Positions 1 to 64,000 of a DNA stretch of 64,000 bases are shown one piece after another (position 1 is the first letter of the stretch; each line of letters begins with the position of its first letter). The notes beneath the pieces were generated by a model. The model did no database searches, had not been told where the DNA came from, and saw only the letters and a list, made by a program, of their open reading frames with translations. A program made the translations under genes and the position numbers. Origin of the DNA: a virus; the IMG/VR virus record IMGVR_UViG_3300031456_000001, positions 1 through 64,000 of that record; one strand, written 5' to 3'.

Positions 1-9015: not shown

Positions 9016-9207
9016 CTACTCGGCGCGATGCCGGCCGGGGGCCTGGCTGCCGGTGCGCAGGTCGTTGACCGCGGCCCGGTGCCCGCCCATGAGCGCGGCG
9101 TGCTTGGCGCCGTCCGGTTTGGAGCTGTCGCGCACGTTGCCGTTGCCACCCTGCGCCGAACCCCGACCATTGCCGCCGCTGCCGCCGTCGCTCTTCGATC
9201 CGAACAC
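9016..9207 (-). CDS. small Gly-rich hypothetical protein inside the RNA cluster
   Basis: AGGAGG RBS before GTG; coding-like codon usage. Confidence 0.5.
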   Translation of the reverse strand: MFGSKSDGGSGGNGRGSAQGGNGNVRDSSKPDGAKHAALMGGHRAAVNDLRTGSQAPGRHRAE

Positions 9208-9272
9208 GTCGATCCTCCTGTTGTGGTGGGCGGTGCCCGGCCAGCACCGCCTTGCGCGGCCGGGCCTGTGCG

Positions 9273-9347
9273 TAGCGGGAGCCAGATTCGAACTGGCGCA
9301 TGCATGGCTTATGAGGCCACCGACCTACCAGGCTGGTCTATCCCGCT
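9273..9347 (-). tRNA. tRNA-Met(CAT) (or Ile2)
   Basis: cloverleaf, acceptor AGCGGGA/TCCCGCT, anticodon loop CT-CAT-AA, T arm GCCAG-TTCGAAT-CTGGC. Confidence 0.8.
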
Positions 9348-9423
9348 GCACGCCCGCCGCGTGCCGCCGTTCGACGGCACCGCGGGCACTCAGTTTAGGG
9401 CCGTTGAGCAGTCAGGCCATGCG

Positions 9424-9495
9424 TGCCATCCGTCCGGATTCGAACCGTACTGGCGCGGGCCCCGGGGCTCGCGTCGCTCACCAGTGCGCGGAGGC
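9424..9495 (-). ncRNA. degenerate tRNA-like RNA
   Basis: T loop CGG-TTCGAAT-CCG, bulged acceptor GCCTCCG/CGGATGGC, no canonical anticodon loop. Confidence 0.45.
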
Positions 9496-9696
9496 ATCGA
9501 TCAATGTAGTTGTCAACGTACGATCGCATCCGGCCGTCCGCCGGGCGGGTGGGCGTTCCGGGTCGACCGGTTTGAACCCCGCCCGCCCGGCGGTTTCCAC
9601 CAGGCGAGGCTTGCGCCTTGCGGTGCACGGCGGGGCGGGACCCGGAAAAATCGGCCTTCGCCACTCATTGCCCGGGGTTTGCGCCCCGCCGTACGC

Positions 9697-9783
9697 ATCG
9701 GATGCCCGAATCGAACGGACCTTCACCCGCTTCGCCCCGACTGACGTCAGGAGGGATGAGCATCACCAGAGTTGCCAATCCGA
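9697..9783 (-). ncRNA. tRNA-like RNA with expanded anticodon region
   Basis: T arm GTCCG-TTCGATT-CGGGC, acceptor TCGGAT/ATCCGA, stem TCATCC/GGGTGA enclosing about 25 nt. Confidence 0.45.
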
Positions 9784-9927
9784 CCGACCGGGCTGCAGTC
9801 CCGACCGTTGCCTTGCTGTCCGGCAGAACCCTGCGCCACTGGCGCCGCACCTCTGGCCCCGAAGGGCACGGGATGCGGTAGCACGGGGTGTAGCGGTTCC
9901 GACCGGCCTTGCCTTACGAGAGAAACA

Positions 9928-10440
9928 CTACGCGCCTGTCACGTCGCGTGTCAAGTCCGAGTTTCCGACGGTGCGGAACCCCAGGTCAACGACCTCGTAC
10001 AGCACCTTGCGCACCCGCTCCGACCCCGTCTTCCCCGGGCTGAGGCGCCACAGCTTCGCCACCGGCTCCCGGGCCTCCAGGCTGACCACGAGGTGCAACA
10101 GCGCCTCGTCGGCCGCGTAGGTGATGTCGAGATCACTCGGCGCCGCGTTCGAACGCACGTGCGAGTGGCACATGATCCACGGGCACCGGCCCTGTTCTTC
10201 GAGCGCCAGCCACGTGGCCAGCAGCTCGACGTCGTCGGCCTCGTAGCGCAGGGCGGGGAAGTCGCTGACGTTGCGCAGCGGCGCCCAGTGGTCGCAGGCC
10301 CGGCCGGTGCCGCCGCAGTCCGGGCAGTGCCGCTGGCCGCACGTGGTCAGCGGCCCGGCGAGCACGCCGACGCCTTCTTTCGGCGCCGACGCCACCATGT
10401 GTTCGATCATCTGTTCGAACGCCTGCCGGTCGATGATCAT
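9928..10440 (-). CDS. JAB/MPN (Mov34, M67) metalloprotease
   Basis: PKEGVGVLAG catalytic Glu motif and JAMM motif HSHxxxxxxPSxxD (HSHVRSNAAPSDLD); contains a Cys-rich insert CGQRHCPDC. Confidence 0.88.
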   Translation of the reverse strand: MIIDRQAFEQMIEHMVASAPKEGVGVLAGPLTTCGQRHCPDCGGTGRACDHWAPLRNVSDFPALRYEADDVELLATWLALEEQGRCPWIMCHSHVRSNAAPSDLDITYAADEALLHLVVSLEAREPVAKLWRLSPGKTGSERVRKVLYEVVDLGFRTVGNSDLTRDVTGA

Positions 10441-10691
10441 CCGTTGCGCTCCCGTCGCTCGGCCTCCAGCGCGTCACCGGCGTCAAGGCGCTGCCGGGCG
10501 GCGTCGATCTGCTCCTGCAGGTCGGACATCGCGTCCCTGAGCGCTGCCACATGCTGCAGAAGGTCCCGGAGGGGCGGCACGAGGGACCTGACCGCTTCGG
10601 CGAGCTTCTCGGCACCGGAGCCCGGCTCCGCAGTGGTCCACACCTGACTGGCCTTGCGGTCGGCGTCGTCGAGGGCGTACTCGGCGCTCAC
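10437..10691 (-). CDS. small coiled-coil hypothetical protein
   Basis: GTG 10691 overlapping the upstream stop; heptad pattern. Confidence 0.55.
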   Translation of the reverse strand: MSAEYALDDADRKASQVWTTAEPGSGAEKLAEAVRSLVPPLRDLLQHVAALRDAMSDLQEQIDAARQRLDAGDALEAERRERNG

Positions 10692-11806
10692 TCGTCGGGG
10701 CTTTCGACGAGCACCCGCCGGGGCAGGCCCAGCGTGTGGCCGCCGTCGGTGACGCACAGGGCGTGGTCGGGGGTGGCGGACACGATCCGGCCGGTGGCCT
10801 GCAGCACGACGTCGGCGCCGGCGTTGACGCCTTCCCGGTCGTCGGCCGCGGTGGACGCCTCCCACCAGCCGAACTTGGACACGAACTGTTGCAGCTCGGG
10901 CACCCACACGGCGTTGCCGAGGTCGTGGCCGACGAGCCGCACCGTGAACCGCAGCCGGGCCGGCTGCGGCGTGTACGCCTGCGCGGCCTCCTGGACGATG
11001 TTGCGGGCCTCGTCGAGGTCGACGGGGATACGCGGGTGGAGGTGCAGTTCGGCGGCCTGCAGGGCCATGGCGGCCTCGGCGATGCCGCGCAGGACGAACG
11101 CCGACCCGACTTGGTACAGGGCCCGGTCCTCCATCTCCTCGACGCTGAGGTCACGCTCGCCGGTCGGCGGGGCAAGCATGGCGTCGGCCTGGCGGACGCG
11201 GAGGAGGGCGTTGGCGAGGATGCCGGCCGGGTCGGCGAGCTGGTCGAGGATGCCGTTGAACATCTCCTGTTCGGCGATCCCCGTGGTGGCGTTGTCGGGG
11301 TCGACGTAGCCGCCTGCGGTCGGGGTTTCCAGCATGTCGAGTTCCTCCTGGTCGGTGGTCGTGGGGTAGGTGCTGCGCCCGCGGTACTCGGCGAGAAGCC
11401 GCTGCAGCCGGTTCGTCTCGCCCTGCATGTAGGTGCGGGCGGTGGCGAGTGCGGCAATGGCGGCATCGACGGGGTTGCCGTCGGTCTGGATGATGGTTTC
11501 GGCCATGCCGTGGTTGGCCATCCAGGCGGAGAGGCGTTCGATCTCGGTGCCGTCGCGGCGCATCGCCCGGTAGGTGGCGTTGGTGACGAGGGTGGCGTTG
11601 CCGACGGCCTGCAGGGCGCCGATGACGTCGGCGATGACCTGACGCCCGGCGAGACCGCCGAACAGGTCGCCGTCGTTCCAGGTGGCGTAGGTGCGGCCCA
11701 GCCAGTCGTGGAGCTTGGCGGTGTCGATGAGCTGCTCGCCCGGGTCGTCATATTCGGGCAGGGTTTCGCCGGTGGGGAGCCGGCTCCCGGTCTGCGGGGT
11801 GGTCAT
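10688..11806 (-). CDS. hypothetical protein
   Basis: ATG 11806 overlapping the upstream stop; coding-like codon usage. Confidence 0.65.
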   Translation of the reverse strand: MTTPQTGSRLPTGETLPEYDDPGEQLIDTAKLHDWLGRTYATWNDGDLFGGLAGRQVIADVIGALQAVGNATLVTNATYRAMRRDGTEIERLSAWMANHGMAETIIQTDGNPVDAAIAALATARTYMQGETNRLQRLLAEYRGRSTYPTTTDQEELDMLETPTAGGYVDPDNATTGIAEQEMFNGILDQLADPAGILANALLRVRQADAMLAPPTGERDLSVEEMEDRALYQVGSAFVLRGIAEAAMALQAAELHLHPRIPVDLDEARNIVQEAAQAYTPQPARLRFTVRLVGHDLGNAVWVPELQQFVSKFGWWEASTAADDREGVNAGADVVLQATGRIVSATPDHALCVTDGGHTLGLPRRVLVESPDE

Positions 11807-12159
11807 GCGATCGGCCCGTTGATGTTGAAGCCGGGCATCGCCTGCTCGCGGAGCTTCGGCCGCTCGGCCGTGTCGGCCGGACCCACGTAGCTGAACGCGC
11901 TGACGTGCACCCACAGGAACCAGGTGCCCTCTTCGGAGCGGGTGGCGGACTGCTGGGCGACGTGGGCGTTGACCGCGTTCGCACACACCCGCTCGGGGAT
12001 GAACGGGTCCGGGATCTGCTCGGCCGGGAAGTTGAAGCCCATCTTGACGGTCAACTGGTCGCCGGTGTCCAGCAACACCACCAACAGATATTCACGTCCA
12101 GGAATGTACATCTCGCCGGGTGGTCGGCGGCCGTTGCCGAGGATCGGGATGTCGGGCAT
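11803..12159 (-). CDS. hypothetical protein
   Basis: AAGGAG RBS immediately after repeat tract A. Confidence 0.65.
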   Translation of the reverse strand: MPDIPILGNGRRPPGEMYIPGREYLLVVLLDTGDQLTVKMGFNFPAEQIPDPFIPERVCANAVNAHVAQQSATRSEEGTWFLWVHVSAFSYVGPADTAERPKLREQAMPGFNINGPIA

Positions 12160-12175
12160 ACGGTGCTGCTCCTTC

Positions 12176-12480
12176 GTGGTGGATGGGCCGAGCGTGGCTT
12201 GTCGAAGCGTGCCGGGCCGCGCGGGGTGGAACCGGGGGCGGGGTGGGGCGAACGGGGGATGGGTCGTCGCGGGGGACGGGGGATGGGTCGTCGCGGGGGT
12301 ACGTCGGGGAATGTCGGCGGGTGGGGTCCATGACGGGTCCAGGGGGGTCGTAACGGGGCGTCATGATCGGACAGGTTCGGGTGGAGGCGCACGGATCGTC
12401 GTTGCATCGAGGCTTGTCGACATGACGGGTAACGGCCTGGGAGCGTGGAGCAGCGTCGTGCGGGTCGACGGGTGGGCGTT
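12176..12480 (-). repeat. CGAC-(pentamer)n periodic tract A
   Basis: about 10 CGAC motifs separated by C-ending 5-mers on the - strand; exact duplication CGCGACGACCCATCCCCCGT. Confidence 0.8.
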
Positions 12481-12484
12481 GCGG

Positions 12485-12514
12485 AGTCTGGCAGAAACAC
12501 GCTGATGTGTGCAA
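12485..12514 (-). promoter_or_regulatory. sigma70-type promoter driving tract A
   Basis: TTGCAC-N18-CAGACT, predicted start at about 12480. Confidence 0.5.
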
Positions 12515-12621
12515 CCCCAGGTAGGCCGTTCTGTTGCGGTTCGCGGGTTTTGTGATACGACTTTCCGCCAGGAGGGGCAGTGGGGTTTGACGATGGCCCG
12601 CGCCGTGGTGCACAGTCGCTG

Positions 12622-12675
12622 CGACTAACCGCACCTGATCTCACCTAGCCGGCACCCCGGCACATCCCCCATCAC
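12622..12675 (+). repeat. CGAC-(pentamer)n tract in the RAMP gene leader
   Basis: CGAC TAACC GCACC TGATC TCACC TAGCC GGCAC CCCGG CACAT CCCCC ATCAC, then GGAGAG RBS. Confidence 0.8.
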
Positions 12676-12690
12676 GGAGAGTAGGCACAC

Positions 12691-13569
12691 ATGGCAGCAC
12701 CAGCCCAGACCGCGGTCAAGCCGGTCAGTCCGGCGCCGGTCGCCGCGCCGGCACCGGCGCCGACGCGTTCCGTCTTCGACGGCGCCCGCAACAAGATCTT
12801 CTGCCATCGGTTCGACGTCGAGCTGACCGTTGAGCAGCTCGTCGGCGGTACCCCCACGGACCGCAACGTCGCCGCCGGGTGGATCCGCACGAAGATGGGC
12901 CTCACCTCCGAGGACGCCATCTCGGCGCAGGTCGAGGAGGTCATGAAGGCCCGCGGAGTGACCGCCGACCAGGCGGTGGAGCAGGTGGCCCGCAACCGGA
13001 ACCTGTCCGGGTTCAAGCGGGACTTCACGACGCCGATCGCCCGGAACACGCAGCGCCTGGCGTCGACCCGCGGGGTGAAGGTGCTGCAGGCCGACGGCGA
13101 AACCTACGCGCACCGGGTGTTCGCGCCGGAGGAGGCGGAGGTCACGTTCGGCGAGCTGTACATCGAGGGTCGCCAGATCAAGGCGATGTTGAAGGAGAAC
13201 GCCATGATCGCGGTGGCGTCCGGCGGTATCGAGGGCAAGGGCTGGGGGGCGACGCGGAAGGGGATGCTCAACTTCCTGGTGGAGCACCTGTTCGTCGAGG
13301 AGAACGTGATCCTGCTCGGGGTCACTGACCCGGATTTCGTCAACCAGTCGTTCGTCCACACGTTCCGCGGTTCGGGGATCAAGCTGGAGGAGGTGGCCCG
13401 GGATGTGGTGTTGTCGTTCACGCTGGTCGCGGACTTCGACTTCACGGAGAAGGACAAGGACTTCTTCGAGCAGGTGATGGTGCGGGCCGAGTACAACGGT
13501 CTGGGCGCGAGCCGTTCGCAGGGGTTCGGGAAGTTCAAGACGACGCGGTTCGAGCAGCTGCCGGCGTAG
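12691..13569 (+). CDS. stand-alone Cas7/Csm3-like RAMP superfamily protein
   Basis: first strand RFDVELTVEQLVGG, LYIEGRQIKAMLKE resembling the RAMP IPGSSxKGxxR helix motif, C-terminal G-rich loop GLGASRSQGFGKF; good RBS and codon usage. Confidence 0.8.
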   Translation: MAAPAQTAVKPVSPAPVAAPAPAPTRSVFDGARNKIFCHRFDVELTVEQLVGGTPTDRNVAAGWIRTKMGLTSEDAISAQVEEVMKARGVTADQAVEQVARNRNLSGFKRDFTTPIARNTQRLASTRGVKVLQADGETYAHRVFAPEEAEVTFGELYIEGRQIKAMLKENAMIAVASGGIEGKGWGATRKGMLNFLVEHLFVEENVILLGVTDPDFVNQSFVHTFRGSGIKLEEVARDVVLSFTLVADFDFTEKDKDFFEQVMVRAEYNGLGASRSQGFGKFKTTRFEQLPA

Positions 13570-13598
13570 GCTGGCGGCGAACAGGCTCCCTGCGACCG

Positions 13599-13638
13599 AC
13601 AGCACCGCCCCCGAGCTTCGGCCCGGGGGCGGTGCTGT
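13599..13638. terminator. strong hairpin, likely bidirectional terminator
   Basis: ACAGCACCGCCCCCG...CGGGGGCGGTGCTGT between convergent genes. Confidence 0.75.
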
Positions 13639-13647
13639 TGTCTGCAA

Positions 13648-14166
13648 CTATTCGGCGATGGTGTGCAGCGACAGGCCGGCGGTGCCCTGGAAGACCTCGG
13701 TGCGCTTCCCGCCGCGGGTCCGGGCGGTCGGCCGGGCGGCGATGTAGCCCTTCGTCGATCCGGGCTTGCTGGCCTGCACGTGGATGTTGATCTCGGCCCG
13801 GTGACCCTCGGGGTATCCGAGGGTGTATTGCCACTGCTTGCCGGCGGCCACCTGCATGCCGGTCTTGCCGGTCGCGTCGAACGGGGAGTCGGTGAGGTTG
13901 GTCGAGCTGCCGGTGTTGAGGTCGATGGCCGTGGCCGAGACCCGGTAGGGGCCGTACTCCGGCTCCAGCCAGGCGGACAGCGCGATGACGTAGAGGCCGG
14001 GCAGATCGCCCTTCACGGTGTACTCGGCGGGCGGCTCGTCGGCGCCGCGGGTCTTGGCCGGCGCAGGAAACGGGTCGTCCTTCGAGCTGCTCGCACCTTC
14101 GCACTTGGCGCCGGTCAAAGTGGTCAGGCCCAGCAGGCTTGCGATGATCAGTGTGCGGCGGTTCAT
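13648..14166 (-). CDS. putative lipoprotein or secreted protein
   Basis: GAGGAGG RBS; MNRRTLIIASLLGLTTLTGAKC signal peptide ending in Cys. Confidence 0.7.
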   Translation of the reverse strand: MNRRTLIIASLLGLTTLTGAKCEGASSSKDDPFPAPAKTRGADEPPAEYTVKGDLPGLYVIALSAWLEPEYGPYRVSATAIDLNTGSSTNLTDSPFDATGKTGMQVAAGKQWQYTLGYPEGHRAEINIHVQASKPGSTKGYIAARPTARTRGGKRTEVFQGTAGLSLHTIAE

Positions 14167-14228
14167 GATCCTCCTCGTGGTGTTTGTCACGTCGTGTGAC
14201 ACATAGACCCTACCACATGGTTCGCGGA

Positions 14229-14966
14229 TCACAGGTAGTCGATGCCGCAGGTCTGACACACCATGCCGACCGTCTCGCGAGTCGGCCCCGAGCATGTCGG
14301 GCACGGCCGCGCGGCCTGCAGTTCCTCGATGCGCTTCTGCTTCAGCCGGTTGGTCTCCAGCAGGCGCGCGACCTCGGCGCGGGTCTCGTCGCGCTCGTCG
14401 CGGATCTTGATCGTTAGGGCATCACGCTCATTCATCCGATCCTGCATGCTGGCCAGCGTCGGCAGTACGCCACTGGGCCGATCCACGATCAGCTCGGCCA
14501 TGACCTGCGCGATGAGGTCGGGCTGCTGCGGCGTGCCGTGGAACGCGTCGGGGCACAGGCCGGTGATCTCGCCGCCGCCGCCGACCGCCGGATGCATGCT
14601 CGGCTGCGGGCTGTCGCAGGTCGGGCAGCGCAGTGGGTCGCACTCCGGCGTGGGGTCGCCGCCGACGAGCAGCGGGCGCCACGGGGCATTACCGCCGTCC
14701 GCCGGGCACACTCCGGGCTCATCCGGCGCCCACTCGGCGTGCACCACGTACCCGCACCGGTCGTGCTGCCACAGCGGCAGGTCCGACTCGTCGCGCGCCT
14801 GTACGGGCTGCTGTGCCACGAGGGCAGCGATCCCACGCGAGACGTTGGCAAACAGCATTTCGGCTTCGCGGCTGCGGGGTTCCCGGGTGCTGCCCCCGTC
14901 TTCGCGCTCCCGCAGGCCGTACTCCTGCACGAGTTTGATCAGGTTGTCGATATAACTCACTGTCAA
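14229..14966 (-). CDS. hypothetical protein with Cys pairs and coiled coil
   Basis: CPTC motifs and a C-terminal zinc ribbon. Confidence 0.6.
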   Translation of the reverse strand: MTVSYIDNLIKLVQEYGLREREDGGSTREPRSREAEMLFANVSRGIAALVAQQPVQARDESDLPLWQHDRCGYVVHAEWAPDEPGVCPADGGNAPWRPLLVGGDPTPECDPLRCPTCDSPQPSMHPAVGGGGEITGLCPDAFHGTPQQPDLIAQVMAELIVDRPSGVLPTLASMQDRMNERDALTIKIRDERDETRAEVARLLETNRLKQKRIEELQAARPCPTCSGPTRETVGMVCQTCGIDYL

Positions 14967-14986
14967 TCCCCTTCCGTGGTGGACGA

Positions 14987-15676
14987 TCAGGCAGCAGACG
15001 GGTAGCGGTCACGCCACACGCCGCTACCGTCCTGGTACATCAACGGTTCCCCCGTGTCGCAGTCCACAATGGACCACGGGCTACGGCACGGCACCGTCCA
15101 CTTGCGACGGTGCACAGACGCGGTAGCCACGTTTGCAAAGTCTCCATGGCAGTCCGTGCAGTGCGTCACCACACTGCGCTTGTCCTTCGCATAGGACAGT
15201 TCGCAGCCGCAGGTCAACTCCTCCGGCGCCCAGCGGGCCACGAACGGCTTGCGCTCCCGCGACGGGTCCGGCCCCCACGGCTCCCCGTCGTCGTCGGGCA
15301 GCCAGTCGGCGGCCTCGTGCGGGGCGTGCCAGCCGGCGGGCTCGTCGGGGATCTCGAACGGCGGCGCCTCCGGGTCGGGCAGCACGGTGACGGCGGTGGC
15401 GTAGAGCACGTTGGCGCTGTGGTGGGCGCAGCAGTCGCCGGGGCGGCCGGCGCGGGTGCCGTTCCAGCAGGGGCAGCGGGAGCGGGCCTGCCCGGTGCCT
15501 TTCTTGATCCACCAGCATTTGCCGTCGGACCAGGCGGGCGCGTCGGCGCGGGTTTCGACGCACCGGCACGGGTGCGGCAGGCAGCCGGGGGTGCCGGCGG
15601 CCAGCCATATGCCGCAGGTGCCGGTGCAGTCGTCGGCGTGGGCCAGCTCGACCACGGGCGCGGTCACCGCAGACAC
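14987..15676 (-). CDS. Cys-rich putative zinc-binding protein
   Basis: multiple Cys/His clusters including HCTDCHGDF...VHR. Confidence 0.6.
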   Translation of the reverse strand: MSAVTAPVVELAHADDCTGTCGIWLAAGTPGCLPHPCRCVETRADAPAWSDGKCWWIKKGTGQARSRCPCWNGTRAGRPGDCCAHHSANVLYATAVTVLPDPEAPPFEIPDEPAGWHAPHEAADWLPDDDGEPWGPDPSRERKPFVARWAPEELTCGCELSYAKDKRSVVTHCTDCHGDFANVATASVHRRKWTVPCRSPWSIVDCDTGEPLMYQDGSGVWRDRYPSAA

Positions 15677-16504
15677 TCCCCGCAGACGCAGTCCGGCCCG
15701 TGCGGATCTGGAGATTCGATGCCCGACGGCGCGGCCGGGCGCCGCTGGACGACATGTTCCCTGGCCAGCCTGGCCGCCTTGCGTTCGTATGCGACACCCT
15801 TGTTGTGCCGGTCGATGCCGAGGTCGTGCGCGCGCAGCTTGTGGCGCCGGTAGCGGTTCACGAACCGACCTCCTCGTCCGCCTCGGTGCCGATCTCGGCG
15901 GCGACCTCCTTCACATGCTCCTCGTGGTGCTCACAGGTGATGCTCGTGCCGCCGTGCTCGTCCACGACCAGGTAGAAGTTTCGGCGACCACAATGCCAGC
16001 ACACGAGATCGAAGCCCGTCACGACAGCCGCCCCCGGACCCGTACGCCCGGCCCGAACACGCCGACCATGACGACGATCCGCGCCCTCATGACCTCGTAG
16101 TCGTCCACATCGACACAGGCCGTACAGCAGCGCCAGAAGCGCCGCCGCAGCCACTTGGTGCGGCCTTGCGTGACATACGGCAGACGCCGATCCGGCTCGA
16201 CCTCGGCAAGCCGACGACACAGGCGTTCGGCGTCGGCGTCACCGTAGGCGATCAACTCCAGCAGGATCATGACGGCCGCCGCTGCGCCGGCACGGACAGC
16301 GGGTTGGCCGCGGTGCGCCGTGCGTAAGGCCCGAAGCCGCACAACGCGGCGACCGCGCACCCCAGGCCGTACAGCACGGCCCAGACGAACAGAATGAGGA
16401 CGTACAGCGCGGCGAGCAGCGCGAACACCAGCACGCCGACCGGGTTCCATCTCATCCCCACATTGTCACACGGCGTGTCATGCCGCGCAATGGCGGGGCG
16501 CCGG

Positions 16505-16741
16505 TCAGACGCCGGGCGTGAACGTGATCATGACGGGCTCGCCGGGCTCGAAACGGTCGGCGACCGCGGCGAGCACGTTGACCTCCACCGCGGCGGCCGG
16601 GGTGCCCTTCGCCCAGGCGGCGTTAGCGCCCTCGGTGTAGTCGGGCTGGAACGTAACCGCCCACTGGTCGGGGTCCTGCGTCTGCAGTTTCGCCGCGACG
16701 TGCGCCTGGACGGTGAATGCGGGCTTCGCGGTGGCCATCAT
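16505..16741 (-). CDS. small hypothetical protein
   Basis: RBS GAGAGGGG; sequence NAAWAKGTP...FEPG...ITFTP. Confidence 0.65.
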   Translation of the reverse strand: MMATAKPAFTVQAHVAAKLQTQDPDQWAVTFQPDYTEGANAAWAKGTPAAAVEVNVLAAVADRFEPGEPVMITFTPGV

Positions 16742-17457
16742 GGCCCCTCTCGGTAGGTGCGGACATCGTAGCGGGCCCTGCGCAGCTCCATGGCGTGCTC
16801 GCCGCACAGCTGCTCGATCCGGTCGAGACCGGGCCGGAACGGCAGCGGCTCAAAACTGAACCGCCACTCCTCGCGGATGGGGACGATCAGCTTGAAGACG
16901 GCCTTCTCGGCGCAGCCGGGCCGCGGACAGGTCGGCAGCAGCTCGTAGTCGAGGGCGGCGCGCAGGTCCTTGGCGATGACCGCCCGCACGCCGTTCCTGA
17001 CCGGCTCGTCCTCCGCAAGCTCCCAACCGTCGGTCTGCTGCACAGCCCGCAACCAGTCCGGGGAGCGGCTGACGTCGGCCATGACGTAGGTGACGGTGAG
17101 ACGCCACAGCCATACGGGGGGCGGGACCATGTCTTCGTCGATGCCGGTGCCGACCCAGAACCAGGCGTGGATCTTCTTCCATTCGCTGTGGCCGGGCGCG
17201 ATGCGCCGGGGCCACGCCTCGGTGTCGACGTGCCCGTTCCACAGTGCGCCGTCGGCGAGGAACACCCGTTCCCCGGTCGGTGCCACGTGCAGGCGGTATT
17301 TGGTGTGCGGCATGCGGGTGTCGAGCGTCGCGGCAGTGTCCTCCGTGGCGTAGACGGCCGGTCCGGCAACGTGCGCCACAGCGAAGTCGCTGAGACTGCT
17401 GGTGACCTGTTCACGCCGGCCGTCCCACGGGCCGCCGACGAACAGGCGCTCAACCAC
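16738..17457 (-). CDS. hypothetical protein
   Basis: LFVGGPWDG N-terminal motif common in phage hypotheticals. Confidence 0.55.
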   Translation of the reverse strand: MVERLFVGGPWDGRREQVTSSLSDFAVAHVAGPAVYATEDTAATLDTRMPHTKYRLHVAPTGERVFLADGALWNGHVDTEAWPRRIAPGHSEWKKIHAWFWVGTGIDEDMVPPPVWLWRLTVTYVMADVSRSPDWLRAVQQTDGWELAEDEPVRNGVRAVIAKDLRAALDYELLPTCPRPGCAEKAVFKLIVPIREEWRFSFEPLPFRPGLDRIEQLCGEHAMELRRARYDVRTYREGP

Positions 17458-17857
17458 GGCGGCCGCCGTCGAGCAGGTCGGCGGCCCAATCGACAGCGCG
17501 CTGCCAGTGCCCGGCGTCGTCCCGGATCTCCGGGTCTTTGCTGGGCCTGGCGCGCAGCCAGTCGGCAACCGCGGCCGCCACTTCATGCGCGTCATGGTCG
17601 GCGGTGACCCCCTTCCAGCGCCCCTCACCGCACACGCAGCGCAACGAACCGGCCAGCGAGCGGTTGCGGGCCAACACCGCCTTGACCGCCTCGGCGACAG
17701 TACCGGTGGTGGTCCGAGCGACCTGCTGGGCGCGGTGCTCGACCCGCAGTTCCTCGGCGGCGCGTGAGATGTCGGCCATCTCGGACCGCTCCTCGGCAAG
17801 GCCGTGGGCCCGTTCGAGAGCCGCCTGAATGGTGCTGTAGCTCTCCTCGGAGATCAT
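17450..17857 (-). CDS. hypothetical protein
   Basis: GGAAGGA RBS, coding-like codon usage. Confidence 0.55.
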   Translation of the reverse strand: MISEESYSTIQAALERAHGLAEERSEMADISRAAEELRVEHRAQQVARTTTGTVAEAVKAVLARNRSLAGSLRCVCGEGRWKGVTADHDAHEVAAAVADWLRARPSKDPEIRDDAGHWQRAVDWAADLLDGGRRG

Positions 17858-17940
17858 GCAGCGGTCCTTCCGGTGGTGGATGTGAAGCCGCCCGCCAGGA
17901 TAACCCCGACGGGCGGACATGTCACGCTGTGTGTCAGATG

Positions 17941-18858
17941 CTATGCGGCGAAGTCGGTGCGACGGCGCCGCGAGAAGTAGATGCCGGCCGCACCGGCCAC
18001 GACGAGCAGCAGGCCCACACCGGCGATGATGCCCACGCCGGGGCCGGTGACCGGCAGTGAGGCCCCGACCATCGCGGGCGGTGTCGTCGTCGGCGCGGTC
18101 ACGATCGGCGTCGCCGAGGCCGACGGGCCGGGCGTGACCGCATTCGACGGGGTCGCCGACGTCGAGGCGGACGGGGTGGCCGACGTGCTGCCGCTCGGGC
18201 TCTTCGGCGCGTACACCGTCCCCCACTTGTGGACCTTGCACGTGGTCTTCGTGGCCAGCTTCAACGTGTTCACGGTGTTGTCGGCGATGCCGCCCGCACC
18301 CTGGTTGAGGCCGTAGTAGGTGGCCGTCGTGTCGGCCGGCAGCAGGGCGACGATCTCGGCCCACGTCTTCGCGGTGTGCGCGGTGTAGCCCAACGCCGGG
18401 AACGACTTCGTGATGTACCAGACGCTCGCGCCGCCGTGCAGGACGTCACCGACACCGGCCAGCCCGGCCGGCTGGTAGGTCGACTCCCAGGCGAGGGTTC
18501 CGCCCCACGCACCGTTGACCTTGAGGCCGAACTGGTAGGACGGCAGCCAGCCGGACGTGTTGCTGTTGGCGAAGCCGGCGGCGGTGATGTCGGTGAGCTT
18601 CACCTCGGGGCTGAGCGGCAGGTAGCCGTAGACCTTGGCCGCGGCGTCGGGGGTGACGATGCGCACCCCGTTGGTCAGCAGGGTGTGGGTGCCGTTGGTC
18701 TGGGTGGTTCCGTCGGCGGCGAGGTGCACGAACGGGCTGACCGTGTCGTGGGTGGCGATCGGGCACGGCGGCGTCCAGGTGGCGCCGGCCGGGGCCGCGG
18801 TGGCGGCCAACCCGGTCGCGGCGAGAACCGCGACGACGGCGAGGATGCGGCGGATCAT
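17941..18858 (-). CDS. secreted LPXTG cell-wall-anchored protein
   Basis: signal peptide MIRRILAVVAVLAATGLAATAAPAGA, Ser/Thr/Pro linker, LPVTG + hydrophobic helix + RRRR tail. Confidence 0.88.
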   Translation of the reverse strand: MIRRILAVVAVLAATGLAATAAPAGATWTPPCPIATHDTVSPFVHLAADGTTQTNGTHTLLTNGVRIVTPDAAAKVYGYLPLSPEVKLTDITAAGFANSNTSGWLPSYQFGLKVNGAWGGTLAWESTYQPAGLAGVGDVLHGGASVWYITKSFPALGYTAHTAKTWAEIVALLPADTTATYYGLNQGAGGIADNTVNTLKLATKTTCKVHKWGTVYAPKSPSGSTSATPSASTSATPSNAVTPGPSASATPIVTAPTTTPPAMVGASLPVTGPGVGIIAGVGLLLVVAGAAGIYFSRRRRTDFAA

Positions 18859-18932
18859 GGGGGCCTCTCGGTAGTGGGTGTGCAAAACGCCCGTCAGCCT
18901 AGCGGCCAACGGGCGCTTTGTCACGCGACGTG

Positions 18933-19169
18933 TCAGGCGACGGGGATGCCGAGTTTGCGGGCGGTCCGCCACAGCTCGTCGCCGAGCTGGTCGGTGGGGT
19001 CGGGGTTGAGCCACCGTTCCCGATTGAGCACCGTCTCGGCGACGATGCGCAGGGCGTCGGATTGGCTGACGCGACGGCCGAGCGTCGCGGACACGTGCAC
19101 GGTGAGCAGGCGAACCGCGTTGGCGGTTTCGCGGCTGGCGCTCAGGTTGGTGTAGCCGGGGGCGACCAT
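18933..19169 (-). CDS. small hypothetical protein, possibly DNA binding
   Basis: AAGGAG RBS; strand-helix-helix-like pattern. Confidence 0.55.
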   Translation of the reverse strand: MVAPGYTNLSASRETANAVRLLTVHVSATLGRRVSQSDALRIVAETVLNRERWLNPDPTDQLGDELWRTARKLGIPVA

Positions 19170-19282
19170 GGCTGGCTCCTTCGTCGTGGTGGAGCCTTCA
19201 GTTTACTGGAATATCCAGTAGAGAGCAAGTCCCGGGCGACCCCGTGGACCGCTGGGAACACAGGGGTGCCCGCCCTGGTCGG

Positions 19283-19960
19283 TCAGCCACCGATGCGGCT
19301 CAACGCCTCGTCCCAGACCTCGACCGGCCACGCGTTGACGGTGCCGAAGATCGTGGAGTGCGCCTTCTCGACCGGGACGCCGTCACGCCGGGCAATGGCT
19401 GCCGCCGTCTTCCCGAGGCGGTTCAGGTAGCCGACGTCGTGACGCAGGCCGCGCAGATTGGCGAACCCGGTGGCGGCCAGCCGCTCGTATCCGGCCTCCA
19501 GGCGTTCGGTACGCGCGCCCAACTCCAAGATGGCACGGTCATGCTGAACCAGGTGATCCCGCTGGATCCGCATCTGGTCGATCATGACCTGAAGAGCGTC
19601 GAGCGGGTCCATGGCCTTCGGGCTGACCACGTAGGCGCCGGTCTTGCGGATCGTGGGCAGCACCTCTCCGGTAACCCAGTCCTGGAACGCCTCCGCCTCT
19701 CCACGCTCGGAGCGCATCACGAGCCGGTAGAGCCCCTGCTCACTGATGATGGTGGAATCTTGCACGCCACCGGGGGTGCGCACTGGATGCGTACCCTTCT
19801 CCCGGTCACGAAGCATGCGCATTGCGTCAGGACCATTTCGGTAGCCAAGAATCTTGGCTACGTCGGCGGCCACGAACCACGGCTCCCCGTCGATCATGAC
19901 GACGCGGATGGAGTTGCCGTTGAAGTCGAACGGGTCGAGCGCTGTGCTTACACTGGTCAC
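19283..19960 (-). CDS. Bro-N domain antirepressor-like protein
   Basis: IRVVMIDGEPWFVAADVAKILGY...ISEQGLYRLVMRS...FQDWVTGEVLPTIRKTGAY. Confidence 0.92.
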   Translation of the reverse strand: MTSVSTALDPFDFNGNSIRVVMIDGEPWFVAADVAKILGYRNGPDAMRMLRDREKGTHPVRTPGGVQDSTIISEQGLYRLVMRSERGEAEAFQDWVTGEVLPTIRKTGAYVVSPKAMDPLDALQVMIDQMRIQRDHLVQHDRAILELGARTERLEAGYERLAATGFANLRGLRHDVGYLNRLGKTAAAIARRDGVPVEKAHSTIFGTVNAWPVEVWDEALSRIGG

Positions 19961-20237
19961 GGGTAAGTACCTGCCTTCTAGTCCAAGGCGTGGGAAAGCC
20001 CCACGAGGGCCTGGCGTGCGGGAACACGCGCAGGCCCTCACACTACCCGGTCACCCGCCGGGGCGGCGGCCCAGCATCACGTCCAGCAGCTGCCGGAGCT
20101 GCCCCGCGTCGAGCGGCGGCGGGTGGGCGACCGTCCCGCCGCGGCACGCCGCCTGGTCCGGCGGCGCCTGCCGGCCGTCGTACATGGCGAACGTCCACTC
20201 GGGGCAGGTGCACAGCGGGTGCCGGCGGGGGAAGCGC

Positions 20238-20522
20238 TCAGCGTGGGCCACGGCGCCAGTCCAGCCCCAGGAGGCGCTCCTGTCGCAGCATGCGCCGGAT
20301 CCGCTGTTCCCGCCCCCACGAATCATCCATCCACTGCTCAAACTTATTGCGGTCGATGAGACCTGTGCTGAAAAGTCTCGCCCCGGTGATCCGGATAATT
20401 TCCTCCGTTTCGAGCAGGGTTCGGCTCGTTCGCGCCGATAAGCGGTTCGCGACCACGACCAGAACGAGCAGGCCGGCGAACACGGCCAGCAGGACGAGCA
20501 CCTTGGCGAGGGTTTCAGTCAC
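20238..20522 (-). CDS. small membrane-anchored protein
   Basis: N-terminal transmembrane helix. Confidence 0.45.
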   Translation of the reverse strand: MTETLAKVLVLLAVFAGLLVLVVVANRLSARTSRTLLETEEIIRITGARLFSTGLIDRNKFEQWMDDSWGREQRIRRMLRQERLLGLDWRRGPR

Positions 20523-21732
20523 GGTCCGCCGCCTTCCGCATCCAGTCGCCCCGCTCGGGCCACACCTCGGCGAGCACCGTGTCATCGACGTGATGCGCCA
20601 ATTCTTCGCACACCTGTTCGAGCCGGTTGCGCTTGGTGAAAAGGCCGTCACGCTGCCTGACGAGGGAGACGATCCGCTCGTTGGCCCGCTCCAGCCGGCC
20701 GTTCAGCCGCGCCACCTCGACGAGCAGCGCCTCCCGGCCCAGCGCCCTGCGCACCGCGATCGGCGTGCGCCCGTTCGCGGCCACGTCGAGGGCGGCGTGA
20801 AAGACCTCCGGCCCGCTGACCACGGGCGGTTGGTCGGCCCCGAGCCGACGCCTGCGCTCGGCCGAGGTCTCGACGGCGCACTGCCCCGGGTCGGCCACGT
20901 CCCGCAGGTGCTCGGGCAGCTCCCAGCCGCAGCCGGGCGCCCAGACGATGTCCTGCCCCCGTCGACCGATCAAAGTCACCGTCTCAAGACGACCGTCCAC
21001 GAAAACGGCCCGAACTTCATGAGGCGTAGTTTTTTTATCACCGGCGGTGATCTCGTTGCCGGGATTTACGGCGTGCAGGTACGAATTTGTGACACACCGC
21101 CCGTCCTTCGACACGGTACGTGAGCGGGGCCGCGTCTGCGTCGGCTCACTGTCGGCCCGCAGCATCGCAGGCCCCTCAGCGCCTCCAGGAGCCCCCGGGG
21201 TGTCCGTACCCCCCGCCGGGGCGCCCTGGGCGCTCTGCGTGGCGCTGGCGGCCGCCGCCGGGGCTGTTGCGTCCTGGCTGACCACCGGGCAGCCGCACCG
21301 TTCGACGTCACCGGGGGTCGCCCATGCCCCCCGCTTCTCGGCGCAGACGTGCCGCCGCCACCCGGCCGTGTCCAGCTGGGGGTCGAACGCGTTCTGGGCC
21401 TGCCGGCGCGCCTTCAGGAACCCCGGTGAGGCGTCTTTCAGCAGCTCGTCGGCCTTCGGGTGGTAGTACAGCGCCCAGAACAGCCGCGCCCCGGCTTTCG
21501 CCTGGGAGGCTACCGGGGCTACGGGTCGGCCGGCGGCCACGTAGGGCCGTGGCACGTCGATCCGGTCGGCTGCGGCCCGCAGCGCCGCGGCGGCGGCCGC
21601 CGGGTCTTCGGTGATGACCCGCAGCACGGTCCGGCTCGTGCCGGCGGCGTCGTCGTGCCGGTGCAGTTCCGCAGCCCAGCGCACCTGTGGCGTCTCTTCG
21701 TCGGCCTGCCCGTCCAGTTCATTCTCACTCAC
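20515..21732 (-). CDS. hypothetical protein (possibly a fusion or two genes)
   Basis: long ORF with mixed codon usage. Confidence 0.45.
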   Translation of the reverse strand: MSENELDGQADEETPQVRWAAELHRHDDAAGTSRTVLRVITEDPAAAAAALRAAADRIDVPRPYVAAGRPVAPVASQAKAGARLFWALYYHPKADELLKDASPGFLKARRQAQNAFDPQLDTAGWRRHVCAEKRGAWATPGDVERCGCPVVSQDATAPAAAASATQSAQGAPAGGTDTPGAPGGAEGPAMLRADSEPTQTRPRSRTVSKDGRCVTNSYLHAVNPGNEITAGDKKTTPHEVRAVFVDGRLETVTLIGRRGQDIVWAPGCGWELPEHLRDVADPGQCAVETSAERRRRLGADQPPVVSGPEVFHAALDVAANGRTPIAVRRALGREALLVEVARLNGRLERANERIVSLVRQRDGLFTKRNRLEQVCEELAHHVDDTVLAEVWPERGDWMRKAADRD

Positions 21733-21820
21733 CGCGTTGTCTCCGTCACTCTCTGTTCGCCGATTCCATATGTCCAGAATGTCACTTATGTGGATCAATT
21801 CCGCTAAGCGGACCGACCGG

Positions 21821-23344
21821 TCACCATCCGAGAATCAGCTGTTCTGCAGGTAGGGCAGGTGCTGGGTATTCGTCAGGCAATGTCATGCCGGGAGACTGGG
21901 GTCCCACCTGACCGAGAAGGTTGGGTTTCAGGTGGACCTTGCATCCGGCCTCCCTGGCCTGGGCGACGATGCGCGCCACCCATTCGAAGGGTGGCGCGAA
22001 CGCTGGGACCACGCCGTTCGGCTGCCGTGTCTCGGTCTGTGCGCCGATGACTACCCAGTCGAACATCGAGAGGTCAGTGAATTCGAGGGGTTCCCGCAGT
22101 GGCTCCAGGGACAGCCAGCGAACGGCGACCCCTTCAATCTGGCGGAAGGCGTCTTCGGCGATCCGCACCCGCTTCTGCTCGTCCACCGAGGTGCCGATCC
22201 ACGCTGTGGCGGGCAGTTGGAGTCCGACATAGCGTGACGGAAACTTGGTGAGCATGAGGTACTGCCAGCGCAGCTCCCGTGCGCAGGCGGTCAGTACCTG
22301 GTCGATCCACTCGTCAGGCACCCAACGACCGAACAGATCGGCCATGGAGCAAACGAAAACCCGCTGAAGACTGGAATCTCGGGCGATGTCGGCCGGCGAG
22401 GGAACCGTGGTGTTGACGGGGGCGTCGAGCCGCTCATGGTGGAACAAGGGGGTGAATCCGACGGGATAGGCGGCGGCATAGCTGGGCTTGACGGCCAGTT
22501 CGCGGGCGTAGCAGTAGTCGCAGCCGTGCAGGCAGCCGGTTACCGGGTTCCAGGACCAGCCCGCCCACGAGATGCCTTCGCCGGTGGTCCGGTTGAACGT
22601 CGCCTTGGCCTTGGGCTGCGGGTAGGGCACTTCGCGGCCGGCGTGGGTGCGAAGGGTGAGCATGACGGGTCCGGACCGGCCGGTCGGTGCCGGTGTGGTC
22701 GGTTCCGGTTTCGGCTCGGCACGCAGCCGCCGGGTGGCCTGTTTCGCGGCGGCGTCCAGGGACATGGCACCGGACCGTACGGCGGGGATCAGGTCGGGCG
22801 CGGCGCGCTCGACCTTTTTGGCCTGCTGGACGGAACGGCCGGAGGCGCCTACCGCAGCGGCGGCGCGTTCACGAGACTCGCGCTCACGGCGAGCCGGCGG
22901 CTCCGACGATCCAGCTTCCGGCAGGTCTGCCGGAAGCTCCGTCCGTTTTGCCGGTTCCGGAAACTTCGACCTGGCCTGACCTGCTTCGCGCTGCCGCTCC
23001 TTCGCCTGCGGCGCGTACCGGCGCTCATACGCGAGCGCGATCACAGCCCGCTGCCCCGGGTTCAGGTGCCGTCGCTCCACATTGGTCGAGATGATGTAGT
23101 CGGCGATCATCTGATCCGTGTAGCGCTCCGGCAGGTGTTCGAACACCGGATCAAGATTCGCCGCGAGGCAGGCCCGGTAACGATTCCGCCCGTCAACCAG
23201 GGTGTTGCCGTCGTAGGTGAGGACGATGGGGCGACGAAGCCCCTGTCGCCGGATGTCGACGACGAGCGCCCCGAACTCCCCGCCCTCGATGAGTGGGAAC
23301 TCATCCGCGAAAGGGTGGACCGCGTAGGGCCCGAGTGTCGTCAC
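21821..23344 (-). CDS. ParB-like N-terminal domain fused to DUF5131 (Gp37/Gp68, three-Cys radical-SAM-like)
   Basis: HPFADEFP...GLRRPIVL...VDGRNRYRAC and WNPVTGCLHGCDYCYA, VFVCSMADLF, LTK, WIGTSV, SLEPL, DWVVIG. Confidence 0.88.
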   Translation of the reverse strand: MTTLGPYAVHPFADEFPLIEGGEFGALVVDIRRQGLRRPIVLTYDGNTLVDGRNRYRACLAANLDPVFEHLPERYTDQMIADYIISTNVERRHLNPGQRAVIALAYERRYAPQAKERQREAGQARSKFPEPAKRTELPADLPEAGSSEPPARRERESRERAAAAVGASGRSVQQAKKVERAAPDLIPAVRSGAMSLDAAAKQATRRLRAEPKPEPTTPAPTGRSGPVMLTLRTHAGREVPYPQPKAKATFNRTTGEGISWAGWSWNPVTGCLHGCDYCYARELAVKPSYAAAYPVGFTPLFHHERLDAPVNTTVPSPADIARDSSLQRVFVCSMADLFGRWVPDEWIDQVLTACARELRWQYLMLTKFPSRYVGLQLPATAWIGTSVDEQKRVRIAEDAFRQIEGVAVRWLSLEPLREPLEFTDLSMFDWVVIGAQTETRQPNGVVPAFAPPFEWVARIVAQAREAGCKVHLKPNLLGQVGPQSPGMTLPDEYPAPALPAEQLILGW

Positions 23345-24270
23345 ATCCGCTCCTTCTTCGTCAGGAACAGCTCGTCGAGCAGGGCGCGAAATCCTGCCGG
23401 ATCGCGACGCAGCCACACCTTCCGCATCGTCATGCCGTGAGCGGTGAATGCTTTGTCGACATCGTCTTCAGCCCGCTCCCCCCAGGCGTTGGCCTCTTCC
23501 ACCAGGTAGGCCCACTGCGAGTCGTCCCGCTCGATCGCCGCCAGCAGAAGATCGTGATGGGGGTACAGCCCGTCCGCCGCCTGCTGTACCAGTCCATACC
23601 ACTGACCGCGCTCCTCGCGGTTGAGGCGCTTCAACCCTTTCGCGTTGCATCCCATCGTGGAGATCCCCCGGAACCAGGGGGTGCGCTCCCGGATCTCCGC
23701 CACAAAGGTGGGTCGCATGGCCCACGTGTTGATGGCGTTCGGGTCGTTGACCACGACGACGGCCGTACGTGCGGTGACATCTTCGACGGAGGCTCCGGCG
23801 CCGTCCGCATTGAAACTCCTCACCTGCGAGTAGCCGCGCCACCAGTGGTCACCGTTCCAGCCGTAGGCCACCGACTCGCCCCGGCGACCCTCCAGGCGCG
23901 GCAGATGGTCGTGGAGATTCCCGTCGAGGCGGTCGAACGTGGCCGGCTGGATCTCATGCAGGCGAACCCTGATCCGCTTGTGTGCCGCCGTGGCATGGTA
24001 GGCCAGCAGGCCGGGTGAACAGTTCGACCACCATGGACCCTCGGCCAGGTACGGCACGCCGTCCCCCGCGGTCAGGTCAAGCCACAGATGCTCGTCGAAC
24101 CCGCGGATATGCCTGCCCGCCCCCACCTCCCGACCGATCAGCCGGCCCATGAGCGCGTGCTTGGCCGGGGTCCGCACGCTGTGCCCGACATTCCGGCTTC
24201 CCCGCAGGGGTCGACGTTTCGACGTCACCCCTTCCCCCTCCCCGAAGGGCAGCTCGTCCTGCGGGGTCAT
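23341..24270 (-). CDS. three-Cys-motif partner protein (TcmP-like, methyltransferase fold)
   Basis: TPAKHAL, WLDLTAGDG SAM-binding-like motif, VNDP; translationally coupled to the DUF5131 gene. Confidence 0.65.
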   Translation of the reverse strand: MTPQDELPFGEGEGVTSKRRPLRGSRNVGHSVRTPAKHALMGRLIGREVGAGRHIRGFDEHLWLDLTAGDGVPYLAEGPWWSNCSPGLLAYHATAAHKRIRVRLHEIQPATFDRLDGNLHDHLPRLEGRRGESVAYGWNGDHWWRGYSQVRSFNADGAGASVEDVTARTAVVVVNDPNAINTWAMRPTFVAEIRERTPWFRGISTMGCNAKGLKRLNREERGQWYGLVQQAADGLYPHHDLLLAAIERDDSQWAYLVEEANAWGERAEDDVDKAFTAHGMTMRKVWLRRDPAGFRALLDELFLTKKERM

Positions 24271-24425
24271 GTCGTCGTCACCCGCTCGGCGTGCTCCTTC
24301 TCCCTGACGATCATCTGCTCGACGAACTCCGTCACCGACATCCGGCGCCGCAACGCCTCGATCTTCAACCACTCCAACGTGCTCAGCCGCAGCCGTAGCG
24401 ACGTGGGCCTGCGTTCCTCATCCAT
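24267..24425 (-). CDS. ribbon-helix-helix regulator
   Basis: MDEERRPTSLRLRLSTLEWLKIEALRRRMSVTEFVEQMI (not in the ORF track). Confidence 0.65.
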   Translation of the reverse strand: MDEERRPTSLRLRLSTLEWLKIEALRRRMSVTEFVEQMIVREKEHAERVTTT

Positions 24426-24775
24426 GTCGCGAAACTATCACGTCGCGAGGGTGGTTCGAACGCCCCCCGAACGTATGGCCCCCACCCGGCCCGCACACGT
24501 TCACCACTTCTAAAGAGTGGTGAAACGTGTGTGCGGGTGTGTGCCGGCGTGTGTGAGGTGCCGTGTGCGTATCTGACCTGGGGAAATGAAGATCGCGTGT
24601 GAGGGCGTGTGACCCCTCGTATGCGGATCATGGGGTCACACGCGTGTGCGGAGTGTAGGCAGACTACGCATGAGGCTGAGTTTTACCTGGTCAGCATGCA
24701 TGCTTGATCAACTAGCCGTTTCCACATGATGGGAAACGGTCATTTCGCTGTGATGCGTTATCCACAAGTGATCCA

Positions 24776-26122
24776 CTAGAACAGCGTCCCCCCGAGCCCG
24801 TCCTCCTGCCGGCCGCCGTGCGGCTGCGGCGGCTGCATGCCGAGCACCACCCGCCAACGCTTCAGGTTGTCGGCCCGGTCTGGCGCCATCTCCAACACAC
24901 CCTGCTTCATCCGCGTGTTGAGCTGATTACGGGCCGCATTCACGCTCAGGCCGACATACCGGGCATAGTCGCCTGCGGTGATCCCGCCCGCACCTGCCCC
25001 CTTGATCCAGGCGATCGGGTTGAGGTGGACGGAGGCGCCCATCGTGCCCTCCGTCTTGTCCACGGTCACCTCCTGCTCGGCGATGAACTCCCCCGGCGAC
25101 TTCACCTGACGCACGTGCACCAACGTCGAGCCCTCCTCGTCGACCCACATCGACACCACCGACCCGGCCCCGGCCGTCAACCAGCGCGAGCCGTACACGT
25201 CGTCGATGCCGTTGGTCCGCTGCTGCCCCTGCTGGATCTTCCGGTTGTGGTGATCCTCGACCCACTGCATGCCCCGGGCCACACACTCCTGCCTGGCCCG
25301 GTTGTAGCCGTTCGCCGACTCGTCGTCCGACGGCTTCGGGCAGTAGTCCTTCACGCTGTCCACGAACACGTCCGAACACTTGTGCGGCTGCGCCTGCGCC
25401 ATGTCCGCCAGGGCGTCCTTCTCCGTGGTCAGGTCGAACGGCAGCGGCCCGTCATGCACCAGCAGATGATCACGCAGCACGTCGGCCATCCAGTCCCGCC
25501 GGTGCCGGCGCATCGCCCGCCGGATCTGCCGCGGCCGGTCCCCGGCCAGGTACAGCACCAGCCCGGCCAGGTCCATGGGCCGCACCGGCATGCCCAGCAC
25601 CGCCCCCCAGTCGTCGGGGTGGTCGTCGGGGCCGACCCGCCGGTGGTCAGCGCGGGGCCGCCCGTCCGGCCCGAGGAGACCCAGCCGGGCGAACACCAGC
25701 AGATGCGACAGCGTCGACTTGAACACGCCGTTGCCGCCGAACAGCATCAGCGGCTCCCCGGGCGCCCACACCACACCGCCGCCGGGCGCCCCCCACACCT
25801 GCTCGTCGCCGTCGGCGTCTTCGGCGAGGAACTCCCACCCGTCGAGGAGGCGCAGTTTCCGGGCCGCCCGCAGCGCCGCGAACTCTTCGGCGTCGATCTC
25901 CTTGCGGACCCTGCGCCGGTTGCGTTCCGATTTGCGCTGCCGGGCCAGCTCGCGTTGCTCCTCCGCGTCGGCGAGCTGCCTCCGGCGCTCCTCCTCCTCC
26001 TCGGCGGTGAGGCCCGACTCGGTATCCGGCGGCGGGCCGTTCGACGGGTTGTCGGGCTGACCACCGGGGGGCGTGTCGCCTTCAGCGGCCGACCAGTCGA
26101 ACGGGGGGGCGTCGTCGGTCAC
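24776..26122 (-). CDS. RepA-like AAA helicase
   Basis: Walker A GGNGVFKST, VFVDS Walker B, HHNRK and YGS motifs; follows Prim-Pol. Confidence 0.82.
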   Translation of the reverse strand: MTDDAPPFDWSAAEGDTPPGGQPDNPSNGPPPDTESGLTAEEEEERRRQLADAEEQRELARQRKSERNRRRVRKEIDAEEFAALRAARKLRLLDGWEFLAEDADGDEQVWGAPGGGVVWAPGEPLMLFGGNGVFKSTLSHLLVFARLGLLGPDGRPRADHRRVGPDDHPDDWGAVLGMPVRPMDLAGLVLYLAGDRPRQIRRAMRRHRRDWMADVLRDHLLVHDGPLPFDLTTEKDALADMAQAQPHKCSDVFVDSVKDYCPKPSDDESANGYNRARQECVARGMQWVEDHHNRKIQQGQQRTNGIDDVYGSRWLTAGAGSVVSMWVDEEGSTLVHVRQVKSPGEFIAEQEVTVDKTEGTMGASVHLNPIAWIKGAGAGGITAGDYARYVGLSVNAARNQLNTRMKQGVLEMAPDRADNLKRWRVVLGMQPPQPHGGRQEDGLGGTLF

Positions 26123-26997
26123 ACGCCACCACCGAGGATCTTGCCGGTGGCCGATGCGATGGTCTTGCGGACCTCGGCGTCGCCGAGCCCGGACAGGATG
26201 GCCTCCGAGCGCAGGTCGCCGAGCCGGTCGGTGCCGTAGCCGGATTCGAGAATGCGGCACGCGGCCCAGTACAGCGACTCGTTGCGGTTGCCGGCGGTCT
26301 GCTGCGCGAACCAGCGGATGAGCGGTTCCGCATGGTCGGTGAAGGCCGTCTGTGTCAGGTCGCGCGGCGGCGGCGGCGGGTTCAGGAAGTCGCGCACGTC
26401 CAGCCAGGACAGCAGTCCGTCTTTAGCCAGGTCGAACCACGACCACCGGTAGAACAGCGGCCCAACCTGCGAGCAGGGCGCGGCCACATAGCCGCCGCAG
26501 GAACGGAAGTCGATGCCGTGTTTCTTCAGGCAGGCCGACTGCTGGCCGGTGCCGTCGTAGTAGAAGTGCCAGCCGCCGGACGGGGTGACGACCGCGGCGA
26601 ACGCCCCGGTGGTCAGCCCGACCTCACGGAGCCGCCCGAACGACACCTTGCCGGGGGCGCCGCCTTTGACGTCCACGTCGAGCACGTCCGGCGACGAGGT
26701 GCCCGGCCCGCCGGGGGAGCCGGTGGCGATGCCGATGTTGCACCGCGGGTCCCGCGCCCACCACCGGGCCACCCGTTCGACGTCGGCGGTGGCGTCTTTG
26801 AAGCCGTGGCCGAGCCGGCCGCAGACCTGACCACCGGGGCAGGCGGCCTGTTCGGCGTCGTCGGCGTGGGCACGGCGGAACCGGGGGACTTTGCCGCCGG
26901 GGACGAGGGGGAACACCCGCCAGCCGAGGACGGCGTATGCGGCGGCCGCCCCGGCGAGGGTCTCCGGCAGTTCGGTGGCGGTGCTGACGCTGCCCAT
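26119..26997 (-). CDS. bifunctional DNA primase/polymerase (Prim-Pol)
   Basis: GWRVFPL, HGFKDAT, NIGIATG, LDVD, TPSGGWHFYY, GGYVAAP, GNRN. Confidence 0.92.
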   Translation of the reverse strand: MGSVSTATELPETLAGAAAAYAVLGWRVFPLVPGGKVPRFRRAHADDAEQAACPGGQVCGRLGHGFKDATADVERVARWWARDPRCNIGIATGSPGGPGTSSPDVLDVDVKGGAPGKVSFGRLREVGLTTGAFAAVVTPSGGWHFYYDGTGQQSACLKKHGIDFRSCGGYVAAPCSQVGPLFYRWSWFDLAKDGLLSWLDVRDFLNPPPPPRDLTQTAFTDHAEPLIRWFAQQTAGNRNESLYWAACRILESGYGTDRLGDLRSEAILSGLGDAEVRKTIASATGKILGGGV

Positions 26998-27066
26998 CTA
27001 TGCTCTCCCTGCTGGCTACGAATGGGTGTTCGGGGGCTGCCGCCTGGATCGCGGTGGCCCCCACTG

Positions 27067-27294
27067 CTACCGGCGGTAGAACGCCCCGACCTCCACCCCG
27101 TACAGCCCGGCGAGCACGCCGAGGATCGACGAGGGTACATCGATGAGGCCGGTCTCGTATTTGCCGACGGTCACCCAGTGCCGGTCGATGTGGGCGGCGA
27201 CGTCGCGCAGGCTCATGCCGGCCCGGTCGCGCGCGGCGCGCAGGGCGTCACGGTCCAGGACGTGGACAGGGTGGAGTGCCGCCGGAGCGGTCAT
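27067..27294 (-). CDS. XRE-family HTH regulator
   Basis: LRAARDRAGMSLRDVA...TVGKYETG...LAGLYGV. Confidence 0.85.
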   Translation of the reverse strand: MTAPAALHPVHVLDRDALRAARDRAGMSLRDVAAHIDRHWVTVGKYETGLIDVPSSILGVLAGLYGVEVGAFYRR

Positions 27295-27528
27295 GGGGGT
27301 GCCTTTCGGTCATCTCGCCAGGGGGCGATCACGTCGAGGGATGCGAGCCTAACCGAACCCCGCCCGTAAGGCCAGGGGCTACAGGGCCGTGTCGCCGGGG
27401 CCCGGCTGCCGGTCTGGCCGCTGGCCAGGATCGGCCTGACCCGGCTACCATCGGTCGTAGATCGGGTTGGTCTCCGCCCCGTTGATCGGTGTGTGTGACC
27501 TGCTGGTTCCTTTCTTGTGGTGGGAGAG

Positions 27529-27575
27529 GGAGAACCCCCGCCGTTCCCTTACGAGGGGCGCGACGGGGGTTCTCC
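27529..27575. terminator. hairpin closing tract B
   Basis: GGAGAACCCCCG...CGGGGGTTCTCC. Confidence 0.55.
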
Positions 27576-28325
27576 GTGTCCGGGGCCGATGTGCCGCGGG
27601 TGGTGTCGGCAAGTCGATGTGCCGCGGGCGGCTGCTGACAGGGCATGTCGGGCCGGCGGGGACGGGGTAGCAACCAGGCAGGTCGGTTGAGACTGCAGCG
27701 GTCCGTCGGGTAAGGCCGGGGTGCCCGGGGGGAGGCTAGTCAGAGGGCGAGGAGCAGGCCGAGTACGGCGACGGCGGCGAGGATGACGACGACGGCGAAG
27801 TCGGCGTAGCCGGGCAGCGTCGCGGCGGCGGGTGTCGCAGCGGGCAGGGGCGGGAAGGGCGGGCATGTCGCGGGGGAAGGGGGTGGCGGGTCGGCGTTCA
27901 CCGCGGGTCGGGTCGACGTGTCGGCGGAACCGTGGTGGATAGGTGAGTCGGTCGGCATGTCGGCTCCTGGTTGGGACGTCCGGACGGGGGTGGTCGGTCG
28001 GGCCGGGGTGATGGGGTCGGATCGATGGCACGGTACGTCGGCGGGGTCGCGGGTCGGGGGTGTTCTTGCGGGGCCCGTCGTCGCGAGGTGGGCTCGGCAA
28101 GGCGTGTCGGATCGCAGAGAGTGGGTGCGGGTCGTCGGTGTGGGCTTGTGCGGGAAGGCGTGTCGGTGCGGGCCCGGGATGGCATGTCGACCGGTGTGTA
28201 TCGGCAAGGAATGTGACCGGAAAAGGCCGTCGGGGCATGTCGGGTGGATGTGTGGCGCCGGAAAGGTCGGGGGGCGGGGCGGGCCGGGAAGTCGAGCCGG
28301 GTACGGGGTGGGAAGGCTGGTCGGC
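27576..28325 (-). repeat. CGAC-(pentamer)n periodic tract B (largest)
   Basis: more than 20 CGAC-led units, e.g. CGAC CAGCC TTCCC ACCCC GTACC CGGCT; CGAC ATGCC ATCCC GGGCC CGCAC; CGAC ACGCC TTGCC GAGCC. Confidence 0.85.
27740..27958 (-). CDS. small membrane protein embedded in tract B
   Basis: AGGAG RBS, C-terminal helix FAVVVILAAVAVLGLLLAL. Confidence 0.5.
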   Translation of the reverse strand: MPTDSPIHHGSADTSTRPAVNADPPPPSPATCPPFPPLPAATPAAATLPGYADFAVVVILAAVAVLGLLLAL

Positions 28326-28329
28326 ACGT

Positions 28330-28674
28330 TCAGGCCGGCGGTGCGGGTTTCCAGTCGGGGTGGTGGTGGGTGCTGTAGCAGCCGACGGCGTGCAGCCAGG
28401 ACCGGCACCGCGCGCACCACACCATCGGCGCCGCCACGGTGGCGATCTCCTGCACCGGCCGGGTGCCGTCGCGCCGCGGGTCGGGGGCGAACTGGGCCGG
28501 GTCGGGTATCCGCTGGTCGGGCATGCGGTGGTCGCGGCCGCCGCAGCCGGCACAGTCGGCGTCGGTGGCCGTCGAGGCGTCCGGGGTGGTGTCGCGTTCT
28601 GCGGTGAACGCGAGCCGCCCGACGAGCCGGGCCAGGTCGAGCCGCGGGAACGGCATGGGCAACGGGGACCGCAT
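28330..28674 (-). CDS. hypothetical protein with Cys pairs
   Basis: CAGC, CARC, HAVGC. Confidence 0.5.
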   Translation of the reverse strand: MRSPLPMPFPRLDLARLVGRLAFTAERDTTPDASTATDADCAGCGGRDHRMPDQRIPDPAQFAPDPRRDGTRPVQEIATVAAPMVWCARCRSWLHAVGCYSTHHHPDWKPAPPA

Positions 28675-28675
28675 T

Positions 28676-28912
28676 TCAGTCCTCTCTGGTGAACTGCTTG
28701 AACTCCAGCTCGTCGACCTGGTCGATGTCGAGGCTGAACCGGACCGGGTACTTGTTGAGGTGTGTGGTGTAGCCGGAGCACTGGATGCAGAGGTCGGTGC
28801 CCGGCTCGTATTCGCCGTCGGCGAGCAGCGCGCGGGCCTCCTCCTCCGTGTCGGCGTGGATCTCGACGGATATCGATCCGGTGATCGGTAGGTCCAACTT
28901 CCAGACGGTCAT
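28676..28912 (-). CDS. hypothetical protein
   Basis: AAGGAG RBS downstream of the promoter motif at 28956-28973. Confidence 0.65.
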   Translation of the reverse strand: MTVWKLDLPITGSISVEIHADTEEEARALLADGEYEPGTDLCIQCSGYTTHLNKYPVRFSLDIDQVDELEFKQFTRED

Positions 28913-28974
28913 CGCTTCCGCTCCTTCGCGTGGTGGAAACCCCACAGTAGCAAAGTGTCATGCGGTGTGTCAAT

Positions 28975-29487
28975 TCAGGGCTGGTGGACGGGCATCCAGG
29001 CGAACCAGCCGGCCATGATGCCGAAGGCGAGGACGGCGGCGGCGAGCACGAACCCGGCCAGCCCGAACAGGCAGAGGATGCCGAGGTAGGCGCGGATCGC
29101 CTCCAGGACGTCCATGTGCCGCTGGTGGGCGTGCCGGCGGCGGGCTTCGGCGTCCGCGGCCCGCTGCCGGGCGGCGGCGACCTCGGCGAGGGACGGTCCG
29201 GCGGTGGGCCGCCAGCCGAACAGTCCGCCGGGGCCGATCCGGCGGATCCGGTTGGTGGCCGCGGAGTCGGCGACCGCCTCGACCGCGGCGGTGGCCGGGC
29301 CGTATCTGCCGGGGGGCTGGACGCGCGGCGCGGGCGCGGTGCGTACCGGCTCCGGCGGCATCGGGGCGTTGCGCAGCGCGGGGCTGACGAGGACGGTGGG
29401 TGCGGCCAGGTCGCCGAGGCCGTCGAGGGCGAGCCGGGTGCGGCCGGCGCCGCGCACCCGGCGGTGTGTCTCGGTCTGATGGTTCAT
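28975..29487 (-). CDS. membrane protein
   Basis: C-terminal hydrophobic helix; RBS follows tract C. Confidence 0.55.
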   Translation of the reverse strand: MNHQTETHRRVRGAGRTRLALDGLGDLAAPTVLVSPALRNAPMPPEPVRTAPAPRVQPPGRYGPATAAVEAVADSAATNRIRRIGPGGLFGWRPTAGPSLAEVAAARQRAADAEARRRHAHQRHMDVLEAIRAYLGILCLFGLAGFVLAAAVLAFGIMAGWFAWMPVHQP

Positions 29488-29499
29488 GTCGGTGGTCTC

Positions 29500-29636
29500 C
29501 CGGGGCGGTGGTGGCTGCTGGGGCACGGGATCGGTTCGGCGATGCATAGTCGGCAGGGCTGTAGGCAGGGGTAGGCGTGTCGGCAGGGCGGGCGTGTGTG
29601 GGTGGGTGTGTCGGGACGGGACGGGTGCTAGTCGGT
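29500..29636 (-). repeat. CGAC-(pentamer)n periodic tract C
   Basis: CGAC ACACC CACCC ACACA CGCCC GCCCT GC; CGAC ACGCC TACCC CTGCC... Confidence 0.75.
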
Positions 29637-30518
29637 CGGCGTGTCCCCATGCTCGCCGAGTAGGTCGATGAATGTCGAGGGGCCGGTGCCGAGCAGCGCC
29701 GGCCACGTGCCGGTCGCCCGGCGGCACCGGTCGAGGAGTGTGCCGACCGCGACGGCGGTGTCGAGCGGTGGCGGCTCGTCGCCGATGACCGTGTCGACCC
29801 CGGCGAGCGCGCCGAGGCCGGGCAGCCGGTGGGCGTTGAGGACCGCAATCCAGATGCTGACACCGCCGTCGCCGGAACCGTCCCGTGGGCCGCCGTTGGC
29901 CTGCACCTGCGCACCGGCATCGACGAGCAGCCGCTCCAGAGCCTCCTCCGGGCCGGGTGCGGTGGTGGTGACGTCGAGGACGACCCAGATGTCGAGCCGG
30001 CCGATGTACGCCGCCCACGGGGCGAGCCCGACGGTGTGCATGGCGTCCTGGGCGGTCTGCCCGTCGCCCGCCTCGATGAGGACCCGGCCGCCCATGCGGA
30101 GCACGCTGTCGCGGGCGGCGGCGGCGAGGTCGCCGATCTCGACAGGCGCCGGGATGATCAACCCAGCGCCGTAGTCCCCGCGGTGCTGGACGGTGACCCG
30201 GTGGCCGAGCCGGTTGAGCCGGCCGAGGTCGTCGGTCAGCCACCGCGGCTCGCCGGTGTAGGCGATGCCGAGGTTGGTGTCCGGGTGCTGCCACGCCGAC
30301 GGCAGCACCGACAGCGCTACGGAGTCGGCCGGCGACCCGTACGGGTTGGGGCTGGCGTGCGCGACGTCGGACCCGTCGCTGACCACGGTGCGGATGGCGA
30401 GCCCGTCGCGCAGGCCGCGGCCGAGGCGCGCGGCGACCGGGCCGACGTCGACCCCGGGCGGACCGGTGACGACGGTGACGGTGCCGGTGGCGCTGTTGCG
30501 GTTGCGATAGGTGCTCAT
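29628..30518 (-). CDS. hypothetical protein
   Basis: long ORF with coding-like codon usage. Confidence 0.6.
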   Translation of the reverse strand: MSTYRNRNSATGTVTVVTGPPGVDVGPVAARLGRGLRDGLAIRTVVSDGSDVAHASPNPYGSPADSVALSVLPSAWQHPDTNLGIAYTGEPRWLTDDLGRLNRLGHRVTVQHRGDYGAGLIIPAPVEIGDLAAAARDSVLRMGGRVLIEAGDGQTAQDAMHTVGLAPWAAYIGRLDIWVVLDVTTTAPGPEEALERLLVDAGAQVQANGGPRDGSGDGGVSIWIAVLNAHRLPGLGALAGVDTVIGDEPPPLDTAVAVGTLLDRCRRATGTWPALLGTGPSTFIDLLGEHGDTPTD

Positions 30519-30859
30519 CAGAGGACTTCCCCTCGTTCGATCCGGGCCGCCTCGGCGACGAGGTCGGCGGCCTGCTCGCGCAGCCGGTCAGCCCGCGCCT
30601 TGCGAGAGTTGCGATCATCGACATAGGCGTATACCTCGTCGAGTGTCCGCGCTGGACCGGGACCGTCCTTGCGGGCGACGCCGTCGCCGCCGCGCAGGAA
30701 GTCGTCGGACTCGACGACGGTGACGCCGCACAATTCGCGGATGTGCTCGTCAGCCAGGTAGTGGTCGCCGATGACGTCCAGCTTGCCATCGACGTACAGC
30801 GCTGACCATTCGCCGGAGCCGATATGCAGCTCCAGCTTGGGCCGGTCGTCGGTAGGCAT
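30518..30859 (-). CDS. hypothetical protein
   Basis: GEWSALYVDGKL motif; coupled to neighbours. Confidence 0.6.
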   Translation of the reverse strand: MPTDDRPKLELHIGSGEWSALYVDGKLDVIGDHYLADEHIRELCGVTVVESDDFLRGGDGVARKDGPGPARTLDEVYAYVDDRNSRKARADRLREQAADLVAEAARIERGEVL

Positions 30860-30860
30860 G

Positions 30861-31223
30861 TCAGCTTGCCGCGGGGGCGGGGCGGGGATCGGCCTGGGCG
30901 CCGGTGGCGGCCGGCATCCACTTCGACTCGACGCCGCCGCAGAAGGGCACGTCCCATTCCGGCACCCGGATCAGGTTGTTGCCCGCGTCGCGGCTCGTCG
31001 TCAGGAACGCGACCTTGCCGATGCAGAGCCGCACCATGTTCGGGTGGCCATCGACGTTGTTGTATGCCTCGATCTTGTCGGGCTTGACCGCGGGCACGCC
31101 CTTCAGGTCGCCGGAGGTGGCGTTGCCCTCGTTGAGGCTGCCGCAGCCGCCGAGCAGGGCGAGGGCGGTCAGGCCGGTGACGGTCGCCGCGGCGGCCTTC
31201 TTGACGGGGGTCATGGTGCGCAT
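30861..31223 (-). CDS. lipoprotein
   Basis: lipobox LGGC after a hydrophobic signal; AGAGGA RBS. Confidence 0.75.
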   Translation of the reverse strand: MRTMTPVKKAAAATVTGLTALALLGGCGSLNEGNATSGDLKGVPAVKPDKIEAYNNVDGHPNMVRLCIGKVAFLTTSRDAGNNLIRVPEWDVPFCGGVESKWMPAATGAQADPRPAPAAS

Positions 31224-31873
31224 GGGGGTTCCTCTCGTGGACGGAAAGTGCACCCCGGCAGTCTGCCGGGGTGCCACACGGTGTGTCAATTCTCTTCGGC
31301 GCATTCGGTGTGTACCCACGTGCCGGTGTGGTTGCCGGTGGTCTTGAACCGCTGCGGCCGGATCGTGTCGCCCGGCTCGTAGCGTTCCTGGCATTCGGGG
31401 CAGCGTCCGCCGTACCGGGCGATGATCGGCGCCCCGTAGCTGGGCTGGTCGCCGTTGCGTCGGGCGTACGGCTCGACCTCGGCGGTGAGGCCACGCGCCG
31501 TGGCGCCGGCAGCCCCGGCGTGCAGGCGGCAGCCGCACTGTTCGATGAGCAGCTCGGTCAGCTCGCAGCGGTCCTGCGCGGTCACGGCGCACCGGTTGCG
31601 GCGAAGGCCGCAAGGGCTGTCTCGTACGCCTCGATCTCGCCGCGCGCGTGGTCGCCCAGGGCGACGGTGGCGGCGAGGTTGTGCCAGCCGGACCCGTCGC
31701 CCTGCTCGGCCTGCCGGGCGAACCGGGCGACCTCCTCGACGGCGATGCGGTATCGGTGTCGGGCCGATTTGAGGCGGCTTTCGATGTGCCTGCGCGCCCA
31801 CTCTTCGCTCTTCATGTGATGCTCCAGGTGATCGAAGGGGGCCGGGCGGTGGTCCGCCCGGCCCGGGGGCGAC

Positions 31874-32482
31874 CTACCAGGGCAGGCCGCGGTGCTTGGC
31901 GCAGGTCTCGCCGTAGCCGGCGGCCCGTGAGCGGGCGTTGGTCAGCGGGTGCGGGCCGAACGCGCAGATCCCCAACGTCCGGCCGAACAGCCCGGCGGCG
32001 GCGGCCACGTCCTCCAGGATGTGACTGGCGGCGAAGACCTGGTGCCGGGCGTGCAGCTTCTGCTGGCTGAGGCCGGTGCCGTTGGAGATGAGCTGGTACA
32101 GCCGGCGCGTGCCGTTGCGGAACTCGACGACCTCGAAGAAGGTGATGTCGTTCCCGGCGGCGGTCGGCGTGGTGCGCGGCAGGGCGTACCGGCCGGCGGG
32201 CAGCTTCGCGGCCATCCGGTTCGCCTCGGCGTACAGCTCGCCCAGGTTCGGCGTGGCGTACGTGATCGGCGTCTGCGGCTTCGGCTGCGCGTGCTGCGCC
32301 ACGAACGTCTGCGCCCGCTCCCGGGCCGCCTGGCGCTGCGGGGTGCGGGCCGGGGTGCCGGTGCTGCCGCCGGTGATCTGGCGTAGCACCTGGCCCTGCT
32401 CGCGGGCGACCTCGGCCAGGGGGCGCAGGCCGTTGCGCTCACGCCAGGTGCTCAGCGATCCGAGGGTGGCGGACTGGGTCAT
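31874..32482 (-). CDS. DUF6011-like protein
   Basis: C-terminal C...LTNARSRAAGYGETCA; downstream of the promoter motif at 32545-32562. Confidence 0.7.
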   Translation of the reverse strand: MTQSATLGSLSTWRERNGLRPLAEVAREQGQVLRQITGGSTGTPARTPQRQAARERAQTFVAQHAQPKPQTPITYATPNLGELYAEANRMAAKLPAGRYALPRTTPTAAGNDITFFEVVEFRNGTRRLYQLISNGTGLSQQKLHARHQVFAASHILEDVAAAAGLFGRTLGICAFGPHPLTNARSRAAGYGETCAKHRGLPW

Positions 32483-32685
32483 GGCGGCTACCTCCGTGGT
32501 GGAAGGGGGCGGGCGTTTTCACCCGCCCCCCGAAGGTAGCAAACTGTCACACGGCGTGTCAATCGAAAGTGTCAACCGTCAGCGGTTGGCGAAGATCTTC
32601 GCGTCGTGGGCGAGCAGGAAGATGACCAGCACCAGCAGGAAGACGATGAACACCTTCCATCCGCGGGCCGGGCCGTTGTCACCGC

Positions 32686-33477
32686 TCATCGGGCCGGGGC
32701 GTTGGTTGCGCCGACGACCCGGTCGCCTTCCCGGATGCACAGGCACCGGTCGGAGGCCCCCGGGTGGGCGAGGCGCATCGGGCAGGTGGACCAGTGCGCG
32801 GCGCGGGCCTGCAGCGTGGTCAGCTTCTTGCCGCCGGTCGGTAGGCCCTTGCGCAGCGCCCGCATCAGCGGCTGCTCGCGCAGCCATTCGAGCGGTTCGC
32901 GCAGAAGGCCGTCCATCTCCCGCTCGAAGGCGTCGGTCGCCATGTCGCCGGACGGGCCGAACGGGCTCGCCCCGATGGCGGCCATGTGCCAGTATTCGCG
33001 GTCGGCGAGCTGCGCGGCGCGCCGCTCGATGTACCGGAGGGTGTTGAACCGCCACGGCTTGTCCATCTCGGCGACCCGGACGGCGGGGCGCCGGTGCGGA
33101 TACCACCAGGTGTCCTGGCCGAGCAGCCACGTGTACGACGGCAGCAGCGGGCCGAGGACCGGCGGCGGGTCGACCTCGGCGACGGTGCGGATGGGCCCGC
33201 CCGCGGCGACCTCGTCGAGCAGCGCATTGAGCGCCTTGCGGTCGGTCCGGTGCTCGTGCCGGCCGGACCAGCAGCACAGCGCGTCCAACCCGGTCTGGCC
33301 GGCGCCGAGCACCTGGCAGGTCTTCTGGTCGGTGCCGCAGTCGACGCACTTCGCGGTGTCCTCGATGTGCTGGCGGCGGGCCGCGATGGTCGCGGCGGCC
33401 CGACCGCGCTGTTCCTCGATGACCTCGTTGAACTCGTCGTTGAAGTCGCGCTCGCGCTGGGTCTCGGCGTCCATCAC
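32686..33477 (-). CDS. hypothetical protein
   Basis: coding-like codon usage, Cys clusters. Confidence 0.6.
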   Translation of the reverse strand: MMDAETQRERDFNDEFNEVIEEQRGRAAATIAARRQHIEDTAKCVDCGTDQKTCQVLGAGQTGLDALCCWSGRHEHRTDRKALNALLDEVAAGGPIRTVAEVDPPPVLGPLLPSYTWLLGQDTWWYPHRRPAVRVAEMDKPWRFNTLRYIERRAAQLADREYWHMAAIGASPFGPSGDMATDAFEREMDGLLREPLEWLREQPLMRALRKGLPTGGKKLTTLQARAAHWSTCPMRLAHPGASDRCLCIREGDRVVGATNAPAR

Positions 33478-33968
33478 AGGCCCTTCGCCTTCAGCTCGCG
33501 GTCCCGCAGGATGGCGCGCATGATGTCGTTCGCCGTCCAGGTGTCGCCGTAGCTGGCGTTGCCGGAGTCCTCCCCCGGACGCGGGTTGCCATGGAACCGG
33601 TAGTCGTGCTCCGGCAGCGGCCGCCGGGCGATCTCTTCGGCACCTTCCCGGCCGTACAGGGCCAACGCCTGCGCGGCCACGTCGATGATCTCGACCCGCG
33701 CGAGGGCGGGCGCCTCCAGCTCATGCCGGTCGGCGTCGAGGATGGCATGGGCGAGCGAACGCGCGTCGTCGGCGTTCATCACCATCTCAGCCCAGAACGT
33801 GCCCGCGTCGGGCGCGACGATGAGCTGCCAGCGGCCGTCGCCGAGGTTTTTCAACGCAGCCTGCCCGCGCAGGTGATCGACCTCCCGGGCTGCCCGGTCC
33901 TCGGCGGTGGCGAGATCCCCCGCCCCGGACGTCTTGCGCATCTCGGTCTTCCAGGTGAAGTCGGACAT
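33474..33968 (-). CDS. hypothetical protein
   Basis: GAGGAG RBS. Confidence 0.6.
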   Translation of the reverse strand: MSDFTWKTEMRKTSGAGDLATAEDRAAREVDHLRGQAALKNLGDGRWQLIVAPDAGTFWAEMVMNADDARSLAHAILDADRHELEAPALARVEIIDVAAQALALYGREGAEEIARRPLPEHDYRFHGNPRPGEDSGNASYGDTWTANDIMRAILRDRELKAKGL

Positions 33969-34003
33969 GATGGAACTCCTCGTGGTGGGGAGGGTGGGTG
34001 GGG

Positions 34004-34654
34004 TCAGACGGGCACGTCGGCGGCCAGCAGGGCCTCCAGCTCGGTCAGGCTGTACCCGCCGGTCATCGTCGCCTCGGCCTTCCTGACCATGAGACGGAAC
34101 TCGTCGGAGACCTCGGCGACCGCCTCGGCGCAGTGCGCGCAGCGCGCCGTCGCGTCCTCGTGCAGGTAGTGCATCCACGTGTCGGCCCGCACGGTTCGCT
34201 CCCGGAAGCCGGCCAGGGCAACTTCCATGACCCGGTCGAAGCGGGCGAAGAAGTCGACGTCGGCACGCCGGGCGGCCTCGTCGTGGGCGGCGACCTCGGC
34301 GGCGGCCACCTCGGCCCGGGCGCGGGGGCCGCGCATCGTCGTGGGGGCGACCGCGTCGGCGACGCTGACCACGGAGCCGGCGCCCGGTGCGACGTGCTCG
34401 ACGATCGCCTCCACGTCGGCGGCGTTCAGCGTCGGGTCGATGACCAGCTCGGCGGTGCGGTCGTCGAACACCGGCCACGGGGTCGTGGAGTGCTGCACGG
34501 CGGGCTGCCGGGCGATGCTGACGCCAACGACGATCCCGCCGACGGCGAACGTCGCCAGAAACGCCTGCCAGGCGACGGGCAGGGCCGCGGTGTAGTCGAC
34601 CATCACGGCCAGCCAGGACAGGATCACGGCGGGCGTCTGCTGGATGAGCTGCAT
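34004..34654 (-). CDS. membrane-anchored hypothetical protein
   Basis: GAGGAG RBS, N-terminal transmembrane segment. Confidence 0.6.
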   Translation of the reverse strand: MQLIQQTPAVILSWLAVMVDYTAALPVAWQAFLATFAVGGIVVGVSIARQPAVQHSTTPWPVFDDRTAELVIDPTLNAADVEAIVEHVAPGAGSVVSVADAVAPTTMRGPRARAEVAAAEVAAHDEAARRADVDFFARFDRVMEVALAGFRERTVRADTWMHYLHEDATARCAHCAEAVAEVSDEFRLMVRKAEATMTGGYSLTELEALLAADVPV

Positions 34655-34730
34655 CGGTTCTCCTCGCGTCGGTGCTGGCGGTGTCGGTTCTCCGTCGGGT
34701 CCGGTGTTCAGGTACGTGTCTCGCAGTGTG

Positions 34731-35039
34731 TCACGTGGGGCTACGGGCGGCTGCCTGCCGGAGTTGCCGGCGGCGGGTCTGGTGGCTGCGGTGCGGGTCG
34801 AGAAGGTGCACGAAGCCCTCCCCGGGCGGCGGTCCGGCGAGGGCGTGCCGCACGGCGTCGGGGTGGCCGCGGGCGCGCGCCCGGCAGACGAACCGGTCGA
34901 GGGCGTCGCGGCTGATGCCGAGCTGGGCGGCGATCTCGGCGACGGGAATGCCCTGCTCGGCGCCCCGCCGCCAGATGATGAGCCGATCGGCGGTGTCGGG
35001 GTCGGGGGTGTAGTCGCTGCCCCGGCGGCCGCGGGTCAC
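34731..35039 (-). CDS. HTH protein
   Basis: QGIPVAEIAAQLGISRDALDRFV. Confidence 0.6.
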   Translation of the reverse strand: MTRGRRGSDYTPDPDTADRLIIWRRGAEQGIPVAEIAAQLGISRDALDRFVCRARARGHPDAVRHALAGPPPGEGFVHLLDPHRSHQTRRRQLRQAAARSPT

Positions 35040-35422
35040 GGCGCGTCGACCTCCTCACCGCCGTCACCGGGGCTGACCACGGTGGTGCGGGCCTGCGGGT
35101 CGCGGACCGCCTCGTACCGGGCGATCGCGGCGAGCATCTCCCTGCCGTGCCCGGGATGGATGATGGCCCGCTTCACCTCGTCGAGGAACCCGGCCAACGT
35201 CTGAGCCATCGCCCCTCCCCCCGAATCCGGGTAGTTCGGGAAGACCGCGCTGACGGCGTCGGCCAGGTCGGCCGCCCCGAAGAGCGTGCCGATCGTCTCG
35301 AACATCCGGCGCACCGCGTCCGGGTCGGGCGTGCTCGTCGACCGGCCGGTGTTGCCACTCCAACGCAGCGTGCCGCCCTGCATCTCGTCGAGCGCCGCCT
35401 GAACGTGCCTGCCGTGTTCCAT
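35036..35422 (-). CDS. hypothetical protein
   Basis: first gene of the leftward operon, GGAGG RBS. Confidence 0.55.
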   Translation of the reverse strand: MEHGRHVQAALDEMQGGTLRWSGNTGRSTSTPDPDAVRRMFETIGTLFGAADLADAVSAVFPNYPDSGGGAMAQTLAGFLDEVKRAIIHPGHGREMLAAIARYEAVRDPQARTTVVSPGDGGEEVDAP

Positions 35423-35473
35423 GCCAGCCTCCGGGGGTCTGGGGGAAGTTGTGTCACACCCAGTTCCTCATAC

Positions 35474-35564
35474 TGTCACGCGACTTGTCAAGTATGATGG
35501 GTGCCGGACGCTATGCGGACAAGATCATCCGCGGTTGACACGCGGTGTGCCATATTGAGAGGAT
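35474..35564. promoter_or_regulatory. divergent promoter pair (main transcription switch point)
   Basis: motif copies at 35474-35491 (leftward) and 35535-35552 (rightward) where the coding strand switches. Confidence 0.7.
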
Positions 35565-35570
35565 CTGCAG

Positions 35571-36092
35571 ATGAGCACCACACACGACCCACCCGCGCAT
35601 CCCGGGGCGGCCACCATCCCGGCCGCCCTGCTCGCCGTGTTCGACGAGCAGGGCTTCGAGAAGTACCAGCTGCTGCGCGACCGGCTCGACGAGGAGCCGA
35701 TGGAGCGCATCCACCGGATGGTCACCGGCACGTACCGGATCAAGCGCCGCCGCAACGGCGACCCCGTACCCGATCAGACCGATCCCACCGGCAACACCCC
35801 GACCCCCGACTACATGTCGTTCCGCAAGATCGCCGTCGAGCTGCAGGAGACGGCCGGTGTCGCCATCTCCTACGAGACGGTGCGCCGCTGGTGGTACCAG
35901 GTGTGGCCGGAGGACCGGGGCCGCGGCTTCGAGGACGGCACCCCGGAGGCTGCGGAACGCATTCAGGCCCGGCTCGCCCGGCTGCACACCGCGCAGGCCG
36001 AGGCGTCGGCCCGGCACACCAACGAGGCGGTGCCCCCGGCGGCGTTCCTCGCCCCCGACGACGCGCCGGCCGCCGCACACCCGCTCGACTGA
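35571..36092 (+). CDS. putative HTH regulator
   Basis: MSFRKIAVELQETAGVAISYETVRRW; leaderless start just after the promoter. Confidence 0.65.
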   Translation: MSTTHDPPAHPGAATIPAALLAVFDEQGFEKYQLLRDRLDEEPMERIHRMVTGTYRIKRRRNGDPVPDQTDPTGNTPTPDYMSFRKIAVELQETAGVAISYETVRRWWYQVWPEDRGRGFEDGTPEAAERIQARLARLHTAQAEASARHTNEAVPPAAFLAPDDAPAAAHPLD

Positions 36093-36117
36093 GCACCCCC
36101 ACCACGAGGAGCAGGCC

Positions 36118-36312
36118 ATGGGCACCAACGACATGCACAAGGGCGCGGACGTCGGGAAGGGCATCGCGGTTGCCGGCATCTGGGTCGGCTGGGCCACGAC
36201 CACCCTCGGCGTCGCGATCGCCTGGGGTCCGACGGCGTCGGGCATGACGCTCGTCATCGCTATTTTCGGTGGGATGATGGCGTTCCTCGGCACGTTCGCG
36301 GTCTACAAGTGA
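36118..36312 (+). CDS. small membrane protein
   Basis: two hydrophobic helices, GAGGAG RBS. Confidence 0.6.
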   Translation: MGTNDMHKGADVGKGIAVAGIWVGWATTTLGVAIAWGPTASGMTLVIAIFGGMMAFLGTFAVYK

Positions 36313-37538
36313 GCGACGGGCGGGAGCCGTACCAGCGGCGCACCAACGACGACGGCTCCAAGTTCTACGAGCACCCCACCCGCACCGAGGAGGTGCCCGG
36401 CCCGGACGGGACCAGCACGATCGTCCGGCCGGCGCGCTACGTGTCGGTGACCACGGCGCTCGGCGTCGTCGACAAGCCGGCGTTGGTGTTCTGGTCGGCG
36501 AACCTGGCTGCGCGCCGGGCCATGCAGAACCTGCCCCGGCTCATCGCCGACGTGTTCAAGGACGACTGCGGCCGGGCCGCCGCCCGCACGGAGCCGCTCG
36601 GCTGCGGCACCTGCTCGGCGTGCACCGAGCGGTGGGTGGCGCTGTTCCACCACGGGGAGAAGGAGCGCCGCGCCCGGGAAGGCTCGGCCACCCACGACAT
36701 CCTGGAGTGGTGGACGAAGACCGGCGAATGGGTGTACCGGCCGCGGGACTCGTGGGGGGAGTACGCGCCGACGCCGGAGGAGATCGCGCCGTACATGCGG
36801 TCCCTGCAGGCGTTCGTCGCCGATTTCGGGCTGACGCCGGAGTCGTGGCTGATCTGCGAGTGCACCGTCTTCCATCACGGTCTGAAGTACGGCGGCACTC
36901 TCGACGGCGTCGTCGTGATCTTTCCGCGGACGAAGGCGTCGGCCGAGTTCTGCGCCCGGATCGCGCACAGCCTCGACATCCCCTGGTCGAAGGTCGTCGC
37001 CGAGGGGATCCGGGTGGTCGTCGACTGCAAGAGCCGGGAGGGCGAGAAGGCCGCGATCTACGTCGAGGCGGTGCTGCAGCTCACCGGGTACCGGTTCGCG
37101 GAGACGATGATCCCGGCGAAGGGCAGCCTCATCGAGATGGCGATGCTGGCCACCGACGGCGCCGTGGTGCTGCAGGTCCGGCCCGACGGCTACACGTTCC
37201 GGCCGGTGCTCGCCGACGGCCGGGCGATGGCTGCGTTCCGGGCGGTGCTGGATCTGCACCGCTGGCACAGCGAGTGGGGTGACTACTCGACGCAGGTGCA
37301 GGCGTTCCCGAAGCCGCCGGACTGGACGTGGGAGCCGCCGACCGTACCCGGGGCAGAGCCGGCGAAGAAGGCGGCGGCGAAGCGCGCGCCGCGCGGTGCG
37401 GCGAAGAAGGCCGCGAAGGCCGCCGCCGACGGCGCGACGGCGGGCCGGCAGCCGTCGGCGACGATCGCGAGCATGGCCGGCAAGATGAGCCAGCCCGGCG
37501 CCCGCCACAGCATCGACGACGGTGCCATTCCGTTCTGA
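36309..37538 (+). CDS. PD-(D/E)xK exonuclease (RecE/Cas4-like)
   Basis: YVSVTT...KPALVFW, GSATH, ECTV, YGGTLD, VVDCKS, LQLTGY; acidic IPF tail. Confidence 0.85.
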   Translation: MSDGREPYQRRTNDDGSKFYEHPTRTEEVPGPDGTSTIVRPARYVSVTTALGVVDKPALVFWSANLAARRAMQNLPRLIADVFKDDCGRAAARTEPLGCGTCSACTERWVALFHHGEKERRAREGSATHDILEWWTKTGEWVYRPRDSWGEYAPTPEEIAPYMRSLQAFVADFGLTPESWLICECTVFHHGLKYGGTLDGVVVIFPRTKASAEFCARIAHSLDIPWSKVVAEGIRVVVDCKSREGEKAAIYVEAVLQLTGYRFAETMIPAKGSLIEMAMLATDGAVVLQVRPDGYTFRPVLADGRAMAAFRAVLDLHRWHSEWGDYSTQVQAFPKPPDWTWEPPTVPGAEPAKKAAAKRAPRGAAKKAAKAAADGATAGRQPSATIASMAGKMSQPGARHSIDDGAIPF

Positions 37539-37586
37539 CACGCCCCATGACATTCTGATACCCTCCGGGCACCACCACGAGAGAGG

Positions 37587-39287
37587 ATGGCGCGTGTGGC
37601 CATCGTGCGCATGATCAGCAGGGACGTCGAGGAGTTCAGGGCGTTCCAGACCCGCAACACCGAAGTTGGCCGGATCCGGATCGGGCAGTTCGTCACGCCG
37701 GAAGGCAAGCGCGGCCGCCCGGTGAAGCTCGACAGGTTCCGGCTGACCAGCCCGACGGAGAACCACATCCGGGTGGCCGCCACCAGGTACGGCGGCACGC
37801 CCCAGCTGTACCAGCCGCAGGGCGGCGGCGCACAGCAGTGGGAGGTGATCACCAAGGCGGACGCGCTGGACGTGTGGATCGTCAACCGGCAGAACATCGA
37901 CCCGGTCTACGAGATGTGGGGCGCGGGCCGCACCTGCACCCGCCGGTGCGACGGCGAGTGGAACACTGTGCTGCAGGAGCCGTGCCTGTGCAACGACCCG
38001 GAGCGCCGCCCGGCAGACCCCCGACAACTGTGCAAGATCACAACTCGGGTGAACGTGATGTTGCCGAAGGTGGCCGGGTTGCACTCGTGGCGTTTCGAGA
38101 CGCACAGCGAGAACGCCGCCGTGGAGATGGCCGCCCCGTCGGTGGCCGGGGTGGTCCGGATTGCGCCGGTGCCGGTTCCGTCGACCCTGCGGCTGCGCCG
38201 GGAGCAGCGCCGGGAGCGCAACCACGAGAAGGGGACCTTCGAGTCGAAGGACTTCTACGTGCCGTGGTTCGACCTGTCCCAGATCGGCGCGCAGGCCCTC
38301 GCCGGGGGCGAGGAGGCGCTGATGGAGGCGCTCACCGGGGCGGGGGCGCCGGAGCTGCTGGCCGACCAGCGGGCGATCGGCACGGCGCCGGTGTCGGTCG
38401 TCCCAGCGCCGGGGCCGCAGCCGGGATCACCCACCGGGCAGCCGCCCCTCGCACCGGACCAGGGGATTGGCGACGAGCTGCGGGCGAAAATCCTGCAGGA
38501 CATCGAAGGTCGCAGCACCGTCGAGGCGCTCATGGAGGTGAAGGCGAAACTGCAGGATCGTGGCATCACCGACGCCGCGGTCCGTGCGGCGTGGCGTTCG
38601 AAGCTCAACGCCATCGAGGCCGCCGCGAAGGCGGTGCTGGCCGACGCGGGCGAACCGGAGCCGGAATACGCGGTCGGCGACACGGTCACCGTCGGCGGCG
38701 TCGAGTTCACGAAGATCTCCGACGACCCGTTCCCGCCGATGGATGACTCTCCACTCGCCCGGGCGATCCGCGGGGAAACCCCGGACCCGGACGCGCTGGC
38801 CCGGGACATGGCGCTCACGGGCGGCCGGGCCTTCTTCGACGACGAGCTGCCCCAGTACGACGAGGCGGTCAGTCGTGGCGCCACGCACACCACGATCGTC
38901 GAGGCGGGTGGGCCGGTGCACTGGCTGGCCACCGACGACCAGGCCCGCGCAACGGCGCAGATCGAGGCCGAGATCGCCCACGAGATGCAGCGCGCCGAGG
39001 ACGAGGAACGCCAGGCCGCCGCGGCGCCGGTCGAAGACCCGTGGGCCGAGGCCGTCGAAGGCACCGTCGTCGGCGACGACGGCCTGCCGGCGCTGCCGCC
39101 GGGCAGCTACACCTTCAACGACGAGTTGCCGAAGCTCATGGCCATCGCGGGCCGGCGCACCCCGCCGCTGACCACGGGCGGGGTCCGCGACGTCCTCATC
39201 GCCGCGTTCAGCCTGGCGAAGGCCAGTGACGCCACCGGCTACCAGGTCGCCCAGATCACGGAGGCCATGAAGCGCGGCATCCTGTGA
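37587..39287 (+). CDS. Gp3-like (recombination directionality factor-like) protein with long C-terminal extension
   Basis: GRIRIG...RPVKLDRFRLTS...RRCDG...PCLC...CKITTRVNV...ETHSENAAVE. Confidence 0.75.
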   Translation: MARVAIVRMISRDVEEFRAFQTRNTEVGRIRIGQFVTPEGKRGRPVKLDRFRLTSPTENHIRVAATRYGGTPQLYQPQGGGAQQWEVITKADALDVWIVNRQNIDPVYEMWGAGRTCTRRCDGEWNTVLQEPCLCNDPERRPADPRQLCKITTRVNVMLPKVAGLHSWRFETHSENAAVEMAAPSVAGVVRIAPVPVPSTLRLRREQRRERNHEKGTFESKDFYVPWFDLSQIGAQALAGGEEALMEALTGAGAPELLADQRAIGTAPVSVVPAPGPQPGSPTGQPPLAPDQGIGDELRAKILQDIEGRSTVEALMEVKAKLQDRGITDAAVRAAWRSKLNAIEAAAKAVLADAGEPEPEYAVGDTVTVGGVEFTKISDDPFPPMDDSPLARAIRGETPDPDALARDMALTGGRAFFDDELPQYDEAVSRGATHTTIVEAGGPVHWLATDDQARATAQIEAEIAHEMQRAEDEERQAAAAPVEDPWAEAVEGTVVGDDGLPALPPGSYTFNDELPKLMAIAGRRTPPLTTGGVRDVLIAAFSLAKASDATGYQVAQITEAMKRGIL

Positions 39288-39598
39288 GGCCGCAGGTGCC
39301 GGTGGTGCCGTGCGAGCACGGGCGCTGCCGCCGGAAGGTGTTCCCGGCCCGGATGCTCAAGGCCCGCGGCGCGCCGGTGGATGTGGTGCTCGACGCGACC
39401 CCGTCGACCTGGGCGGAGGGCGCCCGGATCAAGCTGGCCGGCGTCAACTCGATGGGCCAGCAACTCGCGGAGAAGCTGACGCAGGCCCAGATCCACAAGG
39501 CGTTCGCCGTCAAGGAGATGTACGTGCCACATGAGCAGGTGTGCCAGGTGGCGCAGAAGCGGGCCGGCGCGAAGAAGAAGGACGGCACGCATGCCTAG
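39284..39598 (+). CDS. hypothetical protein
   Basis: coupled to neighbours; Cys/His ligands. Confidence 0.6.
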   Translation: MRPQVPVVPCEHGRCRRKVFPARMLKARGAPVDVVLDATPSTWAEGARIKLAGVNSMGQQLAEKLTQAQIHKAFAVKEMYVPHEQVCQVAQKRAGAKKKDGTHA

Positions 39599-40373
39599 CG
39601 TCCCCTGGCATCTCGGCCCACTGTCCATGCTGGACTTCGAAACGACCGGGATCGATACCCGTGAGGCCCGGATCGTCACCGGCCATTTCGGCACGGTGCT
39701 CGGTCGCGACGGCGGGCGCCGCCCCGCCTCCAGGCCCGTCGACCTGCTCGTCAACCCGGGCGTGCCCATCCCCGTGGGGGCAACCGAGGTGCACGGCATC
39801 ACCAACGAGATGGCGCAGGTGAAAGGCGTGGATCCGCGTGATGCGGTCAACACCTACGCCAAGGAGATTTCCCGGTCCCTCATCGCCCGCATTCCAGTGA
39901 CCGGCTTCAATATAGCATATGATCTGTCCCTCTTATACTGGGAGTGCCTGCGCTGGGACGTGCCGACGGTGGCGGAGCGGATGGGCCTGCCTCCCTCGTC
40001 GGCGTTCGGGCCGATCATCGACGCCTACGTGCTCGACATGCACGTCGACCAGTGGCGGAAGGGCTCCCGGAAGCTCGACGACACCTTCTTGAAAGGTCCG
40101 GGGGTGGCCACCCACTACGGGGTGCCGCTCACCGCGGCGCACACCGCCGATGCCGACGCCATGGCTTCGGTGCGGGTGGCGGTGCGCATCGCCGAGAAGT
40201 ACCCGGACGAGATCCCCACCGACGCTGTTGTCCTGCACCGGCTGCAGAAACTGTGGCGGGCCGACCAGGCGTCCAGCCTACAGCGGTACTTCCGCACCAA
40301 GGGCCGCAAGCCAGACGCTTACGTCGATCCATGCTGGCCCCTGTGCACCGACCTCACACATCCGTCCGGTTGA
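39591..40373 (+). CDS. DnaQ-like DEDDh 3'-5' exonuclease
   Basis: LDFETTG, VHGIT, FNIAYD, AHTADADA. Confidence 0.92.
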   Translation: MPSVPWHLGPLSMLDFETTGIDTREARIVTGHFGTVLGRDGGRRPASRPVDLLVNPGVPIPVGATEVHGITNEMAQVKGVDPRDAVNTYAKEISRSLIARIPVTGFNIAYDLSLLYWECLRWDVPTVAERMGLPPSSAFGPIIDAYVLDMHVDQWRKGSRKLDDTFLKGPGVATHYGVPLTAAHTADADAMASVRVAVRIAEKYPDEIPTDAVVLHRLQKLWRADQASSLQRYFRTKGRKPDAYVDPCWPLCTDLTHPSG

Positions 40374-40575
40374 CGACCATCCATCCCCTCCCACATCGGA
40401 CCGGACCACACCGACGACCCATCCCGAGACCGGACCTCCCCCGCAGCCGACCGTTACGACGATCCTGGATAGCCCGATCCCAGCCCATCCGACAAACCCC
40501 GTCGACCCGCCTGCGGCACGGTGCACATCGACTTACCAATCCTTCCGCCGCCCGCATCGACTTACCACGGACAGG
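40372..40575 (+). repeat. CGAC-(pentamer)n periodic tract D
   Basis: CGAC CATCC ATCCC CTCCC ACATC GGACC GGACC ACAC; CATCGACTTACCA present twice. Confidence 0.8.
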
Positions 40576-40584
40576 AGTTCCACC

Positions 40585-40938
40585 ATGAGCGGACCGAAGC
40601 CGGTCAAGCTGCTCGCCAAACTGCCGAAAGAGTCCAGGCTCAACGGCCTGGAGTCGGTACACGACCAGCTGGCCAGGTTCGGCACGGCGACGATCGTCAT
40701 GACCGTGTCGACGAAGCTGGTCGAGCGGCACGCGGGCGACGTCCTGCAGCCGGTCATGCAGATCGAGCACGTCGAGGGCCTGCCGGCCGGCGCGCTCGCC
40801 AAGGCGGGCGAGCAGCTGATGACGCAGGCCCGCATCGCCCGCCTCGGCGGCGAGGAGGAGGCCCTGCCGCCGGAAGTCGTCGACTTCGGCCAGCCGGATG
40901 ACGACAACGACGATCCTGAGCCATACCAGGTTGATTGA
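40585..40938 (+). CDS. hypothetical protein
   Basis: AGGAG RBS after tract D. Confidence 0.65.
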   Translation: MSGPKPVKLLAKLPKESRLNGLESVHDQLARFGTATIVMTVSTKLVERHAGDVLQPVMQIEHVEGLPAGALAKAGEQLMTQARIARLGGEEEALPPEVVDFGQPDDDNDDPEPYQVD

Positions 40939-40968
40939 CACGCTGCGTGACATCTGATGTGATGTCCG

Positions 40969-41130
40969 CCGACGGACCGGACCGTAACGGCAGCGCCCCC
41001 TACCCGACGACCCCGCACGCAACCGTCCCACCTGGACCAGAACGACGCACCATAACGCGCCATTCCCGGCCTCAAACGACGAACCAAGCCTGAACCTGCA
41101 TCACCTGCACCACCTGCACCACCTGCACGG
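40969..41130 (+). repeat. CGAC-(pentamer)n periodic tract E
   Basis: CGAC GGACC GGACC GTAAC...; CGAC GCACC ATAAC GCGCC ATTCC CGGCC; starts just after promoter TTGACA-N17-TGTGAT. Confidence 0.8.
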
Positions 41131-41159
41131 ACTGTAGAGCGAGTGAAGAGGAGCAGCAC

Positions 41160-41690
41160 GTGAACGAGCCCATCACCACGGTTGTCGGCAACATCACCGA
41201 GGCGCCGGAGCTGCGGTTCACCCCGTCCGGGGTGGCCGTCGCCAAGTTCCGGATCCTGCAGACCCCCCGGCGCAAGAACGCCGCGGGCGAGTACGAGGAC
41301 GGCGATCCGTTCGGCGTCAACGTCACCGTGTGGCGCGAGCTGGCCGAGAACCTCGCGGCCTGCGAACTGCAGAAGGGCGCCCGGCTGATCGTGTTCGGCC
41401 GGCTCAGCATGCGCCAGTACGAAGACAAGGAAGGCAACAAGCGCACCAGCTTCGACATGGACGCCGATGCGGTCGGCCCCGACCTGCGCTTCGCCACCGT
41501 CGTGTTGACGAAGACCAGCAAGGGCGGCGGCGGTGGCGGCGTCGGCCGTGGTGACGAGGAGTGGGCCAGCGCCAGCAAGACCCGCCCCGCCGGATCCCCG
41601 GCAGCGGCCGCAGCGGCCGGAGCGAACGTCACCGGCGGCGGGGGCACCCCGGCCGGGCAGGCGGCAACCCCGCCGTCCGACGGCTGGTGA
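41160..41690 (+). CDS. ssb: single-stranded DNA-binding protein
   Basis: ITTVVGNIT..PELRFTPSGVAVAKF, VWRELAEN, VGPDLRFAT, Gly-rich tail. Confidence 0.95.
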   Translation: MNEPITTVVGNITEAPELRFTPSGVAVAKFRILQTPRRKNAAGEYEDGDPFGVNVTVWRELAENLAACELQKGARLIVFGRLSMRQYEDKEGNKRTSFDMDADAVGPDLRFATVVLTKTSKGGGGGGVGRGDEEWASASKTRPAGSPAAAAAAGANVTGGGGTPAGQAATPPSDGW

Positions 41691-42031
41691 TCCGCCACAA
41701 CCCGCTCGGGCCGCGGTTCCCGGTCATCTGGGGCCGCACGGCCGACATGGGCGACCACCCGGATCGGCTGCACTGTTTCGCCTGCAGCCATGAACTGCCG
41801 GTCCGGGCCGCCGTCCAGTGCGGGGAATGCGCCCACGCCTGGCGGTGGGGGTGGCTGCTCAGCCTGCGTCACGTGTGGCTCGACGTGCGGCGCGGGCCGC
41901 ACCTGAACGACGGGTGGGGCACCAGGGCGCCATGGTGGCGGCTCGACCGCTGGGTGGCGCTCCTGCCCTACGTCCACCCCAGGCGGCCGTCGCACATCTG
42001 GACGTGCCCCTGCTGCGCGCACGACCTTTGA
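41687..42031 (+). CDS. Cys/Trp-rich hypothetical protein
   Basis: GTGA overlap with ssb; CGEC, CPCC. Confidence 0.55.
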   Translation: MIRHNPLGPRFPVIWGRTADMGDHPDRLHCFACSHELPVRAAVQCGECAHAWRWGWLLSLRHVWLDVRRGPHLNDGWGTRAPWWRLDRWVALLPYVHPRRPSHIWTCPCCAHDL

Positions 42032-42091
42032 GATCATGGCCCGGGATGCCGTCGGACGCATCCCGGGCCGCTCCGACCGGCTGGAGGACGC

Positions 42092-43270
42092 ATGACGACC
42101 GAGCTGACCACGGGGGCGCTCGTCGGGCAGGTGCGCGCCTCCGAATCCCCGGCCCGGCCGCTCAAGATCTTCATGTGGGCGGCGAGCATGGTCGACGGGA
42201 CCTGGATATACCGCCTCGACATGCCGGCTCGGGAGCTGCGCCGGCTCGGCCACGAGGTGCAGATCTCCAGCACGATGAGCGCCTGGGCCCGCGACGAGGC
42301 CGACATCATCGTCGGGCAGCGGGTCTTCCAGGACCTGCCGTCGCGGATGTGGCAGCTGCTCTGCGAGGAGCGGCGGGCGTCCGGCCGTGGCGGCATGGTG
42401 TTCGAACTGGACGACGACCTGATCAACATCGACCCGAAGACCAACCCGCTCGCCCTGCGGTTCCGGCACCCACGGGTCCAGGAAAACCTGAAGATCAACC
42501 TGCGTGCCGCCAACGGGGTCACCGTCTCCACGGAGCCGCTGGCCGCGGTGGTCAGGAAGGTGCGCCGCGGCGATCCGGCGGAGGTGCACGTCGTGCCCAA
42601 CGCGGTGCGCGCCGAGACGTTCGCCGTCACGAAGACCGCGGACCGCACCTACCTGACCATGTACGGCTGGCAGGGTTCCAGCACGCACGGTGCGGACTGG
42701 CGGGTGGCCCGTGACGCGGTGGCGTTGGTGCTCGCCGAGGATGCGATCCGGCTGCGGTTCCTCGGCACCGCCCACCTGGAGGGCCTGCCCCTGACCGCTG
42801 TGCAGCGGGGCCGGAGCCGGGTCGACGCCAAGCCGTGGACCACCGACATCGACGAGCACTACCGGCGGGTAGCCGAGTTCGACGTCAGCCTGGCCCCGCT
42901 GGCCAACACGCCGTTCAACCGGAGCAAGAGCGCCCTGCGAGCGCAGGAGAGCCTTGCTCTCGGTGTGCCGGTCGTCGCCTCCGACGTGCCCTCCTACCGC
43001 GGCTGGGTCACCGACGGCGTCACCGGCTTCATCGTGCCCGCCTCGACCGGTAAGTGGGTGCGGGCGATGCGGGCGCTGCAGGACCCGGCGTTGCGCGCCG
43101 AGATGGGCGCTGCGGGCCGGGAGGCCGCGAAAGCCTGGTCGATCGAAGTTCTCGTCCATCGCTGGCTCGACGTCTACTACTCGCTGCTGCCCGACTTGTC
43201 AGCCCGGCTCAACACGCAACAGACCGACGCGCCTGACCATCCTGTATCCGGGCCGACGGCCCATGCCTGA
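42092..43270 (+). CDS. GT-B (family 4-like) glycosyltransferase
   Basis: YR...P, ELDDD, STEPL, VVPN, LAPLANTPFNRSKS, GVPVVASD. Confidence 0.88.
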   Translation: MTTELTTGALVGQVRASESPARPLKIFMWAASMVDGTWIYRLDMPARELRRLGHEVQISSTMSAWARDEADIIVGQRVFQDLPSRMWQLLCEERRASGRGGMVFELDDDLINIDPKTNPLALRFRHPRVQENLKINLRAANGVTVSTEPLAAVVRKVRRGDPAEVHVVPNAVRAETFAVTKTADRTYLTMYGWQGSSTHGADWRVARDAVALVLAEDAIRLRFLGTAHLEGLPLTAVQRGRSRVDAKPWTTDIDEHYRRVAEFDVSLAPLANTPFNRSKSALRAQESLALGVPVVASDVPSYRGWVTDGVTGFIVPASTGKWVRAMRALQDPALRAEMGAAGREAAKAWSIEVLVHRWLDVYYSLLPDLSARLNTQQTDAPDHPVSGPTAHA

Positions 43271-43455
43271 ACGAATATCGCCACAGCTGTCCCGACCGCC
43301 CCCCGTACGACGGCCCACCGCTGGCCGCCGCCACGCCCTCCCCGACCTCTGGCCGACCTTCCTGCACGCGACCATCCCACTCGGCTTGCCGACTGACCCG
43401 CCCGTGGCTGAGCTGTCCGACAGGCCAGTCCCCCACCATCCACCCCCCACCCCGA
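43191..43455 (+). repeat. CGAC-(pentamer)n periodic tract F
   Basis: CGAC TTGTC AGCCC GGCTC AACAC GCAAC; CGAC GGCCC ATGCC TGAAC; about 10 CGAC motifs, ending at GAGGAG RBS. Confidence 0.78.
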
Positions 43456-43463
43456 GGAGTCCG

Positions 43464-44195
43464 ATGATCGACATTCCGCGCCTGGCGGTGGTCAGCACGC
43501 ACAACCGCCCGGCCGAGCTGGCCCGGCTGCTCACCGCGATCACACCGCAGTGCCACAAGGTGTTCGTGGTCGACAACGCCAGTGACCCGCCGGTGGTGTT
43601 CCCGTCGGGCCGGCTGTACGGCCCGGGGATGCCGGACCCGGAGGTGCCGGGCACCTGTCTGATCACGCGGGTCGAGGTGATCCGGGACGAGGAGCAGCCG
43701 CCGAACCTGAGCAGGCTGTGGAACGTCGGTATCGACGCGGCCCGCGACTACGTGCGCGGCGGCGACTACATCGGCCACGACGTGGCGATCCTCAACGACG
43801 ACGCGGTGCCGCCGCCGGGCTGGTGGGATGCCGTGTCCGGGGCGATGCGCGGCGCCGGCGCGATGGCCGGGTCGTCCAGCCCGTTCGACACCGCACCGGG
43901 CGTGGTTCAGCACTGGGGCTCGGGGATACCGATGTCGGTGGCGACCCGGCTGACCGGTTGGGCGATGCTGCTGCGCGGCGAGTGGGAGGGCGCCCGGTTC
44001 GACGAGCGGCTGCGGTGGTGGTACGGCGAGGATGACCTTTCGTTCCGCGCCCGGCTGGCGGGGGGCATCGTGCACGTCGGCGGATTCCCGGTGCCGAACA
44101 CCGGCGCGAACACCAGCACCGTCGGCGTGCTGGCCGAGCAGGCCGGGCGGGACCGGGCGATGTTCGTGCACATCCACGGACGGCAGCCGTGGTGA
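43464..44195 (+). CDS. family 2 glycosyltransferase
   Basis: VVSTHNR, VVDNAS, WNVG, LNDD, FDE...WWYGEDD. Confidence 0.85.
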   Translation: MIDIPRLAVVSTHNRPAELARLLTAITPQCHKVFVVDNASDPPVVFPSGRLYGPGMPDPEVPGTCLITRVEVIRDEEQPPNLSRLWNVGIDAARDYVRGGDYIGHDVAILNDDAVPPPGWWDAVSGAMRGAGAMAGSSSPFDTAPGVVQHWGSGIPMSVATRLTGWAMLLRGEWEGARFDERLRWWYGEDDLSFRARLAGGIVHVGGFPVPNTGANTSTVGVLAEQAGRDRAMFVHIHGRQPW

Positions 44196-44521
44196 CCGAG
44201 GTGCCGGATCCGGCGGCGCGTAACGTGTTCAGGCTGCTAGCGCTGGACACCGCGGAACGGGGCACCGTCCGCAGCTACCTGACGGAGCTGCTGTGCGCGC
44301 TCTGGCTCTACGAGGCCGACGCCAAGTACGGCGTGACCGGCGAGTCCGACTGGCGGTACGACATCTACGAGCCGATGCAGCGGGCCGGGCTCATCCCGGC
44401 ATGGCGCGACGGTTACGGGGTCGGCTATCGGATCGACGACAGTCGACATCCCGAGGATCGGCAGCACGCCGATGCGCTGATCTGCGCGGCGATCCGGCAC
44501 ATGACAGGAGAACCCCGGTGA
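44189..44521 (+). CDS. hypothetical protein
   Basis: TVRSYLTELL..LW...GESDWRYDIY. Confidence 0.6.
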   Translation: MVTEVPDPAARNVFRLLALDTAERGTVRSYLTELLCALWLYEADAKYGVTGESDWRYDIYEPMQRAGLIPAWRDGYGVGYRIDDSRHPEDRQHADALICAAIRHMTGEPR

Positions 44522-45213
44522 ACTACGGTGCACGGCACGATTTTCTGCGCAGCCTGCACGAGCTGCTGCGCCCGGCCACCTACCTGGAGATCGGCGTGCA
44601 GACCGGCCGGTCCCTGGCCCTGGCCATTCCGCCGACCAAGGCAATTGCCGTCGATCCGGAGCCGCAGATCTCGGTGCCGATCACGGTGCCGTACGCGCTG
44701 TACCCGATGACCTCCGACAAATATTTCCACGTTGATGAGATCACCGGCATCACTCCATCCGCCCACGGCCCGATCGACCTGGCGTTCATCGACGGCATGC
44801 ACCTGTTCGAATACGCCCTGCGCGACTTCATGGGCGTCGAGCGGCACGCCCGGCCCGACGGGCGCACCGTGGCCGTGTTCGACGACGTGCTGCCCTACTC
44901 CCCGGACATCGCCGGGCGCACCCCGCTGCCCGGCGACTGGGCCGGCGACGTGTGGAAGATCGTCAACGCGTTGCAGAGCACCCGCGCCGACCTGCGGTTC
45001 ATCCTGGTCGACGTCGACCCGACCGGCGTGCTCGTGGTGTTGAACCTCGACCCGGCCAGTACCACACTGTCCGCCGTGTACGAGCACCTGCACGCCATCT
45101 ACGCCAACGACCAGGAGCAGCTCCCGGCGCACCAGCTGAACCGCGACTACGCAGCACAGCCCGATCGGGCCCTCGACCTCATCCGCCAGCACCTGAACAT
45201 CACGGAGGCATAG
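44518..45213 (+). CDS. class I SAM-dependent methyltransferase
   Basis: YLEIGVQTG, IDLAFIDGMH, VFDD, WAGDVWK. Confidence 0.88.
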   Translation: MNYGARHDFLRSLHELLRPATYLEIGVQTGRSLALAIPPTKAIAVDPEPQISVPITVPYALYPMTSDKYFHVDEITGITPSAHGPIDLAFIDGMHLFEYALRDFMGVERHARPDGRTVAVFDDVLPYSPDIAGRTPLPGDWAGDVWKIVNALQSTRADLRFILVDVDPTGVLVVLNLDPASTTLSAVYEHLHAIYANDQEQLPAHQLNRDYAAQPDRALDLIRQHLNITEA

Positions 45214-45217
45214 AAGC

Positions 45218-46069
45218 ATGCGCATTCTCGTAACCGGTGGTGGTGGCTTTCTCGGTGCCGCCACCGTGCAGGCGGGGGAGGCGATCGGCCACGAGATGTC
45301 GATCTTCGACCGCTCGACGGGGCTCGACATCACCAACCGGAAACTGATCTTCGACGCGTTCGAGGACATCGGGCCGCACCGCGTCATCCACCTGGCCGGC
45401 GTGCTCGGCACGGCCGAGCTGTTCGACGACCCACACATCGCGGTCGACGTCAACATCCACGGCACGCTCAACGTGTTGGAGGCGTGCACCGCATTCGGCG
45501 CGAGCTACACCGCGATCACCATGCCACCCGTGTTCAACTCCGTCTACACGGCAACCAAGGTGTGTGCCGACCGGCTCGCCACGGCCTGGCACGAGTCGAT
45601 GGGCCTGCACACGTCGAAAGTCGTCGCCTACAACGCCTACGGCGCCGGCCAGAAGCACGGCCCCGGCCACCCGCAGAAGATCATCCCGACCTTCGCGACG
45701 GAGGCGTGGGCCGGACGGCCGATCCCCGTGTGGGGCGACGGTGAGCAGACCGTCGACCTGGTGCACGCCGACGACCTCGGCCGGATGCTGGTCGCGGCCA
45801 CCGGGTTCAGCAACGACGAGGTCTTCGACGGCGGCGCCGGCTACGCGCTGACCGTCAACCAGGTCGCCGACTTCGTCAACGAGGTCACCGGCAACACCGC
45901 GGGCATCGAGTATCTGTCGATGCGCCGCGGTGAGAAGCCGACCCGCATCGTCGCCAAAGGTCGCGGCTGGGACCTGCTCGGCTGGCGGCCGACGATGGAA
46001 TGGGACCGGCTGTCCGCGGCGATCGAGGCGTACCGCCCGGCTGACCACGCAGGGGCGGGCGTCTCGTGA
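45218..46069 (+). CDS. NAD-dependent epimerase/dehydratase
   Basis: GGGGFLG, HLAG, YTATK (YxxxK), NAYG, WGDGEQ. Confidence 0.9.
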   Translation: MRILVTGGGGFLGAATVQAGEAIGHEMSIFDRSTGLDITNRKLIFDAFEDIGPHRVIHLAGVLGTAELFDDPHIAVDVNIHGTLNVLEACTAFGASYTAITMPPVFNSVYTATKVCADRLATAWHESMGLHTSKVVAYNAYGAGQKHGPGHPQKIIPTFATEAWAGRPIPVWGDGEQTVDLVHADDLGRMLVAATGFSNDEVFDGGAGYALTVNQVADFVNEVTGNTAGIEYLSMRRGEKPTRIVAKGRGWDLLGWRPTMEWDRLSAAIEAYRPADHAGAGVS

Positions 46070-46812
46070 TCCGTGCGACGGTGCTTACGTCCACAATGGA
46101 CGATTACGACACGCTGAAGCCGGTGCTGGCGCAGGACGGCGCCCAGGTCAACTGGGTGTGCCTCACCGACAGCAAGCAGCTACTGGCCGAGGCCAAGGAG
46201 TGGGGGATCACGTTCGACCGTGGCCCGCACGGCGACCACATGACCGGATTCGCGCACCCGACCGGCTGGCGGATCGTCTACTACGCGCGACCCGCCGACG
46301 AACACCCCAACCGGGCCGCCAAGAAGCCGAAGGTGGCGCCGCGGATGTTCACCGACGCCCCGTTCTCGGTGTGGCTCGACGCCAGCTTCCGCGTGGTCAG
46401 CCCCCGGTTCGTCGTCGACACGGTGACCCTGGCCGCCGAGTCGGATTCCGGTGTCGCCCAGTTCAAGCACCCGTGGCGTGACGACTACCGGGACGAGGCG
46501 GACGCCTCGCTGGCGCTGGTGAAGTACACCCACCAGCAGGGCATGATCCGGCGCCAGGCGGACGCCTACGACCACGCGGGGATGCCCCGGCACTGGGGCC
46601 TGTGGGCCACCGGTGTCATCGCCCGGCGGCACAGCGCGCCGGTCGTCGACTGGGGCCACGTCTGGGGCCGGGAAATCCGCAACCACTCCTACCAGGATCA
46701 GATCAGCCACCCGTATGCGTGCTGGCGCAACGGCATCCGGCCGGTCGACCTGCCCGGCGACCACTTCCACAACAACTGGCTTGCCTACGAAGGAAGTGCC
46801 CGTCATGGCTGA
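46066..46812 (+). CDS. DUF616-like glycosyltransferase
   Basis: YDTL, CLTD, VWLDAS, HPWRD, QDQIS. Confidence 0.78.
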   Translation: MIRATVLTSTMDDYDTLKPVLAQDGAQVNWVCLTDSKQLLAEAKEWGITFDRGPHGDHMTGFAHPTGWRIVYYARPADEHPNRAAKKPKVAPRMFTDAPFSVWLDASFRVVSPRFVVDTVTLAAESDSGVAQFKHPWRDDYRDEADASLALVKYTHQQGMIRRQADAYDHAGMPRHWGLWATGVIARRHSAPVVDWGHVWGREIRNHSYQDQISHPYACWRNGIRPVDLPGDHFHNNWLAYEGSARHG

Positions 46813-47812
46813 GCGCAAAGGAAAGCGGGTGCTCGTCTCCGGCGGTGGCGGTTTCATCGGCTCGCACCTGGTCGACGCCCTGCTGGCCGCGGGTCACGAG
46901 GTGTGGGTGTTCGACAACTGGTCGACCGGCCGCCCGTCCAACCTGGTCGATGCCTACGCTCACAAGCCCGGCGTGCACACCCACGTCGGCTCGGTGTCCT
47001 GGTGGCACGACGTCAAACAGGCGTTCGGCGAGTCCCTGCCGGAGGTCGTGTTCCACCTGGCCGCGCAGACCGATGTGCGGATCTCGGTCACCGATCCGGT
47101 CCACGACATGGTGACCAACGTCGAGGGCACGCTGAACGTGCTGCGGGCCTGCGACGAGTTCGGGGTGCGCCGCTTCGTGCTGGCCTCCTCCGCGGCCGTG
47201 TACGGCCATCACACCGACCCGGTCGACCTGGGCACCCCGTACGCCCCGATCTCGCCGTACGGGGCGTCCAAGGCCGCCGCGGAGGGCTATGCGGCCATGT
47301 TCGACCGGCTGGCCACCTACCGGGGTGTGCTGACCATCGGCGAGGCGCCGAACTGCACGACGGTGATCATGTCGAACGTGTACGGCCCGCGGCAGCGGCC
47401 CGGCGCCGGCGCGGTCAACATCTTCGCGCGGGCGCTGCTGGCCGGGGAGCCGATGACGCTGTACGGCGACGGTCACAACGTGCGCGACTACGTCTATGTC
47501 ACCGACGCGGTGCGCACGCTGCAGTGGGCGGGGGGCTGCCTGCCGGCTGACTACCGGTCCTGGTGGCCGTCGCGGGTGCTGTGCGGCACCGGCGTCGGCA
47601 CCACCGATGCCGATCTGCTGAGCGTGGTGGCCCGGGAGGTGGAGCGTCAGGCCGGCGCGCCGATGTGGGTGGAGGGCCTGACCGAAGCGAGGCCCACCCG
47701 GCCGGAGGACATCCGTTCGATGGTGTTCGCCGGTGAGCGGGTGGGGCGCATCCCGCTGGCCGAGGGCGTGCGGCTGACCGTCGAGGCGCTGCGGAAGGAG
47801 CTGGGGTTGTGA
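46805..47812 (+). CDS. NAD-dependent epimerase (UDP-glucose 4-epimerase-like)
   Basis: GGGGFIGSH, HLAAQ, SSAAVYG, YGASK, NVYGPRQ, RDYVYV. Confidence 0.9.
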   Translation: MAERKGKRVLVSGGGGFIGSHLVDALLAAGHEVWVFDNWSTGRPSNLVDAYAHKPGVHTHVGSVSWWHDVKQAFGESLPEVVFHLAAQTDVRISVTDPVHDMVTNVEGTLNVLRACDEFGVRRFVLASSAAVYGHHTDPVDLGTPYAPISPYGASKAAAEGYAAMFDRLATYRGVLTIGEAPNCTTVIMSNVYGPRQRPGAGAVNIFARALLAGEPMTLYGDGHNVRDYVYVTDAVRTLQWAGGCLPADYRSWWPSRVLCGTGVGTTDADLLSVVAREVERQAGAPMWVEGLTEARPTRPEDIRSMVFAGERVGRIPLAEGVRLTVEALRKELGL

Positions 47813-48459
47813 TCGACACGTACGGGGTACCGGTGCCGGGCCTACCGACGGTACCGGTCACCGTGGTCACGCCGACGCATCCGGCGCGCGGCGCCGCGGA
47901 GCTGCCGGGCACACTGCTCGGCCGGGCGGTGGCCAGCGTGCGGGCGCAGATGCTGCAGCCGGCCGGCGGGATCTCGATCGTCTGCGACCTGAACGGCGAC
48001 GGCGCGGCGACCACCCGGCAGCGCGCGCTCGACGGGGTCGAGACGGAGTGGGTCAGCTTCCTGGACAGCGACGACTACTGGTATCCGCAGCACCTGCGGG
48101 TGCACTGCGATCTGCTACATGAGCAGGGAGCGGATGTAGCGTATTCCTGGTTTGGGGGCAATCGTCCGTTTCCGGAGTCGACGCATCGGGGTATTCCGTT
48201 CGACCCGGCGCATCCGCACCACATCACGATGACGCTGACGGTGCGCACGAGCCTGGCGAAGGCTGCGGGGTTCGGCGATCGGCCCCTCGACCCGGAGTGG
48301 GCCGGCGAGGACTGGATCTTCATCCTGCGCCTGTGCGAGCTGGGCGCGCGGTTCGTCGGCACCGGCGAGGAGACCTGGTTCTACGACGCCGGCCACGGCG
48401 GCAACACCTCGGGGCACCCGGGGCGCGGCGACGGCCCGTCGGCGGTGCCGATCCGATGA
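47809..48459 (+). CDS. family 2 glycosyltransferase
   Basis: GAATTR, FLDSDD, EDW, GNTSG; similar to the GT at 376-987. Confidence 0.85.
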   Translation: MIDTYGVPVPGLPTVPVTVVTPTHPARGAAELPGTLLGRAVASVRAQMLQPAGGISIVCDLNGDGAATTRQRALDGVETEWVSFLDSDDYWYPQHLRVHCDLLHEQGADVAYSWFGGNRPFPESTHRGIPFDPAHPHHITMTLTVRTSLAKAAGFGDRPLDPEWAGEDWIFILRLCELGARFVGTGEETWFYDAGHGGNTSGHPGRGDGPSAVPIR

Positions 48460-48803
48460 GCAGGCCCGGCGCCCCCGGCACGTGGAACCGCGAGCTGTGG
48501 TGCGCGTTCGCCTACGCCGGGTCGCGCCGGTTCGGCCTCATCCCGCCGTACCACAGCCGGGGCTTCCTGGTCACGGCGGCCGAACCGAACATGCCGTGGG
48601 GCCGCTCGACGCACGTCAGCGGCTACCTGTCGCACGCCGTCGGCATGCTCACCCTGGCGTGGCGGGGCGGCCGGTACGCGGGCGCTGCGGCGCGCTGGCG
48701 GTGCGGGGCGCAGACGGTCCACTTCCGCCTGGAAGCGGAACCGTCGGGGCCGCTGTGCCCGCTGTGCATGATCGAACGACCGGCAGGACGGAGAGGGCAT
48801 TGA
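48456..48803 (+). CDS. hypothetical protein
   Basis: ATGA overlap; C-terminal CPLC. Confidence 0.45.
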   Translation: MSRPGAPGTWNRELWCAFAYAGSRRFGLIPPYHSRGFLVTAAEPNMPWGRSTHVSGYLSHAVGMLTLAWRGGRYAGAAARWRCGAQTVHFRLEAEPSGPLCPLCMIERPAGRRGH

Positions 48804-49498
48804 TAGCGTTCGTCATCTTCAGGGACCGGGTCAGCTATGCCAGGCGGTGCATCGATGCCCTGTACGATGCCAGGCTCGACGTCGTCATCGTCGACCACGA
48901 CTCGGCGTGGCCGTCGGCGCTGGACCTGCTCGACCGGGCGCGGAGGCTGCCGGCGCTGCACGACGGCACACCGCGGCTGGTGCGGGATACGAACCGGCAT
49001 CCCCGGGACCTGTGGCGGCTCGGCGGTCCGATCGGGGCGGCCGTCGGGCCGGGTGAGCGGTTCATCGTCACCGACTGCGACGTGGTGCCGGACGAGGGCT
49101 GCCCGGGCGACTGGCCGGCGCTGCTCGGCGAGCTGCTCGACCGCTTCCCCAACGTCGCCAAGGCGGGCCTGGGCCTGCGCATCGACGACCTGCCCGACCA
49201 CTTCGCCCACAAGGCGCGGGTGATCGAATGGGAGACCGGTGTGCTCGACGGCGTGTACGCGGAGGGCCGGGCGCGCCGCGGCGACATCGACACCACCCTG
49301 GCCATGTACCGGCGGTATGAGCCGTTCGCGCTGGGTCCGGCGCTGCGCACGGTGGCGCCGTACATGGCCCGGCATCTGCCCTGGTACGAGGACACCGCCA
49401 ACCCGACACCCGAACAGGCGTTCTACCGCAAGTACGCGGAGTATGGCCACTGGCGTGATCCGGACGGGTACGCCGACACGCACAACCTGGAGGCATAA
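48800..49498 (+). CDS. family 2-like glycosyltransferase
   Basis: IFRDR, VDHDS, TDCD, KAGLGLRIDD, IDTT, HLPWY. Confidence 0.78.
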   Translation: MIAFVIFRDRVSYARRCIDALYDARLDVVIVDHDSAWPSALDLLDRARRLPALHDGTPRLVRDTNRHPRDLWRLGGPIGAAVGPGERFIVTDCDVVPDEGCPGDWPALLGELLDRFPNVAKAGLGLRIDDLPDHFAHKARVIEWETGVLDGVYAEGRARRGDIDTTLAMYRRYEPFALGPALRTVAPYMARHLPWYEDTANPTPEQAFYRKYAEYGHWRDPDGYADTHNLEA

Positions 49499-51210
49499 TG
49501 GACGAACAGACGTTCGAATTCACGGAACGCCCTGGCGAGCCGCTCACCCTGGAAGGGGCGGTGTTCGAGGCGCTCGGCGCGGCCTCGATGTGCTGGACGG
49601 AGCCGCCCGCGGGCGTCTTCGACAGCACGCGGGCGATGGTCGTCGGCAACGCGCTGGTCGAGCGCATCCGCCGGGGTGACCCTCGCATGACCGTCGAGGA
49701 GATCCCGGCCGCACCGGAGCCGGCGAAACTGACCGCGATCCGCTGGCTGCGTAACGGCGACCATCCCGCCGACGGCGACACGTACCCGCGCCTGGAAGGC
49801 GCCGTGGTGCGCTTCTTCCGGCACCCCGACTTCCCCGGCGACCAGAAGCACAACGGACCGGGCGGCTGCTGGGAGCGGTGGCACGACCACGGCTGGATCG
49901 ACGACGTGCCGGCCGGCATCACCGTCTGCCCCGGCGACCTCGTCGTCGACCTGCCCGACGGCGGCCACGAGGTGCTGAAGCTGGGCCGGGGCGCCCACCG
50001 GGACCGCAACGACCACTACGTGCCAGCCGGACTGAGCTTGGACGGCAAGCCGCAGTTCGTCGAAGTGTCGGAACCGCGCGAGCTGAACCCGCAGTGGGCC
50101 ATGGACATGCTGGAGAGCGCCGCGCGCCTCCTGCTGCAGGTGCGCCACGGTGGCCCGGACGTGCCGCCGGAACTACCCGCCCAGATTGGCCACTGGCTGG
50201 GCGAGCACGACCCAGAGGGGTTCAAGGGCTGGTCCGGTCTGCCGCGCCCGGCGAGGACGGCCCGGCTGGCCATGGCCATGCCCGACGAGCTGAACCGCGA
50301 CCAGAACCACTGGTGGTGGGCGGACCTGTCCGCCGACGGCGAAGACGCCGGCACGCACTGGTCGGTGTTCCGCGGCCACCGGGTCCAGGTCGATGTGGAG
50401 CTGCACACCAGCAACCGGCGCGAGGTCAACGACTGGAAGGGCCGCGACGAGATCCGGGCCGGCGGCGAATGGTCGATCAAGCTGAACCGGCAGCAGGTCT
50501 ACGACGGGTACATCGGACTGGACGTGCCGGCGACACTGCGGAAGATCGCCGACAAGGTCGAGGCGCTCATCGGCGACAACACGGGCGGGGGCTGCCCCGG
50601 TTTCGACCTGGCCGACCCGACACCGTTCGAGGAGCAGCTGACGGGCCGGCGGGTCTACTACCGCGACACCCCCGCCGTGGTCAGCTCGGCGTCGGTGCTG
50701 CACCAGGGCTGCGTCATGCTGAAGCCGGTGGGCGGCTTCAGCGCGTTCCCCCGGCAGGGGTATGACCTGGACCGGGAACCGGACGGCACCGGCCACGGCG
50801 AGCAGGACTCGTATGACGAGTTCGAGGCCCGTGAGGTGAAGGTCGAGATCGACAGCCCGCACATCTGGTGGTGGCGGGACCGGCCGTACAGCGCGGACGA
50901 AACGGACGGGCGCTACCGCCCGAGACGGAACAGGGAGGCCAAGATGGAGGCGAAGGAGCAAGGCGAGCCGCAGGAGGCGCCGGAGTTCAACCCGGCGTCG
51001 GGTAACCCGGTGCCGGAGGATATGCGGCCCGGCCAGAAGTCGCCGTGGAAGCCGCTCACGGCTGGCGGATCGATGTACGTGGCGCCGCTCGGAACCGAGG
51101 TGCCGGACGTGGTCTTCCAACCGCTGCCGCCGGTCGACGACGAGCAGGCCGGGCAGGCGCGTGAGTCGGTACCGGTCGAGGCTGGCGACGACGAGGGCGA
51201 CGACAGCTAG
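49498..51210 (+). CDS. large composite hypothetical protein
   Basis: several recognisable phage-type modules (ALGAASMCW...GVFDS; W.RNGDHP...EG.VVRFFRHP...HGWID). Confidence 0.65.
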   Translation: MDEQTFEFTERPGEPLTLEGAVFEALGAASMCWTEPPAGVFDSTRAMVVGNALVERIRRGDPRMTVEEIPAAPEPAKLTAIRWLRNGDHPADGDTYPRLEGAVVRFFRHPDFPGDQKHNGPGGCWERWHDHGWIDDVPAGITVCPGDLVVDLPDGGHEVLKLGRGAHRDRNDHYVPAGLSLDGKPQFVEVSEPRELNPQWAMDMLESAARLLLQVRHGGPDVPPELPAQIGHWLGEHDPEGFKGWSGLPRPARTARLAMAMPDELNRDQNHWWWADLSADGEDAGTHWSVFRGHRVQVDVELHTSNRREVNDWKGRDEIRAGGEWSIKLNRQQVYDGYIGLDVPATLRKIADKVEALIGDNTGGGCPGFDLADPTPFEEQLTGRRVYYRDTPAVVSSASVLHQGCVMLKPVGGFSAFPRQGYDLDREPDGTGHGEQDSYDEFEAREVKVEIDSPHIWWWRDRPYSADETDGRYRPRRNREAKMEAKEQGEPQEAPEFNPASGNPVPEDMRPGQKSPWKPLTAGGSMYVAPLGTEVPDVVFQPLPPVDDEQAGQARESVPVEAGDDEGDDS

Positions 51211-51455
51211 GCAGCCCCGACGATGAGGCCGGCGACGGTGAAGGCGAGCCCCGCGGCGAGCAGGTTGAAGCGGGGCGCGCCGACACCCGGGGCGAACGTG
51301 GCGACGCCGAAGAGTACGACGGCGACGATCCAGAGCACGAGCTGCAGTGTCATGCCCTGGTGGTACCCCGCGGGCGGCCGGGCCTACCCGGCGACCGCGG
51401 CAACAGGGAACACCCCCACCGACGCCCGGCGGGGGTATTTGGCTGGTGGGGCCGC

Positions 51456-51863
51456 TCAGACGGCCTCGTACTGCCAGATCGGGTGACGGACGATTTCGCC
51501 CCGCTCGGTCCGGCGACGGTCGTTGTCGTTCTGGTAGGCGGCACGCTCGGTGCGACGGTCGTCACCCCACCCGTTCAGCTCGACGTATTCGGCGGTGACG
51601 TAGAGGGCGCCGTGCGGCTGCCACGTAAACACATCGCTGGTGACCCGGATGATGTAGCCGCTCGACGCGTGCCGCAGGAGCGCGCCGACGCGGACGGCGG
51701 GAAGTACGGCCTGCTCCTTGGCAACTCGCTGCGCGTCCCAGTAGGCGAGGACCGCGGTCAGCAGCCGCTCACCGGTCATCTTGGAGCGGAGCGGGATCTT
51801 GTATTCGGTGGCGTAGCGGCGAAGTTCGGTGATGCTGTAGTTGCCGAACAGCGTGCGGGCCAT
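51456..51863 (-). CDS. hypothetical protein
   Basis: GGAGG RBS downstream of promoter TTGACA-N18-TATTCT. Confidence 0.65.
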   Translation of the reverse strand: MARTLFGNYSITELRRYATEYKIPLRSKMTGERLLTAVLAYWDAQRVAKEQAVLPAVRVGALLRHASSGYIIRVTSDVFTWQPHGALYVTAEYVELNGWGDDRRTERAAYQNDNDRRRTERGEIVRHPIWQYEAV

Positions 51864-51937
51864 GACTGCCTCCGGGTGTCCGGCGGGCCGTTCCCGCCAA
51901 CAAGGCAAGAATAGCAAACTGTCACACGACGTGTCAA

Positions 51938-52132
51938 CTACCGGCGGCGGCCGCGGGCCTTGCGGGTGCGGGCGGCCTTGCGGGCCATGCGGACGCGCTG
52001 GCCGTGGAAGCGGCCGGCGTTCGAGATCCGGGCGGCCTTGCTCTTGCTGGCGCCCTTGCGGCGCAACGCCTTGTACACCCGCTGCCGGGAGGGATAGACG
52101 AATCCATATCTCCCGCCACGCGCACTGACCAC
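51938..52132 (-). CDS. small basic protein
   Basis: VYKALRRKGASKSKAARISNA. Confidence 0.6.
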   Translation of the reverse strand: MVSARGGRYGFVYPSRQRVYKALRRKGASKSKAARISNAGRFHGQRVRMARKAARTRKARGRRR

Positions 52133-52873
52133 GGTGACCACCTCCACCGTCGAGGGTACCCAGCAGGAAGCCCCCGGTCACTCCCTTCGGAGGCCGGGGG
52201 CTCACGTGCAGGTCAGAGGACGATGAACGACCCGCGCCACTCATCCCAGGAGATCGAGTCGACGATGCCGGACCCGGAGATCACGATCCGGTCGCCGTCG
52301 AGGCCGATCACCTCGAAGTCGAGGCCGACCCAGATGCTGCGGATGATGCTGCCGATGCGGATCATGTCCGGCCCCTCTCGTTGGTGGAGAACCCAACCTA
52401 GCAGACTGTCACGTCACGTGTCAATTATGCACAGCCTGTCGACGCCTCGCAGGTCGAGGCTGTAGCACAGCTCCAGTTCCTTCAGGTCGTGGATGTCGAC
52501 CTCCATCCAGGCCAGGCCGCCGTAGATCCGTAGCTGCTCGCCGTGGATCCGAACCTCGACCGGCTGGTCGGCGGCCGGGGCCAGGCCGGCGGCGATGAGC
52601 GCCTGCAGGCGTCGCATCTGCCGGGCGGTGCAGTGCGGTACCCGGATGCGCCAACTCCGATGCGGCACCGTCCAGACCGGACCGACGTCCCCGACGACCG
52701 ACATTCCCTCAGGTTCGTCGATGTCGAGGGTGGCGACGAGGGGGCCGATGTCGTTGATCGAGACGAGGGCGTCGCCTTCCATCCGGCTCACCAGGTGCCT
52801 GCCCGGTGCCCGACGACCGCCACGAACAGGGCGGCCAGGGCCAGGATGACCAGAACGGCCAGGATGCCGCGCA

Positions 52874-53488
52874 TCAGGCCCGCACCCCCGGCGGCAGCTC
52901 CAGCTTGTCGAGGGCCTTGCGGTGTTTCGCGGGCAGCTCGACGAGCGGCTCACCGAGCAGTTCGCAGCCCAGCGCCATCAGGGCGACCGCGTCGGCCTTG
53001 TTGTCGTCGTACGTGGTCAGCACCTTGCCGGCCTTGCTCGTCCTGTGGATCTCGAAGGCGGGGAACCACTCGGCGATCCCCGCGATGACCTCGCGCTTGT
53101 TGGCGTTGCCCATGCCGCAGGCGTAGAGCTTCACCACGGACGGCTGCACGACCAGTATCGGCACGCCGTGCACGGTAAGCAGGTGGACAACCCGCCACCA
53201 CACGTGACAGCGCTCCGGGTCGACGCTGGTACGTGCCGACGGCAACGCCTCGACGAGCACCAGCCGGGGCGGGTCTGTGGCGCCGGGCGGGCCGCTGCCG
53301 ACCCAGTTGGCCAGGGTGACCGCGAGGTCTTCGAGTCCTGCGGCGCGCTGTGCTTCGGCGATCCGGTCGTTGGTGAGTCCTGCCGCACCGCGGGTGCCGA
53401 CGGTGCCGTCGGGCCAGGCGAGTGCGGTTGCGGTGAGGGACAGGTCGAGGCCGCCGACATCGGGCAGGGTGGTCGGGGGTGCGGTCAC
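52874..53488 (-). CDS. RuvC-like Holliday junction resolvase
   Basis: GLDLSLTAT, LVE, VKLYACG.GNANK, DNKADA. Confidence 0.88.
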   Translation of the reverse strand: MTAPPTTLPDVGGLDLSLTATALAWPDGTVGTRGAAGLTNDRIAEAQRAAGLEDLAVTLANWVGSGPPGATDPPRLVLVEALPSARTSVDPERCHVWWRVVHLLTVHGVPILVVQPSVVKLYACGMGNANKREVIAGIAEWFPAFEIHRTSKAGKVLTTYDDNKADAVALMALGCELLGEPLVELPAKHRKALDKLELPPGVRA

Positions 53489-53550
53489 GGGTTGCCTCCT
53501 GGGTGGTACGGGAGCGGCCCGCCCGGCGGTTGCCGGGCGGGCATTGTCGA

Positions 53551-53790
53551 TCATGCCTGGCCTACGTGCCAGAGCTGGCAGATGCCGCACCGATAGGCGT
53601 TCAGCGTGGTGTTTCCGGAGCGCATCTTGTCGGCGCCGGTGCGCAGGATCTGCCGGGCGTGGCCCCTGGCCTGCCACTCCGCGGCGTGGCCGATCTTGGG
53701 CTTGCCGCCCGTGGAGTAGTGCTGGCGCGGATCCTGCGGCAGCAGGCATTCCCTGCAGACGCATTTCGGTCCGTGTGGGTCTCGACTCAT
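53551..53790 (-). CDS. small zinc-finger protein
   Basis: AYRCGICQLWHVG. Confidence 0.6.
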   Translation of the reverse strand: MSRDPHGPKCVCRECLLPQDPRQHYSTGGKPKIGHAAEWQARGHARQILRTGADKMRSGNTTLNAYRCGICQLWHVGQA

Positions 53791-54983
53791 CGGCGTTCCC
53801 GCAGCGCCGCCTCGATGCGATCGAAGCTCTCCTCGGCCTCTCCCGGGGGAAAGCTCACGGGCAGCGAACGGCACATGCTGAGCATCCATCGGCGCAGCTT
53901 GTCCACGTCGGCCAGCGCGACGGCGGCGCGATCGCTGATGCCGTTGCGCGCCTCGGCGGGGGTGCCCGTGTGCTCGGCGGCGTTCTGGCCACAGCGCGGG
54001 CACAACTCGATCTCGGCGACCCACGGCCGCCCGCAGGTGCGCGCCTCGGCGGGGGTGGTGGGCTGGTCGTCGAGATCACTATCGGGGGCGCCGGAGATGA
54101 TGCTCGCGCCGTAGCCACCGCAGTCGTTCATCGTATCGGTGCCGAACGTGTCGATCACGTCCCGTCGATGCGCCGGAGTCATCGCGTTCCACTCGGTCCG
54201 CGGGATCTCCATGCGCTCGGTCGTCTCGATCATCTGCTCGACGTGCGCTTCGATGATCACCGGCTCGTTGTTCTCGGCGGGGGTGGTGGGCGGGTACGGG
54301 TAGGGCTCTTCGCCCTTGGCGAATTTGGCCAGCTCGGCGCGCAGTCCGGTCGCGTAGGCGTTGTACTCGGGAGTTCCTGGCGGGAACGTGGGCGCGGCGA
54401 GCATGCCATCCGGCTGGCCCCAACCCTGCTCCCCATCGTCCGGCCCGCCCCAGCGGCCATCGACGGCGCGGGCATGGGCCGCATCACGTTCGATGCGAGC
54501 GTCCCGCTCGTTGTATGCCTCGACCAGCGCCTTTGCCCTGTCGCGATCGGCCGTCTCACCGGAGGCGACCAGCTCGAACGCCGGCACCGCGGCGGCCATA
54601 TCCTGATCGCCCGCGGCCTTGACTGCCGCGCAGAGCCTGCGGTGCGTGTCGTTGATGACCTCGGTGCGCCGCGCGTCCATGTCCAGCGCCTCGGCATACG
54701 CCCGGTCAATCTCACCGCTGCACGCCTCGTCCCACACCTGGGCGGGCGTCGTCGCTACCTGGTGGACGCCGTGACTGCGCTTCGCCTCACGCAGGATGCC
54801 GCGGTCCATCAGGGCGACCACGGTGTTGACGCCGGTGCCGCGCCCGCAATCGCGCACCGGATCGACGTTCCCGTGCTGGTTCAGCGCACGCACCAGGCGC
54901 TGCATCGCGGGGGACAGCTTCACCTCGCGGTCCAGGACGTGGGAGAAGGTGTAGCCACGATCGTCGATCGGGAAGTTCGGCAT
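53787..54983 (-). CDS. hypothetical protein
   Basis: GAGGAGG RBS downstream of promoter TTGACA-N18-TAGTCT. Confidence 0.65.
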   Translation of the reverse strand: MPNFPIDDRGYTFSHVLDREVKLSPAMQRLVRALNQHGNVDPVRDCGRGTGVNTVVALMDRGILREAKRSHGVHQVATTPAQVWDEACSGEIDRAYAEALDMDARRTEVINDTHRRLCAAVKAAGDQDMAAAVPAFELVASGETADRDRAKALVEAYNERDARIERDAAHARAVDGRWGGPDDGEQGWGQPDGMLAAPTFPPGTPEYNAYATGLRAELAKFAKGEEPYPYPPTTPAENNEPVIIEAHVEQMIETTERMEIPRTEWNAMTPAHRRDVIDTFGTDTMNDCGGYGASIISGAPDSDLDDQPTTPAEARTCGRPWVAEIELCPRCGQNAAEHTGTPAEARNGISDRAAVALADVDKLRRWMLSMCRSLPVSFPPGEAEESFDRIEAALRERR

Positions 54984-55043
54984 CTGGGGCCTCCTCGTTG
55001 GTGGAGACCCCAGACTAGCAAACTGTCACGCGACGTGTCAACT

Positions 55044-55134
55044 GTCGTGGGCTGGTGCCGGGAAGGCGAGTCGATCCGGGTGGGCTGGACGGGAAAGTCG
55101 GCTCGGTCAGCAACGCGGTTGGGCCGGATAGTCA
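55044..55134 (-). repeat. CGAC-(pentamer)n periodic tract H
   Basis: TGAC TATCC GGCCC...; CGAC TTTCC CGTCC AGCCC ACCCG; CGAC TCGCC TTCCC GGCAC CAGCC. Confidence 0.75.
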
Positions 55135-55452
55135 GCCGGTCGACGGCGGCAGTGGGCTGACCACGCCGGTCTCGGCGGCCTGTGCGGCCCGCTCGTCGGC
55201 AACATCCTTCGGCACCAGCGGCACGCCGCGGTCATCCTGCGGCGCCGCCGTCGGCGTCGTCACCGACTGCACGTAGAACGCCCAGGCACCGCCGACGACC
55301 GCCCAGGCGAGGGCGACGATCGCGACCGCCTTCACCGGGATCAGGTCGACGGCGCCGGCACCGCCGAGGAATGCGAGCACGGCGGTGTTGAGCACGCCGT
55401 AGAACAGCACCGGCCGCGGGCGGCTACCGGCCGGGGAAGGGGAGTTCGACAC
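55132..55452 (-). CDS. holin-like membrane protein
   Basis: two transmembrane helices, V(T)TP tail, within the lysis cassette. Confidence 0.7.
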   Translation of the reverse strand: MSNSPSPAGSRPRPVLFYGVLNTAVLAFLGGAGAVDLIPVKAVAIVALAWAVVGGAWAFYVQSVTTPTAAPQDDRGVPLVPKDVADERAAQAAETGVVSPLPPSTG

Positions 55453-55462
55453 GAGGGGCCTC

Positions 55463-64000: not shown

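Follow-up and report, generated by a model that had tools for sequence, protein, structure and literature searches.

In the Class 1 CRISPR systems, RAMP proteins are repeated as protomers along the guide with a fixed nucleotide step. VIPR, an RNA-guided gene-silencing system of phages that was described only recently, recognises its targets by a gapped code, and the CRISPR RAMPs have been suggested to descend from it. It consists of vrRNAs with the repeat GGY/NN, the RAMP protein Vipr, whose fold has an RRM core, a glycine-rich loop and a thumb, and a recognition code in which 1 nt is skipped (bioRxiv 10.64898/2026.04.26.720920; 10.64898/2026.04.26.720927). Published were 670 Vipr proteins and seven VIPR types (10.64898/2026.04.26.720920). 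The type II system comprises Vipr, vap1 and the vrRNAs and was described for the Escherichia phage SUSP1 and a Pseudomonas fulva prophage (10.64898/2026.04.26.720920; 10.64898/2026.04.26.720927). We examined the SUSP1 locus, in which the published arrays and Vipr were present; in the PDB, this protein is deposited as 36pp_D under the name 'SUSP1 Vipr protein'. For other VIPR types and for 'staggered' vrRNA arrays, in which the terminal part of each vrRNA also serves as the beginning of its successor, the available text gives the repeat consensus as NNNGG, YNNNG or NNNNG (10.64898/2026.04.26.720920). Two further preprints describe solo or orphan vrRNAs of SUSP1-family phages and satellites (10.64898/2026.10.15.759431) and period-5 arrays from a genomic language model with the repeats GAC/NN, CAC/NN, WGT/NN and TGH/NN beside Vipr-like folds (10.64898/2026.10.21.760802).

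Here we analysed a stretch of 64,000 nt (the window), positions 1 to 64,000 of the IMG/VR record IMGVR_UViG_3300031456_000001. The genome is a complete viral record of 85 kb with terminal repeats and belongs to a soil phage. A RAMP-like gene and the repetitive tracts of this genome very probably form a VIPR-family system with a diverged stand-alone, Vipr-like RAMP, because arrays adjoin the gene in relatives, records found by their arrays encode the protein family, the arrays are hypervariable and a few guides of relatives fit the skip code. The observation is real, but its kind is already known from the VIPR preprints of 2026. The initial annotation had pointed to a kinship to VIPR, which is indeed in print with these vrRNAs, the Vipr RAMP and the 1-nt-skip code. 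Its overall reading is supported by the association of family and arrays, the unit grammar and the guides that obey the published code, but the degree of novelty was set too high.

The gene is, as had been annotated, an ORF of 292 aa on the + strand; it lies at 12691-13569 with an ATG start, and its GC content at the three codon positions was of the coding type (GC1/2/3 = 0.65/0.43/0.94). The two RAMP-type motifs quoted for it, LYIEGRQIKAMLKE and GLGASRSQGFGKF, both occur in the translation, which carries the glycine-rich loop GLGASRSQGFG at the C-terminus. The protein is a long form of a large phage family with lengths of 220-320 aa, for which 584 homologues were found by sequence search. By sequence, the similarity of the family to Vipr and to RAMPs stayed under every curated cut-off (Pfam, hhalign). 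Against the Pfam RAMPs, the window protein reached E = 0.037 and 14.9 bits at a cut-off of 22.1, and 3 of 44 family members gave a match (best E = 0.0022). An hhalign comparison of the family with the SUSP1 Vipr family gave E = 0.0029 and a probability of 10.7% over 113 colinear columns from helix 1 to the G-loop, and a search with the family profile did not return the solved SUSP1 Vipr at E <= 10. Matches at the level of the G-loop were obtained to RAMPs, Cas6 and Csm4. An ESM Atlas model (pTM 0.57) aligned to a Cmr6 RAMP cluster with TM 0.49/0.50, the nearest named structural cluster. The likeness to the Class 1 CRISPR RAMPs (Cas7, Csm3, Cmr4, Cmr6 and the G-loop of Csm4/Cas5) lies in these two features and in the proposed repetition of protomers along a guide.

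When 8 kb of the window were compared with cultured phages by blastn, no match was obtained, and tblastn of the protein found Mae-JY09 as the sole record among them. A metagenome scan with the single protein as the query returned zero relatives, and with the alignment as the query 195 relatives. Genomes of Streptomyces and Nocardiopsis carry the family as well. Among the public sequencing runs listed, none was an RNA run; contigs from three DNA runs showed that related strains are present there.

The gene has its own leader (12587-12690, + strand), in which a candidate promoter TTGACG-N18-CACAGT (12587-12616) and the RBS GGAGAG (12676-12681) were read by eye. In an alignment, CATCACGGAG ahead of the start codon was kept in the relatives L003 and L004. 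The sigma-70 and terminator scans recovered almost nothing, and the leader promoter was not called by the former. The gene is followed by a strong hairpin at about 13597-13640 (-46.3 kcal/mol, z = -5.8), and none of 200 shuffles was as stable, in agreement with the strong terminator that had been proposed. In a crude gene map based on GC3, nearly all long genes between 0.2 and 35.4 kb were on the - strand; the other + strand calls were short and resembled antisense shadows. The claim that this is the only + strand gene in about 35 kb is therefore roughly right, with the reservation that 24088-24513 may be real.

Cas1 was absent from the whole 85-kb genome, no tandem array of CRISPR-like period was found in it, and the 292-aa gene was its only RAMP-like match, itself under the cut-off (15.9 bits at 22.1). 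This extends the earlier statement on cas1 and CRISPR arrays to the whole genome and leaves a minimal viral locus with no Cas1, no other RAMP-like gene and no CRISPR-like array. An Rfam search yielded three tRNAs only, with no hammerhead or other family near the tracts. Five neighbouring ORFs were compared with Pfam; the sole match was a Prok-JAB protein 2 kb away, and none was identified as a vap gene, an accessory gene that is typical of VIPR loci but not universal.

Eight tracts were located where the gene map shows no coding sequence, and they occupy at least six intergenic gaps. Tract A (12176-12514) is G-rich on the + strand and contains 12 GTCG, degenerate GGNNN pentamers and a perfect 24-nt unit duplication at 12252-12299; its layout recurs in the closest relatives L003, L004/L005, L111 and L113. 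Tract B (27576-28325), the largest array, is also G-rich on the + strand, with 34 GTCG and a chain score of 23.4 against a null maximum of 21.6. It lies in about 1 kb devoid of coding signal except for a short coding-like - strand stretch at about 27720-27810. Tract C (29500-29636), with units of 21-31 nt, and tracts G (55044-55134) and H (55463-55530) are G-rich on the + strand. Tracts D (40372-40575), E (40969-41130) and F (43191-43455) are G-rich on the - strand; nowhere in the window are the units cleaner than in D, where 7 of 7 pentamers at 40374-40415 start with G. On one strand, all eight tracts contained 0.46-0.53 G and 0.18-0.23 C. GTCG occurred 79 times on the G-rich strand, whereas 1000 shuffles averaged 17.8 and never exceeded 32; CGAC was found only 8 times on this strand. 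The tracts punctuated by GTCG, which reads CGAC on the other strand, are real. With the RAMP gene itself set aside, the G-rich strand ran counter to the flanking genes at every one of the eight tracts, and the C-rich strand is thus co-oriented with the local genes, as the initial annotation had stated.

A plain period-5 Fourier analysis in 100-nt windows reached a maximum of 9.0-9.6 and did not exceed the mean shuffle maximum of about 9.6, because each GTC moves the phase by 3 nt. Anchored at GTCG, the periodicity statistic was 0.252, compared to 0.02 +/- 0.026 in shuffles, and 0 of 1000 shuffles reached this value; G peaked at -5, -10, -15 and +8. The periodicity that had been claimed therefore exceeded shuffles in the anchored form but not in the plain one. 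A scan of the window for canonical GGYNN gave at most 6/10, so the canonical form was not found, and slip-tolerant chain scoring placed the window barely above the null, with the closest relatives equally weak. Tandem repeats of a fixed trinucleotide and NN were strong in relatives and present but degenerate in the window. The arrays of the window phage are short and degenerate, with units of 4-7 pentamers, many phase slips and only 9 strict 6-pentamer guides in 85 kb.

In the relatives, arrays of the form GTC + (GGSNN)n adjoin the family gene and extend up to 2 kb. In 91 of their arrays with 1426 GTCG anchors, G peaked every 5 nt (0.57-0.77). The units abut with GTC alone between them, and the spacing from GTCG to GTCG was 3 mod 5 in 531 of 1488 cases, in line with the idea that CGAC marks unit boundaries. 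In 355 clean units from genomes of 55-72% GC, positions 4 and 5 were near-uniform in base composition and correspond to the variable dinucleotides that had been postulated. Strict arrays were located at most 1.5 kb upstream of the family gene in 37 of 98 loci. When we searched with the array pattern only, 33 viral records were obtained, of which 24 encode the family, including 6 of the 6 that are at least 90% complete. A SUSP1-type Vipr profile, for which the positive control was found, detected 1 of these 33 records. The association of gene and arrays holds in both search directions and at more than 100 loci, which answers the question of co-occurrence raised earlier. The arrays are hypervariable: in 7 of 8 related pairs, the flanks and the gene aligned at 65-92%, whereas the array interval did not align.

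Guide-target matches were then scored under the published code. Whole units of the relatives gave 19 perfect matches at a skip of 1 nt and none at skips of 0, 2 or 3, and shuffled units gave none. The 19 matches stem from two guides. Each of them is directed at codons that are conserved in vipr homologues, and the skipped position is the wobble base. One decoded guide is the L015 unit, which matches the VAEGW codons. In a 7-pentamer scan, the total matches, the own-locus matches and the loci per guide were all above 100 of 100 shuffles; the number of guides with a perfect match was 7, compared to a shuffle mean of 5.9, and 37 of 100 shuffles reached 7. Two more guides, from L027 and L078, match genes within the locus they come from (wobble phase read by eye), and perfect own-locus matches occur in three relatives. 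The support for the code amounts to about four independent events, and since chance matches are biased to codon positions 1-2, each event in the wobble phase carries less weight than a chance of 1 in 3 would give it. NNN-type rules with three variable bases gave zero matches and were ruled out. The window's own units yielded 16 perfect matches as whole units, compared to 18.6 in shuffles, and no excess over shuffles by strict windows or slip-tolerant chains. Gapped matching, which the initial annotation had proposed to search for, was thus observed for a few guides of the relatives but not for the window.

The locus resembles type II VIPR in that it is phage-borne, with one small RAMP-like protein that has a C-terminal glycine-rich loop, and lacks cas genes (Cas1 was searched here) and a CRISPR array. 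In both, long intergenic stretches next to the gene contain 5-nt repeats that combine a fixed trinucleotide with a free dinucleotide, and the guides of the relatives match coding sequences, including other vipr genes, with the skip on the wobble base. In contrast to type II, the family protein has 220-320 aa, compared to about 190 aa for Vipr, and the two are marginally alignable. The repeat is GGS/NN instead of GGY/NN, and units of 5-10 repeats abut via GTC and lack the approximately 30-nt 3' tail or pseudoknot; no conserved element of this kind was seen after the repeats. Arrays reach 2 kb in relatives and are scattered over the intergenic gaps in the window, and at most loci the G strand opposes the gene. 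The perfect own-locus matches also differ from the published types, since the available text describes no self-targeting in types II, III and V (10.64898/2026.04.26.720920).

The staggered architecture may well be that of the arrays in the window and its relatives; for the other VIPR types, GTC punctuation and C-rich transcripts are not mentioned in the available text (10.64898/2026.04.26.720920). The solo vrRNAs are similar in that their arrays lie away from vipr and their guides are directed against vipr genes of relatives, but according to the accessible part of the preprint they are canonical GGY/NN and belong to Enterobacteriaceae phages (10.64898/2026.10.15.759431), whereas the dispersed tracts here share the genome with the gene. 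Among the genomic-language-model arrays, the available text does not name GGS/NN, SCC/NN or GTC-punctuated forms; GAC is the unit-leading triplet here too, if the C-rich strand is read (10.64898/2026.10.21.760802). Class 1 CRISPR-Cas is distinguished by cas1, a repeat-spacer array and a second RAMP-like gene, all absent from this genome, and by the 5-nt step and the gapped pairing that are proposed here.

By analogy with the published type II system, the Vipr-like protein would coat RNAs derived from the tracts with one protomer per 5-nt repeat. Each protomer would grip the fixed trinucleotide and leave the two variable bases exposed, and these would pair with double-stranded DNA in a gapped manner, two bases paired and one skipped, silencing the target. 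Filament formation, binding of dsDNA and silencing are all assumed from that system.

As to which strand is the RNA, we somewhat favour the C-rich strand because of the gene order; it would be transcribed with the flanking operons in this branch and give units GAC-NN-(SCC-NN)n. It is possible, as the next best reading, that the RNA is GUC + (GGSNN)n from the G-rich strand and is antisense to the flanks at most loci. In the published systems, too, the GG-bearing strand is the vrRNA, and it is transcribed in the orientation of vipr. The order of a strong G, a second strong G, a weaker third base and NN mirrors the published G1 G2 Y3 N4 N5, and homologues of a GG-binding protein would be expected to bind GG. 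The gene lies on the G strand in the window, L003-5, L027, L031 and L033; in the window, the GG strand opposes all other neighbours. A weak terminator-like hairpin with a T-rich tail also follows tract A on the + strand (12534-12556; 1 site compared to 0.8 expected in shuffles). However, at the DNA level, the G strand was opposite to the family gene in 37 of 37 strict upstream arrays and on the gene's strand in none. Arrays span the distance from the upstream stop codon to 21-50 nt before the vipr start, which leaves room for an RBS only. By a rough measure, the last unit was a median of 122 nt from the gene start in C-sense loci (24 of 53 at 83 nt or less) and 138-475 nt in G-sense loci (n=5).

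The only conserved block after tract A resembles a promoter on the other strand. It is a pair of hexamers, TTGCAC (12514-12509) and CAGACT (12490-12485), on the - strand at 12485-12514 and directed into tract A on the C-rich strand. In the alignment of the window, L003 and L004, the hexamers were conserved and the 18-nt spacer between them was variable; the pair was also seen by eye in L111, making four loci in which it is conserved. It was not called by the sigma-70 scan, and on its sequence we regard it as a putative promoter. The order gene, array, hairpin in Mae-JY09 and the order array, hairpin at tract B point the same way. At the low-coordinate end of tract B, a strong hairpin (27529-27575, - strand; -50.7 kcal/mol over a 121-nt stretch, z = -3.8) would follow the tract in a transcript of the C-rich strand. 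In L051, canonical G-sense vrRNAs and the C-sense family array share one strand with no gap between them, and the C-rich strand is the sense strand of the neighbours at all eight window tracts.

With the C-rich strand as the RNA, this branch might cut its guides from operon transcripts, and some of them would target own genes and the vipr genes of relatives. In that case, the system would be a genome-wide regulator and an immunity device of the phage itself, beyond a weapon against other elements. Guides derived from operon transcripts would explain that the tracts lie in many intergenic gaps and flip the strand with the genes. We put this forward tentatively and consider it rather unlikely.

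It is improbable that the system is decaying in the window phage, with a gene that is perhaps intact and short, slipped tracts that are remnants and guides no longer. Such decay would fit the 4-7 pentamer units with their phase slips, the few strict guides and the lack of targets above shuffles, as well as the sequence VAAGW in the window protein, where at least 90% of the aligned members read VAEGW (A for E). Yet the gene itself is intact and its coding statistics are strong. The relatives L003, L004/5 and L111 retain the degenerate layout together with the promoter block although their protein identity is 59-65%, which speaks for selection. The GTCG enrichment and the anchored periodicity are still highly significant, the perfect 24-nt duplication looks recent, and about 2 kb of non-coding tracts would be costly for a phage to keep.

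We regard it as very improbable that the tracts are G/C-skewed DNA or RNA elements with a role other than that of guides, for example in punctuating transcription or as spacers that form quadruplexes or bind proteins, and that the RAMP likeness is due to chance. The 5-nt grammar in which NN is free, the association of arrays and gene family in both search directions at more than 100 loci, the hypervariable arrays between conserved flanks and the matches specific for the 1-nt skip, including those to vipr homologues, argue against it, although the similarity to RAMPs is under the cut-offs, the tracts are located at gene junctions and no target was decoded in the window. In L051, a canonical 191-aa Vipr (probability 97.8% to the SUSP1 family) is encoded directly upstream of a 220-aa family member, which might suggest that the family serves as an accessory RAMP to a canonical Vipr. 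There is hardly any likelihood of this, because the SUSP1-type profile found nothing in the genome of the window phage and only 1 of the 33 array-bearing records, compared to 24 of 33 for the family gene, and because the L051 family member adjoins its own NNNCC array, distinct from the canonical arrays. As a bridge to the family, the canonical array of L051 is weaker evidence, since it belongs to the second, canonical Vipr gene.

The locus and its more than 100 relatives represent a large branch in soil actinophages, with compact, tail-less arrays that are dispersed in the genome and a strand arrangement that departs from the published one. Should the guide be the C-rich strand, the fixed-triplet specificity of the family has changed, which bears on the programmability of the scaffold. 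The own-locus matches and the vipr matches in relatives suggest roles in the regulation of phage genes and in the rivalry between related phages.

For annotation, the tracts yield long false proline-rich ORFs on the C-rich strand that are liable to be reported by gene callers. Two of these, an ORF of 583 aa in L013 and the window ORF at 27549-28973, were rejected as genes; their period was 5 and not 3 and all three frames were open, the lack of stop codons on this strand being a consequence of the pentamer pattern.

The viral record, found in a root metagenome run, is complete with direct terminal repeats at 85,079 bp, and the window is its first 64 kb, with a GC content of about 70%. The vipr-like gene (12691-13569, + strand) encodes a protein of 292 aa, shows clear coding statistics and is surrounded by leftward genes. 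It has a leader of 530 nt and a very stable hairpin on its 3' side. On the - strand, three tRNA genes (8048-9347) reached the Rfam threshold and a 170-aa Prok-JAB (JAB/MPN deubiquitinase-like) protein was found at 9928-10440 (E = 1.5e-12).

The protein was compared with curated family models, which gave matches only below their cut-offs. Its phage homologue family is large, with 584 hits; relatives were found at 53 viral and 13 genome loci, the latter mostly actinobacterial, and 195 came from metagenomes. The C-terminal glycine-rich loop of the family resembles loops of Csm4, Cas6 and RAMPs, and for the predicted structure in the ESM Atlas the sole named structural neighbour was a Cmr6 RAMP cluster (TM 0.49/0.50). 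For comparison with VIPR, the RNA-guided silencing system of phages, the published SUSP1 locus was located and its GGTNN arrays were confirmed. The profile of the family of the SUSP1 195-aa protein retrieved the solved 'SUSP1 Vipr protein' chain with E = 8.7e-84. When the window protein's family was aligned with the SUSP1 Vipr family profile to profile, the match was colinear over 113 columns but weak (E = 0.0029, probability 10.7%). The SUSP1-type profile gave no match in the whole genome of this phage.

The eight tracts named in the initial annotation, which include tract A (12176-12514) and tract B (27576-28325), all lie in gaps of a GC3-based gene map, and one of their strands is G-rich (46-53% G, 18-23% C). 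GTCG occurred 79 times on their G-rich strand, against 17.8 expected and a maximum of 32 in 1000 shuffles. The plain period-5 power that had been proposed as a test against shuffles failed in the window, because every GTC puts the phase out by 3 nt, as seen in the relatives; once anchored on GTCG, the 5-nt periodicity was significant. Units in the window are short, with frequent phase slips of 1-3 nt, and the same weak form was found in the closest relatives (L003, L004/5, L111 and L113; 53-65% protein identity). Inside tract A, 24 nt are perfectly duplicated in tandem (12252-12299), which suggests array growth by unit duplication. In a soil metagenome strain with a 96% identical protein (2636-nt contig), 29 other letters replace 12160-12225 at the start of tract A, and the alignment with the window gene contains 90 differences and 41 gap letters. 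Long open frames on the C-rich array strand (window 27549-28973 and 12051-12644, both - strand; L013 1084-2835, + strand) encode proline-rich low-complexity 'proteins'. These frames follow from the pentamer pattern and were rejected as false gene calls. A short coding-type GC3 signal inside tract B (about 27720-27810, - strand) looks, when read by eye, like a small hydrophobic peptide.

The array grammar was determined in the relatives from 91 arrays with 1426 GTCG anchors. G peaked at -5, -10 ... -30 and at +3, +8 ... +33 around GTCG. Of 1488 distances between neighbouring GTCG, 531 were 3 mod 5; the modes were 33, 38, 43 and 28 nt. A unit consists of GTC plus 5-10 pentamers. In 355 clean units, selected for G at positions 1 and 2, position 3 was G (0.39), C (0.32), A (0.15) or T (0.14), and positions 4-5 were near-uniform despite a genome GC of 55-72%.

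A strict array, defined as at least 3 clean units within 1.5 kb, was present upstream of the family gene in 37 of 98 loci, and looser measures gave many more. In the reverse direction, 2.9 million viral contigs were searched for an exact match to one array unit, which yielded 38 stretches in 33 records. The arrays co-occur with the gene: 24 of the 33 records encode the family, including all six with at least 90% completeness, and of the nine lacking it, five are fragments with an estimated completeness below 20%. The SUSP1-type Vipr profile matched one of the 33, and the control record was recovered. On one viral contig (L051 1175-3700) a canonical 191-aa Vipr occurs with three canonical GGC/GAC-NN vrRNAs. 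A 220-aa family member with its own NNNCC array follows it directly, so that two VIPR-type systems adjoin. The only record with a family gene in the cultured-phage collection searched is named Microcystis phage Mae-JY09 (L001, PP395641.1 34725-38976; 72% GC in this stretch); its family member (28% identity) precedes a tract that is C-rich and punctuated by CGAC, and then a hairpin, at the right end of that genome.

To read the guides, the NN at pentamer positions 4-5 was searched against 1.5 Mb of sequence. With one base skipped between the paired dinucleotides (skip 1), 181 whole units of at least 7 pentamers gave 19 perfect hits, whereas skips of 0, 2 or 3, three-base rules and shuffled pentamer order gave none. 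All 19 trace to two guides. The L015 unit spells the first two codon bases of K-V-A-E-G-W-L-K, the motif best conserved in the family, and matched 15 loci perfectly (L026 and L072 come from one contig), its own gene not among them. The L043 unit spells, in antisense, Q-G-F-G-R-Y of the G-loop and matched about 20 loci, its own gene included. The L015 guide spells a site at which the window protein has VAAGW (residues 60-67; 12870-12893) instead of the VAEGW of at least 90% of the aligned family members; counted by hand, about 4 mismatches separate the guide from the window gene. The difference may reflect escape or chance.

The search was extended to 665 windows of 7 pentamers. The L027 guide matched its own upstream large gene, which we guess to be the portal gene, and the L033 homologue, the two targets differing at skipped bases only. 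The L078 guide matched an adjacent gene resembling a helix-turn-helix regulator; for both matches, the wobble phase was read from the sequence by eye. The scan gave 27 hits in total (maximum of 100 shuffles 16), 3 in the guide's own locus (maximum 2) and 18 loci hit per guide (maximum 5). The number of guides with any hit, 7, did not stand out from the 100 shuffles (mean 5.9, maximum 13), 37 of which reached it. The evidence for the skip-1 code is therefore real, with few events underlying it. The hits agree with the rule and the wobble bias given in the VIPR preprint (bioRxiv 10.64898/2026.04.26.720920). The gapped dinucleotide search gave matches for a few guides of relatives, and the window's own units gave nothing above chance.

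Judged from the layout of the loci, the RNA would somewhat probably be the C-rich strand. The G strand is opposite to the gene in all 37 strict upstream arrays. In five relatives (L013, L015, L016, L059 and L008) the array spans from the stop of the previous gene to 12-50 nt before the start codon, so that the gene's mRNA has to start either inside the array or ahead of it. Phages of the window clade share a hexamer pair on the - strand that is directed into tract A and has an 18-nt spacer of variable sequence. In Mae-JY09 the gene comes first, then the C-rich array and then a hairpin; at tract B, too, the array precedes a hairpin. In L051 the canonical G-sense vrRNAs and the C-sense family array lie on one strand. 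The co-orientation of the C-rich strand with its neighbours, noted initially, held for 8 of 8 window tracts, which change strand near 35 kb, where the genes do too. All these observations speak against the G-rich strand as the RNA, which is the less probable reading. In its favour, the published Vipr holds on to G1 and G2 and accepts different bases at position 3 (bioRxiv 10.64898/2026.04.26.720920), and the same order is found here. L027 and L033 are exceptions to the C-rich pattern, their left array being G-sense with respect to the large gene upstream. The target search does not separate the two strands because both predict the same sites.

Whichever strand is transcribed, the suspected kinship to VIPR was supported and the pairing of gene and tracts confirmed. 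The system most probably works like VIPR and belongs to it. The kind was already published in 2026, and the window system is a further instance. The accessible part of the preprint lists seven types with 670 Vipr proteins, alternative repeat consensus sequences (NNNGG and others) as well as arrays termed 'staggered', where the end of one vrRNA is the start of the next (bioRxiv 10.64898/2026.04.26.720920); by analogy, the last may be the architecture of the arrays in the window and its relatives. The same part contains no mention of GTC punctuation, of gene-antisense arrays or a C-rich transcript, or of Actinomyc-, Streptomyces or Mycobacter-, and no actinophage branch was found in the VIPR literature as far as accessible. 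For types II, III and V it reports no own-locus matches (bioRxiv 10.64898/2026.04.26.720920), whereas the relatives here have three.

The arrays were also compared between related phages. In seven pairs (L034/L036, L034/L052, L036/L052, L010/L038, L030/L066, L022/L024 and L047/L067) the array interval was unalignable, whereas the flanks and the gene aligned at 65-92%. The exception was L058/L062, where the interval aligned at 77%. L027 (2566-3978) and L033 (2870-4285) differ by an inversion, with respect to both flanks, of a 1.4-kb segment that holds the vipr-like gene; the arrays at its two ends are oppositely oriented, as if the gene had been flipped by recombination between inverted arrays. 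Such an inversion may also explain the inverted orientation of the window gene.

What the first reader, a model, noticed from the sequence alone, without database searches (positions are those of the whole stretch)
27529..28325. Largest array (about 750 bp, over 20 CGAC-led units) ending in a strong hairpin
Seen on the - strand: many units of 24-29 nt, such as CGAC CAGCC TTCCC ACCCC GTACC CGGCT, CGAC TTCCC GGCCC GCCCC GCCCC C, CGAC ACGCC TTCCC GCACA AGCCC ACAC and CGAC GACCC GCACC CACTC TCTGC GATC. The array is closed by GGAGAACCCCCG/CGGGGGTTCTCC. Unit length resembles 4 nt plus 4-5 pentamers, i.e. guide-sized. Inference: the main guide repertoire of the RAMP system.
Basis: partly seen in the sequence, partly recalled or inferred. 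Interest (0 to 1): 0.75.

Follow-up and report, generated by a model that had tools for sequence, protein, structure and literature searches.

The report
Phage VIPR-type guide-RNA repeat array
This C-rich stretch of an 85-kb high-GC phage is very probably a five-base-periodic guide-RNA array of the phage's own VIPR system, a CRISPR-like gene silencer first described in 2026, so it is real and well spotted but of a kind already known.

Summary
27529-28325 has the highest CGAC density in the genome (34 sites against 20.4±3.0 in shuffles). Aligning on CGAC shows a five-base CC periodicity that 0 of 1000 shuffles reach. The closing hairpin is real. "Over 20 units of 24-29 nt" is overstated: 9 of 33 gaps fall in that range, and 21 units are 15 nt or longer.

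On the opposite strand the units read (GGNNN)n-GTCG. This matches the NNNGG variant of VIPR guide RNAs (bioRxiv 10.64898/2026.04.26.720920). The window is part of an 85-kb phage that encodes a RAMP-like protein at 12691-13569. Around homologues of that protein, GG...GG...GTCG is 9.5 times denser within 1.5 kb of the gene than elsewhere across all 56 viral loci. Two long guides in relatives spell conserved codons of rival vipr-like genes under the published one-base-skip rule (2 of 125 real, 0 of 2500 permuted).

Best reading (0.68): a remote VIPR guide array. Units here are short and rather degenerate, no targets could be called, and the transcribed strand is unresolved.

This scan found VIPR arrays before on other DNA. 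Novelty: new member of a known kind.

The parts
27609..28327 (+). Main array. It holds 33 of the 34 GTCG sites, delimiting units that read (GGNNN)n-GTCG on the + strand, which is CGAC-(NNNCC)n on the - strand. The terminal GGCATGTCG occurs 5 times.
   Evidence: In the four pentamers before GTCG, G stands at 62-80% at pentamer position 1 and 62-76% at position 2. Runs of 3 or more occur in 6 of 21 units, against 0.37 in shuffles.
27529..27575 (.). Strong hairpin at the low-coordinate end of the array: a 12-bp outer stem with an inner stem and no U tract. It is probably a U-less terminator or boundary for the - strand operon. Its role for a + strand RNA is unknown.
   Evidence: -41.1 kcal/mol, z -3.8 on the - strand; -45 kcal/mol, z -3.6 on the + strand. 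The consensus terminator scan found none.
27740..27958 (-). Possible 72-codon ORF inside the array region. It has an AGGAG 7 nt before the ATG, a proline-rich N-terminus and a hydrophobic C-terminus. Its status is unresolved.
   Evidence: GC3 0.86. A relative in a soil metagenome shows a 27-nt insertion and a 9-nt deletion here. No family match.
28944..28973 (-). Copy of the phage's conserved promoter cassette (TTGACA-N7-TGACA-N6-TAnnnT). It would transcribe two small genes and then the C-rich strand of the array.
   Evidence: The cassette was first noted in earlier finding e1-6117185.
28330..28674 (-). Neighbouring 114-aa CxxC protein gene. It ends just before the array and so sets the array's upper limit.
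   Evidence: three homologues at 56-77% identity end at the same place.
12691..13569 (+). Vipr-like RAMP protein gene (292 aa), the presumed protein partner, 14 kb from the array.
12160..12480 (+). Smaller tract of the same motif next to the vipr-like gene (tract A). CC at +8/+9 after CGAC is strong, but longer phasing is weak.
29527..29640 (+). Small tract of the same motif between two - strand genes.
40374..40590 (-). Tract of the same motif with the G-rich strand on -. It lies among + strand genes.
40960..41150 (-). Tract of the same motif. The promoter cassette at 40935 (+) fires straight into its C-rich strand.
43271..43410 (-). Tract of the same motif between two + strand genes.

Best explanation
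The tract is a VIPR-type repeat array, that is, a set of candidate vrRNA guides belonging to the VIPR system of this 85-kb high-GC phage. The system's protein is the RAMP-like Vipr homologue encoded at 12691-13569.

On the G-rich + strand each unit is a run of GGNNN pentamers closed by GTCG, and the G of GTCG also starts the next unit. By analogy with the characterised systems, one Vipr protomer binds each pentamer. It holds the GG and presents two variable bases (positions 4-5). These read double-stranded target DNA two bases at a time, skipping every third base, and silence transcription of rival phages or satellites.

Shown here:
- the motif and its phasing;
- its strong link to the protein family in other phages;
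- that long guides of that family follow the one-base-skip code.

Inferred:
- that this particular array is expressed, processed at GTCG and loaded;
- which strand is the RNA;
- that guides of 4-5 pentamers are functional.
For: 1. Motif. There is period-5 CC/GG phasing anchored on CGAC/GTCG, and 0 of 1000 shuffles reach it in the main tract or in five other tracts. On the G strand the phase runs upstream of GTCG, as in relatives. G at -5/-4 and -10/-9 is 76/74% and 71/74% here, and 81/72% and 82/70% in 185 sites of eight related loci.

2. Link to the protein. The ORF has 584 homologues. Across all 56 IMG/VR loci that carry one, GG...GG...GTCG occurs at 2.94 per kb within 1.5 kb of the gene and 0.31 per kb elsewhere. 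Of 49 loci with at least 1 kb upstream, 36 have 3 or more hits upstream (34 on the opposite strand, 2 on the same strand) and 13 have fewer.

3. RAMP nature.
- PF03787 matches at 15.9 bits, E 7e-4, below the 22.1-bit cut-off.
- The G-loop GLGASRSQGFG aligns with the Csm4 and Cas6 G-loops.
- The ESM Atlas model aligns to a Cmr6 RAMP cluster at TM 0.49/0.50 over 187 residues.
- BLASTP gives E 8e-12 to the 220-aa protein of L066. That gene is flanked on its own strand by canonical GGY/NN arrays of 12-16 repeats with a tail.

4. Code. 125 units of 7 or more pentamers were tested against 67 vipr-like genes under 12 rules. Apart from trivial self-matches at skip 3, perfect matches occur only with positions 4-5 and a one-base skip: 2 of 125 real against 0 of 2500 permuted.
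- One guide spells K/N-V-A-E-G-W-L in frame in 14 genes, while its own gene has 2 mismatches.
- The other spells the G-loop codons on the antisense strand in 21 genes.
- Differences among the targets fall at the wobble (skip) base.
- The literature reports the same logic, including vipr-targeting guides.

5. Array-like evolution. A roughly 90%-identical relative in a soil metagenome has a unit-sized 27-nt insertion containing GTCG, a 137-to-88-nt replacement and a 1-nt indel inside the tract.

6. The published methods accept 4 or more repeats, NNNGG repeats and staggered arrays whose units overlap by 1 nt.
Against: - Units are short and degenerate. Only 3 of 21 units have 4 or more uninterrupted GG pentamers and the longest run is 5. 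40% of pentamers are GG-led, against 49-67% in eight relatives and 25% in shuffles.
- The third base is not a pyrimidine.
- There is no structured 3' tail per unit.
- The tract lies 14 kb from the vipr-like gene, and no accessory (vap) gene was recognised.
- No promoter was found for the G-rich strand. The only evident promoters transcribe the C-rich strand.
- 11 of 12 skewed tracts in this genome are C-rich on the local sense strand. In L016, L017, L020, L032 and L033 the array lies between same-strand genes with its C-rich strand as sense. In L017 it runs from the upstream gene's stop to the vipr ribosome-binding site.
- Target calls were impossible for this tract, because it offers only 8-10 informative bases per unit.
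- The skip-rule support rests on two guides from other phages, one of which also matches its own gene.
- Against 2.2 Mb of loci the same test gave only noise.
- No significant sequence match to any RAMP family, and no structure model could be made.
Confidence: 0.68

Rival explanations
1. It is the same Vipr-linked array family, but the functional RNA is the C-rich sense strand. It would be cut from the operon transcript as CGAC-led (NNNCC)n units. This is a mirror form of the code, with CC in place of GG.
For: - The C-rich strand is the one with evident promoters: the cassette at 28973 (-) upstream of this tract, and the cassette at 40935 (+) firing directly into tract 40960-41150.
- The hairpin follows the array on this strand.
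- 11 of 12 skewed tracts are C-rich on the local sense strand.
- In 34 of the 36 loci with 3 or more hits upstream, the C-rich strand is co-directional with the vipr-like gene.
- In L017 the array fills the space from the upstream stop codon to the vipr ribosome-binding site, which leaves no room for a divergent promoter.
- Target matching cannot tell the strands apart, because targets are double-stranded.
Against: - All characterised vrRNAs are G-rich, and the protein reads the two guanines base-specifically.
- With the informative bases at G-strand positions 4-5, the G strand reproduces the published order GG-x-NN. The C strand would need the reversed order CC-NN-x.
- L066, a homologous locus, has G-rich arrays on the gene's own strand.
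Confidence: 0.15
2. The tract is an eroded or repurposed array. It would be a worn remnant of guides, or a Vipr-binding sponge or leader that regulates neighbouring genes, and would not be a working guide set.
For: - GG-led pentamers are 40% here against 49-67% in relatives.
- The tract next to the vipr-like gene, and those of the closest relatives L012 and L013, are no better than shuffles (0.22-0.25).
- Units of 4-5 pentamers give only 8-10 informative bases.
- An earlier follow-up in this scan reached a similar 'eroded' verdict on another genome (e1-5929099).
Against: - Phasing is far above shuffles.
- Short units of 20-35 nt also make up the 1.8-kb array of L033 and that of L028, which have 67% and 54% GG-led pentamers.
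- The vipr-like gene is intact and keeps all invariant residues of its family.
- Unit gain in a close relative suggests a live array.
Confidence: 0.1
3. The tract is unrelated to Vipr. It would be a C-rich, G-poor untranslated leader that serves as a Rho-loading (rut) site or as an unstructured spacer, or as a replication origin with iterons ahead of the HTH, primase-polymerase and helicase genes.
For: - C is 50% and G 23% over 820 nt on the transcribed strand, followed by a hairpin.
- The tract sits directly upstream of the replication genes.
- Each such tract ends at a ribosome-binding site.
Against: - Neither idea predicts a five-base phase tied to CGAC.
- Neither predicts the 9.5-fold enrichment of the motif beside vipr-like genes in other phages.
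- Four loci with a related primase-polymerase show no comparable tract, apart from one 400-nt stretch of L009 with 16 CGAC that I did not follow up.
- The cumulative GC skew gives no clear origin signal here.
Confidence: 0.05
4. The tract codes for protein. It would be a proline- and threonine-rich extension of the 72-codon membrane ORF, since the frame 27740-28420 on the - strand is open.
For: - Two frames are open across the tract.
- The net length change in the relative between 27857 and 28263 is a multiple of three.
Against: - The three codon phases have nearly equal GC (0.62-0.78) in 27980-28300, where real genes of this phage have GC3 above 0.9.
- Open frames are expected on a strand poor in G and T.
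- CGAC falls in all three frames, and unit lengths are not multiples of three.
- A five-base period is incompatible with codons.
- There is no ribosome-binding site at the only upstream in-frame GTG.
Confidence: 0.02

Closest known systems
VIPR systems (Viral Interference Programmable Repeat): Vipr RAMP protein plus vrRNAs. Sources: bioRxiv 10.64898/2026.04.26.720920 (Results, Discussion and three Methods sections read), 10.64898/2026.04.26.720927 (two Results sections read) and 10.64898/2026.10.15.759431 (outline and one section read).
   Same: - It is phage-encoded, with a small stand-alone RAMP-like protein and no other cas genes.
- Intergenic tracts of tandem pentamers carry two conserved G and variable bases.
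- The NNNGG repeat form and arrays whose units abut with a 1-nt overlap are both mentioned in that paper.
- In relatives of this phage the guides read targets with a one-base skip at the wobble position, and they hit rival vipr genes, as reported for SUSP1-family phages.
   Different: - Characterised (type II) guides have 9-16 GGY/NN repeats and a structured 3' tail. Here runs are at most 5, the third base is not a pyrimidine, and the only end mark is GTCG.
- The tract is 14 kb from the vipr-like gene and is one of at least six dispersed tracts.
- The G-rich strand is antisense to the surrounding genes.
- No vap gene was recognised.
- I could not see the figures or supplements that describe types I and III-VII, so some of these differences may already be documented.
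Non-canonical VIPR arrays found with a genomic language model (bioRxiv 10.64898/2026.10.21.760802; passages read).
   Same: These are period-5 arrays next to Vipr-like folds with repeat motifs other than GGY/NN.
   Different: The motifs listed there (GAC/NN, CAC/NN, WGT/NN, TGH/NN) repeat about 10 times. A GTCG-punctuated GGNNN form is not named in the passages I saw.
CRISPR arrays with class 1 Cas7 backbones
   Same: In both, a RAMP protein oligomerises on a guide RNA and breaks base pairing periodically. Arrays change by gain and loss of units.
   Different: There are no long direct repeats alternating with spacers, no cas1, cas2 or effector genes were seen, and the period is five rather than six. 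Targeting information is spread through the repeat instead of lying between repeats.
TRAP binding sites in Bacillus trp leaders (recalled, not looked up)
   Same: An RNA element made of short conserved words repeated about every five bases and read by an oligomeric protein.
   Different: The protein fold and the word (GAG/UAG) are different, and it acts in attenuation rather than guiding. It was considered before the VIPR lead and then dropped.

Membership tests
VIPR system (broad sense) | A Vipr protein, meaning a minimal RAMP with RRM core, glycine-rich loop and thumb, is encoded by the same element. | tested here: inconclusive
   - The ORF at 12691-13569 matches PF03787 at 15.9 bits, below the 22.1-bit cut-off. 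By hmmscan it scores 14.9 bits, and 3 of 40 family members match with a best E of 0.0022.
- The G-loop aligns with Csm4 and Cas6 at E 0.014-0.2.
- The ESM Atlas model has TM 0.49/0.50 to a Cmr6 RAMP cluster.
- BLASTP gives E 8e-12 to the L066 protein, which is flanked by canonical arrays.
VIPR system (broad sense) | Tandem pentamer repeats with conserved G positions alternating with variable bases. | tested here: met
   In the four pentamers before GTCG, position 1 is G in 62-80% and position 2 in 62-76%, while positions 3-5 are mixed. Phasing beats 1000 of 1000 shuffles. This is the NNNGG form that the paper lists as an alternative, not GGY/NN.
VIPR system (broad sense) | The arrays co-occur with the vipr gene across genomes. 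| tested here: met
   The motif stands at 2.94 per kb within 1.5 kb of the gene and 0.31 per kb elsewhere across all 56 loci. 36 of 49 loci with enough upstream sequence have 3 or more hits upstream. In this genome a small tract adjoins the gene, but the tract under study lies 14 kb away.
VIPR system (broad sense) | Guides read DNA by the one-base-skip code, with natural targets. | tested here: inconclusive
   The feature is met for the protein family. 2 of 125 long guides give perfect, in-frame, wobble-skipping matches to 14 and 21 of 67 vipr-like genes, against 0 of 2500 permuted guides. It is not testable for this tract, whose units carry only 8-10 informative bases. Joining neighbouring units gave nothing.
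VIPR system (broad sense) | The tracts are expressed as small RNAs that bind Vipr. | not testable with these tools
   No RNA run holds the stretch. The only holders are three DNA metagenome runs kept as contigs.
VIPR type II (SUSP1 / P. fulva) | 9-16 GGY/NN repeats per vrRNA. | tested here: not met
   The longest uninterrupted run is 5, and 3 of 21 units have 4 or more. The third base is C or T in only 44-65% of cases.
VIPR type II (SUSP1 / P. fulva) | Each vrRNA has a conserved, structured 3' tail (pseudoknot). | tested here: not met
   Units end in GTCG and run straight into the next unit. There is a single hairpin for the whole tract, at its low-coordinate end. Rfam matches nothing here.
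CRISPR-Cas | A repeat-spacer array together with cas genes. | tested here: not met
   Tandem Repeats Finder finds no array. The only RAMP signal in the genome is the sub-threshold one at 13132-13539. Pfam and PHROGs scans of 40 ORFs of the window found no Cas family.

The most novel reading that the evidence does not exclude
In this actinomycete-phage clade the VIPR arrays are built into operons so that their C-rich strand is the sense strand. In 34 of the 36 loci with 3 or more upstream hits the array points that way relative to the gene. In L017 it fills the gap from the upstream stop codon to the vipr ribosome-binding site, and in this phage a consensus promoter fires straight into a C-rich tract.

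Two readings follow. Either the guides are CGAC-led C-rich RNAs that use a mirror-image CC code, or G-rich guides arise only by obligatory antisense transcription and mature from a sense/antisense duplex. Either way, guide production would differ from every characterised VIPR system. The roughly 720-nt tract studied here, with its short GTCG-delimited units beside the replication genes, would be the largest example in this phage.
Probability: 0.2. Interest if true: 0.75.

Novelty: new member of a known kind. Interest (0 to 1): 0.45.

Why it matters
VIPR systems were reported only in 2026. They have been characterised in enterobacterial and Pseudomonas phages and, by small-RNA sequencing, in two further types.

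This tract and its 56 related viral loci show the same kind of system in high-GC phages and prophages of actinomycetes (Streptomyces, Nocardiopsis, Actinomadura and others). These have many dispersed arrays per genome and short GTCG-delimited units.

In relatives the code works out by computation alone, including guides aimed at rival vipr genes. This gives an independent check of the one-base-skip rule in a distant clade.

The open points are which strand is the guide, how units are cut at GTCG, and whether guides of 4-5 pentamers work. A single strand-specific small-RNA experiment could settle them, and the answers bear on the minimal guide length of these tools.

Tried and rejected
- **CRISPR-like tandem array.** Tandem Repeats Finder found nothing in the tract.
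- **Known RNA families.** Rfam at gathering threshold gave only tRNAs at 8-9.3 kb.
- **Consensus promoter and terminator scan of 26900-29100.** None on either strand.
- **Phage DNA databases.** No blastn or megablast match for the tract or for 20 kb around it.
- **Relatives through the primase-polymerase.** Four loci at 32-44% identity showed no comparable tract, apart from one 400-nt stretch of L009 with 16 CGAC that I did not follow up.
- **Relatives through the 114-aa neighbour.** Three homologues were found on short contigs, but nothing in viral or metagenome contigs.
- **Closest vipr relatives.** The records of L012-L014 hold no primase-polymerase homologue, so the tract's counterpart could not be read there.
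- **Global Fourier analysis of CC at period 5.** Not significant, because the phase resets at each CGAC. Genome-wide counts of the register-shifted patterns also differ little. The signal shows only inside the tracts.
- **High CGAC density at 74.5-75.2 kb.** This is Asp-rich coding sequence, not an array.
- **Ideas held before the VIPR lead and then dropped or down-weighted.** Replication-origin iterons, a clt-like transfer site, primase recognition sites, a G-quadruplex on the opposite strand, a TRAP-like site and a rut site.
- **Skip-rule search of 121 long guides against 2.2 Mb of loci.** Real and permuted guides gave the same distribution.
- **The same search with 210 guides of 6 or more pentamers against vipr-like genes.** No enrichment at 10% mismatch or less.
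- **Joining adjacent short units with gaps of 0-6.** Nothing in 27 pairs, none of them from this phage.
- **Sequencing runs.** No RNA holder is listed. The three holders are DNA contig runs: one may be the source, one carries the same phage at low depth, and one carries a relative at about 90% identity.
- **Cultured phages.** Only Microcystis phage Mae-JY09 carries a homologue, at 28% identity.
- **Limits of what I could read.** Supplementary files and figures of the VIPR papers were not available, so the type to which this clade belongs, and whether its array form is already drawn there, remain unknown to me.
Full report
**What the window is.** The window is the first 64 kb of an 85,079-bp virus record with 127-bp direct terminal repeats, rated complete, at about 70% G+C. 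Genes run on the - strand up to about 35.4 kb and on the + strand from 35.5 to 51 kb. Homologues of one of its proteins lie in Streptomyces, Nocardiopsis, Streptosporangium, Actinomadura and Streptacidiphilus genomes. The host is therefore probably an actinomycete.

**The observation.** On the - strand, 27529-28325 holds 34 CGAC. Dinucleotide-preserving shuffles give 20.4±3.0, with a maximum of 30 in 500. It is the densest such stretch of the window. It is also the most skewed stretch of the genome, with C 50% and G 23% over 820 nt.

Nine of 33 CGAC-to-CGAC gaps are 24-29 nt, against 1.6±1.2 in shuffles. The regular spacing holds mainly in 28056-28323.

The tract passes it. C stands at 74/76% at +8/+9 and 74/71% at +13/+14, then 62/53% and 56/62%, with 24-44% in between. 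None of 1000 shuffles that keep the CGAC sites reaches the observed amplitude. CGAC and the words overlapping it are the four best phasing anchors among 35 tetramers. The 1028 CGAC sites in coding sequence show only period 3.

The hairpin is real. Tandem Repeats Finder sees nothing, because the units share a frame rather than a sequence. 'Over 20 units of 24-29 nt' is too generous. 21 units are 15 nt or longer, and 9, 6 and 3 of them have uninterrupted runs of at least 2, 3 and 4 well-formed pentamers.

**Surroundings.**
- A 114-aa CxxC protein gene ends at 28330. Three homologues end at the same place.
- A copy of the phage's conserved promoter cassette sits at 28973 on the - strand.
- Below the tract come the hairpin, an HTH gene (27067-27294), a primase-polymerase gene (26119-26997) and a helicase gene (24776-26122).
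- The frame plot shows no coding signal in 27980-28300.
- A 72-codon ORF (27740-27958) with a good ribosome-binding site and a hydrophobic tail may be real.

The same motif fills five smaller intergenic tracts in the window, and there is one more skewed tract beyond it. 11 of 12 skewed tracts are C-rich on the local sense strand.

**The turn.** I first weighed origin iterons, Rho-loading sites, unstructured leaders and a TRAP-like site. A look-up of earlier notes of this scan pointed to VIPR systems, described in 2026 preprints, which I then read. According to those papers:
- A small phage-encoded RAMP protein (Vipr) polymerises on vrRNAs made of 9-16 pentamers, GGY plus two variable bases, followed by a tail.
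- The variable pairs read double-stranded DNA with every third base skipped.
- The usual result is silencing of rival phages or satellites.
- The methods accept four or more repeats. They list NNNGG, YNNNG and NNNNG variants, and arrays whose units overlap by 1 nt.

Read on the + strand, the present units are (GGNNN)n-GTCG.

**Testing that reading.**

1. *The protein.* The lone + strand gene at 12691-13569 gives only sub-threshold RAMP signals. These are PF03787 at 15.9 bits against a cut-off of 22.1, and G-loop alignments to Csm4 and Cas6. The ESM Atlas model of this exact protein aligns to a Cmr6 RAMP cluster at TM 0.49/0.50. The gene has 584 homologues, none named. It is related (BLASTP E 8e-12) to the 220-aa protein of locus L066. 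That gene is flanked on its own strand by textbook GGY/NN arrays of 12-16 repeats with a tail.

2. *Association.* Across all 56 viral loci carrying a homologue, GG...GG...GTCG is 9.5 times denser within 1.5 kb of the gene than elsewhere. 36 of 49 loci with enough upstream sequence have three or more copies just upstream, and 13 do not.

3. *Architecture.* In eight related arrays (185 GTCG sites), G stands at 78-82% every five bases upstream of GTCG out to -30. The present tract shows the same phase at 71-76% for two pentamers and weaker beyond. Unit lengths are 42-54 nt in some relatives and 20-35 nt in others (L033, L028), as here.

4. *The code.* For 125 units of seven or more pentamers I built targets from positions 3-4, 4-5 or 3-5 with 0-3 skipped bases. 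I searched these against the 67 vipr-like genes. Trivial self-matches at skip 3 aside, perfect matches arose only for positions 4-5 with one skipped base: 2 of 125 real against 0 of 2500 permuted.
   - The L025 guide spells K/N-V-A-E-G-W-L in frame in 14 genes, while its own gene differs at two informative bases.
   - The L060 guide spells the G-loop codons on the antisense strand in 21 genes, its own included.
   - The targets differ from one another at the skipped wobble base.
   - This is the behaviour published for VIPR, including guides aimed at rival vipr genes.

5. *Array dynamics.* Contigs of a roughly 90%-identical phage in a soil metagenome carry a 27-nt insertion containing GTCG, a 137-to-88-nt replacement and a 1-nt indel within the tract.

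**What remains weak.**
- This tract itself yields no callable target, because units carry 8-10 informative bases. Joining neighbours did not help.
- Its pentamers are less clean than in relatives: 40% are GG-led, or about 50% without the two non-array stretches, against 49-67%.
- The tract beside the vipr-like gene, and those of the closest relatives, are no better than shuffles by the strict measure.
- Against 2.2 Mb of loci the code test is pure noise.
- The evidence for the code is two guides from other phages.
- No structure could be predicted, and flanks of close homologues could not be fetched.

**The strand problem.** Two things favour the G-rich + strand as the RNA: the literature, and the geometry in which the informative bases directly precede the next GG.

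Against that, every promoter I can see transcribes the C-rich strand, and the hairpin follows the array on that strand. In 34 of the 36 loci with three or more upstream hits, the C-rich strand is the sense strand of the vipr-like gene. In five loci I checked, the array lies between same-strand genes. In L017 it runs from the upstream stop codon to the vipr ribosome-binding site.

I therefore keep a 0.15 rival in which the C-rich RNA is the guide. I cannot exclude obligatory antisense transcription. From memory, not looked up: mycobacterial RNase E prefers to cut before a cytidine. That would make the lone C of GUCG a natural processing site in a C-poor RNA.

**Verdict.**
The motif, the five-base phase and the hairpin hold. 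The count of regular units does not.
The tract is indeed the largest pentamer array tied to the phage's RAMP protein. That system is the already described VIPR kind, the strand is probably the other one, and function as guides is inferred.
- Novelty: new member of a known kind. This scan had already met VIPR arrays on other DNA.
- Interest is moderate. The clade is distant from the characterised systems. The dispersed, short-unit, operon-embedded arrays raise a concrete question about how guides are made, and it can be tested.

Noticed in passing
L025:9890-9940 (- strand) and L060:10710-10750 (- strand): Two guides in related phages spell conserved codons of vipr-like genes under the one-base-skip rule. 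The L025 guide matches K/N-V-A-E-G-W-L in 14 of 67 genes but not its own. The L060 guide matches the G-loop codons on the antisense strand in 21 of 67 genes, its own included. This points to vipr-against-vipr conflict in actinomycete phages.
   Followed up: partly
window 373, 9954, 28973, 31289, 32562, 35491, 51937, 52424, 55041 (-); 35535, 40935 (+); more beyond the window: A conserved promoter cassette, TTGACA-N7-TGACA-N6-TAnnnT, recurs across the genome, often with nearly identical spacer sequence. It was already noted by another first-stage reader.
   Followed up: partly
window 8047-9347 (-) and 5503-7161 (-): There is a cluster of six tRNA-like genes. Three have abnormal anticodon loops by ARAGORN, and only three pass Rfam's tRNA model. 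The cluster lies next to a 552-aa protein matching PHROG 850, 'RNA-binding protein'. A Ro/Y-RNA-like pairing comes to mind from memory, but I did not test it.
   Followed up: no
window 42092-47812 (+): Glycosyltransferase and nucleotide-sugar epimerase genes lie in the phage's + strand arm.
   Followed up: no
window 28676-28945 (-): The small ORF directly behind the 28973 promoter has a sub-threshold match to the Icd-like host cell division inhibitor domain: NF033153, 18 bits against a cut-off of 25.
   Followed up: no
window 24480-24780 (- strand): This is a C-rich stretch of a different kind, with no CGAC but repeated CACAC/ACACGC words. It lies between the helicase gene and the next gene.
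   Followed up: no
window 19283-19960, 31874-32482, 9928-10440 (-): Phage-typical domains among the many unassigned ORFs of the - strand arm: Bro-N, DUF6011 and a prokaryotic JAB domain.
   Followed up: no
L033:7550-9400 (- strand): A related phage carries a 1.8-kb array with 83 GTCG sites and 67% GG-led pentamers. It is the largest array seen here.
   Followed up: partly
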